Shown here in pieces: positions 1-57,374 of a stretch of 57,374 nt of DNA (the stretch's first letter is position 1; every line of letters begins with the position of its first letter). This DNA is from Verrucomicrobiota bacterium (GTDB taxonomy: Bacteria > Verrucomicrobiota > Verrucomicrobiia > Limisphaerales > UBA9464). The notes under the pieces are model-generated. The model ran no database searches and was not told the DNA's origin. It saw only the letters and a program-made list of their open reading frames with translations. Both the position numbers and the translations under genes were made by a program. The stretch covers positions 1 through 57,374 of the forward strand of contig JARXAF010000070.1 in assembly GCA_029865985.1 (NCBI GenBank). The letters are read 5' to 3'.

Positions 1-140
1 TCTTCGACTACATCGAAACCTTCTATAACCGCCAGCGCCGTCACACCTCCCTCCGAGGCCTTTCACCCACTCAGTTTGAACTCAAAAACAACTAACCAAT
101 AACCCCCTTTTTCTCTGTCCGTTTTATCGAAGCAGGCCCA
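1..140 (+). mobile_element. Right end of an IS3-family insertion sequence (truncated by window start)
   Basis: Transposase tail followed by a terminal-repeat-like end CTGTCCGTTTTATCGAAGCAGGCCCA (115-140). Its reverse complement starts TG, matching the IS3 5'-TG...CA-3' rule. Confidence 0.8.
3..95 (+). CDS. IS3-family transposase OrfB, C-terminal fragment (partial)
   Basis: Manual translation FDYIETFYNRQRRHTSLRGLSPTQFELKNN* matches the IS3 integrase-core tail YIExFYNxxRxHSxLxxxSP. Confidence 0.85.
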   Translation, partial: FDYIETFYNRQRRHTSLRGLSPTQFELKNN

Positions 141-226
141 CAGTGATGCCAACCATTTCACCTCCAGTCGGTTGCTTCGACTCGGTTGCCGATTGCCTTC
201 ACTGTCATCTGAGCCTACATCGGCGC

Positions 227-1138
227 ATGCGCTTCTCCCGTTGTTGTCACGCCTGGTTGATGAGTGTTGGGCTCCTGTGCGCTCAACTCTGGGCTGCGGC
301 CCCGACCCAACCTGTCCCGTTATGGCCTGGGGCAGCACCCGGCGACGGCGCCCCGAAGGAAACCGAGCGCGACCTCACCAAGCCCGGCGAAGGGTTGGTG
401 GCAGGACGCGGAGTCATCCGCCTAGGCAACGTCTGGAGCCCCACCCTGACCGTTTATAAACCCTCCCCTACCCTTGATACCGGAGCTTCGGTGCTGGTTT
501 GTCCGGGAGGTGGCTACCACATTCTCGCGCTGGATCTGGAAGGCACTGAAGTCTGTCAGTGGCTCAATTCCATTGGCGTGACCGGGGTCCTGCTCAAATA
601 CCGGGTGCCTCGCCGCGAAGGGCGTGAAAAGCATGAAGCCGCCCTTCAAGATGCCCAGCGCGCCTTGGGTCTGATGCGGCAGAACGCCGACAATTGGGGC
701 TTGGACCCCCAGCGAATGGGGGTTCTAGGGTTCTCGGCCGGCGGACACCTTGCGGCCGCCTTGAGCAACAACCACGGCACTCGCAGCTATCCCCCGGTGG
801 ATGCCGCCGACCGGAAATCGTGTCGTCCGGACTTTGCGATCCTCGTTTATCCGGCGTACCTGACCCAACCCGAGAAGGCCGATGCCGTGGCTCCCGAATT
901 GCCGATTTCCAACAACACACCGCCGACCTGGACCGTGATCACCCAAGATGACCCCGTGCGGGTGGAAAACGCCCTCGGTTACGTTTCAGCCCTCCAACGC
1001 AACCAGGTGCCGGCAGAATTCCACCTCTTTCCCAAGGGCGGACACGGCTACGGCCTGCGCCGAACCGACGTCCCCGTGACCCGTTGGACCGACCTGGCCA
1101 CCGAGTGGCTACAGCTAACCGTCCTCCGAAAACGGTGA
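227..1138 (+). CDS. Secreted alpha/beta hydrolase (carbohydrate esterase, BD-FAE/acetyl-xylan-esterase-like)
   Basis: Signal-peptide-like N-terminus; VCPGGGY oxyanion motif; GFSAGGH nucleophile elbow; DDPV acid; GGHGYG catalytic His. Start chosen at ATG 227 (ORF track starts at 143). Confidence 0.85.
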   Translation: MRFSRCCHAWLMSVGLLCAQLWAAAPTQPVPLWPGAAPGDGAPKETERDLTKPGEGLVAGRGVIRLGNVWSPTLTVYKPSPTLDTGASVLVCPGGGYHILALDLEGTEVCQWLNSIGVTGVLLKYRVPRREGREKHEAALQDAQRALGLMRQNADNWGLDPQRMGVLGFSAGGHLAAALSNNHGTRSYPPVDAADRKSCRPDFAILVYPAYLTQPEKADAVAPELPISNNTPPTWTVITQDDPVRVENALGYVSALQRNQVPAEFHLFPKGGHGYGLRRTDVPVTRWTDLATEWLQLTVLRKR

Positions 1139-1246
1139 CGGACTGGGGCCAAAACCCGAGTAACTCCCCTCTCAGTCTGTTGGGGGGATGCAGATAAACC
1201 GCAGGCGACAACTCGCCGGCCCTGCCCTACCTTCCGCGCCCGATCC

Positions 1247-4153
1247 ATGTCGGATTCCTCCGCCTCCATCTCTGTCCGAGTGCTGACCCGTCTTGCGCAG
1301 GTGATTGACCGGCGTCGGGCCTGGTTCGTCGCGCCGCAGCTCCTCCTCGCAGCCATTTGCGTCTGGTACACCGTCGCTCGACTGGAATTCAGCGTCGACC
1401 GGAACGACCTCGTCGGTTCAGACCAGGAATACCATCGGAACTTCCTGGAAATGAAACGTGAGTTTCCGAGTCAGGACGATTTGGTCGCCATCGTGGAGAG
1501 CGATCATCCGGAGAAGAACAGGCAATTTGTGGAACGACTGGGAGCCCGCCTCGATCGGGAATCCACCCAAGCTTCACCCACCAACTTGTTCACCGATGTG
1601 TTCTACAAGGGCGACCTGCCCCTGATGGGACGGAAGGCGTTGCTCTTTGTTCCGGAAGGCGACTTGAAGGAGATGCTCAAGGCCCTCCGCAGCTTCAGAC
1701 CCTTCATCGAACAATTCTCCAAGGCCACCAACCTGACGGAGGTCTTCCATCAGGTCAGCGTGCAAATCCGCTCGGCCGACCGATCCACCAATGCCTCCAA
1801 CGAATCCCTGATCGGAGCGCTTCCGGCCCTCGAACGCATTGTTCAACGCTGCCGCGAAAGCATGGGGCGCCCCGGAATCCCCCCCTCCCCCGGCGTGGAC
1901 GCCTTGTTTGGGGCCGGGCCTGAGGCGGAACGGGCCAAGTACGTCACCTTCGATCGGGGTCGTCTGTATCTGGTCAATGCCAAGGCGCGCCTGGCCACAT
2001 TGGAGGAAATCCCCAAGACCTCCCAAAGCTTCTGGGAACGATGGCTGGGGCGAACCCATACCAAGACACCCCAGGAACTGGAAGCTGACCTCAAGTGGCG
2101 GCAAGGCGAGTTGAACGAGGAGGCCGTCCACCGGTTCCGGGCGCTAATCGCTGAAACGGTCCAAGAAGTATCGGGCGTCAATGTGGGGCTGACCGGCGAA
2201 CCGGTTCTTGAGGTCGATGAAATGCAGCAATCCACGACGGACTCGACCTGGGCAACAATCATCTCCCTGGTCTTGTGCGCCCTGCTCTTCCTCATCGGAT
2301 ACAACCACCGCGGCCGACCGCAAAAGACCGTCGTCTCGCTGCTGGTCGGGCTCTGCTACACGATGGGCTACACCACCCTGGTGGTGGGCCATCTCAACAT
2401 CCTGACCATCACCTTCGCTCCGATGCTCATCGGGCTGGCCATCGACTTCGGAGTGCATCTGATCAGCCGATTCGAAGAGGAATTGAAACAAGGTGAGACG
2501 GCGTTCACGGCCATCAGCCGTGCGGTGGTCAACACCGGACAAGGCATCTTCACCGGCTGTTTCACCACGGCCGGCGCCTTCTTCGCCATGGCGCTCACCG
2601 ATTTCCGAGGCATCCAGGAAATGGGCATCATCACTGGTGGCGGCATGCTCATCTGCTTGGTCCCCATGATGACGTTGCTTCCGGCTCTCCTGCTGCGGGA
2701 GAAGGGCCTGAGGCGGGAAGAATCGGATCCACGGCCTGCTGAGCTGAATACCAACGGGTCGGCGTCACCCGACTGGCGGGAACGGACTGAACGCTTCTGG
2801 CTCGAACGCCCCTGGTGGGTGCTCGGTGCTGGAGTGGGCATTAGCGCGGTTTGCGCCGTGTATGCCTTGCGGGTGTCCTTCGACTACAACTTGCTCAACA
2901 TGCAGAGCGATGGGCTCTCGTCGGTGATCTTCGAAAAGAAATTGGTGGAAGCAGCCCGGGTGCGCAAAGACGGAGCCTCCGAGGAACGGGCGCAGGGCGT
3001 GTTGTTTGGAGCCGTGATGGTTCCCACCGTGGCCGAGGTGCCCGCGATCGAGGCCAAACTGAAGGCTTTGCCGACCGTAGCCGGGGTGGACTCGATGGGC
3101 CACTACCTCAACCAGGACGCCACCGAGCAGTTGAAGCTCATCCGTGAAATCCGGAAGGAAACCCGAACGATCCACTTCCCCGAAGTGGCCGACGGTCCGA
3201 TGGACCTCACTAGCTTCAGTCAACGCCTCTGGGGACTCCAAGGCCTTCTGGCCCTGGCGGCCGATGAGGTGCGCAAGTCCGCTCCGGAAGAAAAGGAACT
3301 GCTCAATAATCTCGGCTCACTGCGCGTGACCATTTCGGAATTGCGCTCAGCCATGTTCCGGGGCAATCGGGAAGCCAATGCCCGCCAATTGGGGCATTTC
3401 CAATACGCGCTCTTCCGCGACATCCGGGACACCTTTGACACCTTGCAGCAGCAGGATGATTCCGGTGGCCTCAAGGAGTCCGACTTACCACTGGTCCTTC
3501 GCAACCGATTCATTGGAATCACCGGAAAACAGCTGCTCTTGGTCTATCCCAAAGAGGATGTCTGGGAGCGAGGAGCTCAGGAAACCTTTGTCCGGGAAAT
3601 CAGTTCGGTGGTTCCGACCGCCACGGGAACCCCTGTCCAACTCTACCACTACACGGAGCTGCTCAAGGTTTCCTACATGGAGGCGGCCGGGTGGGCACTC
3701 GGCGCCATTATCTTGCTGGTTTTCATCCACTTCCATTCGCCCACTCGGGTAGCGCTATCGCTGCTACCCGTCGCCATCGGGGCACTCTGGATGGTGGGCT
3801 TCATGGGAATGACGGGCATCCCGTTCAATCCCGCCAATATCATGACCCTCCCACTGGTCATCGGGATTGGCGTCACCAACGGCATCCACATCTTGAATCG
3901 ATTCGCCGAGGAACGAACCCCTGCCATTCTGGGCAAGAGCACTGGAAAAGCGGTGCTGATCTCCGGCCTGACCACCATCGCGGGCTTCGGTAGCCTGATC
4001 ATTGCCGACCACCGCGGAATCCGTAGCCTGGGCTGGGTGATGGCCGTCGGAACAGCAACATGCATGATCGCTGCGATGACCCTCCTGCCGGCATTGCTGA
4101 CAATCCGGGAACGCTTCTCACGGAAGACGCCAACGGGAGCCGCCTCGAACTGA
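1247..4153 (+). CDS. MMPL/RND-family transporter, HpnN-like
   Basis: Two repeats of TM + large periplasmic domain + 5 TM; motifs GLAIDFGVHLISRF and GIGVTNGIHILNRF; LTGEPVL and TGTPV. Confidence 0.85.
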   Translation: MSDSSASISVRVLTRLAQVIDRRRAWFVAPQLLLAAICVWYTVARLEFSVDRNDLVGSDQEYHRNFLEMKREFPSQDDLVAIVESDHPEKNRQFVERLGARLDRESTQASPTNLFTDVFYKGDLPLMGRKALLFVPEGDLKEMLKALRSFRPFIEQFSKATNLTEVFHQVSVQIRSADRSTNASNESLIGALPALERIVQRCRESMGRPGIPPSPGVDALFGAGPEAERAKYVTFDRGRLYLVNAKARLATLEEIPKTSQSFWERWLGRTHTKTPQELEADLKWRQGELNEEAVHRFRALIAETVQEVSGVNVGLTGEPVLEVDEMQQSTTDSTWATIISLVLCALLFLIGYNHRGRPQKTVVSLLVGLCYTMGYTTLVVGHLNILTITFAPMLIGLAIDFGVHLISRFEEELKQGETAFTAISRAVVNTGQGIFTGCFTTAGAFFAMALTDFRGIQEMGIITGGGMLICLVPMMTLLPALLLREKGLRREESDPRPAELNTNGSASPDWRERTERFWLERPWWVLGAGVGISAVCAVYALRVSFDYNLLNMQSDGLSSVIFEKKLVEAARVRKDGASEERAQGVLFGAVMVPTVAEVPAIEAKLKALPTVAGVDSMGHYLNQDATEQLKLIREIRKETRTIHFPEVADGPMDLTSFSQRLWGLQGLLALAADEVRKSAPEEKELLNNLGSLRVTISELRSAMFRGNREANARQLGHFQYALFRDIRDTFDTLQQQDDSGGLKESDLPLVLRNRFIGITGKQLLLVYPKEDVWERGAQETFVREISSVVPTATGTPVQLYHYTELLKVSYMEAAGWALGAIILLVFIHFHSPTRVALSLLPVAIGALWMVGFMGMTGIPFNPANIMTLPLVIGIGVTNGIHILNRFAEERTPAILGKSTGKAVLISGLTTIAGFGSLIIADHRGIRSLGWVMAVGTATCMIAAMTLLPALLTIRERFSRKTPTGAASN

Positions 4154-4235
4154 CACGCCGGTCGAGTTCGAAGGACTCCCGTTTTTCAAAGACAGCACCC
4201 GGGCCTTAATTGTCGGCCTTAGTAGTCGGCATTCA

Positions 4236-4275
4236 AGCCGTCCAGCCGTCCCGCCGTCCAGCCGTCCAGCCGTCA
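4236..4275. repeat. Tandem 8-bp repeat (AGCCGTCC x5, two copies with one mismatch)
   Basis: AGCCGTCC AGCCGTCC CGCCGTCC AGCCGTCC AGCCGTCA; the last copy contains the sigma-factor stop codon. Confidence 0.85.
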
Positions 4276-5454
4276 GACCTCGGCCATCGCTTCGCGGGCC
4301 AGGAATCGGTCGCGGAGTTTGCGCAGTGCAGCGGCTTCCAACTGCCGGATCCGTTCGCGGGTCAGTCCGAAATCGGCCCCGATTTCCTCGAGCGTGCGAG
4401 GGTCGCCGCCTTCGAGTGCAAAACGCTGGTTGAGGATGACTTGCTCGCGGGCGTTGAGTGAACCCACCAGTTCGCGCATCAACTCGGCATTGCTCGATTC
4501 GCTGACACCGGCCCAAGGCATCACCGCCGATTCATCGGCAATCACATCGGCGATGCGATTGGATTCAGGATCGTTGCCAATCGGGGCGTCCAGAGAGGTC
4601 GCCCCGACGGCCGCAGCTTCGCGCCAGCGCCGGATGTCATCGACATCGGCTTCCAACTCTCCAGCCAGTTCCACATCGGTGGCAGGACGCCCCAACTCGG
4701 ATTCGAGGCGAACCTCAGCCTTCTTCATCCGGGCCAACTCCTGAACGATATGAATGGGCAGTCGGATGGATTTGGACTGATTGGACAGGGCCCGCTTGAT
4801 GGACTGCTTGATCCACCAGGCGGCATAGGTCGAGAGCTTGGCGCCGCGATCCGGGTCGAAGCGCTCCACCGCCCGCATCAAACCGATGTTGCCCTCGTTC
4901 ACCAAATCCAACAGGGGCAGACCGTAGTCTTCGTACTCACGGGCGATCTTGATGACCAATCGCAAATTGGCGCGGATCATGTGCTCGCGGGCCGCGTCAT
5001 CGCCCTTTTGGATGCGGCGGGCCAACTCGACCTCTTCCTTCGCGTTGAGCAGCGGGGTTTCCACAGCGTCGCGGAGGTAGAGTCTCAGGGAAGAATGTTC
5101 ATCCCAGACACCGCGACCCGCCGTGTCCGGCAGGCGTGTTTCACGCAAGTTGGAGGCCGGGATCGAATCGGACTCGACCTGAATCGGAAGCGAACGCGTC
5201 GTCGCCAGTGTTTCGACGGGGATGAGTGCCTCGCCAGGCGGCAACGGACTCCGCGGGACGTTGATTCGGGTCCGGTCGCCCACCACCGGCATGGGTGGCA
5301 ATGCGATCGGGCGTGTTCGCTTGGAGACGGCTGCCTTGCGTGAACGGCGAGGCTGCGCCTGGGTGGATGATTTCCGAGCCCGAAGTCCCTTGGCCGTGCG
5401 CGAGGTCGAGTGGGACTCTGTTCCGGGCCGCTTGGTCTTGAAATTCGTTTTCAT
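4273..5454 (-). CDS. Sigma-70 family RNA polymerase sigma factor (RpoD/RpoS-like, no region 1.1)
   Basis: Region 1.2 SLRLYLRDAVETPLL; region 2 NLRLVIKIAREY..DLVNEGNIGLMRAVERFDP..STYAAWWIKQ; region 4 RTLEEIGADFGLTRERIRQLE. Start likely ATG 5454. Confidence 0.9.
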   Translation of the reverse strand: MKTNFKTKRPGTESHSTSRTAKGLRARKSSTQAQPRRSRKAAVSKRTRPIALPPMPVVGDRTRINVPRSPLPPGEALIPVETLATTRSLPIQVESDSIPASNLRETRLPDTAGRGVWDEHSSLRLYLRDAVETPLLNAKEEVELARRIQKGDDAAREHMIRANLRLVIKIAREYEDYGLPLLDLVNEGNIGLMRAVERFDPDRGAKLSTYAAWWIKQSIKRALSNQSKSIRLPIHIVQELARMKKAEVRLESELGRPATDVELAGELEADVDDIRRWREAAAVGATSLDAPIGNDPESNRIADVIADESAVMPWAGVSESSNAELMRELVGSLNAREQVILNQRFALEGGDPRTLEEIGADFGLTRERIRQLEAAALRKLRDRFLAREAMAEV

Positions 5455-5796
5455 CTCTCTGGAAACGTTGGAGTCGCTTGAGGCGAATTTGTTCACTGGT
5501 TTCACCGGACTCATTCCAAGGGACACAGGTTTCACAGATTTGCCCCCCTGAGTCGGATCACATGCATGTTCAGCATACGCAGGGCCAATCGGCTTTTCGG
5601 CTGTTTTGTCTCAATAACCCTCCTTACTGACGGGCGTCTCATCCGAGACTGGGCCATTCAGCGTCATTTTGGCGCATCCTGTAAGAAGCCGAATCGCATT
5701 TCTGACCCGCACATTCGGCACACATCGGGCGCACATCGTCGGGTGCCGAAAGTCTGGCCTGCGCCCGAGGGACATGCTGAAATGACGGCCACTCCT

Positions 5797-6795
5797 ATGA
5801 AACAGATCGCTCCCTCCCGCGCACTGACCTATTCCTTGGTCTCGCTGCTGGCCTCTGCGCTGCCCACCCTCGCTGGTTCCTGGGTGACCTATGAACCGAA
5901 GGCCGGAACCGCCAACGGCAAGACCATCGTCCTGTTGAGCGGCGATGAGGAATATCGTTCCGAGGAAAGCTTGCCGCAGATGGGCAAGATCCTCAGCCAG
6001 AAGCATGGCTTCAAATGCACCGTGCTGTTCACCCAGGACGCCGATGGGACCATCAATCCCAACAACCAGACCAATATCCCGGGCATGAACTTGCTCGCTT
6101 CGGCCGATTTGGTGGTCAACCAATTCCGATTCCGCGAACTGCCCGATGCCGACATGGAGCACTTCGTCCGCTACCTCGACAGCGGCAAGCCGATGATGGT
6201 GGTCCGGACAGCGACCCACGCCTTCAATTACGAGCGCAACAAGCAGAGCCCCTATGCCTCCTACTCCTGGACGGCCAAGGGCGGCGGCTTTGGCGGTAAA
6301 ACGGTGGGTGAGACTTGGACCTACCACCACGGTCACCACGGCAAGGAAGCCACGCGCGGCGTGATCGACGGTCGCCATGCCAAGCACCCGATCTTGAACG
6401 GCGTGTTCGATGTGTTCGGCCCCAGCGATGTCTACGGCGTGAACCCCGACTTCCCGAAGGATGCGACCATCTTGATGCATGGTCAGGTTCTCACCGGCAT
6501 GCAACCCAACGACCCGCCGAACCTCACCAAGCCGGCCATGCCGCTCATCTGGCTGCGTGACTACAAGGGATCGTCCGGGCACACCTCTCAAATCCTCTGC
6601 ACCACGATCGGAGCCGCCACCGATTTGCGCAGCGAAGACCTCCGCCGACTCTTCGTCAACGCCGCCTACTCGCTCACCGGCTTGGAGGTCCCCAAGAAAG
6701 CCGATGTGACCCCGGTGGGCACCTTCGAGCCCTCCATGTTCGGCTTCAACACCTTCAAGAAGGGCGTGAAGGTCGAATCCCACGAACTGAAGTAA
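5797..6795 (+). CDS. Secreted ThuA-like (class I glutamine amidotransferase-like fold) protein
   Basis: Signal peptide; IVLLSGDEEYRSEESLP; FRELP; RTATHAF; HPILNGV; TTIGAATD motifs typical of ThuA-domain proteins. Confidence 0.75.
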   Translation: MKQIAPSRALTYSLVSLLASALPTLAGSWVTYEPKAGTANGKTIVLLSGDEEYRSEESLPQMGKILSQKHGFKCTVLFTQDADGTINPNNQTNIPGMNLLASADLVVNQFRFRELPDADMEHFVRYLDSGKPMMVVRTATHAFNYERNKQSPYASYSWTAKGGGFGGKTVGETWTYHHGHHGKEATRGVIDGRHAKHPILNGVFDVFGPSDVYGVNPDFPKDATILMHGQVLTGMQPNDPPNLTKPAMPLIWLRDYKGSSGHTSQILCTTIGAATDLRSEDLRRLFVNAAYSLTGLEVPKKADVTPVGTFEPSMFGFNTFKKGVKVESHELK

Positions 6796-6811
6796 CTCTG
6801 GATCGTTCGGA

Positions 6812-6855
6812 CCGAAGGGGAGAATACATTCACTTCTTGGAAACCTCCCCTTCGG
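6812..6855. terminator. Inverted repeat between convergent genes (terminator-like hairpin)
   Basis: CCGAAGGGGAG (6812-6822) and CTCCCCTTCGG (6845-6855) form a perfect 11-bp inverted repeat with a 22-nt spacer; no U-tract. Confidence 0.45.
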
Positions 6856-6864
6856 ACATTCCGA

Positions 6865-8688
6865 TCATGGATTCAGGCGGATCCGCCACAATTCGACGGA
6901 TTCGCCTGCGCCCAACTCGACAACCCGCTCCACCGAGCCATCGCCCTGAAGAATGCCCGGGGGTACCGAGTAAGTGCCGCTCAGTACAGTGGCCGTCACC
7001 GTCACCGTGGAAACGCCGGAGAGGGTCAGGCGCTCTAGGACATATCCCCGATCCCGTGGACCTCGGGTGCGAATCCGCACCAAGCCGCCCGAAAGCCTCT
7101 CGACCAGCAACGTGGGCTTCAAGGGTTCGACCGTCACCAACGCTTCAGCTCGCCAATTGGAGAGCAAATAACTGGGCTCGGTGGACACGATGCGGGCCAG
7201 GCAACGGTCTGGAGAAGCCGCTTCCGTGGGCCATGGGGCCACCGATCGGTAGTCCAGGTGTTCCACCACGTAGTAGGGCACGAATCCGGCATCCGGACGG
7301 GGCGGCAATTGGGGGGTATCAGGCCGAACGAGACTCACGCGTTCGCCTTCGGAGGCCAATTGCCCGGTGTAGGGCCCCAGCACCACCTGTGAATCGGACA
7401 AACTCAACAATCGGCGCACGGCCGCAGGATTGTTGGTGTTGGCCACGATCCATTTCGCACCCGGAGGCATGGCCTGCGGTTCTGCGAAGGCAAAACTGAT
7501 GCCGCCCTCGATGCGCCATCCATTGGTCGGATAGGCCGGGTCATACAAGGGCACCGTCTCGCTGGACACGTTCTGCAACTCCACGAACTCGATCTCCCCA
7601 GCCGGCGCGGCATATCGAACTCGACGAAAGACCACCGGTCCCAGGGCATGCGGCGTATTGGTCCCACCCAACCCCTGCCGAAAAATGTTCAACAGCAAAG
7701 GATCCATGGAATTGTCGATCCCGGTTCCCAACGTCATGCGCTGCATCAACAGCAACGGACCTTCTCCGTCCGGGTGTCGACCAAAGCTCACTCCATTCGG
7801 ACTGGCTGGAAATTCCTGAACATCTTCCCAGCGGAGAGGCGTGCCGGCGGTATCAGCGGACAGCAGCGTCACGATCCCACCTCGCGCGGCACCAAACGTG
7901 AAGGCCGTGCGACCGGCGGCCGGCTGGAGTGGGTTGAACTGATATTCGTAAATCATCCGGAAGCCGCGGGGTGGGATCACCGTTCCCGAAGGAATCCGGA
8001 AGCGAAACGGGTCGGCCAGATCATTGGAAAGAAACCACCCTCCCACGTCGATCGGCTGATCCGTGCGATTGAACAACTCCACCACGTCTTCCAACGGCGG
8101 ATCGGTATGGGTCAGCAATTCATTGATCACCACCCGGTTTTGCGGCCCCGCTCCAGCCAATCCGGGTGAGCCCAAGTATTCGGTGCTGGCGCGCCAATTG
8201 GAGGCGGCGCCGGAATCACCCGCCGGATCGATGATCTCCAAAGAACCGCCGTTACCGGCAGGCCGCACCGGCCAGCCCCCGTCGATTCCATATTTGATCT
8301 GGGCCAGCAAGGTTCCGTTGAAAGCGCCCAAGATGACGGATTCCCCTCCGTTGTTGAGGGCTCCGGAATAGGAACCAGGCACCAAACCAGGCACGGCTCC
8401 GTATCGCGATTTGAACAGGGCCGGGTTGCGACAAATCACCGCCCGAGCCTTGGCTTGCAGAAAAAACGGAGACGGAAACGTAAAGACAATGCCTGCGGAA
8501 AAACTCGCGCCCGAAAGATCCATGGGCAGTGACCCGGGGTTGAAGAGTTCGATGTATTCCGCTTCCGCATAGGCCGAGCCGCCCGGGGGTTCATACATCA
8601 TCTCGCTGATGACCACCGACTGCGCAGAGAGGTTGAGCGTCAACCCCAACAGGGTGACGAAGAGCGCCGAAATCCAATTCCTGTGCAC
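6865..8688 (-). CDS. Secreted lamin-tail-domain (LTD) repeat protein
   Basis: Signal peptide ending LSAQ; three LTD units (VVISEMMY..EYIELFN; VVINELLT..VVELFN; VVFRRVRY..EFVELQN). GTG 8688 preferred because TTG 8781 lies only 9 nt from the divergent eboE start. Confidence 0.8.
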   Translation of the reverse strand: MHRNWISALFVTLLGLTLNLSAQSVVISEMMYEPPGGSAYAEAEYIELFNPGSLPMDLSGASFSAGIVFTFPSPFFLQAKARAVICRNPALFKSRYGAVPGLVPGSYSGALNNGGESVILGAFNGTLLAQIKYGIDGGWPVRPAGNGGSLEIIDPAGDSGAASNWRASTEYLGSPGLAGAGPQNRVVINELLTHTDPPLEDVVELFNRTDQPIDVGGWFLSNDLADPFRFRIPSGTVIPPRGFRMIYEYQFNPLQPAAGRTAFTFGAARGGIVTLLSADTAGTPLRWEDVQEFPASPNGVSFGRHPDGEGPLLLMQRMTLGTGIDNSMDPLLLNIFRQGLGGTNTPHALGPVVFRRVRYAAPAGEIEFVELQNVSSETVPLYDPAYPTNGWRIEGGISFAFAEPQAMPPGAKWIVANTNNPAAVRRLLSLSDSQVVLGPYTGQLASEGERVSLVRPDTPQLPPRPDAGFVPYYVVEHLDYRSVAPWPTEAASPDRCLARIVSTEPSYLLSNWRAEALVTVEPLKPTLLVERLSGGLVRIRTRGPRDRGYVLERLTLSGVSTVTVTATVLSGTYSVPPGILQGDGSVERVVELGAGESVELWRIRLNP

Positions 8689-8790
8689 CCCCGGACGGTA
8701 ACGATTGGCGGAGAACTGGAAAGGACGGTTGAGATGCTTTCCCCAAACAGGGCTTTTGCTCCGAGGGAAGCCGGGGTTCAATCCTCAGGC

Positions 8791-9969
8791 ATGCAACTGA
8801 CCGACGGGCTGCATCTGGCCTATTGCACCAACATCCACCGGGGAGAGGATTGGGCGGAAACCTTCGCCGGTCTGGAGCGGCACACCCGGGCGGTTCAGGC
8901 ACGCGTCTCATCGGGCCGACCCTATGCCATCGGCCTGCGACTGAGCGATCGGGCTTCGCGCGAGCTCATTGAACCCGGCACCTTCAGTGCCTTTCAGGAA
9001 TGGTTGAAACGCCACAACGCCTATGTGTTCACCATCAACGGGTTTCCTTACGGTCAGTTCCATGGTCAACGGGTGAAGGAACAGGTGTATGCCCCGGACT
9101 GGTCTCAGCCGGAGCGACTCGAATACACCCAGAGGCTTTTCCGTATTCTGGCTCAACTTTTGCCACCGGGAGTGGCCGGCAGCGTCAGCACCGTTCCCGT
9201 CTCCTACAAGGCCTTCCAACGATCACAGGACGAACAGAAACGCGCCCTGCTCCAACTTTGGGACTGCGTGGATTTCCTCGATGAGCTGTCCCAACAAACC
9301 GGCCACGACCTGCATTTGGGACTGGAACCCGAACCCTTGTGCACCCTCGAGAACACCGAGGAATGCGTCACCTATTTCAACCAACTCCGCGACATCCGCC
9401 CGGATGACCGGCGCATCGATCGGCATTTGGGGGTGAACTACGACTGCTGCCATCTGGCCATCGAGTACGAATCCCCGGCTGAAGCCTTGGCTCGCCTGCA
9501 ATCGGCGGGCATCCGTTTGAGCAAGATCCACTTGAGCAATGCCCTCAGTGTGAGCCCGACGCCAGAAATCCGCCAATCGCTGCAAGCCTTCGCCGAAGAC
9601 ATTTATTTCCACCAGGTCATCGAGCGGCAGACCAACGGATCCCTGGTCCGCTATGCCGACCTCCACGATGCGCTGGCGACTCCGATTCCGGCTCCGGGCG
9701 TCCCCTTGCCGGAGTGGCGCATCCATTTCCATATCCCTTTGCACTCCGAACCCCGGGGTGGATTCAACACCACGGCCGACCACCTCATCGGAGTCCTCGA
9801 TGCCGTCCAAGCCCGACCCGGGCTTTGCCAGCATTTCGAGATGGAGACCTACACCTGGGAAGTCATGCCTGCGGCCATGAAGCAGCGTGATGTGGTGGAT
9901 CAACTGGTGAACGAATACGCATGGACCTTGGCCCGGTTCGCTGAACGCGGATTTCGGCCTGTGAGCTGA
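8791..9969 (+). CDS. eboE: Metabolite traffic protein EboE (xylose-isomerase-like TIM barrel)
   Basis: LAYCTNIH; TINGFPYGQFH..VKEQVYAPDW; LGLEPEP; DCCHLAIEYE; WRIHFHIP; EMETYTW. Confidence 0.88.
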   Translation: MQLTDGLHLAYCTNIHRGEDWAETFAGLERHTRAVQARVSSGRPYAIGLRLSDRASRELIEPGTFSAFQEWLKRHNAYVFTINGFPYGQFHGQRVKEQVYAPDWSQPERLEYTQRLFRILAQLLPPGVAGSVSTVPVSYKAFQRSQDEQKRALLQLWDCVDFLDELSQQTGHDLHLGLEPEPLCTLENTEECVTYFNQLRDIRPDDRRIDRHLGVNYDCCHLAIEYESPAEALARLQSAGIRLSKIHLSNALSVSPTPEIRQSLQAFAEDIYFHQVIERQTNGSLVRYADLHDALATPIPAPGVPLPEWRIHFHIPLHSEPRGGFNTTADHLIGVLDAVQARPGLCQHFEMETYTWEVMPAAMKQRDVVDQLVNEYAWTLARFAERGFRPVS

Positions 9970-10031
9970 TACGGCCCCGAGCTACACCCCGGCACTCGTT
10001 CCAGCGGGGCGACGGATTAGGGTCCGCGGTC

Positions 10032-11513
10032 TCAATGACCCACCATGCGGTTCAGGATCGCCGCCTGCTGAAATTCTGATCGCTGGAATTCACCAACAAT
10101 CCGACCGCCCCGCATCACCAGCAGTCGGCGACTCAATTTCATGACCTCGGGCAATTCGCTGGAGATCAGGAGGATGGCCATGCCCTCACAGGCCAATTGA
10201 TCGAGCAAGCGGTGGATCTCAGCCTTGGCCCCGACATCCACGCCCCGGGTCGGTTCATCCACCACCAGCACCCGGCACTCGCGGGCCAACCACTTGGCCA
10301 AGGCGATCTTCTGCTGGTTTCCGCCACTCAGGCCTGCAATGCCGGACTCAATAGAGGGAGCCTTCACCCGCAACTGGCGGACCAATGCCTCCATCTGATC
10401 TCGCTCCCGTCGACGGTCCATCCACCCCCACCGCGACCAGCGCTGAAGGACGGCCAGCGCACCATTTTCACGGCAATTCAATCCCAGAACCAACCCCTGT
10501 CGTTTGCGATCCTCCGGCAATAATCCGACACCGGCTTCCATGGCAGCCACCACATCACCGGGGGGCAACGGATGACCGGCGACCGACACCGTTCCGGTAC
10601 GTTCCGGATCCAAACCGAAGAGGGCCTGAGCCAATTCGCTGCGACCGGCTCCGACCAAACCGGCCAATCCGAGAATTTCTCCGCACCGCAGGGTGAGGCT
10701 CACCTCTTGGAGGCGCTGGCCCGATGAGAGTCCTTCCACCTGAAGGGCCACATCGCCCAGAGGTTTGGCCAAGTGGTCGGGTTCGTGGTGCTCCACCGAC
10801 CGACCCACCATTTGCTGCACCAACCGGTCCTGATGGGAATCCGCCGCGGGTTCGGTCGCCACATGCCGCCCGTCCCGAAGCACGGTGATGGTATCGCAGA
10901 GGCGAAAGATTTCCTCCATGCGATGGGACACATACACCACGGTGAATCCGCGCCGTTTCAGGTCGGCCAACAGCTCGAATAAGCGCTCGCTCTCGACCGC
11001 AGACAAGGAACTGGTGGGTTCGTCAAAAACAAGAATCCGGGCACCGGTGCCCAGGGCGGCAGCAATTTGGAGGAGTTGCTCCTGTCCGGTGGTCAATTCT
11101 CCGACGAGGCGATCCACATCTTCGTCGAAACCCACGTCTGCCAGCAAACGGCGAGCCTTTTCGCGCAGGGCATCGCGATCCACCCACCCCCGCCGATGAG
11201 GCCAACTGCCCAGACACAAATTCTCGGCGATGGTGAGTTCCGGGCAGAAAGCCAGTTCCTGATGAACCATGGCGATTCCCAAAGCCCGCGCTTCGGCGGG
11301 GTTTTGCGGGGCGATCTGTTCCCCGCGCAAATGAATCGCGCCGCCATCGGCCACATCGATTCCCGCGAGAATCTTGCCCAACGTGCTCTTGCCAGCCCCG
11401 TTCTCGCCCATGAGCGCGTGGCAACTCCCCTCCGCCACGGAAAAGGAGACTTCCGACAAGGCCTGCACCCCGGGATAAGCCTTGGAGATCTGGTGGAACG
11501 ACAAGAACGCCAT
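10032..11513 (-). CDS. Sugar ABC transporter ATP-binding protein (RbsA/MglA type, two NBDs)
   Basis: GENGAGKST Walker A; FDEPTSSL; YVSHRMEE; PEDRK; LSGGNQQK; DEPTRGVDVGAK. Confidence 0.93.
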   Translation of the reverse strand: MAFLSFHQISKAYPGVQALSEVSFSVAEGSCHALMGENGAGKSTLGKILAGIDVADGGAIHLRGEQIAPQNPAEARALGIAMVHQELAFCPELTIAENLCLGSWPHRRGWVDRDALREKARRLLADVGFDEDVDRLVGELTTGQEQLLQIAAALGTGARILVFDEPTSSLSAVESERLFELLADLKRRGFTVVYVSHRMEEIFRLCDTITVLRDGRHVATEPAADSHQDRLVQQMVGRSVEHHEPDHLAKPLGDVALQVEGLSSGQRLQEVSLTLRCGEILGLAGLVGAGRSELAQALFGLDPERTGTVSVAGHPLPPGDVVAAMEAGVGLLPEDRKRQGLVLGLNCRENGALAVLQRWSRWGWMDRRRERDQMEALVRQLRVKAPSIESGIAGLSGGNQQKIALAKWLARECRVLVVDEPTRGVDVGAKAEIHRLLDQLACEGMAILLISSELPEVMKLSRRLLVMRGGRIVGEFQRSEFQQAAILNRMVGH

Positions 11514-11533
11514 GGCTCGGCCCGAGGGGAGGA

Positions 11534-12793
11534 CTACCTCAGAGGATCACTGGTGGTCAGTGCTGACTGGAGATCACCGGTCAACTCACACCGGCTGATC
11601 AGGTGCCGGGTGCGGTAGACAACCTTCCCCGCCTCGTCGCGTAGGACCCAATGCGTGTAGCGGGCGCCAAGTTCCAAAGCACGCTTGAGCTGCTTATCAC
11701 CCTTGGCGGGCGTCAGGCTGTACTCGACCAAGCGCCCTCCTTGTCGCAGTTCTTGGACCAGAGCCAAGGATTCCGCTCGCAGGGTTTCATCCTCGATGAT
11801 CACCACACAGTCCAACCCGGCATTGAAGGTGGGTAGCTTGCCTCGGCTCTTGAGCAGTTCCAGCAAGACGACATCGCCCATGCCGAACCCCAGCGCAGGA
11901 AGGTCGACCTTGCCTTGGCTCAGCAACTTGACCAACTGGTCGTACCGTCCACCGCCGGCAATGGCACGAAACTCGCCCTTGCGATCAAAGGCTTCGAAGA
12001 CCACCCCTGTGTAGTAGGCCAAACCACGGATCACGTTGTAGTCGATGGCGACGTAATCGCGCAGACCCCGTGCAGCCAAATTGTCGAGCACCGCCTGCAA
12101 TTCCGGCGTGGGCTCTCCGGCCTCGATGAACTTCCGGACATCGGCCACATCGATGGACAACGCCAAGAGCTTCTCAGCGGTGATCTCTGGCTTTTCGCGT
12201 TCGATCTTGTCGATCACCTGATAAAACTCATAGGCGCGGGCGGGATCGCCGTTGCGCGATTCGTAGAACCGCTGCCACGCCTGACGACTGCTGAGTCGGA
12301 CCACGAAATCCTGCTGATCCAAACCCAGCCGACGCAGCACATCGATGAGCAGCGCGATGATCTCGGCATCGGCGGCCACATGGGACTCACCGAAAATATC
12401 GCAGTTCAACTGGAAGTGCTCCCGGAGCCGGCCGCGCTGCTGCTTCTCGTAGCGGAAGAGTTGCGGCATCGAGAACCACTTGATGGGTTTTTTGTAAGCC
12501 CGCTCGGACGCGGCGATCATGCGGGCCACTGTCGGCGTCATCTCAGGACGCATCGACACCGAACGATCTCCCTTGTCCACGAAGTTGAACAACTGCCCCA
12601 CGATCTCGGCCCCGGATTTGGCCGTGTAGAGTTCGAGTGGCTCCAACGGGGGGCCATCGTACTCTCGGAACCCGTAACAGCGGGCTGTTTGCCGCCAAGC
12701 ATTGAACAGGTGGTTGCGTGCATCGCAGGACCAAGCGTCCTTCAGAGGCAGCGGCTCAGGGTAGAATTCGCGGAAACCGGGGAGGCATTCCAT
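11534..12793 (-). CDS. hisS: Histidine--tRNA ligase
   Basis: LPGFREFYPE; MRPEMTP; FRYEKQQRGRLREHFQ; RGLAYYTG; GGGRYD; GFGMG. Start ATG 12793. Confidence 0.95.
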   Translation of the reverse strand: MECLPGFREFYPEPLPLKDAWSCDARNHLFNAWRQTARCYGFREYDGPPLEPLELYTAKSGAEIVGQLFNFVDKGDRSVSMRPEMTPTVARMIAASERAYKKPIKWFSMPQLFRYEKQQRGRLREHFQLNCDIFGESHVAADAEIIALLIDVLRRLGLDQQDFVVRLSSRQAWQRFYESRNGDPARAYEFYQVIDKIEREKPEITAEKLLALSIDVADVRKFIEAGEPTPELQAVLDNLAARGLRDYVAIDYNVIRGLAYYTGVVFEAFDRKGEFRAIAGGGRYDQLVKLLSQGKVDLPALGFGMGDVVLLELLKSRGKLPTFNAGLDCVVIIEDETLRAESLALVQELRQGGRLVEYSLTPAKGDKQLKRALELGARYTHWVLRDEAGKVVYRTRHLISRCELTGDLQSALTTSDPLR

Positions 12794-12980
12794 GTGTCGG
12801 GAAATGAAACCGCAGGGACACCGCGGGGGCAAGGCACCGATTGAGCCTGGGGCTCCGGCCACTATCCGGCCACTCCAGCCGAATCCTGAGTACCTCCAAA
12901 GATTCCTCAAGCCCAGCCGACCCACCGGCGAAATGTCCCGCAGGACTTCCCCTCCTTTTCCCAGGATCATGGGCTTGGGC

Positions 12981-13010
12981 TTGACCACTCCGCCGGATTC
13001 AGGCCACTTT
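12981..13010 (+). promoter_or_regulatory. Possible sigma-70 promoter for the ilvB leader
   Basis: TTGACC (12981-12986), 18-nt spacer, weak -10 CACTTT (13005-13010). Confidence 0.3.
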
Positions 13011-13021
13011 ATCCAATCGTC

Positions 13022-13099
13022 ATGAGCGCGAAACGGAATCGAGTACCTGTATCGGTAGGTGGCCCCAAGGCCGCCGATGGGACTTGTCGTAACGCTTGA
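13022..13099 (+). CDS. Putative ilvB attenuator leader peptide (25 aa, [25 protein letters not shown])
   Basis: Short ORF with three alternating Val codons, all GTA, ending just before a terminator upstream of ilvB. Confidence 0.65.
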
Positions 13100-13146
13100 C
13101 GCAGCTTTCACAAGAACCCACGGCCGGCGACGGTCGTGGGTTTTTT
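13073..13146 (+). promoter_or_regulatory. Transcription attenuator (mutually exclusive antiterminator and terminator) upstream of ilvB
   Basis: Terminator AACCCACGGCCG-GCGA-CGGTCGTGGGTT-TTTT (13115-13146). GCCGATGGGACTTGT (13073-13087) can instead pair with ACAAGAACCCACGGC (13110-13124). Confidence 0.75.
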
Positions 13147-13197
13147 GTTCCAAACAGGGAAATCCACGACCACCGGCCAGGAAACAGCACACAACAC

Positions 13198-15069
13198 ATG
13201 AGCACGGCCACCCCGACACAGAACAACCAGACCACCAGCAACAAGGACATCGGCCCCCTGATGTTCGGGCGCGACATCTTTGTCGAGGCGCTGGAGCGCG
13301 AGGGCTGCGAAGTCATCTTCGCTTATCCCGGCGGCGCGAGCATGGAAATCCATCAGTCGCTGACCAAGTCGAAGATCCGCACCATTCTTCCCCGTCATGA
13401 GCAGGGCGGCAGCTTCGCCGCCGAGGGTTACGCCCGCGCCACCGGCAAGGCCGGCGTGTGCATGGCGACCAGCGGCCCCGGCGCGACCAACCTGGTCACG
13501 GCCATCGCCGACGCTTACGTCGATTCCTGCCCCCTGATTGCCATCACGGGCCAGGTCGCCCAGTCGATGATCGGTCGCGGCGCCTTCCAGGAGACAGACA
13601 TGATTGGCGTGACGCTGCCGATCGTGAAGCACTCCTACCTGATCACGGATATCAATGATATCCCGCGGATCGTGAAGGAGGCTTTCTACATCGCTCAGAG
13701 CGGCCGGCCAGGCCCCGTGGTCCTCGACTTCCCCAAGAATGTTCAGCAGCAAAAGGCACGGCCCGTTTGGCCCACCCTCGACGAGGTCAAGGCCCGCCTG
13801 CGCGGCTACACCGATCGGGTGACCGCCGACGAACTGGCCCTGAATGAGATCATCGGACTCATCGAGAAATCTGAGCGCCCGGTGATTTACAGCGGCGGCG
13901 GAATTATCACGGCCGGCGCCTCGGCCGAGTTGTTGGAATTTGCTGAATCCGCCCAGATCCCCCTGACCACCACGCTGATGGGCATCGGTGGATTCCCTGA
14001 AGAGCACCCGTTGTCCCTGCGCTGGTTGGGCATGCACGGAGCGGCCTTCGCCAACTGGGCGGTCAATGGCGAGTACGCACGGCGCAACGATCCGTCCGAG
14101 CCCATGGTGAAACTGCATGACGGTTGCGACCTGTTGCTCGCCTTCGGTGTCCGCTTCGATGACCGCGTCACCGGTGCTTTCAGCGAGTTCGCCAAGGGGG
14201 CTACCATTGTCCATCTCGACATCGACCCCTCCGAACACCACAAGAACAAGCGCGCCAATCTGGCCATCCATGGTGATCTGAAGGACGCCCTGCACCGCCT
14301 CAATGCACTGATCACCCAGCGCAAGGGCATCAAGAAGACCTTCCCGACCTGGCACAACCAGATCTCCGAGTGGAAGGCCAAGGCCCCCTTCCGCTACACG
14401 AGCGAGGGTCAGATCGTCGATTCGGCCCACATCAAGCCGTTCCACAAGGAAGGCGAGGAATACATCCTGCCCCAGATGGTCATCGAGGAACTGTGGCGTC
14501 TCACGAAGGGCGAAGCGATCATCACCACCGGCGTCGGCCAGCACCAGATGTGGGCCGGACAATGGTACAAGTACAAGTTTGCCCGCCAGTTCATCACCAG
14601 CGCCGGTCTGGGATCCATGGGTTACGGTTACCCGGCCGCCTTGGGAGCCAAGGTGGCTCGTCCCGATAAGCAAGTCGTCGACATCGATGGTGACGGATCC
14701 TTCCTGATGAACATCCAGGAACTGGCCACCGCCCATGTCGAGAAAATCGCCGCCAAGGCCATCGTGCTGAACAACCAGCACCTGGGGATGGTGGTGCAAT
14801 GGGAAGACAACTTCTTCGACGGGAACCGCGGCCACACCTATCTGGGCAACCCGGACAATCGGTCGGGCATCTACCCTGATTACGTCAAGGTGTGCACCAG
14901 CTTCGGTGTCCCTTGCGAACGCGTGGTGTACCGCAAGGATTTGCGCGCGGCCTTGGAGCGGATGCTGGCCGCCGAGACCCCCTACGTGCTGGACGTCATC
15001 ACGCCCTACACCGAGCACGTGCTGCCGTTCATTCCGGCCGGACGCACCGTCGCCGACATGCGCTGGTAA
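13198..15069 (+). CDS. ilvB: Acetolactate synthase large subunit, biosynthetic type
   Basis: IFAYPGGAS; RHEQGG; TSGPGATN; TGVGQHQMW; GLGSMGYG; ThDP motif [17 protein letters not shown]. Start ATG 13198. Confidence 0.95.
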
Positions 15070-15087
15070 AGGCGCCGGTAAAGGCGC
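15061..15087. repeat. 12-bp tandem duplication spanning the ilvB stop codon
   Basis: CGCTGGTAAAGG CGCCGGTAAAGG CGC. Confidence 0.6.
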
Positions 15088-15108
15088 TTTTGCCTCTCTC
15101 AAACCCAT

Positions 15109-15148
15109 AAAAAAACCCGAAACCCTCACCGGTTTCGGGTTTTTTTTT
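15109..15148 (+). terminator. Rho-independent terminator after ilvB (bidirectional form)
   Basis: AAAAAAACCCGAAACC-CTCACC-GGTTTCGGGTTTTTTTTT. Confidence 0.9.
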
Positions 15149-15268
15149 GGGCATCACAGCCCCACCCCTGCGGTGCCCACCTGAAACACTCCCTTCCGAA
15201 ACAAAATTGCATTGAATTGTCTCTAGGCGCGCGACGTCAGGGGAGATTAGGATTTAGTTCTGAACTGC

Positions 15269-15814
15269 ATGAGACTCTCGTTCCAATCTACCGCACGTCG
15301 CGCCCGCAAGGCCGCAGGCTTCACGCTCATCGAAATCCTGTTGGTCATCGTGATCATCCTGCTCTTGGCCGGTGCCCTCGTCGTTTTCGTGTTACCGCAG
15401 CAGGAAGGTGCCGAAAAAAACACCACCCGATTGCTGCTCAACAACATCTCGAGCGCCCTCGACACCTACCGATTGAACCTCGGTCACTATCCGACCGAGC
15501 AGGAAGGCGGCCTAAACGCCTTGCTGACCAAGCCCACGTTTGAAAACGAGCGCCAGGGTGAAAAGTGGCAAGGCCCGTACCTGAAGCCGGGCACCCGCTT
15601 GGATGATCCCTGGGGATTCCCGCTCCGCTACGAAGTGGTGGATCGTTCCCAGGCATCGGATGGCGCCAAGTCCGCACTGCCCTACAAGCTCTTCTCAGTC
15701 GGGCCGGACGGCCAACCGGATAACGACGACGACATCAAGATGGCCACCGAATCCGACACGTCGGGTTCCGGCGGCGGCAATGCCGGTGGCAACACGGGCG
15801 GCGCTGCCAAATAA
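15269..15814 (+). CDS. gspG: Type II secretion major pseudopilin GspG
   Basis: G|FTLIE prepilin site; ALDTYRLNLGHYPT..GLNAL; WQGPYL; DPWG; SVGPDGQP..DDI. Confidence 0.93.
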   Translation: MRLSFQSTARRARKAAGFTLIEILLVIVIILLLAGALVVFVLPQQEGAEKNTTRLLLNNISSALDTYRLNLGHYPTEQEGGLNALLTKPTFENERQGEKWQGPYLKPGTRLDDPWGFPLRYEVVDRSQASDGAKSALPYKLFSVGPDGQPDNDDDIKMATESDTSGSGGGNAGGNTGGAAK

Positions 15815-15850
15815 AGGCGGCACAATATCGACGGCTACCTCATCCAATCG

Positions 15851-16744
15851 ATGACACCCACAACCCTCCAGGCCCGGTCTCGCCGCGGCGGCTTCACCTT
15901 GGTGGAGCTGCTCTTGGCCGTGACCTTGCTCGGAGGGTTGATGGCCGCCGCGATCTTCGGGTTCTCCAGTCTGCAGCGGAGCGCCCAACTCAATGAGGGA
16001 GTGGAACGAGTGGAAACGGCCATGCGATTTGCCCGGGCCCACGCCGCCAATACCGGTCGCAAGGTCCAGGTGGTGGTGACCACCACCGAAGCATCTTCAC
16101 CCTCCGCCGATAGTTCCCCTTCGACTCCAGCCGGCAATCCGAGCGACTCCAATCAATCCCTGAGCATCCTCTGGGAAGCCGATCCAGCCCGCGCACCGGG
16201 CGTCTTCGAAGCCATTCCTTCGTTGTCGGGCGACGTGGCGGATGTATCCGAATTGGTGGAGATCCGATCCGTGGGTCGGGAATCCAAGGAGGCCAAGGAT
16301 TCCAGCCCGACCGATGTTTCCACGACCATCGACAGTGCTCCGCTCGCATCGCCGACTGAAACCGTGTCCACTTCGACACCTCGTGAATCTGAGTCAGAAA
16401 CACCGTCAGATTCCTCCGCTCGATCGGGTCTCGAGACCAATCCCAGCGAGGCCACCATCACGTTTTATCCGGACGGTTCCTGCGATGGGGCCACGATCGT
16501 TCTGGCGTCCAAGGACAGCGATGATGCGCGAGAAGTGGCGGTGCTTCTCGAAAGCGTCACCGGCACCACACGTCGGCGTTGGCGCGAGTCCGCGAACTTT
16601 GGCGGAACCGAAACCACTTCACCCCAGGGTTCAGCGTCGGTGGGTTCATCCCTGAACGATCCGAACGCAACGGATTCCCGCTCCACCTCACCCTCCTTGG
16701 CCCGCACAGCCACTTCACCGGCGACGGCCAAAGCCCGACGCTGA
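15851..16744 (+). CDS. Minor pseudopilin, GspH/FimT-like
   Basis: G|FTLVE; MRFARAHA; ITFYPDGS motif; position directly after gspG; Ser/Thr/Pro-rich insertions. Confidence 0.8.
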   Translation: MTPTTLQARSRRGGFTLVELLLAVTLLGGLMAAAIFGFSSLQRSAQLNEGVERVETAMRFARAHAANTGRKVQVVVTTTEASSPSADSSPSTPAGNPSDSNQSLSILWEADPARAPGVFEAIPSLSGDVADVSELVEIRSVGRESKEAKDSSPTDVSTTIDSAPLASPTETVSTSTPRESESETPSDSSARSGLETNPSEATITFYPDGSCDGATIVLASKDSDDAREVAVLLESVTGTTRRRWRESANFGGTETTSPQGSASVGSSLNDPNATDSRSTSPSLARTATSPATAKARR

Positions 16745-16789
16745 GCTGTCGTTCTGCGGCGGCATCGCTCCGTCTCCCTGCCTCTTGCG

Positions 16790-17224
16790 ATGCTGAACCG
16801 GCTCCCCATCCGTCCCAGACCGACACAGGGATCGGTACTCCTGGAAGTCGTCCTGGCATTGGTGCTCTTCGTCGCCGCGGCCACCGTCGTCAGCAGTGCT
16901 CTCCAATCCGCAATCGATGGCGAGGAACGCCTCCGGTTAGGCGTGCATGCCGACAACTTGGCCGCCTCGGTCGTGGCGGAACTGGAGACCGGACTCCGCT
17001 CCCCTTCTGCCTTGGGACCCAACCCCTTCCAAGCGCCCTTCACCAACTGGACCTGGCAAATTGTCCCACCCAACGGAGACACACCCGGTTCGCCGCACGA
17101 AATCATCATCCGTCATGCAGACCCGGAACTCGTACGACGACTGGCTCAAGTGATCCTCACCCCTTCGCGGTCCGTCACGGACGCGGAGGCAATCCCCGCG
17201 GAAGAAACCGTTCCCGCGCCATGA
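16790..17224 (+). CDS. Minor pseudopilin, GspI-like
   Basis: G|SVLLEVVLAL pilin-like N-terminus with E5; short length; WTWQI; position between H-like and J-like genes. Confidence 0.7.
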   Translation: MLNRLPIRPRPTQGSVLLEVVLALVLFVAAATVVSSALQSAIDGEERLRLGVHADNLAASVVAELETGLRSPSALGPNPFQAPFTNWTWQIVPPNGDTPGSPHEIIIRHADPELVRRLAQVILTPSRSVTDAEAIPAEETVPAP

Positions 17225-18021
17225 GGATCACCACCCATCCCCATCGCAACGCCCGCGGTTTCACCCTCATCGAGGTGGTCCTGGCCATCGTGATCGCTGT
17301 AGGACTCCTGACGGGTGTTCTCGTTTTCTACCGGCAGGCCGCAATCGTTCGTGAAGAAATCCTCCGCAAGGCCGATGCCTTGTCCGCGGTGCGCTTGGTG
17401 ATGGATCGAATCAGCACCGAACTCCGCACCGTCCCTCCCAATACCGCAGGCGTCGCCATCCTTTCCGGGGATTCCCGGTCCCTGCGGATTCTGCACACCT
17501 CGGTGCCGTCGAAGACCCCGTGGCGCGGCGGCAATTTGGGGCGATCCAGTATTGCCGAGGCCGACTGGGTGGAAGTGGCCTACCGATGGTCCTCCGATAC
17601 CAACCAACCCGGGCTGTTCCGTCAGGAGCGGGCCCACACCACCAGCGCTCCGGTATCCACCAATTTGCTCACCGAAGTGGAACCCATCACCGGAAGCGGG
17701 ACCAATTCGATCGTCCCCTCGGGCGGCACTCCCCTGTCTGAATCCATCGCCTATCTCCGATTTCGATATTGGGATGGCTCCCGCTGGCAAAACGCTTGGG
17801 AAAAGCCCGAGCCGCCGACGGCCGTCGAAGTTTCGCTGGGACTGGATCCCATGGAAGAAGACGCCCTCAGTGACTCCACCGGCACTGAAGAACCGGCACC
17901 CTACCCCTACGAAGTCTTCCGCAGAATCATCGCTCTTCCGGCTGCGCTGGGAACCGCGACCGCGCCGTCCGATCCCAATCTCACCGACGACACTCTGACC
18001 AACGAGGTGCCGACGCCATGA
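17221..18021 (+). CDS. Minor pseudopilin, GspJ-like
   Basis: G|FTLIE; MDRISTELR; LRFRYWDGSRWQNAW..PTAVEVSL GspJ-type C-terminus; ATGA overlap with the previous gene. Confidence 0.82.
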   Translation: MRITTHPHRNARGFTLIEVVLAIVIAVGLLTGVLVFYRQAAIVREEILRKADALSAVRLVMDRISTELRTVPPNTAGVAILSGDSRSLRILHTSVPSKTPWRGGNLGRSSIAEADWVEVAYRWSSDTNQPGLFRQERAHTTSAPVSTNLLTEVEPITGSGTNSIVPSGGTPLSESIAYLRFRYWDGSRWQNAWEKPEPPTAVEVSLGLDPMEEDALSDSTGTEEPAPYPYEVFRRIIALPAALGTATAPSDPNLTDDTLTNEVPTP

Positions 18022-19472
18022 CCGCGTTCGGTTCCAAGCCCCATCGGAAAGCGCCGGGGTTCGTCCTCGTGGGAGTGCTCATCGTCGTCATGCTCCTGTC
18101 GATGATTGCCCTGAGCCTGATGTTCCGGATGCGATCTGAGGAGACCGCCGGGGCCACTGGTTCCACAGCGGAACAAGGTTGGGCCACGGCGATGAGCGGC
18201 GTTCGCGAGGCCATGCGATTGGCGCCCACGATCCAACCCGGAGACATCACCTGGATGGATGCCCCAGAACGTTTCAAAGACCGCGTGATGTACAACGACG
18301 GCACCGAGGAGTGGCGCTGGACCCTCTACTCCGCCAACCCCGAAGGCGGCATCCGCTTCGGTCTCACCGACGAAGCCTCCCGGCTCAATCTCAACTCGGC
18401 CACCACCTCGATGGTCAGCCGTCTGCCGGGAATGAAACCCTCACTCACCGACGCCCTGCTCGACTTCCTGGACACCGATGACGTGCCACGACCCGAAGGA
18501 GCCGAACAGGAATACTACAACGCGTTGCCACAGCCCTACCGGATTCACAACGGACCTCTGTCGACCGTTGAACAACTCCTGCTGGTCCGTGGATTCACTC
18601 CGGCTTTGGTCTTGGGTGAGGATGCCAATCGCAACTTCTCCCTCGATCCCAACGAGGACGACGGCGACGAGCGAGAGCCACCGGATGACGCCGACGGACG
18701 CCTCCAACCCGGACTGCTCCCGCTGCTCACGGTGTACTCCCGGGAACCCAATACCGATCGCACCGGCAAGCGCCGTTTCAACCTGAACACCCCCGGAGCG
18801 GCACTCACAGAGACCAACGATTTGCCGGCGGCCTTCGTGGCGTTCGTCGCACAACTTGGCACCTCCAAGAGCGTGGTGATGGATCCTGCCGAACTCCTCG
18901 ATACCACCTTCAACTTGAAGGGGCCGGACGGGCAGGACAGCGCCGTCCCCACCGGCATCGGCAAGGATTCGCTGGCGATGGTTCTCGACCGATTCACAGG
19001 CTCGGCCGACGCCGATCTAGTGGGCCGCATCAACGTCAACACGGCCCCGGCCAGCGTCCTCCAACTCGTACCAGGCATCGACAACGCCCTCGCCGAAAAC
19101 ATCCTCTCGGCCCGACGCAATTTGCCGATCGAGCGGCGCAGTTCCGTGGCCTGGATCCACATCGAGAATCTGGTCGAAGCGGAACAGTTCCGCGAGATCG
19201 CACCGTTCTTGACCACTCGCAGTCTCCAGTTCCGATTCAATGTCGTGGGCTACGGATCCCGCTCGGGCAAATTCCGGGTTTTGGAAGCGGTCATCGACGC
19301 CGTGAGCCAACCCGTGCGTTTGGTCTATCTCCGTGACTTGACCCGCTTGGGGTTGCCATTCCCGATTGAATTGGATTCCGAAGAAGAAAAGCCCTCCTCC
19401 GAAGCGGGTGCCGCGACCCAAACTCGCACCGTCGATTCGGGTCCAAAAACGGCGAATTCCGCCCGCCCCTGA
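18018..19472 (+). CDS. gspK: Minor pseudopilin GspK
   Basis: G|FVLVGVL (no E5, as in GspK); DEASRLNLN; LLDFLDTD..GAE..YY; EQLLLVRG; INVNTAP helix-hairpin-helix. Confidence 0.88.
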   Translation: MTAFGSKPHRKAPGFVLVGVLIVVMLLSMIALSLMFRMRSEETAGATGSTAEQGWATAMSGVREAMRLAPTIQPGDITWMDAPERFKDRVMYNDGTEEWRWTLYSANPEGGIRFGLTDEASRLNLNSATTSMVSRLPGMKPSLTDALLDFLDTDDVPRPEGAEQEYYNALPQPYRIHNGPLSTVEQLLLVRGFTPALVLGEDANRNFSLDPNEDDGDEREPPDDADGRLQPGLLPLLTVYSREPNTDRTGKRRFNLNTPGAALTETNDLPAAFVAFVAQLGTSKSVVMDPAELLDTTFNLKGPDGQDSAVPTGIGKDSLAMVLDRFTGSADADLVGRINVNTAPASVLQLVPGIDNALAENILSARRNLPIERRSSVAWIHIENLVEAEQFREIAPFLTTRSLQFRFNVVGYGSRSGKFRVLEAVIDAVSQPVRLVYLRDLTRLGLPFPIELDSEEEKPSSEAGAATQTRTVDSGPKTANSARP

Positions 19473-19637
19473 CTCGAATCCGGGCCCACGCCCGCGCAGG
19501 CCTGAGCCACCACCGGCCCAAGCGTCCGTAAAACCCCGAAAAATCAGGTGAAATAAGAGGGCGATTGCCAGCGTCGGGTGTTGGCGACTCGCTGAAGGAT
19601 GTGGCAGTCTGTCGCTGATTCCTGAGTCCAACGAAAC

Positions 19638-21317
19638 ATGGGTATTTCTCTCAAAGACCTGAACGAGCGGATCCGCTCCCGAATCCCCGGGGCAGCGGGT
19701 GCCCGTCCCGCCGTGCGTGGGCTCCCCGCGGCGACGGCTCTCGAGATCGATGGCCTCACATTGCGCATCGCCGACGCCTCTCGATCCGGCACCTCAAGCC
19801 GCGTCGATCAGGTTCGCTCCTGCCCTCTGGAATTGCCGGAGAACGCCGATCGGGCGGACGCCTCAGTCCTCGGATCCGCCATCGCCAAGGCACTGGCCAA
19901 GGCCCGCATCAAACCCGGCCCCGTGGTCCTGGGGATCGGTCGTTCGCAAGTCATTCTCCGAACCGTCGTGGTCCCCGACACCGGCCTCACCGGCACCATC
20001 GCCGCACTGGTGCGTTTCCAGGTCGCGCGTGATCTGCCCTTCCGACTGGATGAGGCGATCATCGACTTCCAGATCCTCCGCAAGCTACCCGCACGCCCGG
20101 CCCTGGATGGCGAGGCGACTCAGGCACCGACCACGACCGCCACGGCCACCAACGACTCGGTAGACCGCGTCGAGGCGCTCGTGGCCATTACCCGTCAGGA
20201 GTCTCTCGATTTCCTTCGTCGAGTAGCCGAGGCCGCGGGAGTTTCCCTGGCTGCCGTGGGCTGGTTGTCGCAGGCCAATGCCACCTGTCTCCAACTCGCT
20301 AGCGGCGGCGCGGGCTCGCCTTCAGCCCCCCGCGCACTGGTGGCCCTCAAGTCGGAAGAGGTGGGTATCGAAATCCTGGAAGGCCGCTCCCTGCTCTTCA
20401 GCCGCGGCATGCCCATGCCGTCGTCACTGGACACCGAGCCTGAGACGTGGATCCGCGCCGCGACCATCGAAGTCGTGCGAACGCTGCACGCCTTTGGAGG
20501 CACCGCCGGACGCACCGCCCCAGAAGCGGCTCTCATCCTCGGCGGAACCGGACGTGAGGCGGCGTTGTCGACCGCTCTCGAAACTCGCCTCGGATTCCCC
20601 GTCCCTCAGGTCACCCTGGCTCGTTCACCGGGATTGGACTCTTCTGAGGCCGCCGCCGTCGCCAGCGGATTCACCAGCATCGGTTTGGCTCTGGGGGCCA
20701 CCGATCCGGCGGGACTGGAATTCGACTTCCTCAATCCCAAGCGACCTACGCCCCCGCCGGACTTGCGCAAGATCCGGATGATCGCGGGGTTCACGGTGGG
20801 CTTGGTCATCCTGATGGCGGTGTTGGGTGTGCGCAAAACGCTCATCAGCCGCCGCGAGGCAACCCTCACGGCGCTGCAAGCCGAACTCACCACCGGCGAG
20901 AAGAAACGCACGGTGTACCGCCAGATGATCCAACAGGCCGCCACCCTGAAAGCGTGGTCTGCCGAAGAGCGGGACTGGCTCGACCACTACGCACACCTCA
21001 GCGCCGTGCTGCCACCGAGCGAAGAAATCTACCTGACCAGCGTCGCCTTCGGACCCAACCGAGCCATCAAGCTGGGTGTCCAGGCCCGCAACGGCGAAAT
21101 CCTCGGCAAGGTCGATCGACTCCTCCGCGCCGCCGGTTATGACGTCAAACCTTTGGCCGTCACTCCGGGTGCCGATCGCAACGGCTACAATTTCCGCACC
21201 ACCGTGGAACTGACCGTCCCGGCCAAACTCAAGTTCGACCTCACCAAGCTGACACCGCCAGCCCGACCGGCCGACGACGCCTCGCTGGAGACGCCGCGAA
21301 AGGGAGGAGCCCGATGA
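19638..21317 (+). CDS. GspL/PilM-PilN-like assembly-platform protein
   Basis: Actin-like PilM region (ALEIDGLTLRIA; RFQVARDLPF..EAIIDF; ILGGTG); DFLNP; one TM; coiled coil; WLDHYAHLSAVLP..IYLTSV PilN-like domain. Confidence 0.78.
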   Translation: MGISLKDLNERIRSRIPGAAGARPAVRGLPAATALEIDGLTLRIADASRSGTSSRVDQVRSCPLELPENADRADASVLGSAIAKALAKARIKPGPVVLGIGRSQVILRTVVVPDTGLTGTIAALVRFQVARDLPFRLDEAIIDFQILRKLPARPALDGEATQAPTTTATATNDSVDRVEALVAITRQESLDFLRRVAEAAGVSLAAVGWLSQANATCLQLASGGAGSPSAPRALVALKSEEVGIEILEGRSLLFSRGMPMPSSLDTEPETWIRAATIEVVRTLHAFGGTAGRTAPEAALILGGTGREAALSTALETRLGFPVPQVTLARSPGLDSSEAAAVASGFTSIGLALGATDPAGLEFDFLNPKRPTPPPDLRKIRMIAGFTVGLVILMAVLGVRKTLISRREATLTALQAELTTGEKKRTVYRQMIQQAATLKAWSAEERDWLDHYAHLSAVLPPSEEIYLTSVAFGPNRAIKLGVQARNGEILGKVDRLLRAAGYDVKPLAVTPGADRNGYNFRTTVELTVPAKLKFDLTKLTPPARPADDASLETPRKGGAR

Positions 21318-22315
21318 ACGAGCGCGAAAAGAAACTGCTGTCCATCATCGGAGGTCTCGTCGGTGTGGCCCTGCTCTTCGTGGTCGGCCGCAGCATTTTT
21401 CTCAAACCACTAACCGAAATCGACCGGCGTATCGCGGGCGTGCGCGAAAAGCTCGACCGATTGACCAAGGAACGTCGCGACTACTTTGCCGCCGAAGATG
21501 AAGTGAAGGCCGTTGCCGCGCGCACCTTCTCCGATGACATCGACCAAGCCAGCGCCCGTTTTGGCGAGATGCTCACCCGCACACTCATCAACAGCGGTCT
21601 CCGCGAAGCCGATTTCAGCCGACTCCCCACCGGCACCCGCAAGATCCGGGGTGCACTCGAAACCGGCTGGACGGTTCGCGGAGACGGCCCCCTGCATCAG
21701 GTCGTGAGCTTGATCTTCCTGCTCGATCGCGCGACCCCGGTCCACCGGCTGGACGGCCTGACCCTGTCGCCGTCCGATGCGCCCGGTCGGGTGAAGGTGA
21801 GTTTCCGCTACCTCACGTTGGTGCCGACCCCCTGTCCCGAAGTGGAGCGCGGTGATCTCGAATCCCGACTCAATGCCGAGAGCCCAGACCGCCGCCCCTA
21901 CGATGGCATGGTGGCCCGCGATCTCCTGCGTCCCTACATACCCCGCCCCGCCCCGGCCCCACCGGCCGGACAACCACCGGCTCCGCCGCGCCCGGCTCCT
22001 CCGGGAAGCCCCGGCTTGGAAACCTACCGCTTGGTCTCGTTGTCCGAGTGGGCCGGCGAATCCGAGATCCACGTCCGCGATCTCACCGCCCAAAAGACGG
22101 TCCGCTACAAAGTCGGAGACACCGTTGCCGGCGGAGTCATCGTTCAGGTTGACTACCGACCCATGCCCACCCCGGGCCGGGAAAACGTTCTCTCCGGCAG
22201 CCGGGTCATCCTGCGCATCGGAAACGAATACTGGGCCATCGAGCGCGGTGGCACCTTCGCCCAACGGCACAAACTCAAACCGGAGCAACTGCCCCCGGGC
22301 ATCGCCCAATTCTAA
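21314..22315 (+). CDS. GspM/PilO-like protein fused to a C-terminal GspC-HR-like domain
   Basis: MNEREKKLL + TM (GspM-type); coiled coil; ferredoxin-like VRGDGPLHQVVSLIFLLD; Pro-rich linker; YKVGDTVAGGVIVQV..RVILRIG. Confidence 0.65.
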   Translation: MNEREKKLLSIIGGLVGVALLFVVGRSIFLKPLTEIDRRIAGVREKLDRLTKERRDYFAAEDEVKAVAARTFSDDIDQASARFGEMLTRTLINSGLREADFSRLPTGTRKIRGALETGWTVRGDGPLHQVVSLIFLLDRATPVHRLDGLTLSPSDAPGRVKVSFRYLTLVPTPCPEVERGDLESRLNAESPDRRPYDGMVARDLLRPYIPRPAPAPPAGQPPAPPRPAPPGSPGLETYRLVSLSEWAGESEIHVRDLTAQKTVRYKVGDTVAGGVIVQVDYRPMPTPGRENVLSGSRVILRIGNEYWAIERGGTFAQRHKLKPEQLPPGIAQF

Positions 22316-22333
22316 CCCTTTTCCTTTTTCTTC

Positions 22334-25300
22334 ATGAACATTCAACGGTCCATCCGTCTGGCCATCGCCCTCAGTCTGGGTCTTGGCCTGAGCGTCCCCA
22401 ATCCGTTTGCCCAGGCGCAGACGGCCAGCCCGGGATCTGGCACCACGCCCGCCAAGCCGAGCACCCCCAGCCCCGCTTCAGCCCCGGCGCAGACCACAGC
22501 AGCGACGCCTACCCCAACCAACGCTCCCGCCATCTCCCCGGCCAACGCGAAGAACATCCGATTCCAATTCGATGGGATTCCCTATGCCGATGTTATCGAG
22601 CGCTTCGCCCAGATGTCGGGCAAGCCGGTGGTCGGTGAACTCAACATCCCGGGCACCATCACCTTCAACGACTCCAACGCCTACAACTACGCGGAGGCCT
22701 TCGACACACTCAACGTGATCTTGTCGATGAAGGGGCAGATGATTGTTGAAGAGGGCAATTTCCTGCGCGTCCTCCCGTTCAGGGAACTCCCTCAAACCCC
22801 CCTGCGCATCTTGCGTGGCGGCGACAAGGCCGACGGCGTTCGCCCCGGTGAAGTGGTCACGGTGGTGCTCGACCTCAAGAACCTCGACGCCAAGGAAATC
22901 TCCGAATCCATCACCAACCTGCTGTCCACGGCCGGATCGGTGGCCCCGCTTTCCCGTGGGCGCGGCCTCATCCTCACCGACCGCCTGGTCAACATCCAAC
23001 GGGTCAAGTCGCTCATCGGCTCGGTGGACAACGAAACCGCCGCCCAACGGCAGATGAAGACCTACACCTTGCTCCACGCTTCCGGAGCAGTCGTGGCGGA
23101 CCTCATCAACCGCACCTTCGGAATCACCACCGCCCCGAAGCGCACGCAGTTCAATCCCAACTCCAAGCAACTCGACGTCCTGCCGGCCGATCCCAACGAC
23201 TACGTGACTGCCGTGTACGATGACGCTTCCCGCACGTTAGTCCTCTTCGGACCCCGGGAGCGACTGACGCTGGCCGATGAACTCATCAGCCGTTTTGAAG
23301 ACGGTGGAACCGGAGCCGGTGATGTCCGCATCTACACTCCCGAGGTCATCAAGGCCGAAGAATTGGCCAACATGATCCGTCAAGCCATCCCGGGTGTCGC
23401 CGCCGCCAACGAAACCGGGTCTGCGGCCGCCACCAAGGCACGGGTCATCGCCGAGAAAGACACCAACCGACTGATCGTCGCCGCACCGCTGGCCGGAATG
23501 GCCGACCAGATCGAGGCTCTGGTCAACCGCCTCGACAAGCCCGTCCACGGCTCCGGTCGCACCGCGGCCACCAGCGCTCCGGGCAAGACTCAGGTCGTGC
23601 AAATCACCCGCGTCTTCCGGACTCGCACCTCGGAAGTGAAGAATGTGGGCAAGATCCTGAGCGAGGCTCTCACCAAGACGCTGCCCAATGGCCAGAAGGT
23701 CGCCACCGCCAGTGTCTCGGTGGAACCGGGCAGCCAGAGCATCGTGGTCACAGGGTCCCCCGGCGACGTGCAAACTGCCACCGACATCATCTCGCAACTG
23801 GAGACCGGCTCCACCAATCCCAAGCCGCAGCAAACCCGCTTCATTGACCTCGGCAGCGTCTCCGATGCCAAGCGCATCGTCCCGCTGGTCGAGCAAATCT
23901 ACCGCAGCGAGGTCTCCGGCGACAACGCAGGCGGAGCTGCCCATGCCAAGATCATGGCCGAGCCCAACACCAGTCGCCTGATTGTCACCGCCTCCGAAGA
24001 GCACCTGACCCGCATCGAGGAAATCGTCCGCAACCTGCGCGCCGAGAAGTCCAAACCCCTTCAGCGCTCGCTGCACATCCTGGCGTTGCGCCATGCACGA
24101 CTGGAAACCGCCTTCACCAGCCTCAACAGCCTGATCAACGAGCGCATGGCCGACCGGCGTTTTGAAGACCAGCCGAAGCCTTCGGTGGTCCCCGACAACA
24201 CCAACAACCGGTTGTTGGTCACGGCCACCGAGGAGCAGAAAAAGGAAATCGAAGCAATCCTGGCCGTGGTGGACCTCGCCCCGGAACGCCAGAAACGCCA
24301 GATGGCGGTCATCCCGGTCAACGGCAAGTCCCCCGCCGAACTCATCACCCTCGCCGGACAGATGATGAGCCAACTAGGCGAGCAACCGAGCAATCCCCAG
24401 CTCGAGCCCAAGCTCATTCCTGACGCCTCGGGCAAGCAAATCATCGTGCTGGCCACCGACTCCGACATCCAACGGGTGCGCACCCTCATCCAGCAACTCG
24501 ACGCCACCACGACCTCGGCGGTCAGCCGTCAGTTCCGCAACGTCGAACTGCACAACCGAAACGCGGCCGAACTCACCCCGTTGGTCCAGCAACTCTATCA
24601 GGAGCAAATCAAGGGCAACAGCGAGCCCCCCGGCGGCCCCGCCACCCTCATGACCGATGCCAAAAACAATCGCATCATGGTCAGCGGTGCCGAGCGGGAA
24701 ATCACTCGCGTAGAGGCCATCATCCGCCAGTTGGATCCCGCAGGTCAGAAGAGCGCCAAGGAGGAAACCCGCATCATCCGTCTCAAGACGGCGGTCGCCT
24801 CGGAAATCTCCAGCCTCGTGGAAAAGAGCCTCGGCTCCCAAACCCAAGCCGTGAAGGTGCTGGTCGATACCCGGAGCAACAGCTTGGTGATCACGGGCGA
24901 ACCAGCCGCCGTCGAAGCCGCGGCCAAGATCATCCGCGAACTCGACGTGCCTTCCGACGTGCAGCCCCGCGAGATGAAGGTCATCGAACTCAAGCAAGCC
25001 GACGCGGCGGCACTGGCCACTCTGGCCACCACCCTCTCCACCGACCTGCTCAAAAGTCAGCGCGGTGCCGAGTACACCCCCAAGGGCCGCATCATGCCCG
25101 ACCCGGCGGCCAATCGGGTGATCATCTCCGCTCCGCGTGAGGAGATCACCCTCATTTCCCAAGTGGTGGAACGCTTGGACCAAGCCCCGGAAGCGGCCGG
25201 CGGTGCGCGGGTGTTTCGCCTGACCAACGCCGATGCGTCCCAGGTGGTCAGTGTGGTCTCCAATGCCATGGTGAAGTTCGATGCCCGCAATCAACCCATC

Positions 25301-28300
25301 CGCCGGGCCTCGGTTTCCCTGGATCGCGAATCCAACAGCATCGTGGTCTCGGGTTCCCGTCAGGATTTGAAGGATGCCGAGGGCATCATCCAGCGCCTCG
25401 ACAATGAAGGAGTCGAAGGCTCCGGCGGGACTGGAGGCGGCTCCAAGAACCGCAGCCTGAAGATGGTGGAAGTGGTCGGCGAACCCGACACGCTGGCTCA
25501 GGTGGCCACCCGAGTTTTTCTGGCTCAGAACGCAGGACGCTCGGTGACCAACTTGGTGAGCATCACCCCGGAACCCAACGGTCGCCGCCTCATCGTGCTG
25601 GCCCCCGATTCGCTCATGGCGCAGGTGGAGACGGTCATCTCGGCGCTCGACGCCCGCCCGGATCAATCGCAGCGCCAACTACACACCATCGAACCCCAAG
25701 GCAGCCGAGCCGCCGACCTGCTGCCCATGGTCAACAAGATCTACGCCGAGCAAAACCAAGGACGCACCACCAAGCCAGCGACCTTGTACACCGATCCCTC
25801 CGGCGATCGGTTGATGGTGTTTGGCACGGCGGATCAAGCGGCGGCCGTTCGACAAATCGTCACCACGGTGGCCACCGAACTCCCAGAGGCCCGCACCAAC
25901 CGGGTGTTTGAAATCGGCAAGCCCGCCGAGGCCCAGCGCCTGCTCCCCATCATCCAGCAACTGTACAAAGACCAGGCCTCCAGCCGCCCCTCCGACGGCC
26001 CCGCCGACACCCAACTGCTCACCGAACCCCGCTCCGGACGCATCATCGCCTCGGGCCGCGCCTCCCACCTGGACCGCATCTCTGAAATCATCAACAACCT
26101 GAAGGCCACCAGCGGCACCAACCTCGGCCGCGAGACGCGCACCTTTGAGGTCGGATCGGCCAGCGATGTCCAGCGGGTGCAACCGCTCCTCCAGCAACTC
26201 TACACCGACCAGTGGAAGGAACGCGCCGACACCGACCCGGCCGACGCGCAAATCCTGGGCGACCCCCGAAGCGGCCGCATCATCGTCACGGGCCGCCCCG
26301 ACCACCTGCAGAAAATCGAATCCATTCTCCAACAATTGGGGACCAGCCCGGCCAAGCCCGGTGCTGACTCCCGAGATGTCCGCATCATCGATCTGGCCAC
26401 CGCCACCGCCTCGGAACTGGCCACGACGGTTCGCTCCCTCTACCTCGATCAGGCCAAGGCACGCTTTGGCACTACCCCGCCCGACACCACCATCACCTCC
26501 GACACGGGCAGCAACCGACTCATCGTCGTGGGCGAAACCAATGAACTGGCCGTCATCGACGACCTCGTTCGCAAGCTCGACAAGGTGGGCTCCCAGAGCG
26601 CGACGGCCCGGGTGTTCAAGATCAAGTCTGCCGAACCGGAGAAGGTGGCCGAGGTGCTGTCCACGGCGCTGGTGCGCTACGACGCCTTCGGCCGGGCCCA
26701 GAAGCGGGCCACGGTTTCCGTGGATGCCAAAAGCCGAACGATCATCGTCACCGGCGACCCGAAGGAACTGCAGGCCGTCTCTACGATCATCGAGCAGCTC
26801 GACACCTCTTTGGGCGCACGCCCGGACCGCCGCATGAAGGTGGTGACCCTGCGCCAAGGAAAGGTGGGAGAAATGTCGGCCCGGGTCCGCCAACTCTACA
26901 ACGACCAGTCCCGCAACCAGCCGGACTTGGCTCTGTCCGATTTGCTCGTCTTGGATGACGCCACCAGCAACCAACTCATCCTCGCCGGCAGTGACGCTCA
27001 AATTACCCTAGTCGACACCATCCTGGAACAACTCCAGAAGAGCACCGCCACGCTAGGCCCTCGTGAAACCCGGACCATCACCGTGGGTCAACCCGACGAC
27101 GTGATTCGGGTCATGCCCTTGCTCCGCCAACTGTACACCGAACGGTGGAAAAACCAGGACGCCGCCGACCCGGCCGATGCGGTGTTCACGCCCGATGCCC
27201 CCAATGGCCGCATCTTGGTCACTGCCCGGACCAATCACATTACTGAGATCGAGTCGCTCCTGAGCGTCATCCAGGCTCCCACGGCCACCCCGGCAGCACG
27301 CGAGACCCGCGTGCTGAATCTGGCTGAACGGCAAGCCACCGAATTGGCAGGGACGCTCCGCTCCCTCTATGAAGAATCACTGAAAGCCAAACCGGTTCCG
27401 CCTTCCGAACAAGCGATCATCCGAGCTGATACCGAAGGCAACCGCCTCATCGTCACCGGCCGCACCAATGATCTCGATCAAATCGCAGCCTTGGTGCTCA
27501 ACCTCGACACGGCCAATCAGCGCTCGGGCAATTCTCGCATTTTCCGGCTGACCAACGCCGAACCTGCGCAGGTCGCCGCGGCCCTGTCGAACACCCTGGC
27601 CAAGGTGGACCCCTCCGGTCGCCTCACCCCGCGAGTCACCCTCGGTGTGGACAACAAGGCGCGCACCCTCGTCGTGTCGGGCGAGGCCAAGGACCTGCAG
27701 GCTGCCGAGCAAATCGTCACCCAACTCGACGCCACCACCAGCCGCGAGCCCCGCGACCTGCAGATCCTGGCCATCCCGCAAGGTTCCGCCTCGGAGGCCG
27801 TCGCCCGCATCCGCCCGCTGGTGATGGATCGCCTTAAGGCCTCCGGCAATGCGGCTGACCTCGTCCTGATTCCCGACGACAACCAATCTCGGGTGCTGGT
27901 GACCGCCAACGAGTCTCAATGGAAGGCCGTTCAAGACATCGCCTCCCGCCTGCTCACCACCGAGACCAACCTGATCCGCGGCGTGCGCACGCTGCCCTTG
28001 CAACATGTGACGGCCGCACCGGTCATCACCCTGCTGGGGCAACTCTTCGCTCGCGAGATGGCTCTCACCGAATCTGCCCAGCGTCTGGTGGTGACGCCGG
28101 CACTCGACGAGCGCTCCCTGCTGGTCAGTGCGCCGCCGGCCCTCTTCGAGCGGGTTCAATCGGTCATTCAATCGGTGGACGCCTCAGATCCGGGCGGCTC
28201 ATCGGTGCTTCAAACCGTGTTACTCCGCAAGACCGTCGCCGAGACCGTGGCCGAATCGGTCAACAAGGCCATCGCCGGCAAGGGCACCGACGCCAAGCTG

Positions 28301-31300
28301 CGCCGCGTCAGCATCACACCGGTCACCGGGGCCAACGCATTGTTGCTCAATGGCCCGGGCGAGGCCGTCCAGGAAGTGATGAAGCTGGTCAAGGAACTCG
28401 ACGCCGAGAGCGCCACCGGTGAAGTCGAGGTGCGCATTTACAAGCTCAACAGCGCCAACGCGACGGACATCCAACCGGTCCTCTCCCAATTGCTGGCCAA
28501 TGTGAGCACCCGGCTCGAACGTCGTGGGTTCGGGTCCCGAGCCCAACCGGCCATCGCCATCGACCCTCGCTCCAATAGCCTGCTCATCACCGCCTCGGCC
28601 ACCCACTTCAAGCTCATCGAGCAACTGCTCCCCACGCTGGACAAAGCGCCGGAGCGTTCTGATCGGGATGTCCAATTTGTCTGGCTGCAGAATGCTCGCG
28701 CCGCCGATATCCGCATGAAGGTCGCCGCCGTCTATGAAGAGCGCCCGCGGGGCGAACAACCCGTCCTGGAAGTGGACCGCGAGGCCAACACCCTGACGGT
28801 GATCGCCCGCCGCTCCGACATGCCGCAAATCCAGGACTTGATCCAACGCCTGGACACCTCCGCCCAGGACAACAGCCTCCAAGTCCGACTGCTAACGGTC
28901 GACGACGTGCCGGTCGAACAAATGATCGGGATGCTGACCAATATTTATCCGCAGATGTATGGGGCCTCGATCAAACTGGTGGATCGCTTGCCATCGCTGG
29001 ATCGGACCAAGACCAACAATCCCGCCAAGACGCCCGAGGTCACCGTGGCCCTGGACCGGAATGCCAACGCTTTGATCCTCTCGGGCCCGGCTCCGGAACT
29101 GGACCGGATCAACCGCATGGTCACCGACCTTTCTTGGAAGGCCACCTCGGGCGAAAGCGACTTGCGCATTCTGGCCCTGAGCCAAGCCGACCCGGTGGTC
29201 ATGGCCCGCACCCTGAACAACGTCTTCCGTGCCGGTGGCGGTCGGGGTGGTCAGCCCGAGCCCCAACCCCAGCAAAGCCAACGCCCGCCGCGCTTCACGG
29301 TCGTGCCCGAACCCCGCTCCCGAAGCCTGCTGGTCCGGGCCTCTGCCAAGGATTTCTCCATCATCGAGACGCTGGTCAAACAACTCGACACGGCCAATCC
29401 CGCCGCCGACTTGTCCCACCGGCTGATCACCCTCACCCACACCCCGCCGTCCAAGATCACTCCGCTGGTCCAGCAACTGGTGCAGCAACTCAGCGCCCAA
29501 CATCCGGGGGATCCGCTCACGGTATTGCCCTACGGCCGGTCCAAGGGACTGCTGGTGGTGGCTCGTGAACCGCTCATCGCCCAGGTGGAGAAAATGATCA
29601 AGACCCTCGATACACCGAGCGAGGATGCGGAAGCCGAAGTCCGGGTCTTCACGCTGAAGCAAAGCGCCGCGCCCGCCATGGCGACGACGCTCCAGAACCT
29701 CCTGCGCCCGGGAGCCGCTGGTGAGGCAGGATCCGAGGCTCGTGAACTCCAGGAACAGGTCCGCAAACTCAACATCCGGAGCGACTCGGGAAGCCCGGTG
29801 GCCCTCGACCTCCAGCGTCCCATCAAGATCACGGCCGACCCCAGCGACGGCAACCGCCTGCTCATCACCTCCACGCCGAAGAACCTCGAGGCCTTGAGCA
29901 AGGTTGTGGAAATGCTCGATCAGGTGGGTTCGGCCGAAGCGGCCGACTTCGCGGTCGTGGCCTTGCTCCACGCCGATGCCCGCACCACGGGCCAGACACT
30001 GACCACCATCTTCACCCAAGGAGCCAGGCTGGGCACCCGGCAAGATGGCCCCGGCAAACCCGAGGCCGGATCGGCCCGGGCACTGGCCAGCCAACTGAAC
30101 GTCACGGCCGATGCCCGGCTCAATGCCCTGATCCTTTCCGGCCGCAAAGACTCCATCGAATTGGCCCGCAAGCTCATCAAGGACCTCGACAAGCAATGGG
30201 ACTCCGCCGTCACCGAGGTGAAGGTATTTCGGGTGAAGTACGCAACTCCCTCGCGCCTGCTGCCCATGCTCCAATCGGTGTTCACCGAAGGTCCGTCGGT
30301 GCCGGGAACCGAAGGACTCAACAACTACGTCAGCCGGCTGCAAACCCGCCGCGAAGGGGGCAAGGCTGTCTCCACCGAGCAGGCCAAGACCCGCACGGCA
30401 CTCACCCTTCAGGCCGATGACAACGTCGGTGCACTCATTGTGGCTGCCCGCGCCGACACCCTGCCCCTCATCGAAGAACTCCTCACCCAACTCGATATTC
30501 CAGACGCCTCGGGCCTGAGCACCGTCCGCATTTATCCCCTCAAGCACGCCGACGCCACGGCCGTGCAGAAGATCATCACCGATCTCCATTCCGGGGCGCG
30601 GAACGCCAATGCCAAACCCAGCGACCGGCCGACCATCACGCTGGATGACCGCAGCAACTCGATGATCGTCTCCGGCAACGACAAGGCCTTCGCCATCATC
30701 GACAACCTCATCGCCCAACTCGACAAGCCCATGGCGCCCGAGTTCCGCGACATCCGCATCCTGCCCTTGGCCCATGCCGATGCGGCCCAATTGGCGGCGA
30801 CATTGCAGCGCCTGATGGATCAGCGCGTGACCCGTCAGGGGAGTCTCGGCAAAGGCCAGGGCGACGGCTTGAAGGTGCTCGTGCTGCCCGAACCCCGTTC
30901 CAACAGCCTGCTGGTCGGTGGTGGCAAGGACGCCTACGAACTGGTCGAATCCCTCGCCCGCAAGCTCGACGACGCCGCCCCGAGCCTGACGGGCGGAGTG
31001 CGCATTGTGCCCCTGGAATACGCCGATGCCCGCATCCTTGCCGCCTCCTTCAACCAACTCTTCACCCAGCGCTATCAGGCGAGCACCTCACCGGAGGTCC
31101 AGCGCCAGAAGCCGGTCATCCTGCCCGACGCCCGCGTCAATGCGCTCATGGTCTCCGCCGGTCGCGAAGACAACGAAACCATTGATGCCCTGCTCAAGAA
31201 GCTCGATCGCAAGCTCGACAACCCCTCGCTGGCCCTGACCGTGCTGCCCCTCAAGCACAACGACGCCGCCAAGGTGGCCGTGACTCTTGAAGGCGTCTTC

Positions 31301-34186
31301 GCCGCCCGCATGCAGGCGCGAACCTTGCCCGGCCAGGCCCCCTCCCCCACCGACCGGGTGGAGATCCAAACCGACAGCCTCAACAACTCGCTCATCGTCT
31401 CGTCCAACAAGGAGAACCTCGACCTCATCAAGGACTTGCTCACCCGCATCGATGTGGAACCCACGGTCGCCGAGGGCGTGTTGGAAACCTTTGTCCTCAA
31501 GCACGCCGATGCGCAGCGCGTGTCCACCATGCTCAAGAGCCTGGTGCAACAAGGCATGTACCGACCCGGCCGCTCCGACGTGAAGATCCCAGGTCAGGCC
31601 AGTCGCGATGCCATGGCCATTGCCGTCGATACCCGGAGCAACACCCTCATGGTCTCGGCCAGCCCCGACAATCTTGGGCTCATCAAGGAGATCATCGCCA
31701 AGGTCGATACGCTGGACTTCGTGGCCGCCACCGACTTGAAGGTCTACAAACTGGAACACGCGCGGGCCTCCAACCTAGCTGGCGTGCTCACCCAATACTT
31801 GCAGGCTCGCAAAGCGGCCGATACGGCCTCGCTCAACGCCCCTGAGCGCAGCATGCCGGTGGCCGTCATCGCCGACACCCGCCTCAACGCCATCCTCGCC
31901 ACCGGATCCAAGGAAGCCATCGACATGCTGGACCGCATCGTTCCTCAGCTCGATGCCGAGGATCGTCTCGCCCAACTGAACTTCCGGGTCTTCCCCCTCA
32001 AAGAGGCCACCGCCATCCGGTTGCAAACCACCTTGCAAAACCTCTTCGCCAACCGCCCGCCCAAGGCACGGGGTGAGCCGGTGGACCCCATCACCGTCGT
32101 GGCCGACGCTTGGGTGAACGCCCTCATCGTCGGAGCGGTCGTGGAAGACATGTCCATGGTTGACGGCCTCATCAAGCGGCTCGACACACAGCAAGCCGAA
32201 CTCGGCCTGAAGGTCGAAGTGATTCCCCTGGCCAAGGCCGACGCCCGTAAGGTGGCACAAACCGTCCAAGGCCTCTTCCGCGAGGGCACCCAAGGCGGAC
32301 CGCTGCCCATCGTGGTCACCGCCGATGAACGCGTGAACGCACTCGTCGTTTCCTGTGGCAACACCGACCTCAAACGCATCCGCGACGTGGTGGCCAAACT
32401 CGACACCGACCAGACCGCCCGTGTGAGCGAGATCCGGGTAATCCCCCTCAAGTACGCCCGCGCCGAGAACCTGACACAGGTGCTCAATACCTCGCTCAAT
32501 TCCAAGATCGCCCCACTGTCCGACCTGAGCCCCAACGCGCAGTCGGTGCTGCAATTCGTCACCCGGACCGAAGACGGCCAGGAACTCGTGACCGCCGCGC
32601 TCAAGGAAGCCATTTCCATTACCCCGGATCCGCGCATGAATGCTCTCGTGGTTTCCGGCCCGGTGGACTACATGGGACTGCTTGAGCAAATCGTCGGCCG
32701 CCTCGACAACAGCTCATCGCGGGAAGCCAAGATCCGCGTCTTCTCGCTGCGCAATGCAGATGCTCAACAAACAGCCCAATTGCTGTTGTCGATGTTCCGC
32801 ATGCAGGCCACGGGTGCGGCCGTGGCCGGCACAGGCCAGCGGACCATCCAATACACACTCATGAGGCCGGCTGCCGACGGCACCGAAACCCCCTCGGCCA
32901 CCGCCGTGATCGGCTCCGAGGAGCAAACAGCCTTGAGCGTCAGTGTCGACCCCCGCACCAACACCTTGTTGATCGGTGGCACCGAGCATTACGTGGCCCT
33001 CGTCCAACAAATCATCGAGACGCTGGATTCGTCCGAAGCCTTGGAGCGTAAAACCGAGGTGTATCGCCTCAAAAACGCACAAGCTCCGGATGTCGGCACC
33101 GCCATCCGAAGCTTCCTCGACCAAGAACGCCAACGGGTCACCCAAGTGCTCGGCACCGACGCGGTCGGCACGGCCCAACGTCTCCTCGAACGCGAAGTGG
33201 CCATCGTGCCCGAGCAAGTCAGCAACACCTTGCTGCTGTCCGCCAGCCCGAGGTACTTCGAGCAAATTCACCAAATCATCGAAGAACTCGATCAGGCCCA
33301 ATCGCAGGTTCTTATCCAGGTCTTGCTGGCGGAAGTCACCCTCGACTCGAACCGCGACCTGGGCTTCGAGTGGAGCTTCACCAAGAACATCGGCAACGGA
33401 TGGAATGTCGGTTCGAAGACCGACTTCGGCGTCCCCACCCAGATGCAGAACTTCGGCGGCTATTCCGCTCTGGTCACCGGCAACAACATGAGCTTCCTGA
33501 TGCGGGCTCTGGAAAATGACGGTCGCGTGGAAGTGTTGAGCCGGCCGCAAATCCTCACCGCCGACAACAAGATCGCCTCCATCAACATTGGACAACGAGT
33601 CCCGATCATCACTGGAAGTTCCACGACCCCCCAAGGTGGACAAATCAACACCTTCGACTACCGCGACGTGGGCGTGAATCTGACGGTCACCCCACGCATC
33701 ACCGGCGAAGGTTTTGTGAAGATCGACGTGGGTGCCACCAACAGCTCCCTGGCCAGCTCCAGCGTGGAGATCAACGACAAGGCCACGGTGCCCATCATCA
33801 ACGAACGTCGTGCCTCCACCACGGTCACCGTGCAAAGCGGTCAAACCGTGGTCATCGGCGGACTCATCGGCACCGTCGATGACATACGCCGCAAGAAGAC
33901 TCCGTTCCTCGGCGACATCCCGGGCGTCGGTTTCTTCTTCCGCAGCTCTTCCAAAAAATCGGAGCGCCGAGAACTCCTCATCATGCTCACCCCTCAGGTC
34001 CTCACGGCCAATCACGAGCAAGAGCCCAAGATCACCACCATCGGGAACTACTCGACCCGCATGCTGGAGAAGTCGACCCTTCGTGGAGCCGAGCGCAAAG
34101 ACCCCTTGAAGATCCAGTTGATGGATTCGATCTTCCCCAACGACATCAACGCCTCCAAGACCAACGCGCCCGCCGACAAAAAGTGA
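22334..34186 (+). CDS. gspD: Giant secretin (GspD-like), 3950 aa: signal peptide, N0, about 43 NolW/Secretin_N repeats, secretin core
   Basis: N0 (IRFQFDG..VIERFAQMSGK..GTITF..LNVIL); repeats of R-x-F-x-L-K-x-A-x-A...D-x-R-x-N-x-L-I-V...I-x-x-L-D; core QVLIQVLLAEV, VLSRPQILTADN, DVGVNLTVTPRI, SGQTVVIGGLI, PFLGDIPGVGFFF, ELLIMLTP. Confidence 0.95.
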   Translation: MNIQRSIRLAIALSLGLGLSVPNPFAQAQTASPGSGTTPAKPSTPSPASAPAQTTAATPTPTNAPAISPANAKNIRFQFDGIPYADVIERFAQMSGKPVVGELNIPGTITFNDSNAYNYAEAFDTLNVILSMKGQMIVEEGNFLRVLPFRELPQTPLRILRGGDKADGVRPGEVVTVVLDLKNLDAKEISESITNLLSTAGSVAPLSRGRGLILTDRLVNIQRVKSLIGSVDNETAAQRQMKTYTLLHASGAVVADLINRTFGITTAPKRTQFNPNSKQLDVLPADPNDYVTAVYDDASRTLVLFGPRERLTLADELISRFEDGGTGAGDVRIYTPEVIKAEELANMIRQAIPGVAAANETGSAAATKARVIAEKDTNRLIVAAPLAGMADQIEALVNRLDKPVHGSGRTAATSAPGKTQVVQITRVFRTRTSEVKNVGKILSEALTKTLPNGQKVATASVSVEPGSQSIVVTGSPGDVQTATDIISQLETGSTNPKPQQTRFIDLGSVSDAKRIVPLVEQIYRSEVSGDNAGGAAHAKIMAEPNTSRLIVTASEEHLTRIEEIVRNLRAEKSKPLQRSLHILALRHARLETAFTSLNSLINERMADRRFEDQPKPSVVPDNTNNRLLVTATEEQKKEIEAILAVVDLAPERQKRQMAVIPVNGKSPAELITLAGQMMSQLGEQPSNPQLEPKLIPDASGKQIIVLATDSDIQRVRTLIQQLDATTTSAVSRQFRNVELHNRNAAELTPLVQQLYQEQIKGNSEPPGGPATLMTDAKNNRIMVSGAEREITRVEAIIRQLDPAGQKSAKEETRIIRLKTAVASEISSLVEKSLGSQTQAVKVLVDTRSNSLVITGEPAAVEAAAKIIRELDVPSDVQPREMKVIELKQADAAALATLATTLSTDLLKSQRGAEYTPKGRIMPDPAANRVIISAPREEITLISQVVERLDQAPEAAGGARVFRLTNADASQVVSVVSNAMVKFDARNQPIRRASVSLDRESNSIVVSGSRQDLKDAEGIIQRLDNEGVEGSGGTGGGSKNRSLKMVEVVGEPDTLAQVATRVFLAQNAGRSVTNLVSITPEPNGRRLIVLAPDSLMAQVETVISALDARPDQSQRQLHTIEPQGSRAADLLPMVNKIYAEQNQGRTTKPATLYTDPSGDRLMVFGTADQAAAVRQIVTTVATELPEARTNRVFEIGKPAEAQRLLPIIQQLYKDQASSRPSDGPADTQLLTEPRSGRIIASGRASHLDRISEIINNLKATSGTNLGRETRTFEVGSASDVQRVQPLLQQLYTDQWKERADTDPADAQILGDPRSGRIIVTGRPDHLQKIESILQQLGTSPAKPGADSRDVRIIDLATATASELATTVRSLYLDQAKARFGTTPPDTTITSDTGSNRLIVVGETNELAVIDDLVRKLDKVGSQSATARVFKIKSAEPEKVAEVLSTALVRYDAFGRAQKRATVSVDAKSRTIIVTGDPKELQAVSTIIEQLDTSLGARPDRRMKVVTLRQGKVGEMSARVRQLYNDQSRNQPDLALSDLLVLDDATSNQLILAGSDAQITLVDTILEQLQKSTATLGPRETRTITVGQPDDVIRVMPLLRQLYTERWKNQDAADPADAVFTPDAPNGRILVTARTNHITEIESLLSVIQAPTATPAARETRVLNLAERQATELAGTLRSLYEESLKAKPVPPSEQAIIRADTEGNRLIVTGRTNDLDQIAALVLNLDTANQRSGNSRIFRLTNAEPAQVAAALSNTLAKVDPSGRLTPRVTLGVDNKARTLVVSGEAKDLQAAEQIVTQLDATTSREPRDLQILAIPQGSASEAVARIRPLVMDRLKASGNAADLVLIPDDNQSRVLVTANESQWKAVQDIASRLLTTETNLIRGVRTLPLQHVTAAPVITLLGQLFAREMALTESAQRLVVTPALDERSLLVSAPPALFERVQSVIQSVDASDPGGSSVLQTVLLRKTVAETVAESVNKAIAGKGTDAKLRRVSITPVTGANALLLNGPGEAVQEVMKLVKELDAESATGEVEVRIYKLNSANATDIQPVLSQLLANVSTRLERRGFGSRAQPAIAIDPRSNSLLITASATHFKLIEQLLPTLDKAPERSDRDVQFVWLQNARAADIRMKVAAVYEERPRGEQPVLEVDREANTLTVIARRSDMPQIQDLIQRLDTSAQDNSLQVRLLTVDDVPVEQMIGMLTNIYPQMYGASIKLVDRLPSLDRTKTNNPAKTPEVTVALDRNANALILSGPAPELDRINRMVTDLSWKATSGESDLRILALSQADPVVMARTLNNVFRAGGGRGGQPEPQPQQSQRPPRFTVVPEPRSRSLLVRASAKDFSIIETLVKQLDTANPAADLSHRLITLTHTPPSKITPLVQQLVQQLSAQHPGDPLTVLPYGRSKGLLVVAREPLIAQVEKMIKTLDTPSEDAEAEVRVFTLKQSAAPAMATTLQNLLRPGAAGEAGSEARELQEQVRKLNIRSDSGSPVALDLQRPIKITADPSDGNRLLITSTPKNLEALSKVVEMLDQVGSAEAADFAVVALLHADARTTGQTLTTIFTQGARLGTRQDGPGKPEAGSARALASQLNVTADARLNALILSGRKDSIELARKLIKDLDKQWDSAVTEVKVFRVKYATPSRLLPMLQSVFTEGPSVPGTEGLNNYVSRLQTRREGGKAVSTEQAKTRTALTLQADDNVGALIVAARADTLPLIEELLTQLDIPDASGLSTVRIYPLKHADATAVQKIITDLHSGARNANAKPSDRPTITLDDRSNSMIVSGNDKAFAIIDNLIAQLDKPMAPEFRDIRILPLAHADAAQLAATLQRLMDQRVTRQGSLGKGQGDGLKVLVLPEPRSNSLLVGGGKDAYELVESLARKLDDAAPSLTGGVRIVPLEYADARILAASFNQLFTQRYQASTSPEVQRQKPVILPDARVNALMVSAGREDNETIDALLKKLDRKLDNPSLALTVLPLKHNDAAKVAVTLEGVFAARMQARTLPGQAPSPTDRVEIQTDSLNNSLIVSSNKENLDLIKDLLTRIDVEPTVAEGVLETFVLKHADAQRVSTMLKSLVQQGMYRPGRSDVKIPGQASRDAMAIAVDTRSNTLMVSASPDNLGLIKEIIAKVDTLDFVAATDLKVYKLEHARASNLAGVLTQYLQARKAADTASLNAPERSMPVAVIADTRLNAILATGSKEAIDMLDRIVPQLDAEDRLAQLNFRVFPLKEATAIRLQTTLQNLFANRPPKARGEPVDPITVVADAWVNALIVGAVVEDMSMVDGLIKRLDTQQAELGLKVEVIPLAKADARKVAQTVQGLFREGTQGGPLPIVVTADERVNALVVSCGNTDLKRIRDVVAKLDTDQTARVSEIRVIPLKYARAENLTQVLNTSLNSKIAPLSDLSPNAQSVLQFVTRTEDGQELVTAALKEAISITPDPRMNALVVSGPVDYMGLLEQIVGRLDNSSSREAKIRVFSLRNADAQQTAQLLLSMFRMQATGAAVAGTGQRTIQYTLMRPAADGTETPSATAVIGSEEQTALSVSVDPRTNTLLIGGTEHYVALVQQIIETLDSSEALERKTEVYRLKNAQAPDVGTAIRSFLDQERQRVTQVLGTDAVGTAQRLLEREVAIVPEQVSNTLLLSASPRYFEQIHQIIEELDQAQSQVLIQVLLAEVTLDSNRDLGFEWSFTKNIGNGWNVGSKTDFGVPTQMQNFGGYSALVTGNNMSFLMRALENDGRVEVLSRPQILTADNKIASINIGQRVPIITGSSTTPQGGQINTFDYRDVGVNLTVTPRITGEGFVKIDVGATNSSLASSSVEINDKATVPIINERRASTTVTVQSGQTVVIGGLIGTVDDIRRKKTPFLGDIPGVGFFFRSSSKKSERRELLIMLTPQVLTANHEQEPKITTIGNYSTRMLEKSTLRGAERKDPLKIQLMDSIFPNDINASKTNAPADKK
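22850..33300 (+). repeat. Array of about 43 divergent ~80-aa secretin N-domain repeats (protein level)
   Basis: Manual count of beta-alpha-beta-beta-alpha units between residues ~173 and ~3655. Confidence 0.85.
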
Positions 34187-34737
34187 TGGTCCTTCACCGA
34201 TCTCAACTCCGCATCCCCCCCGGCGCTCGGACGCTGGGATTGTCCCTGATGCTGGCTGCGAGTCTGGGCTCCGGTTGCTCAACCGGCAGCTCGGGCGGCT
34301 CGGTGGCCGGCAGCACCCAAAAACGATCCCACCGCTCTTCCGGCATTGTGGAATTGCACCTGCTCACCATGCCGGTGGCATTGAATCTGGACGGCGTTCC
34401 CGGTCCGGACGGTGTGGCCGTCAAGCTGTTCGCCAATGTCGGCAACGCCACCAAACCTGCGGCCATCCGCAGCGGTGAGATTGAAATCGTGCTCTTCGAC
34501 GGATTGCTCGACGGCAACAGCAATCCCCTTCCCAAGCCAGCCCACATCTGGACCTTCACAGCCAAGGAGCTCAAGGAATTCGAGACTCAGGCCATGGTGG
34601 GCACCGGTTATCAACTGACCTTGCGTTGGGGATCCTTCAAGCCCAAGAGCGACCGCGTCAGCGTGATCGCCCGTCACCCCATTGGAGAGGGGCGCTACTT
34701 GTACTCCACCCCCGGAGTCATCGCCTGCGCTCCCTGA
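34186..34737 (+). CDS. Lipoprotein, candidate pilotin or secretin accessory protein
   Basis: Lipobox LGSG|C followed by a Ser/Gly linker; ATG overlaps the secretin TGA (TGATG); beta-rich domain. Confidence 0.7.
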   Translation: MVLHRSQLRIPPGARTLGLSLMLAASLGSGCSTGSSGGSVAGSTQKRSHRSSGIVELHLLTMPVALNLDGVPGPDGVAVKLFANVGNATKPAAIRSGEIEIVLFDGLLDGNSNPLPKPAHIWTFTAKELKEFETQAMVGTGYQLTLRWGSFKPKSDRVSVIARHPIGEGRYLYSTPGVIACAP

Positions 34738-34800
34738 TCGGAGCTTGGTTTGGGGTTCCTGCTCACCTGCCCGAGGTGATTTCACCTCGGTTGTCATCCA

Positions 34801-35064
34801 TCACTTTCCGGGCCAGGCACCCACAGCCCCCTTGCCGGGCGCTTGGGCAATGGGTGCTTCGGTCGGGTCACTGAGTGAACGCAGCACCGCCTCAGCCCGG
34901 CCTGAATCCCCGTCGCCAAGGTGACGCATGGCCTCCCGGAAAGCGCCCAACCGGAAGTCGGCATCCCCCTCGGCCCGATCCACCCGATCCAGGAACGCCG
35001 CGATTTCGATCAACTTGCACCGCGCGTCCATGAAGTAGAGATCCAACACCTTCTGACGAGTCAT
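34801..35064 (-). CDS. Small hypothetical protein (87 aa)
   Basis: Protein-like helical sequence MTRQKVLDLYFMDARCKLIEIAAFLDRVDRA; fills the gap between the T2SS operon and fcl. Confidence 0.65.
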   Translation of the reverse strand: MTRQKVLDLYFMDARCKLIEIAAFLDRVDRAEGDADFRLGAFREAMRHLGDGDSGRAEAVLRSLSDPTEAPIAQAPGKGAVGAWPGK

Positions 35065-35227
35065 GCCGTCGATCTTACGCGAGTGAGCCTCATACTCCAA
35101 GCCGTACCGAGCCGCACCGAGACGTACCAAGCCCTCCCCCACCATTCGCCCCGGATTTTGGCGGTAACGACTGCTTGAACCATTGCCAGATCGTCGCCTC
35201 CTCAGGCAATTTCATAACGCGCACCGC

Positions 35228-36163
35228 ATGTCTCTGACCCTTGATTCGAAGATTTACGTCGCGGGCCACCACGGTCTGGCAGGGAGCGCCATCTGGCGCA
35301 GTCTTCAACACCGCGGCTACCGAAACCTCATCGGAAAACGTTCGCGGGAGGTCGACCTCCGTGATGCCCAGGCTGTCGAAGCCTTCTTTGCCAGCGAACG
35401 TCCGGAATATGTCTTTTTGGCAGCTGCCAAAGTCGGCGGCATCAAGGCCAACAACGACCTGCCGGGGGAGTTCCTCCTCAATAACCTGACGATCCAAAAT
35501 CACGTCATCGACGCGGCCCGACGCCATGGCGTTCGAAAACTGCTCTTCCTCGGCAGTTCCTGTATTTACCCGCGCTTGGCACCTCAACCACTGAAGGAAG
35601 AGTACCTCTTGAGCGGCCCGTTGGAGCCCACCAACCAATGGTATGCCATCGCGAAAATCGCCGGCATCAAACTGTGTCAGGCCTACCGTCGTCAGTACGG
35701 CTGCGATTTCATCTCGGCGATGCCGACCAACTTGTATGGCCCCGGCGACAACTACGACCCCTTGGGATCGCATGTCCTTCCGGCCATGATTCGCCGCTTC
35801 CATGAGGCCAAGGTTTCCGGTGTTCCATCGGTCACCTGTTGGGGCACTGGAAGTCCTCTCCGGGAATTCCTGCATTCGGATGACCTCGGAGATGCCTTGG
35901 TCTTCCTCATGGAAAATTACTCGGACGAAGAATTCATCAACGTGGGCTCCAACCAGGAATTGACCATCCGGGAACTCGCCGAGCAGGTGTCACGAATCAT
36001 CGGATACCCCGGGACGATCCATTGGGATTCTTCCCAACCCGATGGCACGCCCCGCAAACTCATGGACAGTTCCCGCCTGCACGCCCTGGGTTGGTCGCCG
36101 AAAGTCGGCTTCGAAGACGGAATCCGCGGCGCTTATCAGGATTTTTTGAAGACCCACGGTTGA
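35228..36163 (+). CDS. fcl: GDP-L-fucose synthase
   Basis: IYVAGHHGLAGSAI; AAAKVGGI; LGSSCIYP; YAIAK; MPTNLYGP; WGTGSPLREFLH; PDGTPRKL. Confidence 0.95.
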   Translation: MSLTLDSKIYVAGHHGLAGSAIWRSLQHRGYRNLIGKRSREVDLRDAQAVEAFFASERPEYVFLAAAKVGGIKANNDLPGEFLLNNLTIQNHVIDAARRHGVRKLLFLGSSCIYPRLAPQPLKEEYLLSGPLEPTNQWYAIAKIAGIKLCQAYRRQYGCDFISAMPTNLYGPGDNYDPLGSHVLPAMIRRFHEAKVSGVPSVTCWGTGSPLREFLHSDDLGDALVFLMENYSDEEFINVGSNQELTIRELAEQVSRIIGYPGTIHWDSSQPDGTPRKLMDSSRLHALGWSPKVGFEDGIRGAYQDFLKTHG

Positions 36164-37845
36164 GCGGTTACCCCTCGCAATACCGAGAGCAACCGGGCCG
36201 CAAAACCGGCGTGATCCATGAGGGGTGAGGCCTGCAACCGAGGACGCAGCGATGCACTGAGTGTTTGGACGGCTTCGGGTTTTTGGGACACCGCCACAGC
36301 CGTCTCGACGAGTGAATCCGCTGAAGAGCAAACCCATTCTTCGAGACCCATGGCTCGAGCGATCATCCAGCCTTGGCGGGAGTGGTAACTGTCTCCGCGA
36401 ATTCCCAGCACCGGAACCCCCATCCAGAGAGCGTCGGCGGTTGTGACCGCTCCATTGTAGGGGAACGGATCGAGCATCACATCCACCTGGTGGTGATATT
36501 CGCAGTACTGGTGTGACGAACCGGGGGGCACAAAAACCAATTGTTCCGGAGCAGCCCCAGCAGCCAACAACCCCGCGCGAATCCTCTCGCGCGAATCGGC
36601 ATCGTCGCGAACCAGCAGGAGCAACCGCGATTCGGACACGGCCGACAAAATACGTCCCCAAACTGCTAGGCATCCCGCATGGACCTTGGCCGGATTATTC
36701 AAGCATCCCCAAGTGAACCGTTCACCACGAGCGCTGGGCCGAGGCAACACTGGAATGGACTCCGAGGTTGGTTGGTAAACCCAAGCAACCCGAGGCAATC
36801 GGATGAGTCGCTCGGAGTAACGATCCTCAATTCCGGGAGGATCGGCCTCTTCATCCGTCAGGCGGTAGTCTACCGATTGGAGTCCCGTCGTATTGGGGTA
36901 ACCGAACCAGGTCATCTGGACCGCGGCCGGTTGATGGTTCAACACCCCCAACCGGTGCCCCGAGGTATGCCCGGACAAATCGATGAGGACATCCAAGGCG
37001 TCGGCTGCAACCTGCCGCGCAGCAACTTCATCGTCCAAGCCCACCAGACTTCGCCAACAGGAGGCGCGCTCCTTCAGTTTGCCGGTCAGCGAGTCGGAAG
37101 GCCCACCGGTTTCGTAGGCGTGGATGACGACATCAGCCGGCGACCAATGGCCCCACAAGGCCGACATCAACCGACCCACCGGGTGTGTCCTGAAGTCCCC
37201 CGAGAGGAAACCAATGCGAAGCGGCCCTGAAGGTGGCAACGGCCGCACCGGGGACATCGGTGGGACGGCCGGCGCATGACGCTCTGCCCACCGGCGGTGT
37301 TCCTCCTTCAAACGCTCCGGGGTTCCGCTGAAATCATAGTGCAGCGTCAGCAAGAGGTTGCTGCGGGCTGTCATTGCCCCCGGATGAAGTTTCAGAGCCT
37401 CCTCCAGTCGCTCGATCGACTCGGTAAGCCTTCCCGAGTCGCCCAGCACCACCGCCAAATTGGTCTGCAGGAATGGATCCAGAGGACTCAAGGCCACCGC
37501 CCGTTCGAAACACTGGCGAGCTTCACCCGTCTGCCGACGATCCCGGCACAGCAACCCCAAGCCCAACCAGGTGGCAGTGACGGACGGATCCACCTCAATG
37601 CTGGCGCGGTATGCAGCATCGGCGTCCTCTATTCGACCGCACGCGGCAAAAATCTTTCCCAAGATCCGAAGCCCGTGCGCATTTTCAGGATCTTGCTGGA
37701 GCAAGGCTTTGATCTTCTGGAACGCCGCCTGCGGTTGCCCCGCGGCCAACAACCCATCGGCTTCGACCATCCACTGCAGCGAACGCGGCGTAGAATCTTC
37801 CCGGATTCCGGATCCAACGGCTGGATTGTTCTTCTCAAATTCCAT
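36136..37845 (-). CDS. TPR-containing GT41 glycosyltransferase, SPINDLY-like
   Basis: N-terminal TPRs; ARSNLL; LRIGFLSGDFRTHPV; DLSGHT; WFGYPNTTGL..DYRLTD; LNNPAK; LDPFPYNGAVTTADALWMGVPV. Confidence 0.9.
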   Translation of the reverse strand: MEFEKNNPAVGSGIREDSTPRSLQWMVEADGLLAAGQPQAAFQKIKALLQQDPENAHGLRILGKIFAACGRIEDADAAYRASIEVDPSVTATWLGLGLLCRDRRQTGEARQCFERAVALSPLDPFLQTNLAVVLGDSGRLTESIERLEEALKLHPGAMTARSNLLLTLHYDFSGTPERLKEEHRRWAERHAPAVPPMSPVRPLPPSGPLRIGFLSGDFRTHPVGRLMSALWGHWSPADVVIHAYETGGPSDSLTGKLKERASCWRSLVGLDDEVAARQVAADALDVLIDLSGHTSGHRLGVLNHQPAAVQMTWFGYPNTTGLQSVDYRLTDEEADPPGIEDRYSERLIRLPRVAWVYQPTSESIPVLPRPSARGERFTWGCLNNPAKVHAGCLAVWGRILSAVSESRLLLLVRDDADSRERIRAGLLAAGAAPEQLVFVPPGSSHQYCEYHHQVDVMLDPFPYNGAVTTADALWMGVPVLGIRGDSYHSRQGWMIARAMGLEEWVCSSADSLVETAVAVSQKPEAVQTLSASLRPRLQASPLMDHAGFAARLLSVLRGVTAQPWVFKKS

Positions 37846-37946
37846 GATCGCCAACGACGCAGTCTTATTGACTATCCGACTATCGAATCCATGTCAATCG
37901 ACGGCCCGGGCTTCCCTGCACCAATGCCTTGTCTCTATCCTGCGGC

Positions 37947-39692
37947 ATGGACAAGGACGAGGTCGCCGCGGTGCTGTCGGAGATCGGTACATTGCTGGAG
38001 TTGAAGGGAGAGAACCCCTTCAAGACTCGGGCTTACCACAATGGAGCCCGCATTCTTGAGGGACTGACCGAGCCGCTGGAGAAGCTCGTGGCCGAAAATC
38101 GCTTGGGCGAATTGAAGGGTTTCGGTGAGGCGCTCCAAGACAAGGTCACCCGCTTGGTCACCACCGGCACCCTGCCCTATTTCGACGAACTCAAGGCCTC
38201 GCTACCACCGGGACTGCCAGCCCTGTTGGAAATCCAAGGCCTCGGGCCGAAGAAAGTGAAACGCCTGTACGATGAGTTGGGAATTGATTCGATGGAGAAG
38301 CTGGAGGCGGCCTGCCACGCTCAAACCATCGCCGGCCTGGAAGGTTTCGGTGAGAAGTCCCAAGCCAAAATCCTCGAGGCCATTGCCTTCAAACGGCAGT
38401 TCGCTTCGCGCCACCGCCTGATCGACGCCTTGGTTTGCGCCGATCCCATCCTGGAGTCCCTGCGCGGACATCCTGATGTCACCCGCTGCTCGACCGCCGG
38501 AAGTCTGCGGCGCTGGAAGGAAGTGATCGGAGACATCGACTTCCTGGTGTCCTCCAAGAACCCGACGTCGGTCATCGCCTTTTTCGTCGAGCAACCCGGC
38601 GTGAAGTCGGTTCTGGCTCAAGGCGAAACCAAGGCGAGCGTGATTCTGGAGGGCGGCATCCAAGCCGATTTGCGGGTGGTGGCGGATGTCGAATTCCCGT
38701 TCGCCCTGGCCTATTTCACCGGCTCGAAAGAACACAATATCGTGATGCGCCAGCGGGCCATCGCACGAGGCCTGCGGCTCAATGAGTACGGACTCTTCCG
38801 AGGCAGCGAAGAGACCCGGGATCCGGCCCTGCGGGTCACTTGTCATGAGGAACGTGAGATTTTCGAGCAACTGGGGATGGCCTACGTGCCGCCCGAACTG
38901 CGGGAAGATCACGGCGAATTTGCCGCGGCCGAATCCAACTCACTACCCCGACTCATCGAATGGACCGACTTGCGCGGTTCATTGCACAACCATTCCAATT
39001 GGTCCGACGGCCGAGATTCCTTGGAAGCGATCGCCGCCGAGGCGCACGAACTCGGACTCGATTACTGGGCCATCACCGACCATTCACGGGCTTCGTTCCA
39101 AGCAAATGGGCTCGATGTCCGGCGCCTCGAGGATCAACTGCAGGCGGTGGCGGCGGTGAACCAGTCGTACGCTGCTGAAGGCAGCGAGTTTCGGCTTCTG
39201 ACCGGGTCTGAGGTGGACATCTTGAAAGACGGCCTCGATTTCGACGACTCCATCCTCGCTCGGTTGGACGTGGTGGTCGCTAGCTTGCATGTGCCCTCGA
39301 GTGATGGGCTCGAGAACACACGCCGGTTGATCGAGGCTGCGGAGAACCGATACGTCCACATGCTCGGACATCTCACCGGACGACTGCTATTGGAGCGGAA
39401 CGCCTACAAGTTGGATGTCCCGGCGGTGTTGAAGGCGTGCGCGGCGACGGGCACTTGGATTGAACTCAATGCGAGCCCGTATCGATTCGATCTCGATTGG
39501 CGTCTGTGGCGGCAAGCAAAGGAACTCGGCGTGAAATGCGTGATCAACTGCGACGCCCATCGGCTGGACCACTTCAACTTCCTGCGTCTCGGAGCCGGTA
39601 TCGCCCGCAAGGGCTGGTTGACCCAAGCCGACGTGATTAACACGAATAGCTTGAAGGATTTGCAGCAGGCGTTGAGGCAAAAGCGCGCATAG
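37947..39692 (+). CDS. polX: DNA polymerase X / PHP-domain 3'-5' exonuclease PolX
   Basis: GENPFKTRAY; GLGPKK; GSLRR..GDIDFL; QADLRV; YFTGSKEHN; PHP motifs HNHSNWSDG, ITDHS, GHLTGR, NCDAH. Confidence 0.93.
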   Translation: MDKDEVAAVLSEIGTLLELKGENPFKTRAYHNGARILEGLTEPLEKLVAENRLGELKGFGEALQDKVTRLVTTGTLPYFDELKASLPPGLPALLEIQGLGPKKVKRLYDELGIDSMEKLEAACHAQTIAGLEGFGEKSQAKILEAIAFKRQFASRHRLIDALVCADPILESLRGHPDVTRCSTAGSLRRWKEVIGDIDFLVSSKNPTSVIAFFVEQPGVKSVLAQGETKASVILEGGIQADLRVVADVEFPFALAYFTGSKEHNIVMRQRAIARGLRLNEYGLFRGSEETRDPALRVTCHEEREIFEQLGMAYVPPELREDHGEFAAAESNSLPRLIEWTDLRGSLHNHSNWSDGRDSLEAIAAEAHELGLDYWAITDHSRASFQANGLDVRRLEDQLQAVAAVNQSYAAEGSEFRLLTGSEVDILKDGLDFDDSILARLDVVVASLHVPSSDGLENTRRLIEAAENRYVHMLGHLTGRLLLERNAYKLDVPAVLKACAATGTWIELNASPYRFDLDWRLWRQAKELGVKCVINCDAHRLDHFNFLRLGAGIARKGWLTQADVINTNSLKDLQQALRQKRA

Positions 39693-39723
39693 CCCCCGCT
39701 GGGAATCGCACTCGGCGAACCTC

Positions 39724-39759
39724 GCCGCCGAAGCCGCCGAAGCCTCCGAAGCCGTCGAT
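39724..39759. repeat. Tandem 9-bp repeat x4 between convergent genes
   Basis: GCCGCCGAA GCCGCCGAA GCCTCCGAA GCCGTCGAT. Confidence 0.65.
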
Positions 39760-39798
39760 GAGGTCAACGCCCGGAGCACCGGCGCGGACGCTTCTCGG

Positions 39799-41007
39799 CT
39801 ACCGAGGCGAAAGCGGACCCAGAATGCGCACCTCGAACGGCGCCAGAGCTGGCATCCAACCATCGGCATCCACCGCCACCTCATCGTCGTGGCGGACATC
39901 CGGCATCCGCACATTCCACCAGGTCTCATCCGTCAGACGGATTTGCTGGATCCGCTCGGTGGTGTTGACCAAAACCCAATAATCGCCCGCCGCGACAAAC
40001 CCGTTGCCCTGCCGGACGGAATTCACCGACCAGAGGATCGGCGGTTCCAAGGCTTCATTGCGACGATCGGTCATCATCTCCGATCGCGGCGGGCGCTGGG
40101 ATGTCGCGGGCGCAGCGAAGATCGGCTCCCAGCGGCGAACTTCCTGGACCACGTTGGTGAGTGCTTTCCACGTCTCCGGATGGCGGGGCATCTCCCAATT
40201 CCCATCGCGATAGGGATAATACACAACCGCATCAGCACCGATGATCCGCGCTCCCCAAGTCATGCTGCGCAATTCTTCTTCCGTCGGCGGTCGCGGCGAA
40301 AAGGGCGGCGGGAAGTATTCCGTTCGGTAGGCGCCCCAGTCCATGGACTGGATCACCGCGTAGAACTGCTTGCCGCCCGCACGAGCCGCCGTCGCACCAT
40401 GACGCATGTGCTGGAAGAACGCCGGAACCGGAATCCATCCGACGGGATAGAAATCCACCATCAGGAGATCGGCCGTGTGGAACTTGGCTAAATTCCAACC
40501 CCGAGCCACCACCAGTGCCGTGGGCTTTTGTCCCCCCGCCAATCGCACGGCATCGTGGGCCTGTTCCACCTGTTCGGCGGGGACTTCGTTCAAATCGGGC
40601 TCATCAATAAGGTACCAACCGGACAGGGCTGGATGGCGATCCCAACGCCGGACTGTCTCACGCACCCGTTTCGCATCGAAACCCTTACCGGCCGAACTGC
40701 CCGGAGCCGCAATGACACCCACTCCGAGGCGGGCGGCGGCATCCATGTAGGCCGGATCCAAACCTCCCATGACCAGCGAAAAACCGGACGCATGGACCGC
40801 CTGTAAATCGGCAACCCCTGGCACCCCGTAAATCCCCAAGGGGAAGGGTTTGGAAGCCGCCCGATTCGCAGAAGGGCCCTTGGCTTGCGGTAGTCGTTGG
40901 CAGGCGGCGGCCAGCCCACCCATTAGCGCCACCATCACGATCCATCCCAGCTTCCGGGGAAACCTTGAAAGACTTTGGATGAAGCGAACAGAAGCGAACC
41001 CATTCAT
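39799..41007 (-). CDS. Lipoprotein with a putative glycoside-hydrolase-like TIM barrel
   Basis: Lipobox-like LAAA|C; FPLGIYG; HPALSGWYLIDEP; DLLMVDFYPV; ATGA coupling to the upstream kinase. Confidence 0.6.
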   Translation of the reverse strand: MNGFASVRFIQSLSRFPRKLGWIVMVALMGGLAAACQRLPQAKGPSANRAASKPFPLGIYGVPGVADLQAVHASGFSLVMGGLDPAYMDAAARLGVGVIAAPGSSAGKGFDAKRVRETVRRWDRHPALSGWYLIDEPDLNEVPAEQVEQAHDAVRLAGGQKPTALVVARGWNLAKFHTADLLMVDFYPVGWIPVPAFFQHMRHGATAARAGGKQFYAVIQSMDWGAYRTEYFPPPFSPRPPTEEELRSMTWGARIIGADAVVYYPYRDGNWEMPRHPETWKALTNVVQEVRRWEPIFAAPATSQRPPRSEMMTDRRNEALEPPILWSVNSVRQGNGFVAAGDYWVLVNTTERIQQIRLTDETWWNVRMPDVRHDDEVAVDADGWMPALAPFEVRILGPLSPR

Positions 41008-42044
41008 GAGGCGAACACCTTTTGCCGGATTTGTTCCACCGAGGCAGTGCCGGTGGTCCCCAGTTGATGGATGACGCAATGGGCCGCAGCCATGGCCAAT
41101 TGCATGGCCTCGGGCAAATCGGCTCCCGCGGCCAGCGCCGCTGTCAGATTGGCACTGACCGAGTCACCCGCACCCACGATGTCAATCGGGCCGCTCACCG
41201 GATAGGCTGGAACATGGGCCACCGCCCCCTCGGCCGTGGCGCCAATTATCCCCAGCTCCGCCAGCGTGATAAAAACAGGCCGCTTCAACGACATCGCCAT
41301 GGACCTGGCGGCCGAGACCACCGCGGGCAAATCGCCCACACTGCGACCCGTCAGGCGTCCCAACTCCGCCGCGTTCATCTTCCAGTGGGCCGCCGGCCAC
41401 CCGTGCAACCCCCGACGGCTGTCTGCCACGATGGGCAAGGCCGGCTGGGCGGCCGAAAGACGCCGGAGTCGTTCCCGCACCTTCTCGGTCACCACACCGG
41501 TCTCGGCGATGTCCACCTGATCCATCACCATCCAGGCATCCGCGCTCTCTGGGCCTTCGGCCACCCGATCCATCGCGGCGATGACCGCCGCCTGGGCCGC
41601 GTCCGGAGTCTGTGTGTAGTTCTTGAGGTCCAGGCGACTCAATTCTTCCGGAGGCTGGCCCGCGCGATGCAGCAAAGGCTTGGTGTAGGTGAAGGTATTG
41701 CGTCCGGGGATGGCCACAAAACCCTCCAGATCCACCCCCGTCCGAGCGGCCAGCGCGCGGTGCAATTCAAAGCCTTCGCCGTCATCTCCGCGAAGGCCCA
41801 GACAACGGATGGTGCCCACCCCCAAGGCCACCAGATTGTTCAGAACCGTCCCAGCCGCCCCGGGCAGGCAACGCACCCCAGTGATGTTGTGCACCGGGAG
41901 CCCGGTCTCGATGGAGATCTCAGACCGGGCCGGATCAATGTCGAAGTAACGGTCGAGGCAGAAATCCCCCAGCAGAGCCACCCGCAACCGAGGGTATCGA
42001 CCTGTGATCGCATCGAACCGTTCCACGGTCATACCCGGTTTCAT
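41004..42044 (-). CDS. PfkB-family carbohydrate kinase (HldE/RfaE domain I-like)
   Basis: LLGDFCLDRY; PGAAGTVLNNL; KMNAAEL; DIVGAGDS anion-hole motif; GTTGTAS. Confidence 0.85.
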   Translation of the reverse strand: MKPGMTVERFDAITGRYPRLRVALLGDFCLDRYFDIDPARSEISIETGLPVHNITGVRCLPGAAGTVLNNLVALGVGTIRCLGLRGDDGEGFELHRALAARTGVDLEGFVAIPGRNTFTYTKPLLHRAGQPPEELSRLDLKNYTQTPDAAQAAVIAAMDRVAEGPESADAWMVMDQVDIAETGVVTEKVRERLRRLSAAQPALPIVADSRRGLHGWPAAHWKMNAAELGRLTGRSVGDLPAVVSAARSMAMSLKRPVFITLAELGIIGATAEGAVAHVPAYPVSGPIDIVGAGDSVSANLTAALAAGADLPEAMQLAMAAAHCVIHQLGTTGTASVEQIRQKVFAS

Positions 42045-42092
42045 GACAAGAGTGGCTGGGTTGCTGGCATCCGTCTCGGAGACGGACTCGTG

Positions 42093-42968
42093 CTATTCCT
42101 TGAAGATCAATTCGCCGTCGTGACGGGTCACGCCGCGGAAGGCCGTCAGGAGTTTGCCGGTGATCGTGCCCGGCTTGCCGTTGCCGATGACGCGACCATC
42201 CACCTTCACCACCGGAACCATCTCGGCCGCGGTGCCCGTGAGGAACATCTCATCGGCAGTATAAATATCGTATCGGGTCAGATTGGGCTCGGCCACCTCG
42301 ATGCCCATGGCCTTGGCGCAGTCGATGACCGTGTTGCGCGTGATGCCATACAGCGCGCCCGCACTCAGCGGCGGCGTGAAGAGCTTGCCCTTCTGGACGA
42401 TGAAAATGTTGTCGCCGGTGCACTCGGCCACATAGCCATCGGTATTGAGCATGATAGCCTCTTCAACCCCGATCAAATTGGCCTCGATGCGGGCCAAGAT
42501 GTTGTTCAGGTAGTTGAGCGACTTGATGGCCGGATTCACCGAGTTCACCAGCATGCGGGTGGTCGGGACCGTGGCGATAGTCATGCCGTCCTGATAGACG
42601 GACTCCGGGTAGAGTTGGATGGTCGCGGCGATGATGATCACCGACGGTTTCGGGCATCGGCGCGGATCAAGTCCGAGGGTTCCCTTGCCCCGGGTGACGA
42701 TGAGTCGGATGTATCCTTCGCGCAGCCCATTGGCGCGGCAGGTCTCCAGGCAGGCTTCCATCATCTGCTCCTGCGTCATCGGGATCTCCAGGAGAATGGC
42801 CTTGGCAGACCAATACAGGCGCTCGATGTGCTCCCGCAGCTTGAAGATGCGGTTGTGGTACATGCGGATGCCTTCAAAGACACCGTCACCATACAACAGA
42901 CCGTGATCAAAGACGCTGATGGTGGCGTCGGCTTCGTCCCGCAACTGACCGTCGATGTAGACCTTCAT
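42093..42968 (-). CDS. ilvE: Branched-chain amino acid aminotransferase
   Basis: FDHGLLYGDGVFEGIR; IKSLNYLNN (PLP Lys); ECTGDNIF; GITRNTV; FLTGTAAE. Confidence 0.95.
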   Translation of the reverse strand: MKVYIDGQLRDEADATISVFDHGLLYGDGVFEGIRMYHNRIFKLREHIERLYWSAKAILLEIPMTQEQMMEACLETCRANGLREGYIRLIVTRGKGTLGLDPRRCPKPSVIIIAATIQLYPESVYQDGMTIATVPTTRMLVNSVNPAIKSLNYLNNILARIEANLIGVEEAIMLNTDGYVAECTGDNIFIVQKGKLFTPPLSAGALYGITRNTVIDCAKAMGIEVAEPNLTRYDIYTADEMFLTGTAAEMVPVVKVDGRVIGNGKPGTITGKLLTAFRGVTRHDGELIFKE

Positions 42969-43140
42969 TGGATTTTCTGGCCTGACGCTACGTGAGCGCA
43001 CTATCCGCCCGCAAGCGTGCACCGGAAGGGACGTGAGCCGAGAAGGATCCAACCTTCAAGGGGATGGGTCGCTCAGGACGACGAGCAGGACCTCGTCACC
43101 CAAAAGGACTCCGTGACCTTCCTGAAATAGGGCCCCAGAT

Positions 43141-43169
43141 CAGGCGGGATTCAACACAGGCGGGATTCA
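43141..43169. repeat. 13-bp direct repeat spanning a stop codon
   Basis: CAGGCGGGATTCA ACA CAGGCGGGATTCA; the second copy holds the stop codon of 43167-43721. Confidence 0.65.
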
Positions 43170-43721
43170 GCGGTAGACCGTGACCGCCAGGGCCGAGATC
43201 AAGATTCCCCAAACGACACCGGCAACCCCCATGAGCCGCACCCGCCCTTCGGATTGGGTGCACCACGCTAACCAATCCCGCACACGCCACGGAGACACAG
43301 CGACCCAAATCGCCCCAGTCACCCAGACATACATCCACACCGTGACCAAATACCTCAACGGACTGGGATGCCACCGCTGCGCATCGAGCACCAAATCCGC
43401 CGCCAAGCACAAGACGATGGCCGAGCCTCGAACCGAAAGGTAATCGCGGACCACGAAACAACTGGCGATCCCGATCGCCAAGACTCCTCCCAGCAGAAAA
43501 GGCCTAAACGCGGCGAAATCGGAGATCTCTGAATTCTGGAGGTTCTGCTCAAACCACACGCTGCCCAGCAGCATGAGCACGACTCCCACGGCGGTGTTAC
43601 GATGGAATCCACGCAACCAACCCGCACAGGCACCCGGCCTCAACAGCGGCCACAAATGGCCCAAAAAACAACCCAAACCCAAAACGAGGGCCACTTGGGA
43701 GAAATTCAGCGGTAGCTTCAT
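43167..43721 (-). CDS. Hypothetical integral membrane protein (about 6 TM)
   Basis: Multiple hydrophobic segments; DYLSVRG and SPWRVRDW motifs. Confidence 0.7.
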   Translation of the reverse strand: MKLPLNFSQVALVLGLGCFLGHLWPLLRPGACAGWLRGFHRNTAVGVVLMLLGSVWFEQNLQNSEISDFAAFRPFLLGGVLAIGIASCFVVRDYLSVRGSAIVLCLAADLVLDAQRWHPSPLRYLVTVWMYVWVTGAIWVAVSPWRVRDWLAWCTQSEGRVRLMGVAGVVWGILISALAVTVYR

Positions 43722-43855
43722 CGACGAATAAGTTCAGAGGATCTTGTAAAGCCGCCCCAAGGCGAGGGGAAAGAGTGAGTCCGGACAACAACGCCGACCG
43801 ACGCTCCTGGGTATTACGGGTCGTATTCGAAACACCCTGCCCCACCCGCAAACGA

Positions 43856-44764
43856 TCAATCCAACAGAGGGCGCATCTCTTCCAGAATCACCGGCACGCG
43901 AACAAACGGATCATCCTTGAACTCGTACTCCAACACGACAAACCCCTGATACCCCGCATCCCGGAGGATCTTGAACGTGCGCGGGTAATCCGCCTTCTCC
44001 ACGCCGGATTTGCCGCCCACATGCACCTTCCCCTTGAATTGCACGTTCACAGCCCACGGAGCGCACAAGGCCAATTCACGATACGGATCGGTGGAATAAA
44101 AATTGCCGGTGTCCAGATTGATGCCGACCCAAGGGCTTTGGACCGCCTTCACGATCTCGATGAGCGATTCCGCTTTTCGGACAATGCCACCATGGTTTTC
44201 CACCCCCAGGAAAATCCCCGCCTTGCCCGCCTCGGCACCGCATTCCTCCAAAGCGGCGATGGTCAACTTGGCCGCTTCGGCCTCGGAGGTGCCGTGAATA
44301 CCGCCCGCGAAGACCCGGATGTGCGGCGCACCGAGGATGGCCGCCTTGCGGATCCACTCCTTCACCGAAGCGATTTCTGCATTCCGTTTTTCGCCCGCCG
44401 GATGACAGAAATCATTACCCACCGCAGTGCCACTCATCGTCACACCGCGGAGGTGGGCATGGCGTCGAAGGTCTCGGAGGTAGTCATCGGTCACCTTTTC
44501 AGGGAAATAGTAACTGGTCAGTTCCGCACCCTCACAGGCGTGATCCGCGCAATAATCGACGAAGCGCTTCATGTCCATGCGGGCGGGGCTGCCGTCCTTG
44601 CCCGGCTTGAACTGATCGCCAAAGGAGTAGGCCGCCAGCGAGAGACGCAGACGGGACCGCGAGGACCTGGAAAACGGCTCAGCAGCCCGGAGCGGAATCG
44701 TGCCCAAGGCACCCAGGGATGCGGACGCGACAAGAAACCGACGACGGCTCAACAGCGTGGACAT
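43856..44764 (-). CDS. Tat-exported sugar phosphate isomerase/epimerase (TIM barrel)
   Basis: Twin-arginine SRRRFL; SLAAYSF; ELTSYYF; RVFAG; GVENHGG; NLDTGNF; LEYE. Confidence 0.88.
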   Translation of the reverse strand: MSTLLSRRRFLVASASLGALGTIPLRAAEPFSRSSRSRLRLSLAAYSFGDQFKPGKDGSPARMDMKRFVDYCADHACEGAELTSYYFPEKVTDDYLRDLRRHAHLRGVTMSGTAVGNDFCHPAGEKRNAEIASVKEWIRKAAILGAPHIRVFAGGIHGTSEAEAAKLTIAALEECGAEAGKAGIFLGVENHGGIVRKAESLIEIVKAVQSPWVGINLDTGNFYSTDPYRELALCAPWAVNVQFKGKVHVGGKSGVEKADYPRTFKILRDAGYQGFVVLEYEFKDDPFVRVPVILEEMRPLLD

Positions 44765-44969
44765 GGATAAGACGCTAGAGACGGCACCCGAACGCGGCAA
44801 GAATCCTGTGCCCAGAGGCTGACCCTCCTGAACCGACCGCGTTCGCAAAGGCCTGGCACGCGCCGTTCGAACCCTCACACCTGGACGCCACGACGAGCGG
44901 CATCCCAACGGGTTGGGGTGTCGACGGGTTGGGGTTGTCCGTTGCTGGATTCCACCGCAAGCTTTCCGC

Positions 44970-45509
44970 ATGCATCGGCGAATTTCGGCCCGAACCCATC
45001 TGGAGGATCGTTCCGGTTTTGCCCGATGGATTGGGGCTTGCGTCCCATTCTCAACACCCCTCGTTCTCATCGCATTGATGAGCTGGGGATGCTCTCCGGA
45101 ATCACCGCCACCCACGGCAGAAGAAACCCAAAAAGTGCTCAAGGAAGCCGGTGAGCGCATCCAACAAGGGGCCGCCTCGGCCGCGGCGGTGGCGCGCCAA
45201 ACAGCGCGAGAAGCCACACAAACCGCTGAGACAGCAACCAAGCGCGCCACAGACGAAGCCCGTCGGGCCGTTGAAGCGGCCGCCCGCAGCGATACCGTCC
45301 AGCGACTCAAATCGGCCAGCACCAACGCCTTTCAGCAAGCCCGCACACAGGCTGAAGCCGGTGCCGCCGCTGCGCGGCAACAAGCCGAACAGGCACTCAA
45401 AGGGGCCTCCGACCTGGCAACCAAGACCGCCACAACCACCGAGGAACAAGCTCGGAAACTGGCAGCGAAAGCCCGTGAAACCCTCGGAAGGTCTTCCGAC
45501 AAGCCGTAA
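44970..45509 (+). CDS. Ala/Thr/Glu-rich helical lipoprotein, hypothetical
   Basis: LIALMSWG|C lipobox-like site followed by amphipathic Ala-rich repeats; start uncertain. Confidence 0.6.
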   Translation: MHRRISARTHLEDRSGFARWIGACVPFSTPLVLIALMSWGCSPESPPPTAEETQKVLKEAGERIQQGAASAAAVARQTAREATQTAETATKRATDEARRAVEAAARSDTVQRLKSASTNAFQQARTQAEAGAAAARQQAEQALKGASDLATKTATTTEEQARKLAAKARETLGRSSDKP

Positions 45510-45754
45510 CCTCTGACGCGACCGTCATTCCCGGGACGCATCCAATCACGGGCTCTCCCTTCCATGCCCGATCGCCGAGTCGCTGTGCCACATCGAAGCG
45601 CCCGTTCTGCGCGGTCCAGGTAACGATCAACGTTCGGTCCGCCACCTCGTTGAATCCTCTATTCACACCAGAAAACCAGCATTTCGCCCCAAGACCATAG
45701 CATTCGACCCCAAATATGCCGTTGCCAGGCACTTTCCGCATACAGTCAACGGCA

Positions 45755-46912
45755 ATGAAACTTTCTCCGTCTCTGGGTCAATCCGCCACGGTTCTTGCTT
45801 CGGCTGCCTTGTGCTTGAACGCGTTTTTTCAACAACAGGCTCAAGCCCAAGGCTGCGTTGCTGTCCGCGGTGGAGGTATGTGCACCATGAACCACGCGGG
45901 CACGGGAGAGGACGCCGCCGAACACGGCCCTTGGCTCGCCTCCGTCGGCTACCGATTCTTCAAGTCAGACCGTCACTTCATCGGTGGCAATGAATCCCGC
46001 AATGCCGCTGGACTGGATCGCTTCCAACAAGGCACCGAAGTCATCAACTACTCCCAGTTCATCGACACCAGCGTGACTTACCAATTCAGCCCGCGTTTGT
46101 CGGCGTCACTGGTCCTGCCTTGGGTGCATCACATCCGTTCAGCGCCCTATGAACACAGCGGTGTCCGACGCGATACCGGAGCCTCGGGCATCGGCGACGT
46201 CCGAGCCGTGGTGGGGTATTGGCTCTGGGACCCGAAAACCCAGCCCAAGGGCAACCTTCAGGTCAGCCTCGGAGGCAAGGCTCCGACGGGAGACTATCAG
46301 GCGGACGACATCTTCTTCCAGGACCAGGATCCCACCTCCGGTGTGAACATCCAACCGGTGCGCCGCAATGTGGATCAGTCCATCCAACCCGGTGACGGCG
46401 GTTGGGGTGTCAGTTGGGAACTCAACGGCTACCGCGAATTGACCAAGGGCTTCTTCGCCTATGCCCAAGCGTATTACTTGTTCAATCCGCAAAATGTGAA
46501 TGGCGTGAAGAGCCCCACCGCACGGAGCGATGCCGGTCCAAGAATTGCGGGCACGAACATCGACAACGGCATGTCCATCACCGACCAGTACATGTTCCGT
46601 GCCGGCTTCAACAAGGTGATCAGCGAGAAGCACAATCTCTCTGTCTCCCTGGGTGGCCGCATGGAAGGTATTCCTGTGGAAGACCTCAACGGCAATGCCG
46701 GTGATCAAGAAGGCTTCCGCCGTCCCGGTTACTCCATCGCCATTGAACCCGGAATCAACTGGATGCCTGGAAAATGGAATGTGGCCATCACGGTTCCCTG
46801 GCGTCTGGAAGCACAACGCGAGCGCAGTTACTGGAACCTGCAAAAAGGAACCCGTGGTGATGCAGCCTTCGCGGATTATCTGGTGACCGTTTCGGTCTCG
46901 CGGTGGTTCTGA
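45755..46912 (+). CDS. Outer-membrane beta-barrel, putative transporter (SphA/MetA-pathway-like)
   Basis: Signal peptide ending AQA; GIGDV; GGKAPTGDY; QPGDG; alternating beta pattern; C-terminal aromatic residue (SRWF). Confidence 0.75.
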   Translation: MKLSPSLGQSATVLASAALCLNAFFQQQAQAQGCVAVRGGGMCTMNHAGTGEDAAEHGPWLASVGYRFFKSDRHFIGGNESRNAAGLDRFQQGTEVINYSQFIDTSVTYQFSPRLSASLVLPWVHHIRSAPYEHSGVRRDTGASGIGDVRAVVGYWLWDPKTQPKGNLQVSLGGKAPTGDYQADDIFFQDQDPTSGVNIQPVRRNVDQSIQPGDGGWGVSWELNGYRELTKGFFAYAQAYYLFNPQNVNGVKSPTARSDAGPRIAGTNIDNGMSITDQYMFRAGFNKVISEKHNLSVSLGGRMEGIPVEDLNGNAGDQEGFRRPGYSIAIEPGINWMPGKWNVAITVPWRLEAQRERSYWNLQKGTRGDAAFADYLVTVSVSRWF

Positions 46913-46940
46913 GCAAACCCTCGTTCTGAGCAGATACCGC

Positions 46941-46978
46941 AAAAGCGGGGATGCAGTTCACTGCGTCCCCGCTTTTTT
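46941..46978. terminator. Rho-independent bidirectional terminator
   Basis: AAAAGCGGGGATGCAG-TTCA-CTGCGTCCCCGCTTTTTT between the convergent barrel gene and flhA. Confidence 0.9.
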
Positions 46979-47079
46979 GCACCGAGAGCGGGACATCCGC
47001 CGAACGCTGAACACAGCCCAAGGGAGGACTCGGAATCCGATCGATCATCTGAAGACCTGACCCACCGAGGGACAGGGCA

Positions 47080-49188
47080 TCACTCCGGAACCACCAAAGT
47101 CCCAGCACTCTGGATATCCACCCGACTGGGGACCTCCGAGTAGCTCAAGACCGTGAGATCACTGAAAGTCGCCTCGAAGAAACGTCGGAATGCCAAGCGG
47201 ATATGGGGCCCGCACAGAACCACCGGAGCCTGACCGGAGGCCAACAGGCTTTGGATCATCTTGGACAAGTTCTCCACCAGATGACGGGCCAACCGCGGAT
47301 CCAGCAAGAGTGCGATCTCGGTTTGGGACTGCCGCACCCCCTTGGCAATTTCCTGTTCCAGGCGCGGATCAAGCGTGATCGCCTTGAGAACGCCGCGATC
47401 ATCCTGGTAGGGCTTCACGATTTGCGGCCCCAAGGCGCGCCGAGCGTGCTCGCTGAGTTCATCCGGATTCTTGGTGACACCGGCGAAGTCGCTCACCTTC
47501 TCCAGAATGCTCGCCAAATTGCGGATGGAAATGCCTTCAGCGAGCAGGTTCTGGAGGATGCGCTGCACCTGACCCACATTGAGTTGGGCCGGGATCAATT
47601 CATTCACCACGGTGGGATGCGTGGTCTTGAGATGATCCAGCAACTGCTGCACATCCTGACGGGAGAGAATTTCATGACTTTGATGCTTCACTACTTCCGT
47701 GAGGTGGGTGATGAGCACACTGGACGCGTCGACCACCGTGTAGCCGGCGATTTCCGCCGTCTTGCGTTCGACTTCCGTGATCCACGTCGCGGGCAATTGG
47801 AAGACGGGCTCGGTGGTGGGAACTCCCTTGAGCGTCACGCGGCTGTTGGTGGCGTTCATGGCCAAGGAGTAGCCCGGCATCAGACTGCCCGAGGCCACCG
47901 AATTCCCCTTCAGGAGAAAGCGGTATTCATTGGCTCCGATCTGGAGGTTGTCGCGAAGTTTGATCGGCGGGATGAGCAAGCCCATTTCCTGGGCAAACTG
48001 ACGACGGACGCCCGTAACCCGCTCCAACAAGTCGCCGCCCTTCCGACTGTCCGCCAACGAAACCAACCCAAAGCCCAGTTCGATCAAGAGAGCATCGACG
48101 CCCAGAAGATTCTCAAGTTTGTCGCCAACCGGTGCAGCGGCCGATCCCGGAACGGCGTTCGCAGCGGCTTCGCTGGATTTGCCGCTTTTGCCATCGGCCT
48201 TCTGCTTGGCATCGGCGCCCGCCGCCGGCCGGTTCTTGATATTTTTGCCGACGAACCATGTGACAACCGAGAGCACCAAAAACGGGAACATGGGCAATCC
48301 AGGAACCACCGACAGAAAAGCCAACATGACCGAGAGGATGGTCAGAGCCCTCGGATACGAGGTGAGTTGGCGTCCCAGTTCCTCGCCGAAATTGTTTTTG
48401 GAGGCCGCCCGCGTCACCAAAAGACCCGCGGCCATGGACGTGACCAAGGCAGGAATTTGTGACACCAGGCCGTCACCAATGGACAACAGAGTGTACCGTG
48501 ACAAGGCTTCGGTGAAGCTCATGCCCCGTTGCGCCATGCCGATGGCGAAGCCACCCACGATGTTTACCACGGTGATCATCACCGCCGCCACGGCATCGCC
48601 GCGAACGAACTTCGATGCACCGTCCATGGCTCCGTAGAAATCGGCTTCCTGCTCCACCTTGCGGCGGCGGGCTCGAGCCTGCTGCTCGTTGATGATGCCG
48701 GCACCCAACTCCGCATCAATGGCCATTTGTTTGCCGGGCATGGCATCCAAGGTGAAACGGGCGGCCACTTCGGCGATACGGCCAGCACCCTTGGTGATGA
48801 CCACGAAATTGATGACCACCAAAATGGAGAAAATGACGATACCCACCACGTAGTTGCCACCCACCACGAAATTGCCGAAGGCCTCGATGATGTGTCCGGC
48901 ATCCCCGGAAATGAGGATCAAACGGGTGGTCGCTACGTTGAGCGCCAACCGGAACAAGGTCACAAAGAGCAGCAGCGATGGAAACCCGGTGAATTCCGAG
49001 GGATCGTCTGTGTAAAGAATGACCAAAAGGATGAGCAGCGAGGAGGCGATGCTGACCGCCAGCAGCAGGTCGAGCAGCAACGGAGGTACCGGCAAGATGA
49101 GCAGCAGCACCGTGCCGAACACCCCTAACACCAACCAGAGGTCCATCTGGCTCAACCGAACAATCCAACTGTCCTGTGTTTTCGTCAT
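47080..49188 (-). CDS. flhA: Flagellar export gate protein FlhA
   Basis: FHIPEP motif RIAEVAARFTLDAMPGKQMAIDA; FYGAMDGASKFVRGDA; IGDGLVSQIPAL; cytoplasmic domain. Confidence 0.95.
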   Translation of the reverse strand: MTKTQDSWIVRLSQMDLWLVLGVFGTVLLLILPVPPLLLDLLLAVSIASSLLILLVILYTDDPSEFTGFPSLLLFVTLFRLALNVATTRLILISGDAGHIIEAFGNFVVGGNYVVGIVIFSILVVINFVVITKGAGRIAEVAARFTLDAMPGKQMAIDAELGAGIINEQQARARRRKVEQEADFYGAMDGASKFVRGDAVAAVMITVVNIVGGFAIGMAQRGMSFTEALSRYTLLSIGDGLVSQIPALVTSMAAGLLVTRAASKNNFGEELGRQLTSYPRALTILSVMLAFLSVVPGLPMFPFLVLSVVTWFVGKNIKNRPAAGADAKQKADGKSGKSSEAAANAVPGSAAAPVGDKLENLLGVDALLIELGFGLVSLADSRKGGDLLERVTGVRRQFAQEMGLLIPPIKLRDNLQIGANEYRFLLKGNSVASGSLMPGYSLAMNATNSRVTLKGVPTTEPVFQLPATWITEVERKTAEIAGYTVVDASSVLITHLTEVVKHQSHEILSRQDVQQLLDHLKTTHPTVVNELIPAQLNVGQVQRILQNLLAEGISIRNLASILEKVSDFAGVTKNPDELSEHARRALGPQIVKPYQDDRGVLKAITLDPRLEQEIAKGVRQSQTEIALLLDPRLARHLVENLSKMIQSLLASGQAPVVLCGPHIRLAFRRFFEATFSDLTVLSYSEVPSRVDIQSAGTLVVPE

Positions 49189-49332
49189 TGCGTCCGTTTC
49201 CAGAGCACAGGACAGCAGCTATCGGTCCAAGTTGCTTTCGAGCCGTAATGACGGTGGTTTCTAAACCTTCCTCATCCCCAACAGGAAAACCCTGCCGGGT
49301 CACCCGAAGTCCCGGGGGGAAACCTGCCGAGA

Positions 49333-50448
49333 TTAGTTCGAGGGGGTCGCCGGCTTCGCGCTGGCAGCGTGGCTTCGGGCGTAATACCGGAACCGGTTCA
49401 CGCGATAGACATAGGCGAGGATCTCCGCCACCGACGTGTACAACTGGATGGGGATGTCGGCGTCGACCTTGCCGTATTTGAGAAGCATCCGGGCCAACGG
49501 TTTGTTCTCGAGGACCGGAATTTGGAGTTTCTCGGCCAATTCACGGATTCGCAACGCGTTGTAATCCTTGGCCATGGCGATGATCCGGGGGGCGGCCATC
49601 GTGTCGCGATCGTATCGCAAGGCGACCGCGATGTGGGTCGGATTGGCGATGACCACATCCGCATTGGGCAAATCGTCCAATTGCGCCTTCAGGGACTTGC
49701 GTCGCATCTGCCGCTTGCGCATCTCCCCCTTCACATGGGGGTTACCCTCACTCTGCTTGCTCTCATCCTTGACCTCTTCTTTGGTCATCATGAGGTCGCG
49801 CTGCGTTTTCCAGAGCTGGTAAGCGTAGTCGATGGCGGCGATCAAAATCATCGCCAAGAGCACGCGACTCCCGATCCGCATCGTGGATTCGGAGAGGAAG
49901 GTCCCGATCCGCTTGATGTCCACCGGGGCGTTGAAAATCGGGTCATCGAGCACCGACCGAACCTGATTCCAAGAGAACCAACTAATGGCCCCCAACTTCA
50001 CCAAATTCACCGCCGCTGGGAAGAGCGCTTGGGCCGAGAAAAGCCTCTGGAAACCGGCTATCGGGTTGAGTCGTTCCCAATTGAAGCTGATGGGATCGGA
50101 CAACATGCGGAATCGGCTCTGAACCAGACCTGCGGCCACTCCGGCAACACCCGTCGCCACCAAGGGCGGAGCCACACAACCCACCAAGGTCATGGCTGAG
50201 TTGGACGCCTTATCCTGAAGGGTGTTGACGTCGATGGTCGTGTCGTGGAGATGGAAAAAAACCGATTGGAACACGCCCGTCATGTCATCGAGCAGTTGCC
50301 CGCTATGGGACTGCAATGCCCAGACTCCCGCCATCAGAACGAAGGCGGTTTGGATTTCTTGGGACTTGGCCCATTGACCCTTGCCCAAGGCCTCGGTCAA
50401 CCGCCTGTCTGTTGGTTGCTCTGTTTTGTCGCCACTACCCTCGGACAT
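49333..50448 (-). CDS. flhB: Flagellar export switch protein FlhB
   Basis: KTEQPT; MMTKEEVKDESKQSEGNP; NPTH autocleavage site; ENKPLAR. Confidence 0.95.
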   Translation of the reverse strand: MSEGSGDKTEQPTDRRLTEALGKGQWAKSQEIQTAFVLMAGVWALQSHSGQLLDDMTGVFQSVFFHLHDTTIDVNTLQDKASNSAMTLVGCVAPPLVATGVAGVAAGLVQSRFRMLSDPISFNWERLNPIAGFQRLFSAQALFPAAVNLVKLGAISWFSWNQVRSVLDDPIFNAPVDIKRIGTFLSESTMRIGSRVLLAMILIAAIDYAYQLWKTQRDLMMTKEEVKDESKQSEGNPHVKGEMRKRQMRRKSLKAQLDDLPNADVVIANPTHIAVALRYDRDTMAAPRIIAMAKDYNALRIRELAEKLQIPVLENKPLARMLLKYGKVDADIPIQLYTSVAEILAYVYRVNRFRYYARSHAASAKPATPSN

Positions 50449-50454
50449 GGTGCT

Positions 50455-51237
50455 TCAGGGTTTAGTTGTGGTCGCACCCAAGATCTGGGCAATGCGGACA
50501 AAATCATCCGGGATGCGGCGCATGTAATTGGCCGTGAAATCGCCGATGAAGCGCATGCTCATGGCAAAAATAAACAGTCCGGCCAGCACACGAACCGGCA
50601 TGCTCTCGGAAAAAACATTCATCTGAGGCACGGCCCGGCCGAGCATGGAGAACACCCAAGTGACCAGGAAGGCCACCGCCATGATCGGAGCCGCCACCTG
50701 GATCCCTGCCGACAAGATCCAACTGGTGTGCGCCAAGGCGTTGCGCATGAGTTCCTCGCTGCCATGAGCCGCTCCGATGGGAAGCACCGAGTAGGTTCGA
50801 ATGAAGAACGCCAGGATCCAGTGGTGCATATCCAATCCAAAGAAAGTCACCACCCCCAGCCAGTACAACAACGTCGCGGTGATGGGACTGCTCGCATTGG
50901 TTCCCGGATTGAGAACGGTGGCCATGGTCAACCCCAGATCATTGGCGATGAGGGTTCCCGTCACATCCAGCGCGAAGAAGGCGAATCGGCAAACGAAGCC
51001 CATCACAACCCCTGCGGTGAGTTCGATGAATATCACCTGAATGAGCCACCAGAGCGAATCCGTCTTCACATCCATGGCTGGCAACAGCGGAGCGGCCAAG
51101 GTGGCCATCATGACCCCCAGCGCCACCTTGAGAGACCGAGGTACTTGATTGCCCGAGAAAACCGGCATGGTCATCACCAAGCCGCTGGCTCTCACCATCA
51201 CAAACACCCAGACCGCGATGGATTGGATCGCCGTCAT
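50455..51237 (-). CDS. fliR: Flagellar export protein FliR
   Basis: VRASGL..PVFS; hydrophobic; LGRAVPQMNVF. Confidence 0.92.
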   Translation of the reverse strand: MTAIQSIAVWVFVMVRASGLVMTMPVFSGNQVPRSLKVALGVMMATLAAPLLPAMDVKTDSLWWLIQVIFIELTAGVVMGFVCRFAFFALDVTGTLIANDLGLTMATVLNPGTNASSPITATLLYWLGVVTFFGLDMHHWILAFFIRTYSVLPIGAAHGSEELMRNALAHTSWILSAGIQVAAPIMAVAFLVTWVFSMLGRAVPQMNVFSESMPVRVLAGLFIFAMSMRFIGDFTANYMRRIPDDFVRIAQILGATTTKP

Positions 51238-51240
51238 GGA

Positions 51241-51510
51241 TCAACCCACCATCTGGGGGATTTGTTCGATCACCGACCGTGTGAACTCGAGGGTGGTGCG
51301 AACCATCCAAGGCAACGTCACCACGATGAGCGACAGCACCGCCAGAGCCTTGGGAACAAAGGACAAGGTCTGCTCTTGGATGGAGGTCACCGCCTGAAAA
51401 ACGCTGATCCCCATTCCGATGGTCAGTGCGGTCATCAGAATGGGTGAGGCCAGCGTGACGGAGGTAAGAATGAGCGCCTTGATGATTTCGACGGCAGTTT
51501 CTGGATTCAT
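51241..51510 (-). CDS. fliQ: Flagellar export protein FliQ
   Basis: ISVFQAVTSIQEQTLSFVPK. Confidence 0.95.
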   Translation of the reverse strand: MNPETAVEIIKALILTSVTLASPILMTALTIGMGISVFQAVTSIQEQTLSFVPKALAVLSLIVVTLPWMVRTTLEFTRSVIEQIPQMVG

Positions 51511-51543
51511 GGAAATACGGGGAAATGGCTGAGCAATAGGCCT

Positions 51544-52386
51544 TTAAACACCAAAGCTCATGAGCAGCGAACGAACGATGAGAGACCATCCGTCCACCAG
51601 GACGAACAGCAGGATCTTGAGCGGGAGAGCAATCGTGGCAGGAGGCATCATCATCATGCCCATGCTCATCAAAATGGTGGCCACCACGATGTCGATGAGG
51701 ATGAACGGCACGAAGATGAGGAAGCCCATTTGAAAGGCCGTCCGAAGTTCGCTGATGATGAAGGCGGGGATCACCACGCGCAGCGGCATGGCATCGGGCA
51801 CCGTCGCCGGAATCTTGGCCAATTCCACGAACAACTCGACATCCCTGGGCCGGGTCTGGCGCAGCATGAAGGCCCGGATGGGCTTCGACGCTTCGTCTAC
51901 CGCTTGAGCCGAAGTGATCTTCTTCTCCATGTAGGGTTGCAAGGCATTGGTCTGAACCTTGGACCATACCGGCTCCATGATGAAATAGGTCAGAAACAGC
52001 GACAATCCGATGATCACTTGGTTGGCCGGAGCCCCTTGCAAGGTCAACGCATTGCGAACGAAGGACAGGACGATGACGATACGGCTGAAGCAGGTCATCA
52101 GCAGGATGATCGAAGGGGCCATCGACAGCAGGGTGATGGCGAAAAGCACCTGGATGGCGACATCCACATCCTTCGGTTGGCCGATGCCATCCATCCCGAT
52201 GTTGAGTGTCAAGGGAGGCAACGTGCCTCCTGTGGCGGTTGAGGCTGCAGCGCCGGTCGCACCAGGTGCTTGAGCCACGACTGCCATGGGCAGAAGCAAG
52301 ACCCACCACAGCAAAACCCAGGAAATGCCCCGACCCATTCGCTGGACCGTGCCGACGGTTCGGCGTGTCTCGATCGAAGTGTTCAT
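51544..52386 (-). CDS. fliP: Flagellar export protein FliP
   Basis: Cleavable signal region; MTCFSRIVIVLS; PANQV; PAFIISELRTAFQMGF; MGMMMMPP; LFVLVDGW. Start uncertain (ATG 52386). Confidence 0.95.
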   Translation of the reverse strand: MNTSIETRRTVGTVQRMGRGISWVLLWWVLLLPMAVVAQAPGATGAAASTATGGTLPPLTLNIGMDGIGQPKDVDVAIQVLFAITLLSMAPSIILLMTCFSRIVIVLSFVRNALTLQGAPANQVIIGLSLFLTYFIMEPVWSKVQTNALQPYMEKKITSAQAVDEASKPIRAFMLRQTRPRDVELFVELAKIPATVPDAMPLRVVIPAFIISELRTAFQMGFLIFVPFILIDIVVATILMSMGMMMMPPATIALPLKILLFVLVDGWSLIVRSLLMSFGV

Positions 52387-52892
52387 GCCGATGGCGTCAA
52401 GGTTTTGTCCAAAATGCTCCGGAAAGATCCCGGAGGGACCGAACCTGAGTTGCTGGCCCCCGTCTCTGCAGAGGGGGAACCGCTCACCGCGGGCGGCTCG
52501 GGATCCAAAGGCGACAACAGCGACACGCCGCTGGGTGAAACCCCAATGAGGAATTGCTGGTGCCGGTAGGCCACCACGTACACGCCCATGCGCTGCCCCA
52601 GGTTTTTCGCATCGACCACCCGCAAACCGCCCGCGGGCGCCCGCTGGACCAGAAGTCGCTGCCAATGGCGGTAGAGCCAGAGTGCACCGATCAGAACGGC
52701 GAAAACGATCGCCAGATTGCCCATCATGCGAGCCAGCGATCCGACCGTGCTGCTCATATCGGGCGACGCAATGGCGTTGGTCAAAGACCCCGACGGCAGC
52801 GTCAAAGGAATGGAATTGGTGGCACCCACGTGTCCCACCACAAGCAGCGGGTGTGCCGAAGCTGTTTTTGCCCATGAAATAGGGGTTTCCAT
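52383..52892 (-). CDS. fliO: Flagellar export chaperone FliO
   Basis: Single TM then LRVVDAKNLGQRMGVYVV..FLIGVSPSGVSLL; immediately upstream of fliP. Start uncertain (52892 or 52976). Confidence 0.8.
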   Translation of the reverse strand: METPISWAKTASAHPLLVVGHVGATNSIPLTLPSGSLTNAIASPDMSSTVGSLARMMGNLAIVFAVLIGALWLYRHWQRLLVQRAPAGGLRVVDAKNLGQRMGVYVVAYRHQQFLIGVSPSGVSLLSPLDPEPPAVSGSPSAETGASNSGSVPPGSFRSILDKTLTPSA

Positions 52893-52972
52893 CAATTCCA
52901 CCCCCCTCCCGGCAGCGATTGCCGAACCCCAACCCAATACCCGCGGCAAAATCCTCCCCCCACTGTTCCGGA

Positions 52973-55207
52973 TCAACCCAGATTCACCGGATCAATGTCG
53001 ATGATGAGGGTCAAATCCGCCGGCATCGCGAAGGCTTGTTCTATTTTCCCGAGTTCAGCGGACAACCGGCTCATGGAAGAGGTCCGCAGCATGATTTGGT
53101 GACGAAAGAAGCTTTCAGCCTTCAGCAACGGGGCCGGGGCGGGGCCCGCCAAAATCAGGTCTTTCCAATCTTTCAAACCCGCATCGAGCGCCTTGCGCAA
53201 GTGCTCGGCAAAGAGCTTCACCTTGTCTTCATTGCGTCCCTTGACCGTCAACAGGGCCACCCGGGCCGCTGGCGGATAATGCAATTGCTCCCGGAATTCG
53301 ACCTCCTGCTCGTAAAAACCGAGGAAATCATGCCGTCTCGCATACTGGATGGCGGGATGGAATGGCGTGAAACTTTGGACAAAGACCTCCCCCTCGACAT
53401 CCCCCCGCCCCGCCCGGCCGCTGACCTGGGTGAGCAACTGGAAAGTCCGCTCGCCAGCCCGAAAATCGGCCTGATGGAGACTCAAGTCGGCATGCACGAT
53501 GCCCACCAGCGTGACATTGGGAAAATGCAGTCCCTTGGCGATCATCTGGGTGCCCACCAGGATATCGATCTTGCCCGTGCGAAAGTCGGTGAGAATACGG
53601 CGATAATCCTCCTTCCGCTTCAAGGTGTCGGAATCCATGCGCTCGACGCGTGCATGCGGGAACCCCTTGCGCAGCGCGTCCTCGACCCGCTCGGTGCCAA
53701 TGCCCGCAAACCGGATGGCCGGATTGCCGCAACCCGGGGCCGGACAGTGCTCAGGCACGGGATCTTCATGGCCGCAGATGTGGCAGAGCAACCGCCGCGA
53801 GGCCCGATGATAGGTCAGAGAAACCGAGCAATTCGGGCACCCGGCCACATGACCGCATTGAGGGCACTGCAATGAGGTCGAGAAACCGCGTCGATTGAGA
53901 AACAACAAGGTTTGCTCCCGTTTCTCCAATCGCTGAGTGATGGCCTCGCGCAGCCGCAGGGTGAACACGGGGGGAGCCCCGCTCTTGGACTTGCGGGATT
54001 CCTCTCGCAAATCCACCACGCGCACCACCGGCAAGCGCTTGTCATCCACCCGTTTGGCCATTTCCAGCAGGGTGTATTTGCCGCGCCGGGCATTGTGAAA
54101 ACTCTCGATGGACGGGGTCGCCGATCCCAGCAGGACCACCGCTCCCTCCCGCTGACCGCGTACCACCGCCACATCACGAGCATGGTAGCGAGGCGTCTCC
54201 TCCTGCTTGTAGGAGTGTTCATGCTCCTCATCGACGATGATCAGCCCCAGCGGGTGCACCGGAGCGAACACCGCAGATCGGGCCCCGATCACGATGCGCG
54301 CCCGGCCTTGCCGGATTTTGTGCCACTCATCATGTCGCTCACCGCCCGAGAGGTGCGAATGCAGCACCGCCACAAGGGTTCGATGGGGGCCTGAAGAAAA
54401 ACGCGCCTTGAAGCGCTCCACGGTCTGCGGGGTCAGCGAAATCTCCGGCACCAACACGATGGCTCCGCGCCCTTGTGCCAAAGCGTGTTGAATGGCCTGC
54501 AAGTACACCTCGGTTTTGCCCGAGCCTGTAACCCCGAAGAGCAAGAAGGGCTTGGCGGATTCACCGCGCACGAGTCCGTCATGGGCTTGGACCAATGCCC
54601 GGAAAGCCACCACCTGCTCGTCATTCAGCGTCAACGGCGTGGTGGGAACAATGAGCTCCCGCGCATACGGATCCCGCTCATCGATCTTGGGCGCGATGCA
54701 CACCAAGCCCTTGTCTTCGAGCTTGCGCACGGTCTCGGCGGTCGTCTCCCCGAGCCGAAGCAGCTCCTGAAGCGGCAACTCCCGCCACTCCTCGATGATG
54801 CGCCAAATCGTCTCCTGCCGCGGCGTGAGTTTGGGCAATTCGCCGACCACCGTGAGCGCGTGCACATGAAGACGTTCACGCCACCCGGCATCCTCCTTGC
54901 GGACAGCTTCCGGCAAAACACTCTTGAGCGCCGTCTCGACCGGGCAGCAATAGTAGGACGCAATCCAACGAGCCAACTCCAGCACCTGAGGCGTGACCAG
55001 AGTCTGGGCACCCAAAACATTCAGGATGGGCTTGAGGTTGGTCTGGGGCGAGGAATCCGCCACCGCAGTCACCAAGCCCAGCACCTGCCGATGTCCGAAG
55101 GGCACCTTGACCCGAGACCCCACGGCCACACGCCCGGAAAACTCCTCCGGAATGGAATAATCGAACTCCTTGCGGAGGGCTATTTCGAGAGTAACGCGGG
55201 CGACCAC
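52973..55207 (-). CDS. priA: Primosomal protein N' (replication restart helicase)
   Basis: GVTGSGKTEVY; LVPEISLTPQ; DEEHE; LGSATPS; CxxC zinc region; GTQMIAKGLHFP; GRAGR; IDIDP. Start probably GTG 55207. Confidence 0.95.
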   Translation of the reverse strand: MVARVTLEIALRKEFDYSIPEEFSGRVAVGSRVKVPFGHRQVLGLVTAVADSSPQTNLKPILNVLGAQTLVTPQVLELARWIASYYCCPVETALKSVLPEAVRKEDAGWRERLHVHALTVVGELPKLTPRQETIWRIIEEWRELPLQELLRLGETTAETVRKLEDKGLVCIAPKIDERDPYARELIVPTTPLTLNDEQVVAFRALVQAHDGLVRGESAKPFLLFGVTGSGKTEVYLQAIQHALAQGRGAIVLVPEISLTPQTVERFKARFSSGPHRTLVAVLHSHLSGGERHDEWHKIRQGRARIVIGARSAVFAPVHPLGLIIVDEEHEHSYKQEETPRYHARDVAVVRGQREGAVVLLGSATPSIESFHNARRGKYTLLEMAKRVDDKRLPVVRVVDLREESRKSKSGAPPVFTLRLREAITQRLEKREQTLLFLNRRGFSTSLQCPQCGHVAGCPNCSVSLTYHRASRRLLCHICGHEDPVPEHCPAPGCGNPAIRFAGIGTERVEDALRKGFPHARVERMDSDTLKRKEDYRRILTDFRTGKIDILVGTQMIAKGLHFPNVTLVGIVHADLSLHQADFRAGERTFQLLTQVSGRAGRGDVEGEVFVQSFTPFHPAIQYARRHDFLGFYEQEVEFREQLHYPPAARVALLTVKGRNEDKVKLFAEHLRKALDAGLKDWKDLILAGPAPAPLLKAESFFRHQIMLRTSSMSRLSAELGKIEQAFAMPADLTLIIDIDPVNLG

Positions 55208-55223
55208 AAGTGAGGTTTCCCGA

Positions 55224-57059
55224 TCATTTTCGGCTCTCGCGCCAGTAGGGTCGATCGGCAGCAAAGAGATACCCGTTCTCCGGGTACCGGTCGCCGAAAA
55301 CGAACTTGAGCGGGAAACCCGTCGGGATGTTTCCCCCGCGCAGTAGATAATCCATGTAAAACCGACCCCAGACCGTATTGGGATCGTTCATCAATTTGGA
55401 ATGCCATAACTGATCGCACGTCAGCGGCGTCAACAACAGGGCCTTGAAGGGGCGCTGGAAATCATGGATCCGGTAAAAGTCCTCCTTGGGATCCAGCCCG
55501 GCCCGCAAAGTCAGGGGCATGGCATCCAAATGGCCATACCATGCGACGGCCGCAGGCATGTCTGTCAGCACCATCGAACCGGCCGGGAGATAGCCCAGCA
55601 ACTGACGGATCACGGGCAGATAATACGGCGGACTGGCCATCACCGGTTGGCGGGGCGGCAATAGTGATAGGGTGAAAGGCATCAAGCAGAGGCCCAAGGG
55701 GACCACCAACGCCATCCATCTCGCCAACGGATAAGGAAACTCAAAGGTGTCGAGGGCCCATCTGAAAACCACCGCAGCATAAAGACCGGCCAGAGGGACC
55801 AACCACGCCAGGAGGTTTTCGGTGTTCAGAACGGGAGACTGCGTCGACAGAGGCGTCTGGATCAGTGCCTGCGCCGGTACCAGCATCATCAACTGGGCCA
55901 AAAGCAACCATCGGAGCCGGCTCATCCGTGCATCCGCCATCGGCAATAGAAGCCCCACCAGCAGGAAGGCCCCGAACCAATTGCCGAACATCCGAGGGAC
56001 GTCGTTGGCGAGGATCGACTGCGAGTTGCTGAGCACCTTCGTCAAAACCTCCGCCAGGCGCAGCCTCGACAAATCCGGATTCTGCGAGCGTTCCAACGAG
56101 TCAACTGGGAAACCCGCAGTTCCCACCCAAGGTGCCAGGGTTGAGATCCCCAGCGGCAATCCGCTCCGGACGAAATTCCGAACCATCCACGGGGTGGTCA
56201 GCAACAAGAACGCCAGCAACAGCGTCCACAGAGTCCGCAGACGCACAGCGGAGGGAACCCACCAACCCACACAGACGGCAACCGGCAGAACAAGGAATCC
56301 GAAGGAATACGAGGTCAGGAATCCCAACCCCAACAAACCGCCCAATGCGGCCGACCAGAGCGAATATCGGAAGTTTACGGGCCGTGCGCGGCCGTCTTTG
56401 TCCGGCTCAGCGGCAACTCCGATATGCAGAGCGACCGCAGCGACCGCCACACAGAGCAATCCCAGCCAAATCGTGGAGAGACCCGAAAAGGCGAAGTCCC
56501 AATTGTTCTTGGACCCGAGAAACACCAAGACCGCCAAGGCTCCGATCGAGTGCTCGAACCATCGCCGCCCCACCTGGAAGAGCAGAAATGCCAGAGCCGC
56601 AAACCCCAGAAAATTCAGACAACCCACCGCCACCTCGGCCGGCGGCCGGCGATTGGGGCCCGCCTCGGTGCCATAGACCCATCGTTGAGGGAGCACCTTG
56701 AAAAGCACCGCCAGAGCAGCGGGATACAATGGCGGATGGGAAATGTCCGGATGGGCCACGGTGATGAGACGGCGAGGATCCTTCCCCTGCTCCACCGCCT
56801 TGGCCGATTGCAAGTGCAGGCTCAGCGGACGAATGATTTGGGTGGTGAAGCCTCTTCCCTCGGAAAGGCTGCGCCCCAACTGCGCCAGATCCATGGCTTC
56901 GACGGTGCCAAAATTCTTCACCCCATCGATGTGGTACAAACCCAAGGCAATGATGGCCAACAGCAGGACAATGAGCCGCTGGACCCACATCCGGCCTCGA
57001 CCTTCTTCGAGGCTGTGAATGAGTTCCTGAATGCCCTTGGGCGGTGCGTTGAACTGCAT
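55224..57059 (-). CDS. GT-C fold membrane glycosyltransferase (ArnT/PMT, GT39-like)
   Basis: EAMDLAQLGRSLSEGRGFTT loop; HPPLYP; many TMs; PWMVRNF; C-terminal TDMP..VAWYG domain. Confidence 0.7.
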   Translation of the reverse strand: MQFNAPPKGIQELIHSLEEGRGRMWVQRLIVLLLAIIALGLYHIDGVKNFGTVEAMDLAQLGRSLSEGRGFTTQIIRPLSLHLQSAKAVEQGKDPRRLITVAHPDISHPPLYPAALAVLFKVLPQRWVYGTEAGPNRRPPAEVAVGCLNFLGFAALAFLLFQVGRRWFEHSIGALAVLVFLGSKNNWDFAFSGLSTIWLGLLCVAVAAVALHIGVAAEPDKDGRARPVNFRYSLWSAALGGLLGLGFLTSYSFGFLVLPVAVCVGWWVPSAVRLRTLWTLLLAFLLLTTPWMVRNFVRSGLPLGISTLAPWVGTAGFPVDSLERSQNPDLSRLRLAEVLTKVLSNSQSILANDVPRMFGNWFGAFLLVGLLLPMADARMSRLRWLLLAQLMMLVPAQALIQTPLSTQSPVLNTENLLAWLVPLAGLYAAVVFRWALDTFEFPYPLARWMALVVPLGLCLMPFTLSLLPPRQPVMASPPYYLPVIRQLLGYLPAGSMVLTDMPAAVAWYGHLDAMPLTLRAGLDPKEDFYRIHDFQRPFKALLLTPLTCDQLWHSKLMNDPNTVWGRFYMDYLLRGGNIPTGFPLKFVFGDRYPENGYLFAADRPYWRESRK

Positions 57060-57165
57060 GTGAGTATGAATAGGACAACAACCCCCCCTGCTTGAAAAGG
57101 GGCGTCACCGAAAGTTTATCGTCTGTTTTGCCAACAAAGCTAAACGGAGCATCCGATTTACGGAT

Positions 57166-57374
57166 TCATCGACCTTCGAACACTTGGCGGATGATATCTT
57201 CGATGGGAACCTCCTCGACGGCAAAATCTTTAACCGGCAAGCGGTCGAGCAGCACCTTGCACGTCGCGATCACGGACTCGCGGGCCACCTTCAAACGGGC
57301 CAAGGCGGGGCTTTGCTCCAGCACTTCGCCCAGGTCGGCCAAAGGCACCGAGGCAAAACCCGACGCCTGCTCCA
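57166..57374 (-). CDS. ABC transporter ATP-binding protein, C-terminal fragment (partial)
   Basis: Ends LLDRLPVKDFAVEEVPIEDIIRQVF, typical of ABC-2-type ATPase tails; the frame is open to the window edge. Confidence 0.6.
   Translation of the reverse strand, partial: EQASGFASVPLADLGEVLEQSPALARLKVARESVIATCKVLLDRLPVKDFAVEEVPIEDIIRQVFEGR

Follow-up and report, generated by a model that had tools for sequence, protein, structure and literature searches.

The window, i.e. the whole stretch of DNA that was analyzed (57,374 nucleotides of a Verrucomicrobiota contig, JARXAF010000070.1), encompasses a gspG-H-I-J-K-L-M operon that is closed by the gene for a giant secretin and is followed by an overlapping, conserved lipoprotein gene. 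The features of this locus, with positions in the window, are as follows:

15269..15814, + strand: gspG, major pseudopilin, 181 aa (TIGR01710, 100.2 bits, above the cut-off of 88.85; T2SSG)
15851..16744, + strand: gspH-like minor pseudopilin, 297 aa (weak N_methyl and GspH matches; position conserved)
16790..17224, + strand: gspI-like minor pseudopilin, 144 aa (TIGR01707, E 1e-4, under the cut-off; position conserved)
17221..18021, + strand: gspJ-like minor pseudopilin, 266 aa (PRK08808, E 3e-4, under the cut-off; position conserved)
18018..19472, + strand: gspK-like minor pseudopilin, 484 aa (T2SSK_1st, HHH_3; NF037980, E 1.5e-23, under the cut-off)
19638..21317, + strand: GspL/PilM-like platform protein, 559 aa (PilM_2, E 4.5e-9; position conserved)
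21314..22315, + strand: GspM-like membrane-anchored protein, 333 aa (weak T2SSM/T2SSM_b matches in relatives; co-occurrence)
22334..34186, + strand: giant secretin gene, 3,950 aa (ORF, Pfam, NCBIfam, own-repeat profile)
22334..22549, + strand: signal peptide, about residues 1-28, followed by a Pro/Thr/Ala linker that reaches about residue 72
22550..22783, + strand: N0 domain, about residues 73-150 (PF21305 under the cut-off; GspD N0-N1 chains 5wq8, 5wq7, 6hcg)
22841..25882, + strand: repeats 1-13, fixed-order block beside N0 (order exact in 77 of 85 Verrucomicrobiota-type homologs)
25877..28189, + strand: repeats 14-23, length-variable spacer with a four-repeat cassette (15-16-17-18 / 19-20-21-22)
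28190..33301, + strand: repeats 24-43, fixed-order block beside the pore (exact in 74 of 85 Verrucomicrobiota-type homologs)
29618..30505, + strand: repeats 30-32; in 30 and 32, a conserved insertion of 42 residues lengthens the helix1-strand2 loop (candidate internal gates)
32411..33037, + strand: repeats 41-42, both with a conserved loop insertion, of 41 and 48 residues (candidate internal gates)
33302..34018, + strand: secretin core, outer-membrane double barrel (PF00263; PulD 6hcg, GspD 5wq7)
34183..34737, + strand: lipoprotein of an unnamed family, 184 aa, its start overlapping the stop of the secretin gene (candidate pilotin or belt protein)

The giant secretin gene is a single ORF (22334-34186, + strand) without internal stops that encodes a protein of 3,950 aa with a computed mass of 426.6 kDa; this is the longest ORF in the assembly, and its base composition resembles that of the flanks. 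A promoter scan of the locus gave nothing above chance. The signal peptide and the Pro/Thr/Ala linker were read by eye from the sequence. In Pfam searches, the N0 domain was detected at residues 85-146 (PF21305, 24.3 bits with a cut-off of 27, E 2.9e-5), Secretin_N (PF03958) in 42 stretches, and Secretin (PF00263) over the cut-off at residues 3725-3890 (167 bits with a cut-off of 27.5, E 3e-49), and the N0-N1 region matched solved GspD and PilQ chains in a PDB search (E about 5e-6 to 6e-6). The ORF reading and Pfam agree with the initial, sequence-only reading of one uninterrupted ORF with N0, repeats and an intact secretin core, N0 being sub-threshold.

Among the solved chains, the core is nearest to PulD (6hcg, E 6e-43) and GspD (5wq7, E 3e-41). 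NCBIfam ranks GspD first (TIGR02517, 1172.7 vs a cut-off of 351.35, a score that is inflated by the repeats), with the PilQ and SctC models scoring far lower. The succession of N0, N1-type repeats, core and a short C-terminal tail (55 residues) is shared with GspD, PulD, XcpQ, ExeD and EpsD (6hcg, 5wq7, 5wq8, 5wln and 6i1x; 15-mers), and as is the case of T2SS secretins, the gene is the last of a gsp operon that includes pseudopilins G-K and, in many relatives, comes with a dedicated GspE and GspF. In contrast, type IVa PilQ comes with AMIN or beta domains and PilT, whereas Pfam detected no AMIN domain in the giant secretin, and PilT was not found in the locus of this genome or among the conserved neighbors. 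A type III secretin (SctC) was considered and rejected, the export genes located 13 kb away scoring as the flagellar FlhA, FlhB and FliP. Judged by these matches, the giant protein is a type II (GspD-type) secretin.

A profile iterated from the protein's own repeats delineates exactly 43 N1-type repeats at residues 170-3656, with gaps of at most 14 residues, in agreement with the earlier manual count of about 43. The T2SS secretins have 3 N1-type domains and about 650 aa, compared to 43 (29-66 in the family) and 3,950 aa in the giant, which, unlike these secretins, also has position-specific repeat types, a variable cassette and long loop insertions in five repeats. Every repeat has positional orthologs in the homologs. 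Between blocks 1-13 and 24-43, the 84 scorable Verrucomicrobiota-type homologs have 8-22 spacer repeats, the remainder of the array comprising 31-34, and this variable spacer grows by the four-repeat cassette. Repeats 30-43 are common to the Phycisphaerae-type homologs, and repeats 30-37 and 39-43 are ordered exactly in 19 of the 19 planctomycete-type proteins, a group that we defined from names and repeat pattern; among 97 further homologs, repeats 30-33 are kept in 91, 30-37 in 85, 39-43 in 83, and 41-43 in 96. Variable spacers separate the fixed stations of the array (1-3, 24-28, 30-43). In repeats 2, 30, 32, 41 and 42, the helix1-strand2 loop is enlarged by a conserved insertion of 31-48 residues. 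Because extended loops of one N ring form a second gate in Thermus PilQ (PMC5745081), these five repeats are candidate gates, and by analogy, their long loops may serve as extra gates.

The repeats are divergent, with a median pairwise identity of 24% and a maximum of 49%, and the DNA-level repeats in the gene are short and degenerate, so that a collapsed or duplicated assembly is implausible. Using the C-terminal 500 residues as the query, we identified 631 matching proteins of 2,172-6,913 aa (among 1,705 scored candidates; 120 of the matches listed). With a 6,038-aa homolog as the query and the length range searched extended to 10,567, there were 564 proteins among 1,043 candidates, the longest among the 120 matches listed having 6,165 aa. 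The 200 distinct homologs (a set that excludes 15 near-identical or fragmentary rows, P0002-P0016, and rows with the first repeat before residue 60) contain 34-66 repeats, with a median of 44, and the genes from 24 genomes of the order contain 29-56.

Whole-gene dN/dS ratios relative to five relatives are in the range of 0.04 to 0.07, and those of the individual blocks, where computable, in the range of 0.02 to 0.13, the highest being in repeats 14-23 (0.06 to 0.13). The possibility that the long form is non-functional, i.e. a misassembly, a selfish repeat expansion or a precursor that is trimmed to a normal secretin, draws on the relative G406, in which about 930 bases are identical between neighboring cassette copies; this identity is either a recent cassette duplication or a local assembly error. 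However, the same 43-repeat order recurs in independent assemblies with 76-96% identity, the DNA depth is even across the gene (15-33) with no indel, frame-changing or otherwise, listed inside, dN/dS is at most 0.13 in every computable block, and N0 lies at the far end, so that trimming would remove the platform-binding domain. We therefore consider a non-functional long form very improbable and, judging from sequence conservation, already largely refuted. The giant secretin gene is real, intact and under purifying selection. The earlier arguments that the gene is not an assembly artifact, and that divergent, frame-intact repeats speak against artifact or decay, are upheld by the 200 homologs, the agreement between independent assemblies, the even depth, the 24% median identity, the lack of stops and the low dN/dS. 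Public river, lake and freshwater studies that contain at least 64% of the sampled words number 20, six of these being recorded as RNA. Contigs from four runs (three of RNA, one of DNA) cover the gene, none of them extending over its whole length; RNA contigs over the gene are no proof of transcription, and contig depth cannot rank genes.

The minor pseudopilins H, I, J and K each match their own model, all under the curated cut-offs, and their order is conserved. In 24 relatives, the G-H-I-J-K-L-M-D block is adjacent in 17 (three read only to H or K), whereas the G-to-M block is interrupted in one and lies elsewhere in the genome in six; the M-like gene and a cognate gspF were located elsewhere in five split genomes (three of them from the six). 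The lipoprotein gene is directly downstream of the secretin gene in 23 of the 24 relatives, the contig of the 24th ending there. Cys32 of the lipoprotein is invariant in 20 of 20 copies, and the family has 640 representatives at E 1e-10; searches of Pfam and PDB gave no match to any known family, and in the Atlas, it resembles hypothetical proteins from Verrucomicrobiota and Planctomycetota.

The GspM-like family matches T2SSM weakly in three of 16 members and T2SSM_b in one of 16 (E 7e-6). Each of these proteins has a Pro-rich linker (23-40 residues) as well as a beta domain at the C-terminus, for which no Pfam or PDB match was found and which, from a motif and its position, is putatively GspC-HR-like. 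The HR domain of PulC/GspC attaches to N0 at the base of a secretin 20 nm in length (PMC6882859), and by analogy, the beta domain would be the partner of N0. The GspM-like protein is 326-347 aa long in 16 aligned copies that accompany secretins with 29-56 repeats, and in 53 genomes, its gene is matched in one span of about 960-1,030 bases; two copies are split, and three copies of the f62 family have a 190-residue insertion in the M domain that spares the linker. The M-like protein gains no length with the number of secretin repeats, and if its C-terminal domain is indeed the N0 partner, the secretin alone would set the distance between the platform and the pore. The fusion of GspM to a putative HR domain and a lipoprotein unlike known pilotins distinguish this machine from other T2SS.

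In many relatives, a dedicated gspE-gspF pair is located upstream of gspG. This pair was not found in the present 92%-complete assembly (best matches 51% and 35%), which is likely an assembly gap because the dedicated GspE is present in 21 of 23 congeners, being unlinked in the closest ones. A prepilin peptidase (PF01478, over the cut-off) is encoded on another contig (C36), unlinked to the locus. No recurrent cargo gene was found, no non-gsp gene adjoining the operon in more than four relatives' loci. We rejected a 3,904-aa LamG/Ig/PA14 surface protein (contig C61) as a dedicated partner, its family being present in 33 of 57 genomes with a giant secretin and 47 of 143 without one, as well as the complete normal-size gsp operon on contig C49 as the giant's machine, its GspE being present in 134 of 200 genomes and missing from the carrier families f62 and f96. 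The normal-type secretin of a further gsp operon is cut by the contig end.

The composition of this machine bears on another interpretation, under which the tube exists but serves as the guide of a long filament at the cell surface, such as an adhesion or polymer-pulling pilus, rather than of an export piston. The genome encodes 54 ORFs with a prepilin motif, mostly of one expanded type, and two unlinked PilT-like ATPases; the protein in the GspL position scores as PilM; planctomycete fibers bind dextran (PMC5394234); and a long filament would cross a long neck more easily. Nevertheless, the pilin passes the GspG cut-off, the score of the dedicated ATPase is higher with the GspE model (623.5, cut-off 630) than with the PilB model (559, cut-off 676), the locus lacks PilT and the secretin lacks AMIN, the fiber-bearing crateriform pits lie where both membranes are close (PMC5394234), and no Planctomycetia name appears among the named matches listed. 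Altogether, we regard the filament role as distinctly improbable. It can be added that, were such a filament guided, the tube might display some of the many pilin-like proteins of this genome.

The giant clade is represented in 57 of 200 genomes of the same order, with a patchy distribution within families. Among these 200 genomes, in which kin are not independent, the GspM-like partner is present in 57 of 57 carriers and none of the 143 non-carriers, and the dedicated GspE in 54 of 57 carriers and one of the 143 non-carriers, in which the contig ends inside gspJ. A sample of 300 genomes belonging to other orders of the phylum yielded no giant; the best match had E 4e-48, and the best 150 matches were all open frames below 1,400 aa, with 283 weaker matches besides. 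The named homologs, among the named matches listed, belong to Limisphaerales/Pedosphaera-type Verrucomicrobiota and to Phycisphaerae. The close relatives of the host are freshwater Verrucomicrobiota MAGs, and no name of a cultured isolate was found among the matches listed or in 20 clusters. A search aimed at planctomycete loci retrieved only one Verrucomicrobiota-type operon. A tree of 45 chosen rows, built with a quick method and midpoint-rooted and hence without bearing on the direction of transfer, splits the planctomycete-type from most of the Verrucomicrobiota-type proteins.

Giant secretins do not replace the normal ones: the genome harbors three other secretin-domain genes with open frames of 643-1,003 aa, and five other carriers each hold three or four secretins of normal length. 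The proposal that the tube bridges an enlarged PVC periplasm as a general need is weakened both by these normal secretins and by the survey itself, with no giant in the 300 genomes from other orders and none in 143 of the 200 from the same order. Evidence for the alternatives suggested alongside, a prostheca, a stalk or very large cargo, was sought and none was found.

The geometry of the array can be assessed from its linkers. Across 9,917 junctions, the median linker is 12 residues (11-13 at the 5th-95th percentile), 98% are no longer than 16 residues and none exceeds 30; at junctions 21-40 of the 3,950-aa protein, the linker is exactly 12 residues. The GspD and PulD linkers, counted in the same way on their alignments, are 9-11 residues, and the profile of the mid-array cassette aligns unbroken across N1-N2-N3 of GspD (5wq7 residues 137-324, E 3e-17). 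The sheet face directed away from the repeat's own helices remains hydrophobic at distances beyond 25 repeats from the pore (96% at position 56 and 75% at position 10), and position 56 is hydrophobic in 42 of the 43 repeats of the 3,950-aa protein.

Mean-field covariation over 9,809 repeats (effective number 5,176), with a post hoc, coordinate-free interpretation, reproduces the sheet register that was expected and places both helices on one face. Among 1,663 pairs, couplings between helix 1 and the back face rank 17 (27-47), 27 (24-49) and 30 (24-56); more than 25 repeats from the pore, 27-47 and 24-56 persist and 24-49 drops to rank 419, and in the last 15 repeats, 24-49 and 24-56 are weak. 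Between a repeat and the next one, only four pairs (z 5.6-7.4) exceed the best k,k+3 control pair (z 5.4). The covariation of helix 1 with the back face is moderately consistent with packing between copies, and taken together, the linker length, the hydrophobic back face and the covariation lend moderate and indirect support to ring stacking along the whole array; alternatively, another part of the same chain could fold back over the hydrophobic back face. Even in short secretins, N0-N2 are flexible (PMC6532946).

Under a different arrangement, only the pore-proximal block (about repeats 30-43) would stack, the rest folding back into a second wall or spreading out as a wider chamber or flexible arms that gather large cargo. 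Such an arrangement would accommodate the non-uniformity of the array, with its fixed stations between variable spacers, the operation of normal secretins in the same cells, the lower hydrophobicity of back-face positions 8 and 10 in distal repeats (64% and 75%) compared to proximal ones (90% and 96%), and the hexamer-of-dimers form of N0-N2 in XcpQ crystals (cited in PMC6532946). Against it, there is no long hinge among the linkers, the distal repeats show the same helix-to-back-face couplings, and the free gain and loss of cassettes is more readily reconciled with a linear stack than with a closed cage. Partial stacking seems unlikely to us. A partially stacked machine would be far shorter than 120 nm and would suit a moderately wide periplasm.

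With an assumed rise of 2.5-3.5 nm per ring, 43 stacked rings would form a tube of about 120-160 nm, and the range for the family would be 85-240 nm; a 15-mer of the giant secretin would weigh 6.4 MDa. We know of no pseudopilus that works over 100 nm. PulD, with three N1-type rings, is 20 nm long (PMC6882859), and Thermus PilQ, a 13-mer with six N rings (N0-N5) that spans a wide periplasm, 35 nm (PMC5745081). The prediction in the sequence-only reading that the tube would be more than ten times the normal length therefore stands for the number of rings (about 14 times normal), whereas the estimated total length is about 6-8 times that of a 20-nm secretin.

We give a little better than an even chance to the reading in which the array is a straight ring-stack tube of about 120-160 nm that serves its own type II machine at a special location, where the membranes are widely spaced, rather than in a generally wide periplasm, because the same cells keep secretins of normal length. 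Under this straight-tube scheme, 12-15 copies of the exported protein would assemble in the outer membrane with the help of the downstream lipoprotein, each repeat packing on the same repeat of the neighboring subunits as N1-N3 do in GspD. The C-terminal domain of the GspM-like protein, on its short tether, would dock N0 on the inner-membrane platform; the repeat number would then fix the distance from the platform to the pore, and gain or loss of four-repeat cassettes would tune it. The dedicated GspE-GspF motor would extend the GspG pseudopilus up the tube, pushing folded cargo out, possibly past extra gates formed by the conserved long loops of the five repeats. The site could be an inner-membrane invagination or an outer-membrane protrusion, and the tube may itself hold the spacing.

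The closest known parallels are partial. Thermus thermophilus PilQ likewise has extra N1-type rings and a loop-insertion gate, which in the giant is only a candidate; however, as described in PMC5745081, it belongs to a type IVa pilus/DNA uptake system and has five N1-type rings compared to 43, and the accessible part of that source reports no variable cassette, a feature of the giant. The crateriform structures of Planctomycetia (PMC5394234) likewise are large complexes of the outer membrane of PVC cells that connect it to the inner one, as the giant is predicted to do; however, these structures sit where the inner membrane nears the wall, and the named giants come from Limisphaerales/Pedosphaera-type Verrucomicrobiota and Phycisphaerae, not from Planctomycetia. 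Of the characterized secretins that we found, the longest has six periplasmic rings and is described as being among the largest known (PMC5745081).

No description of secretins with tens of N domains was found in the literature searched, with subscription journals and supplements outside its scope, nor was one found there of enlarged secretins in PVC genomes, which had been presumed to be already reported. The accessible parts of PMC11573180, 10.1101/2023.11.21.568195, PMC13608581, PMC11131199, PMC3422733, PMC6668835 and PMC12475490 make no mention of giant secretins, and their supplements may list such proteins. Databases label the homologs only as GspD or 'secretin N-terminal domain-containing protein'. 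The giant secretin family is real and uncharacterized, and the map of fixed stations and variable cassettes, the dedicated GspE/GspF, the exact co-occurrence with the partner, the invariant linker, the candidate gates and the covariation are contributed by the present analysis. Strongly selected giants of 29-66 repeats, with their own motor, platform and lipoprotein, occur in more than one in four genomes of a single order, and giants are found in Phycisphaerae too. If the rings stack, a type II machine would work over a distance several times longer than in any system studied, raising testable questions: how a pseudopilus could act as a piston over 100 nm, how the periplasm accommodates the assembly of a 6-MDa ring, and whether a secretin can set the membrane spacing. 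The straight-tube reading also predicts a specific structure for tomograms of PVC cells and would offer a natural modular protein nanotube.

A bolder version, which we advance tentatively and put clearly below an even chance, is that of a gene-ruled nanotube, a multi-gated, 6-MDa assembly of 100-200 nm in which the repeat count would set the distance between the motor and the pore and which would build its own compartment. Such a compartment could be spanned by a strut across an invagination or take the form of a surface spike with the tube as its core, in uncultured, abundant freshwater and marine Verrucomicrobiota and Phycisphaerae.

The operon that ends in the giant secretin gene (gspG-H-I-J-K-L-M-secretin) was also found, at 85-99% identity, in freshwater MAGs that are publicly titled Akkermansia (loci L001, L008, L010, L011, L016 and L017); these titles look like mislabels. 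At the upstream boundary of the operon, the following element was read by eye:

window 15100-15150: strong hairpin with A and T runs on either side, in the gap that separates gspG from the acetolactate synthase gene

This hairpin is likely to be a two-way terminator.

Among the relatives, the secretin gene of genome G406 contains, at L056:10832-13630, adjacent copies of a cassette, a repeat group gained or lost in the variable middle of the array, that are identical over approximately 930 bases. This identity would reflect either a mistake of local assembly or a very recent event, a duplication or a gene conversion. The secretin of G456 (L048:665-15469) encompasses 54 repeats, with type 8, numbered from the N0 end, present in eight tandem copies and a three-repeat cassette in five, a pattern that points to expansion by a different route.

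In G333, the dedicated GspE (L037:8246-9913, minus strand), the ATPase that co-occurs with the giant secretin, has at its start a c-di-GMP-binding motif of the MshE type, which scores 35.6 bits against NF053729, below the cut-off of 38; because of this motif, the secretin machine may be under c-di-GMP control. In family f62 of the giant-secretin carriers, the M domain of the partner GspM-like protein (G301, L090:2138-3766) is interrupted by a 190-residue insertion.

Several other genes of the host genome were recorded:

window 47080-52932, minus strand: flagellar export genes flhA, flhB and fliP
L028:34-11745 (contig C61): LamG/Big_9/PA14 protein of 3,904 aa
L024:7633-9546 (contig C81:21632-23545): ORF of 637 aa in which a start that by visual reading resembles BlaR1/M56 is joined to a region matching the secretin domain

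The unannotated C-terminal 600 residues of the C61 protein define a family of 2,200-4,800-aa proteins that is represented in 80 of the 200 sampled genomes of the order, with up to 6 copies per genome. The prepilin motif is present in 54 ORFs of the host genome, spread singly over many contigs; the majority of these ORFs share one near-identical N-terminus. The fliP ORF in the window has about 260 additional N-terminal residues ahead of the FliP domain, and the 637-aa ORF is preceded by a gene for a BlaI-like repressor.
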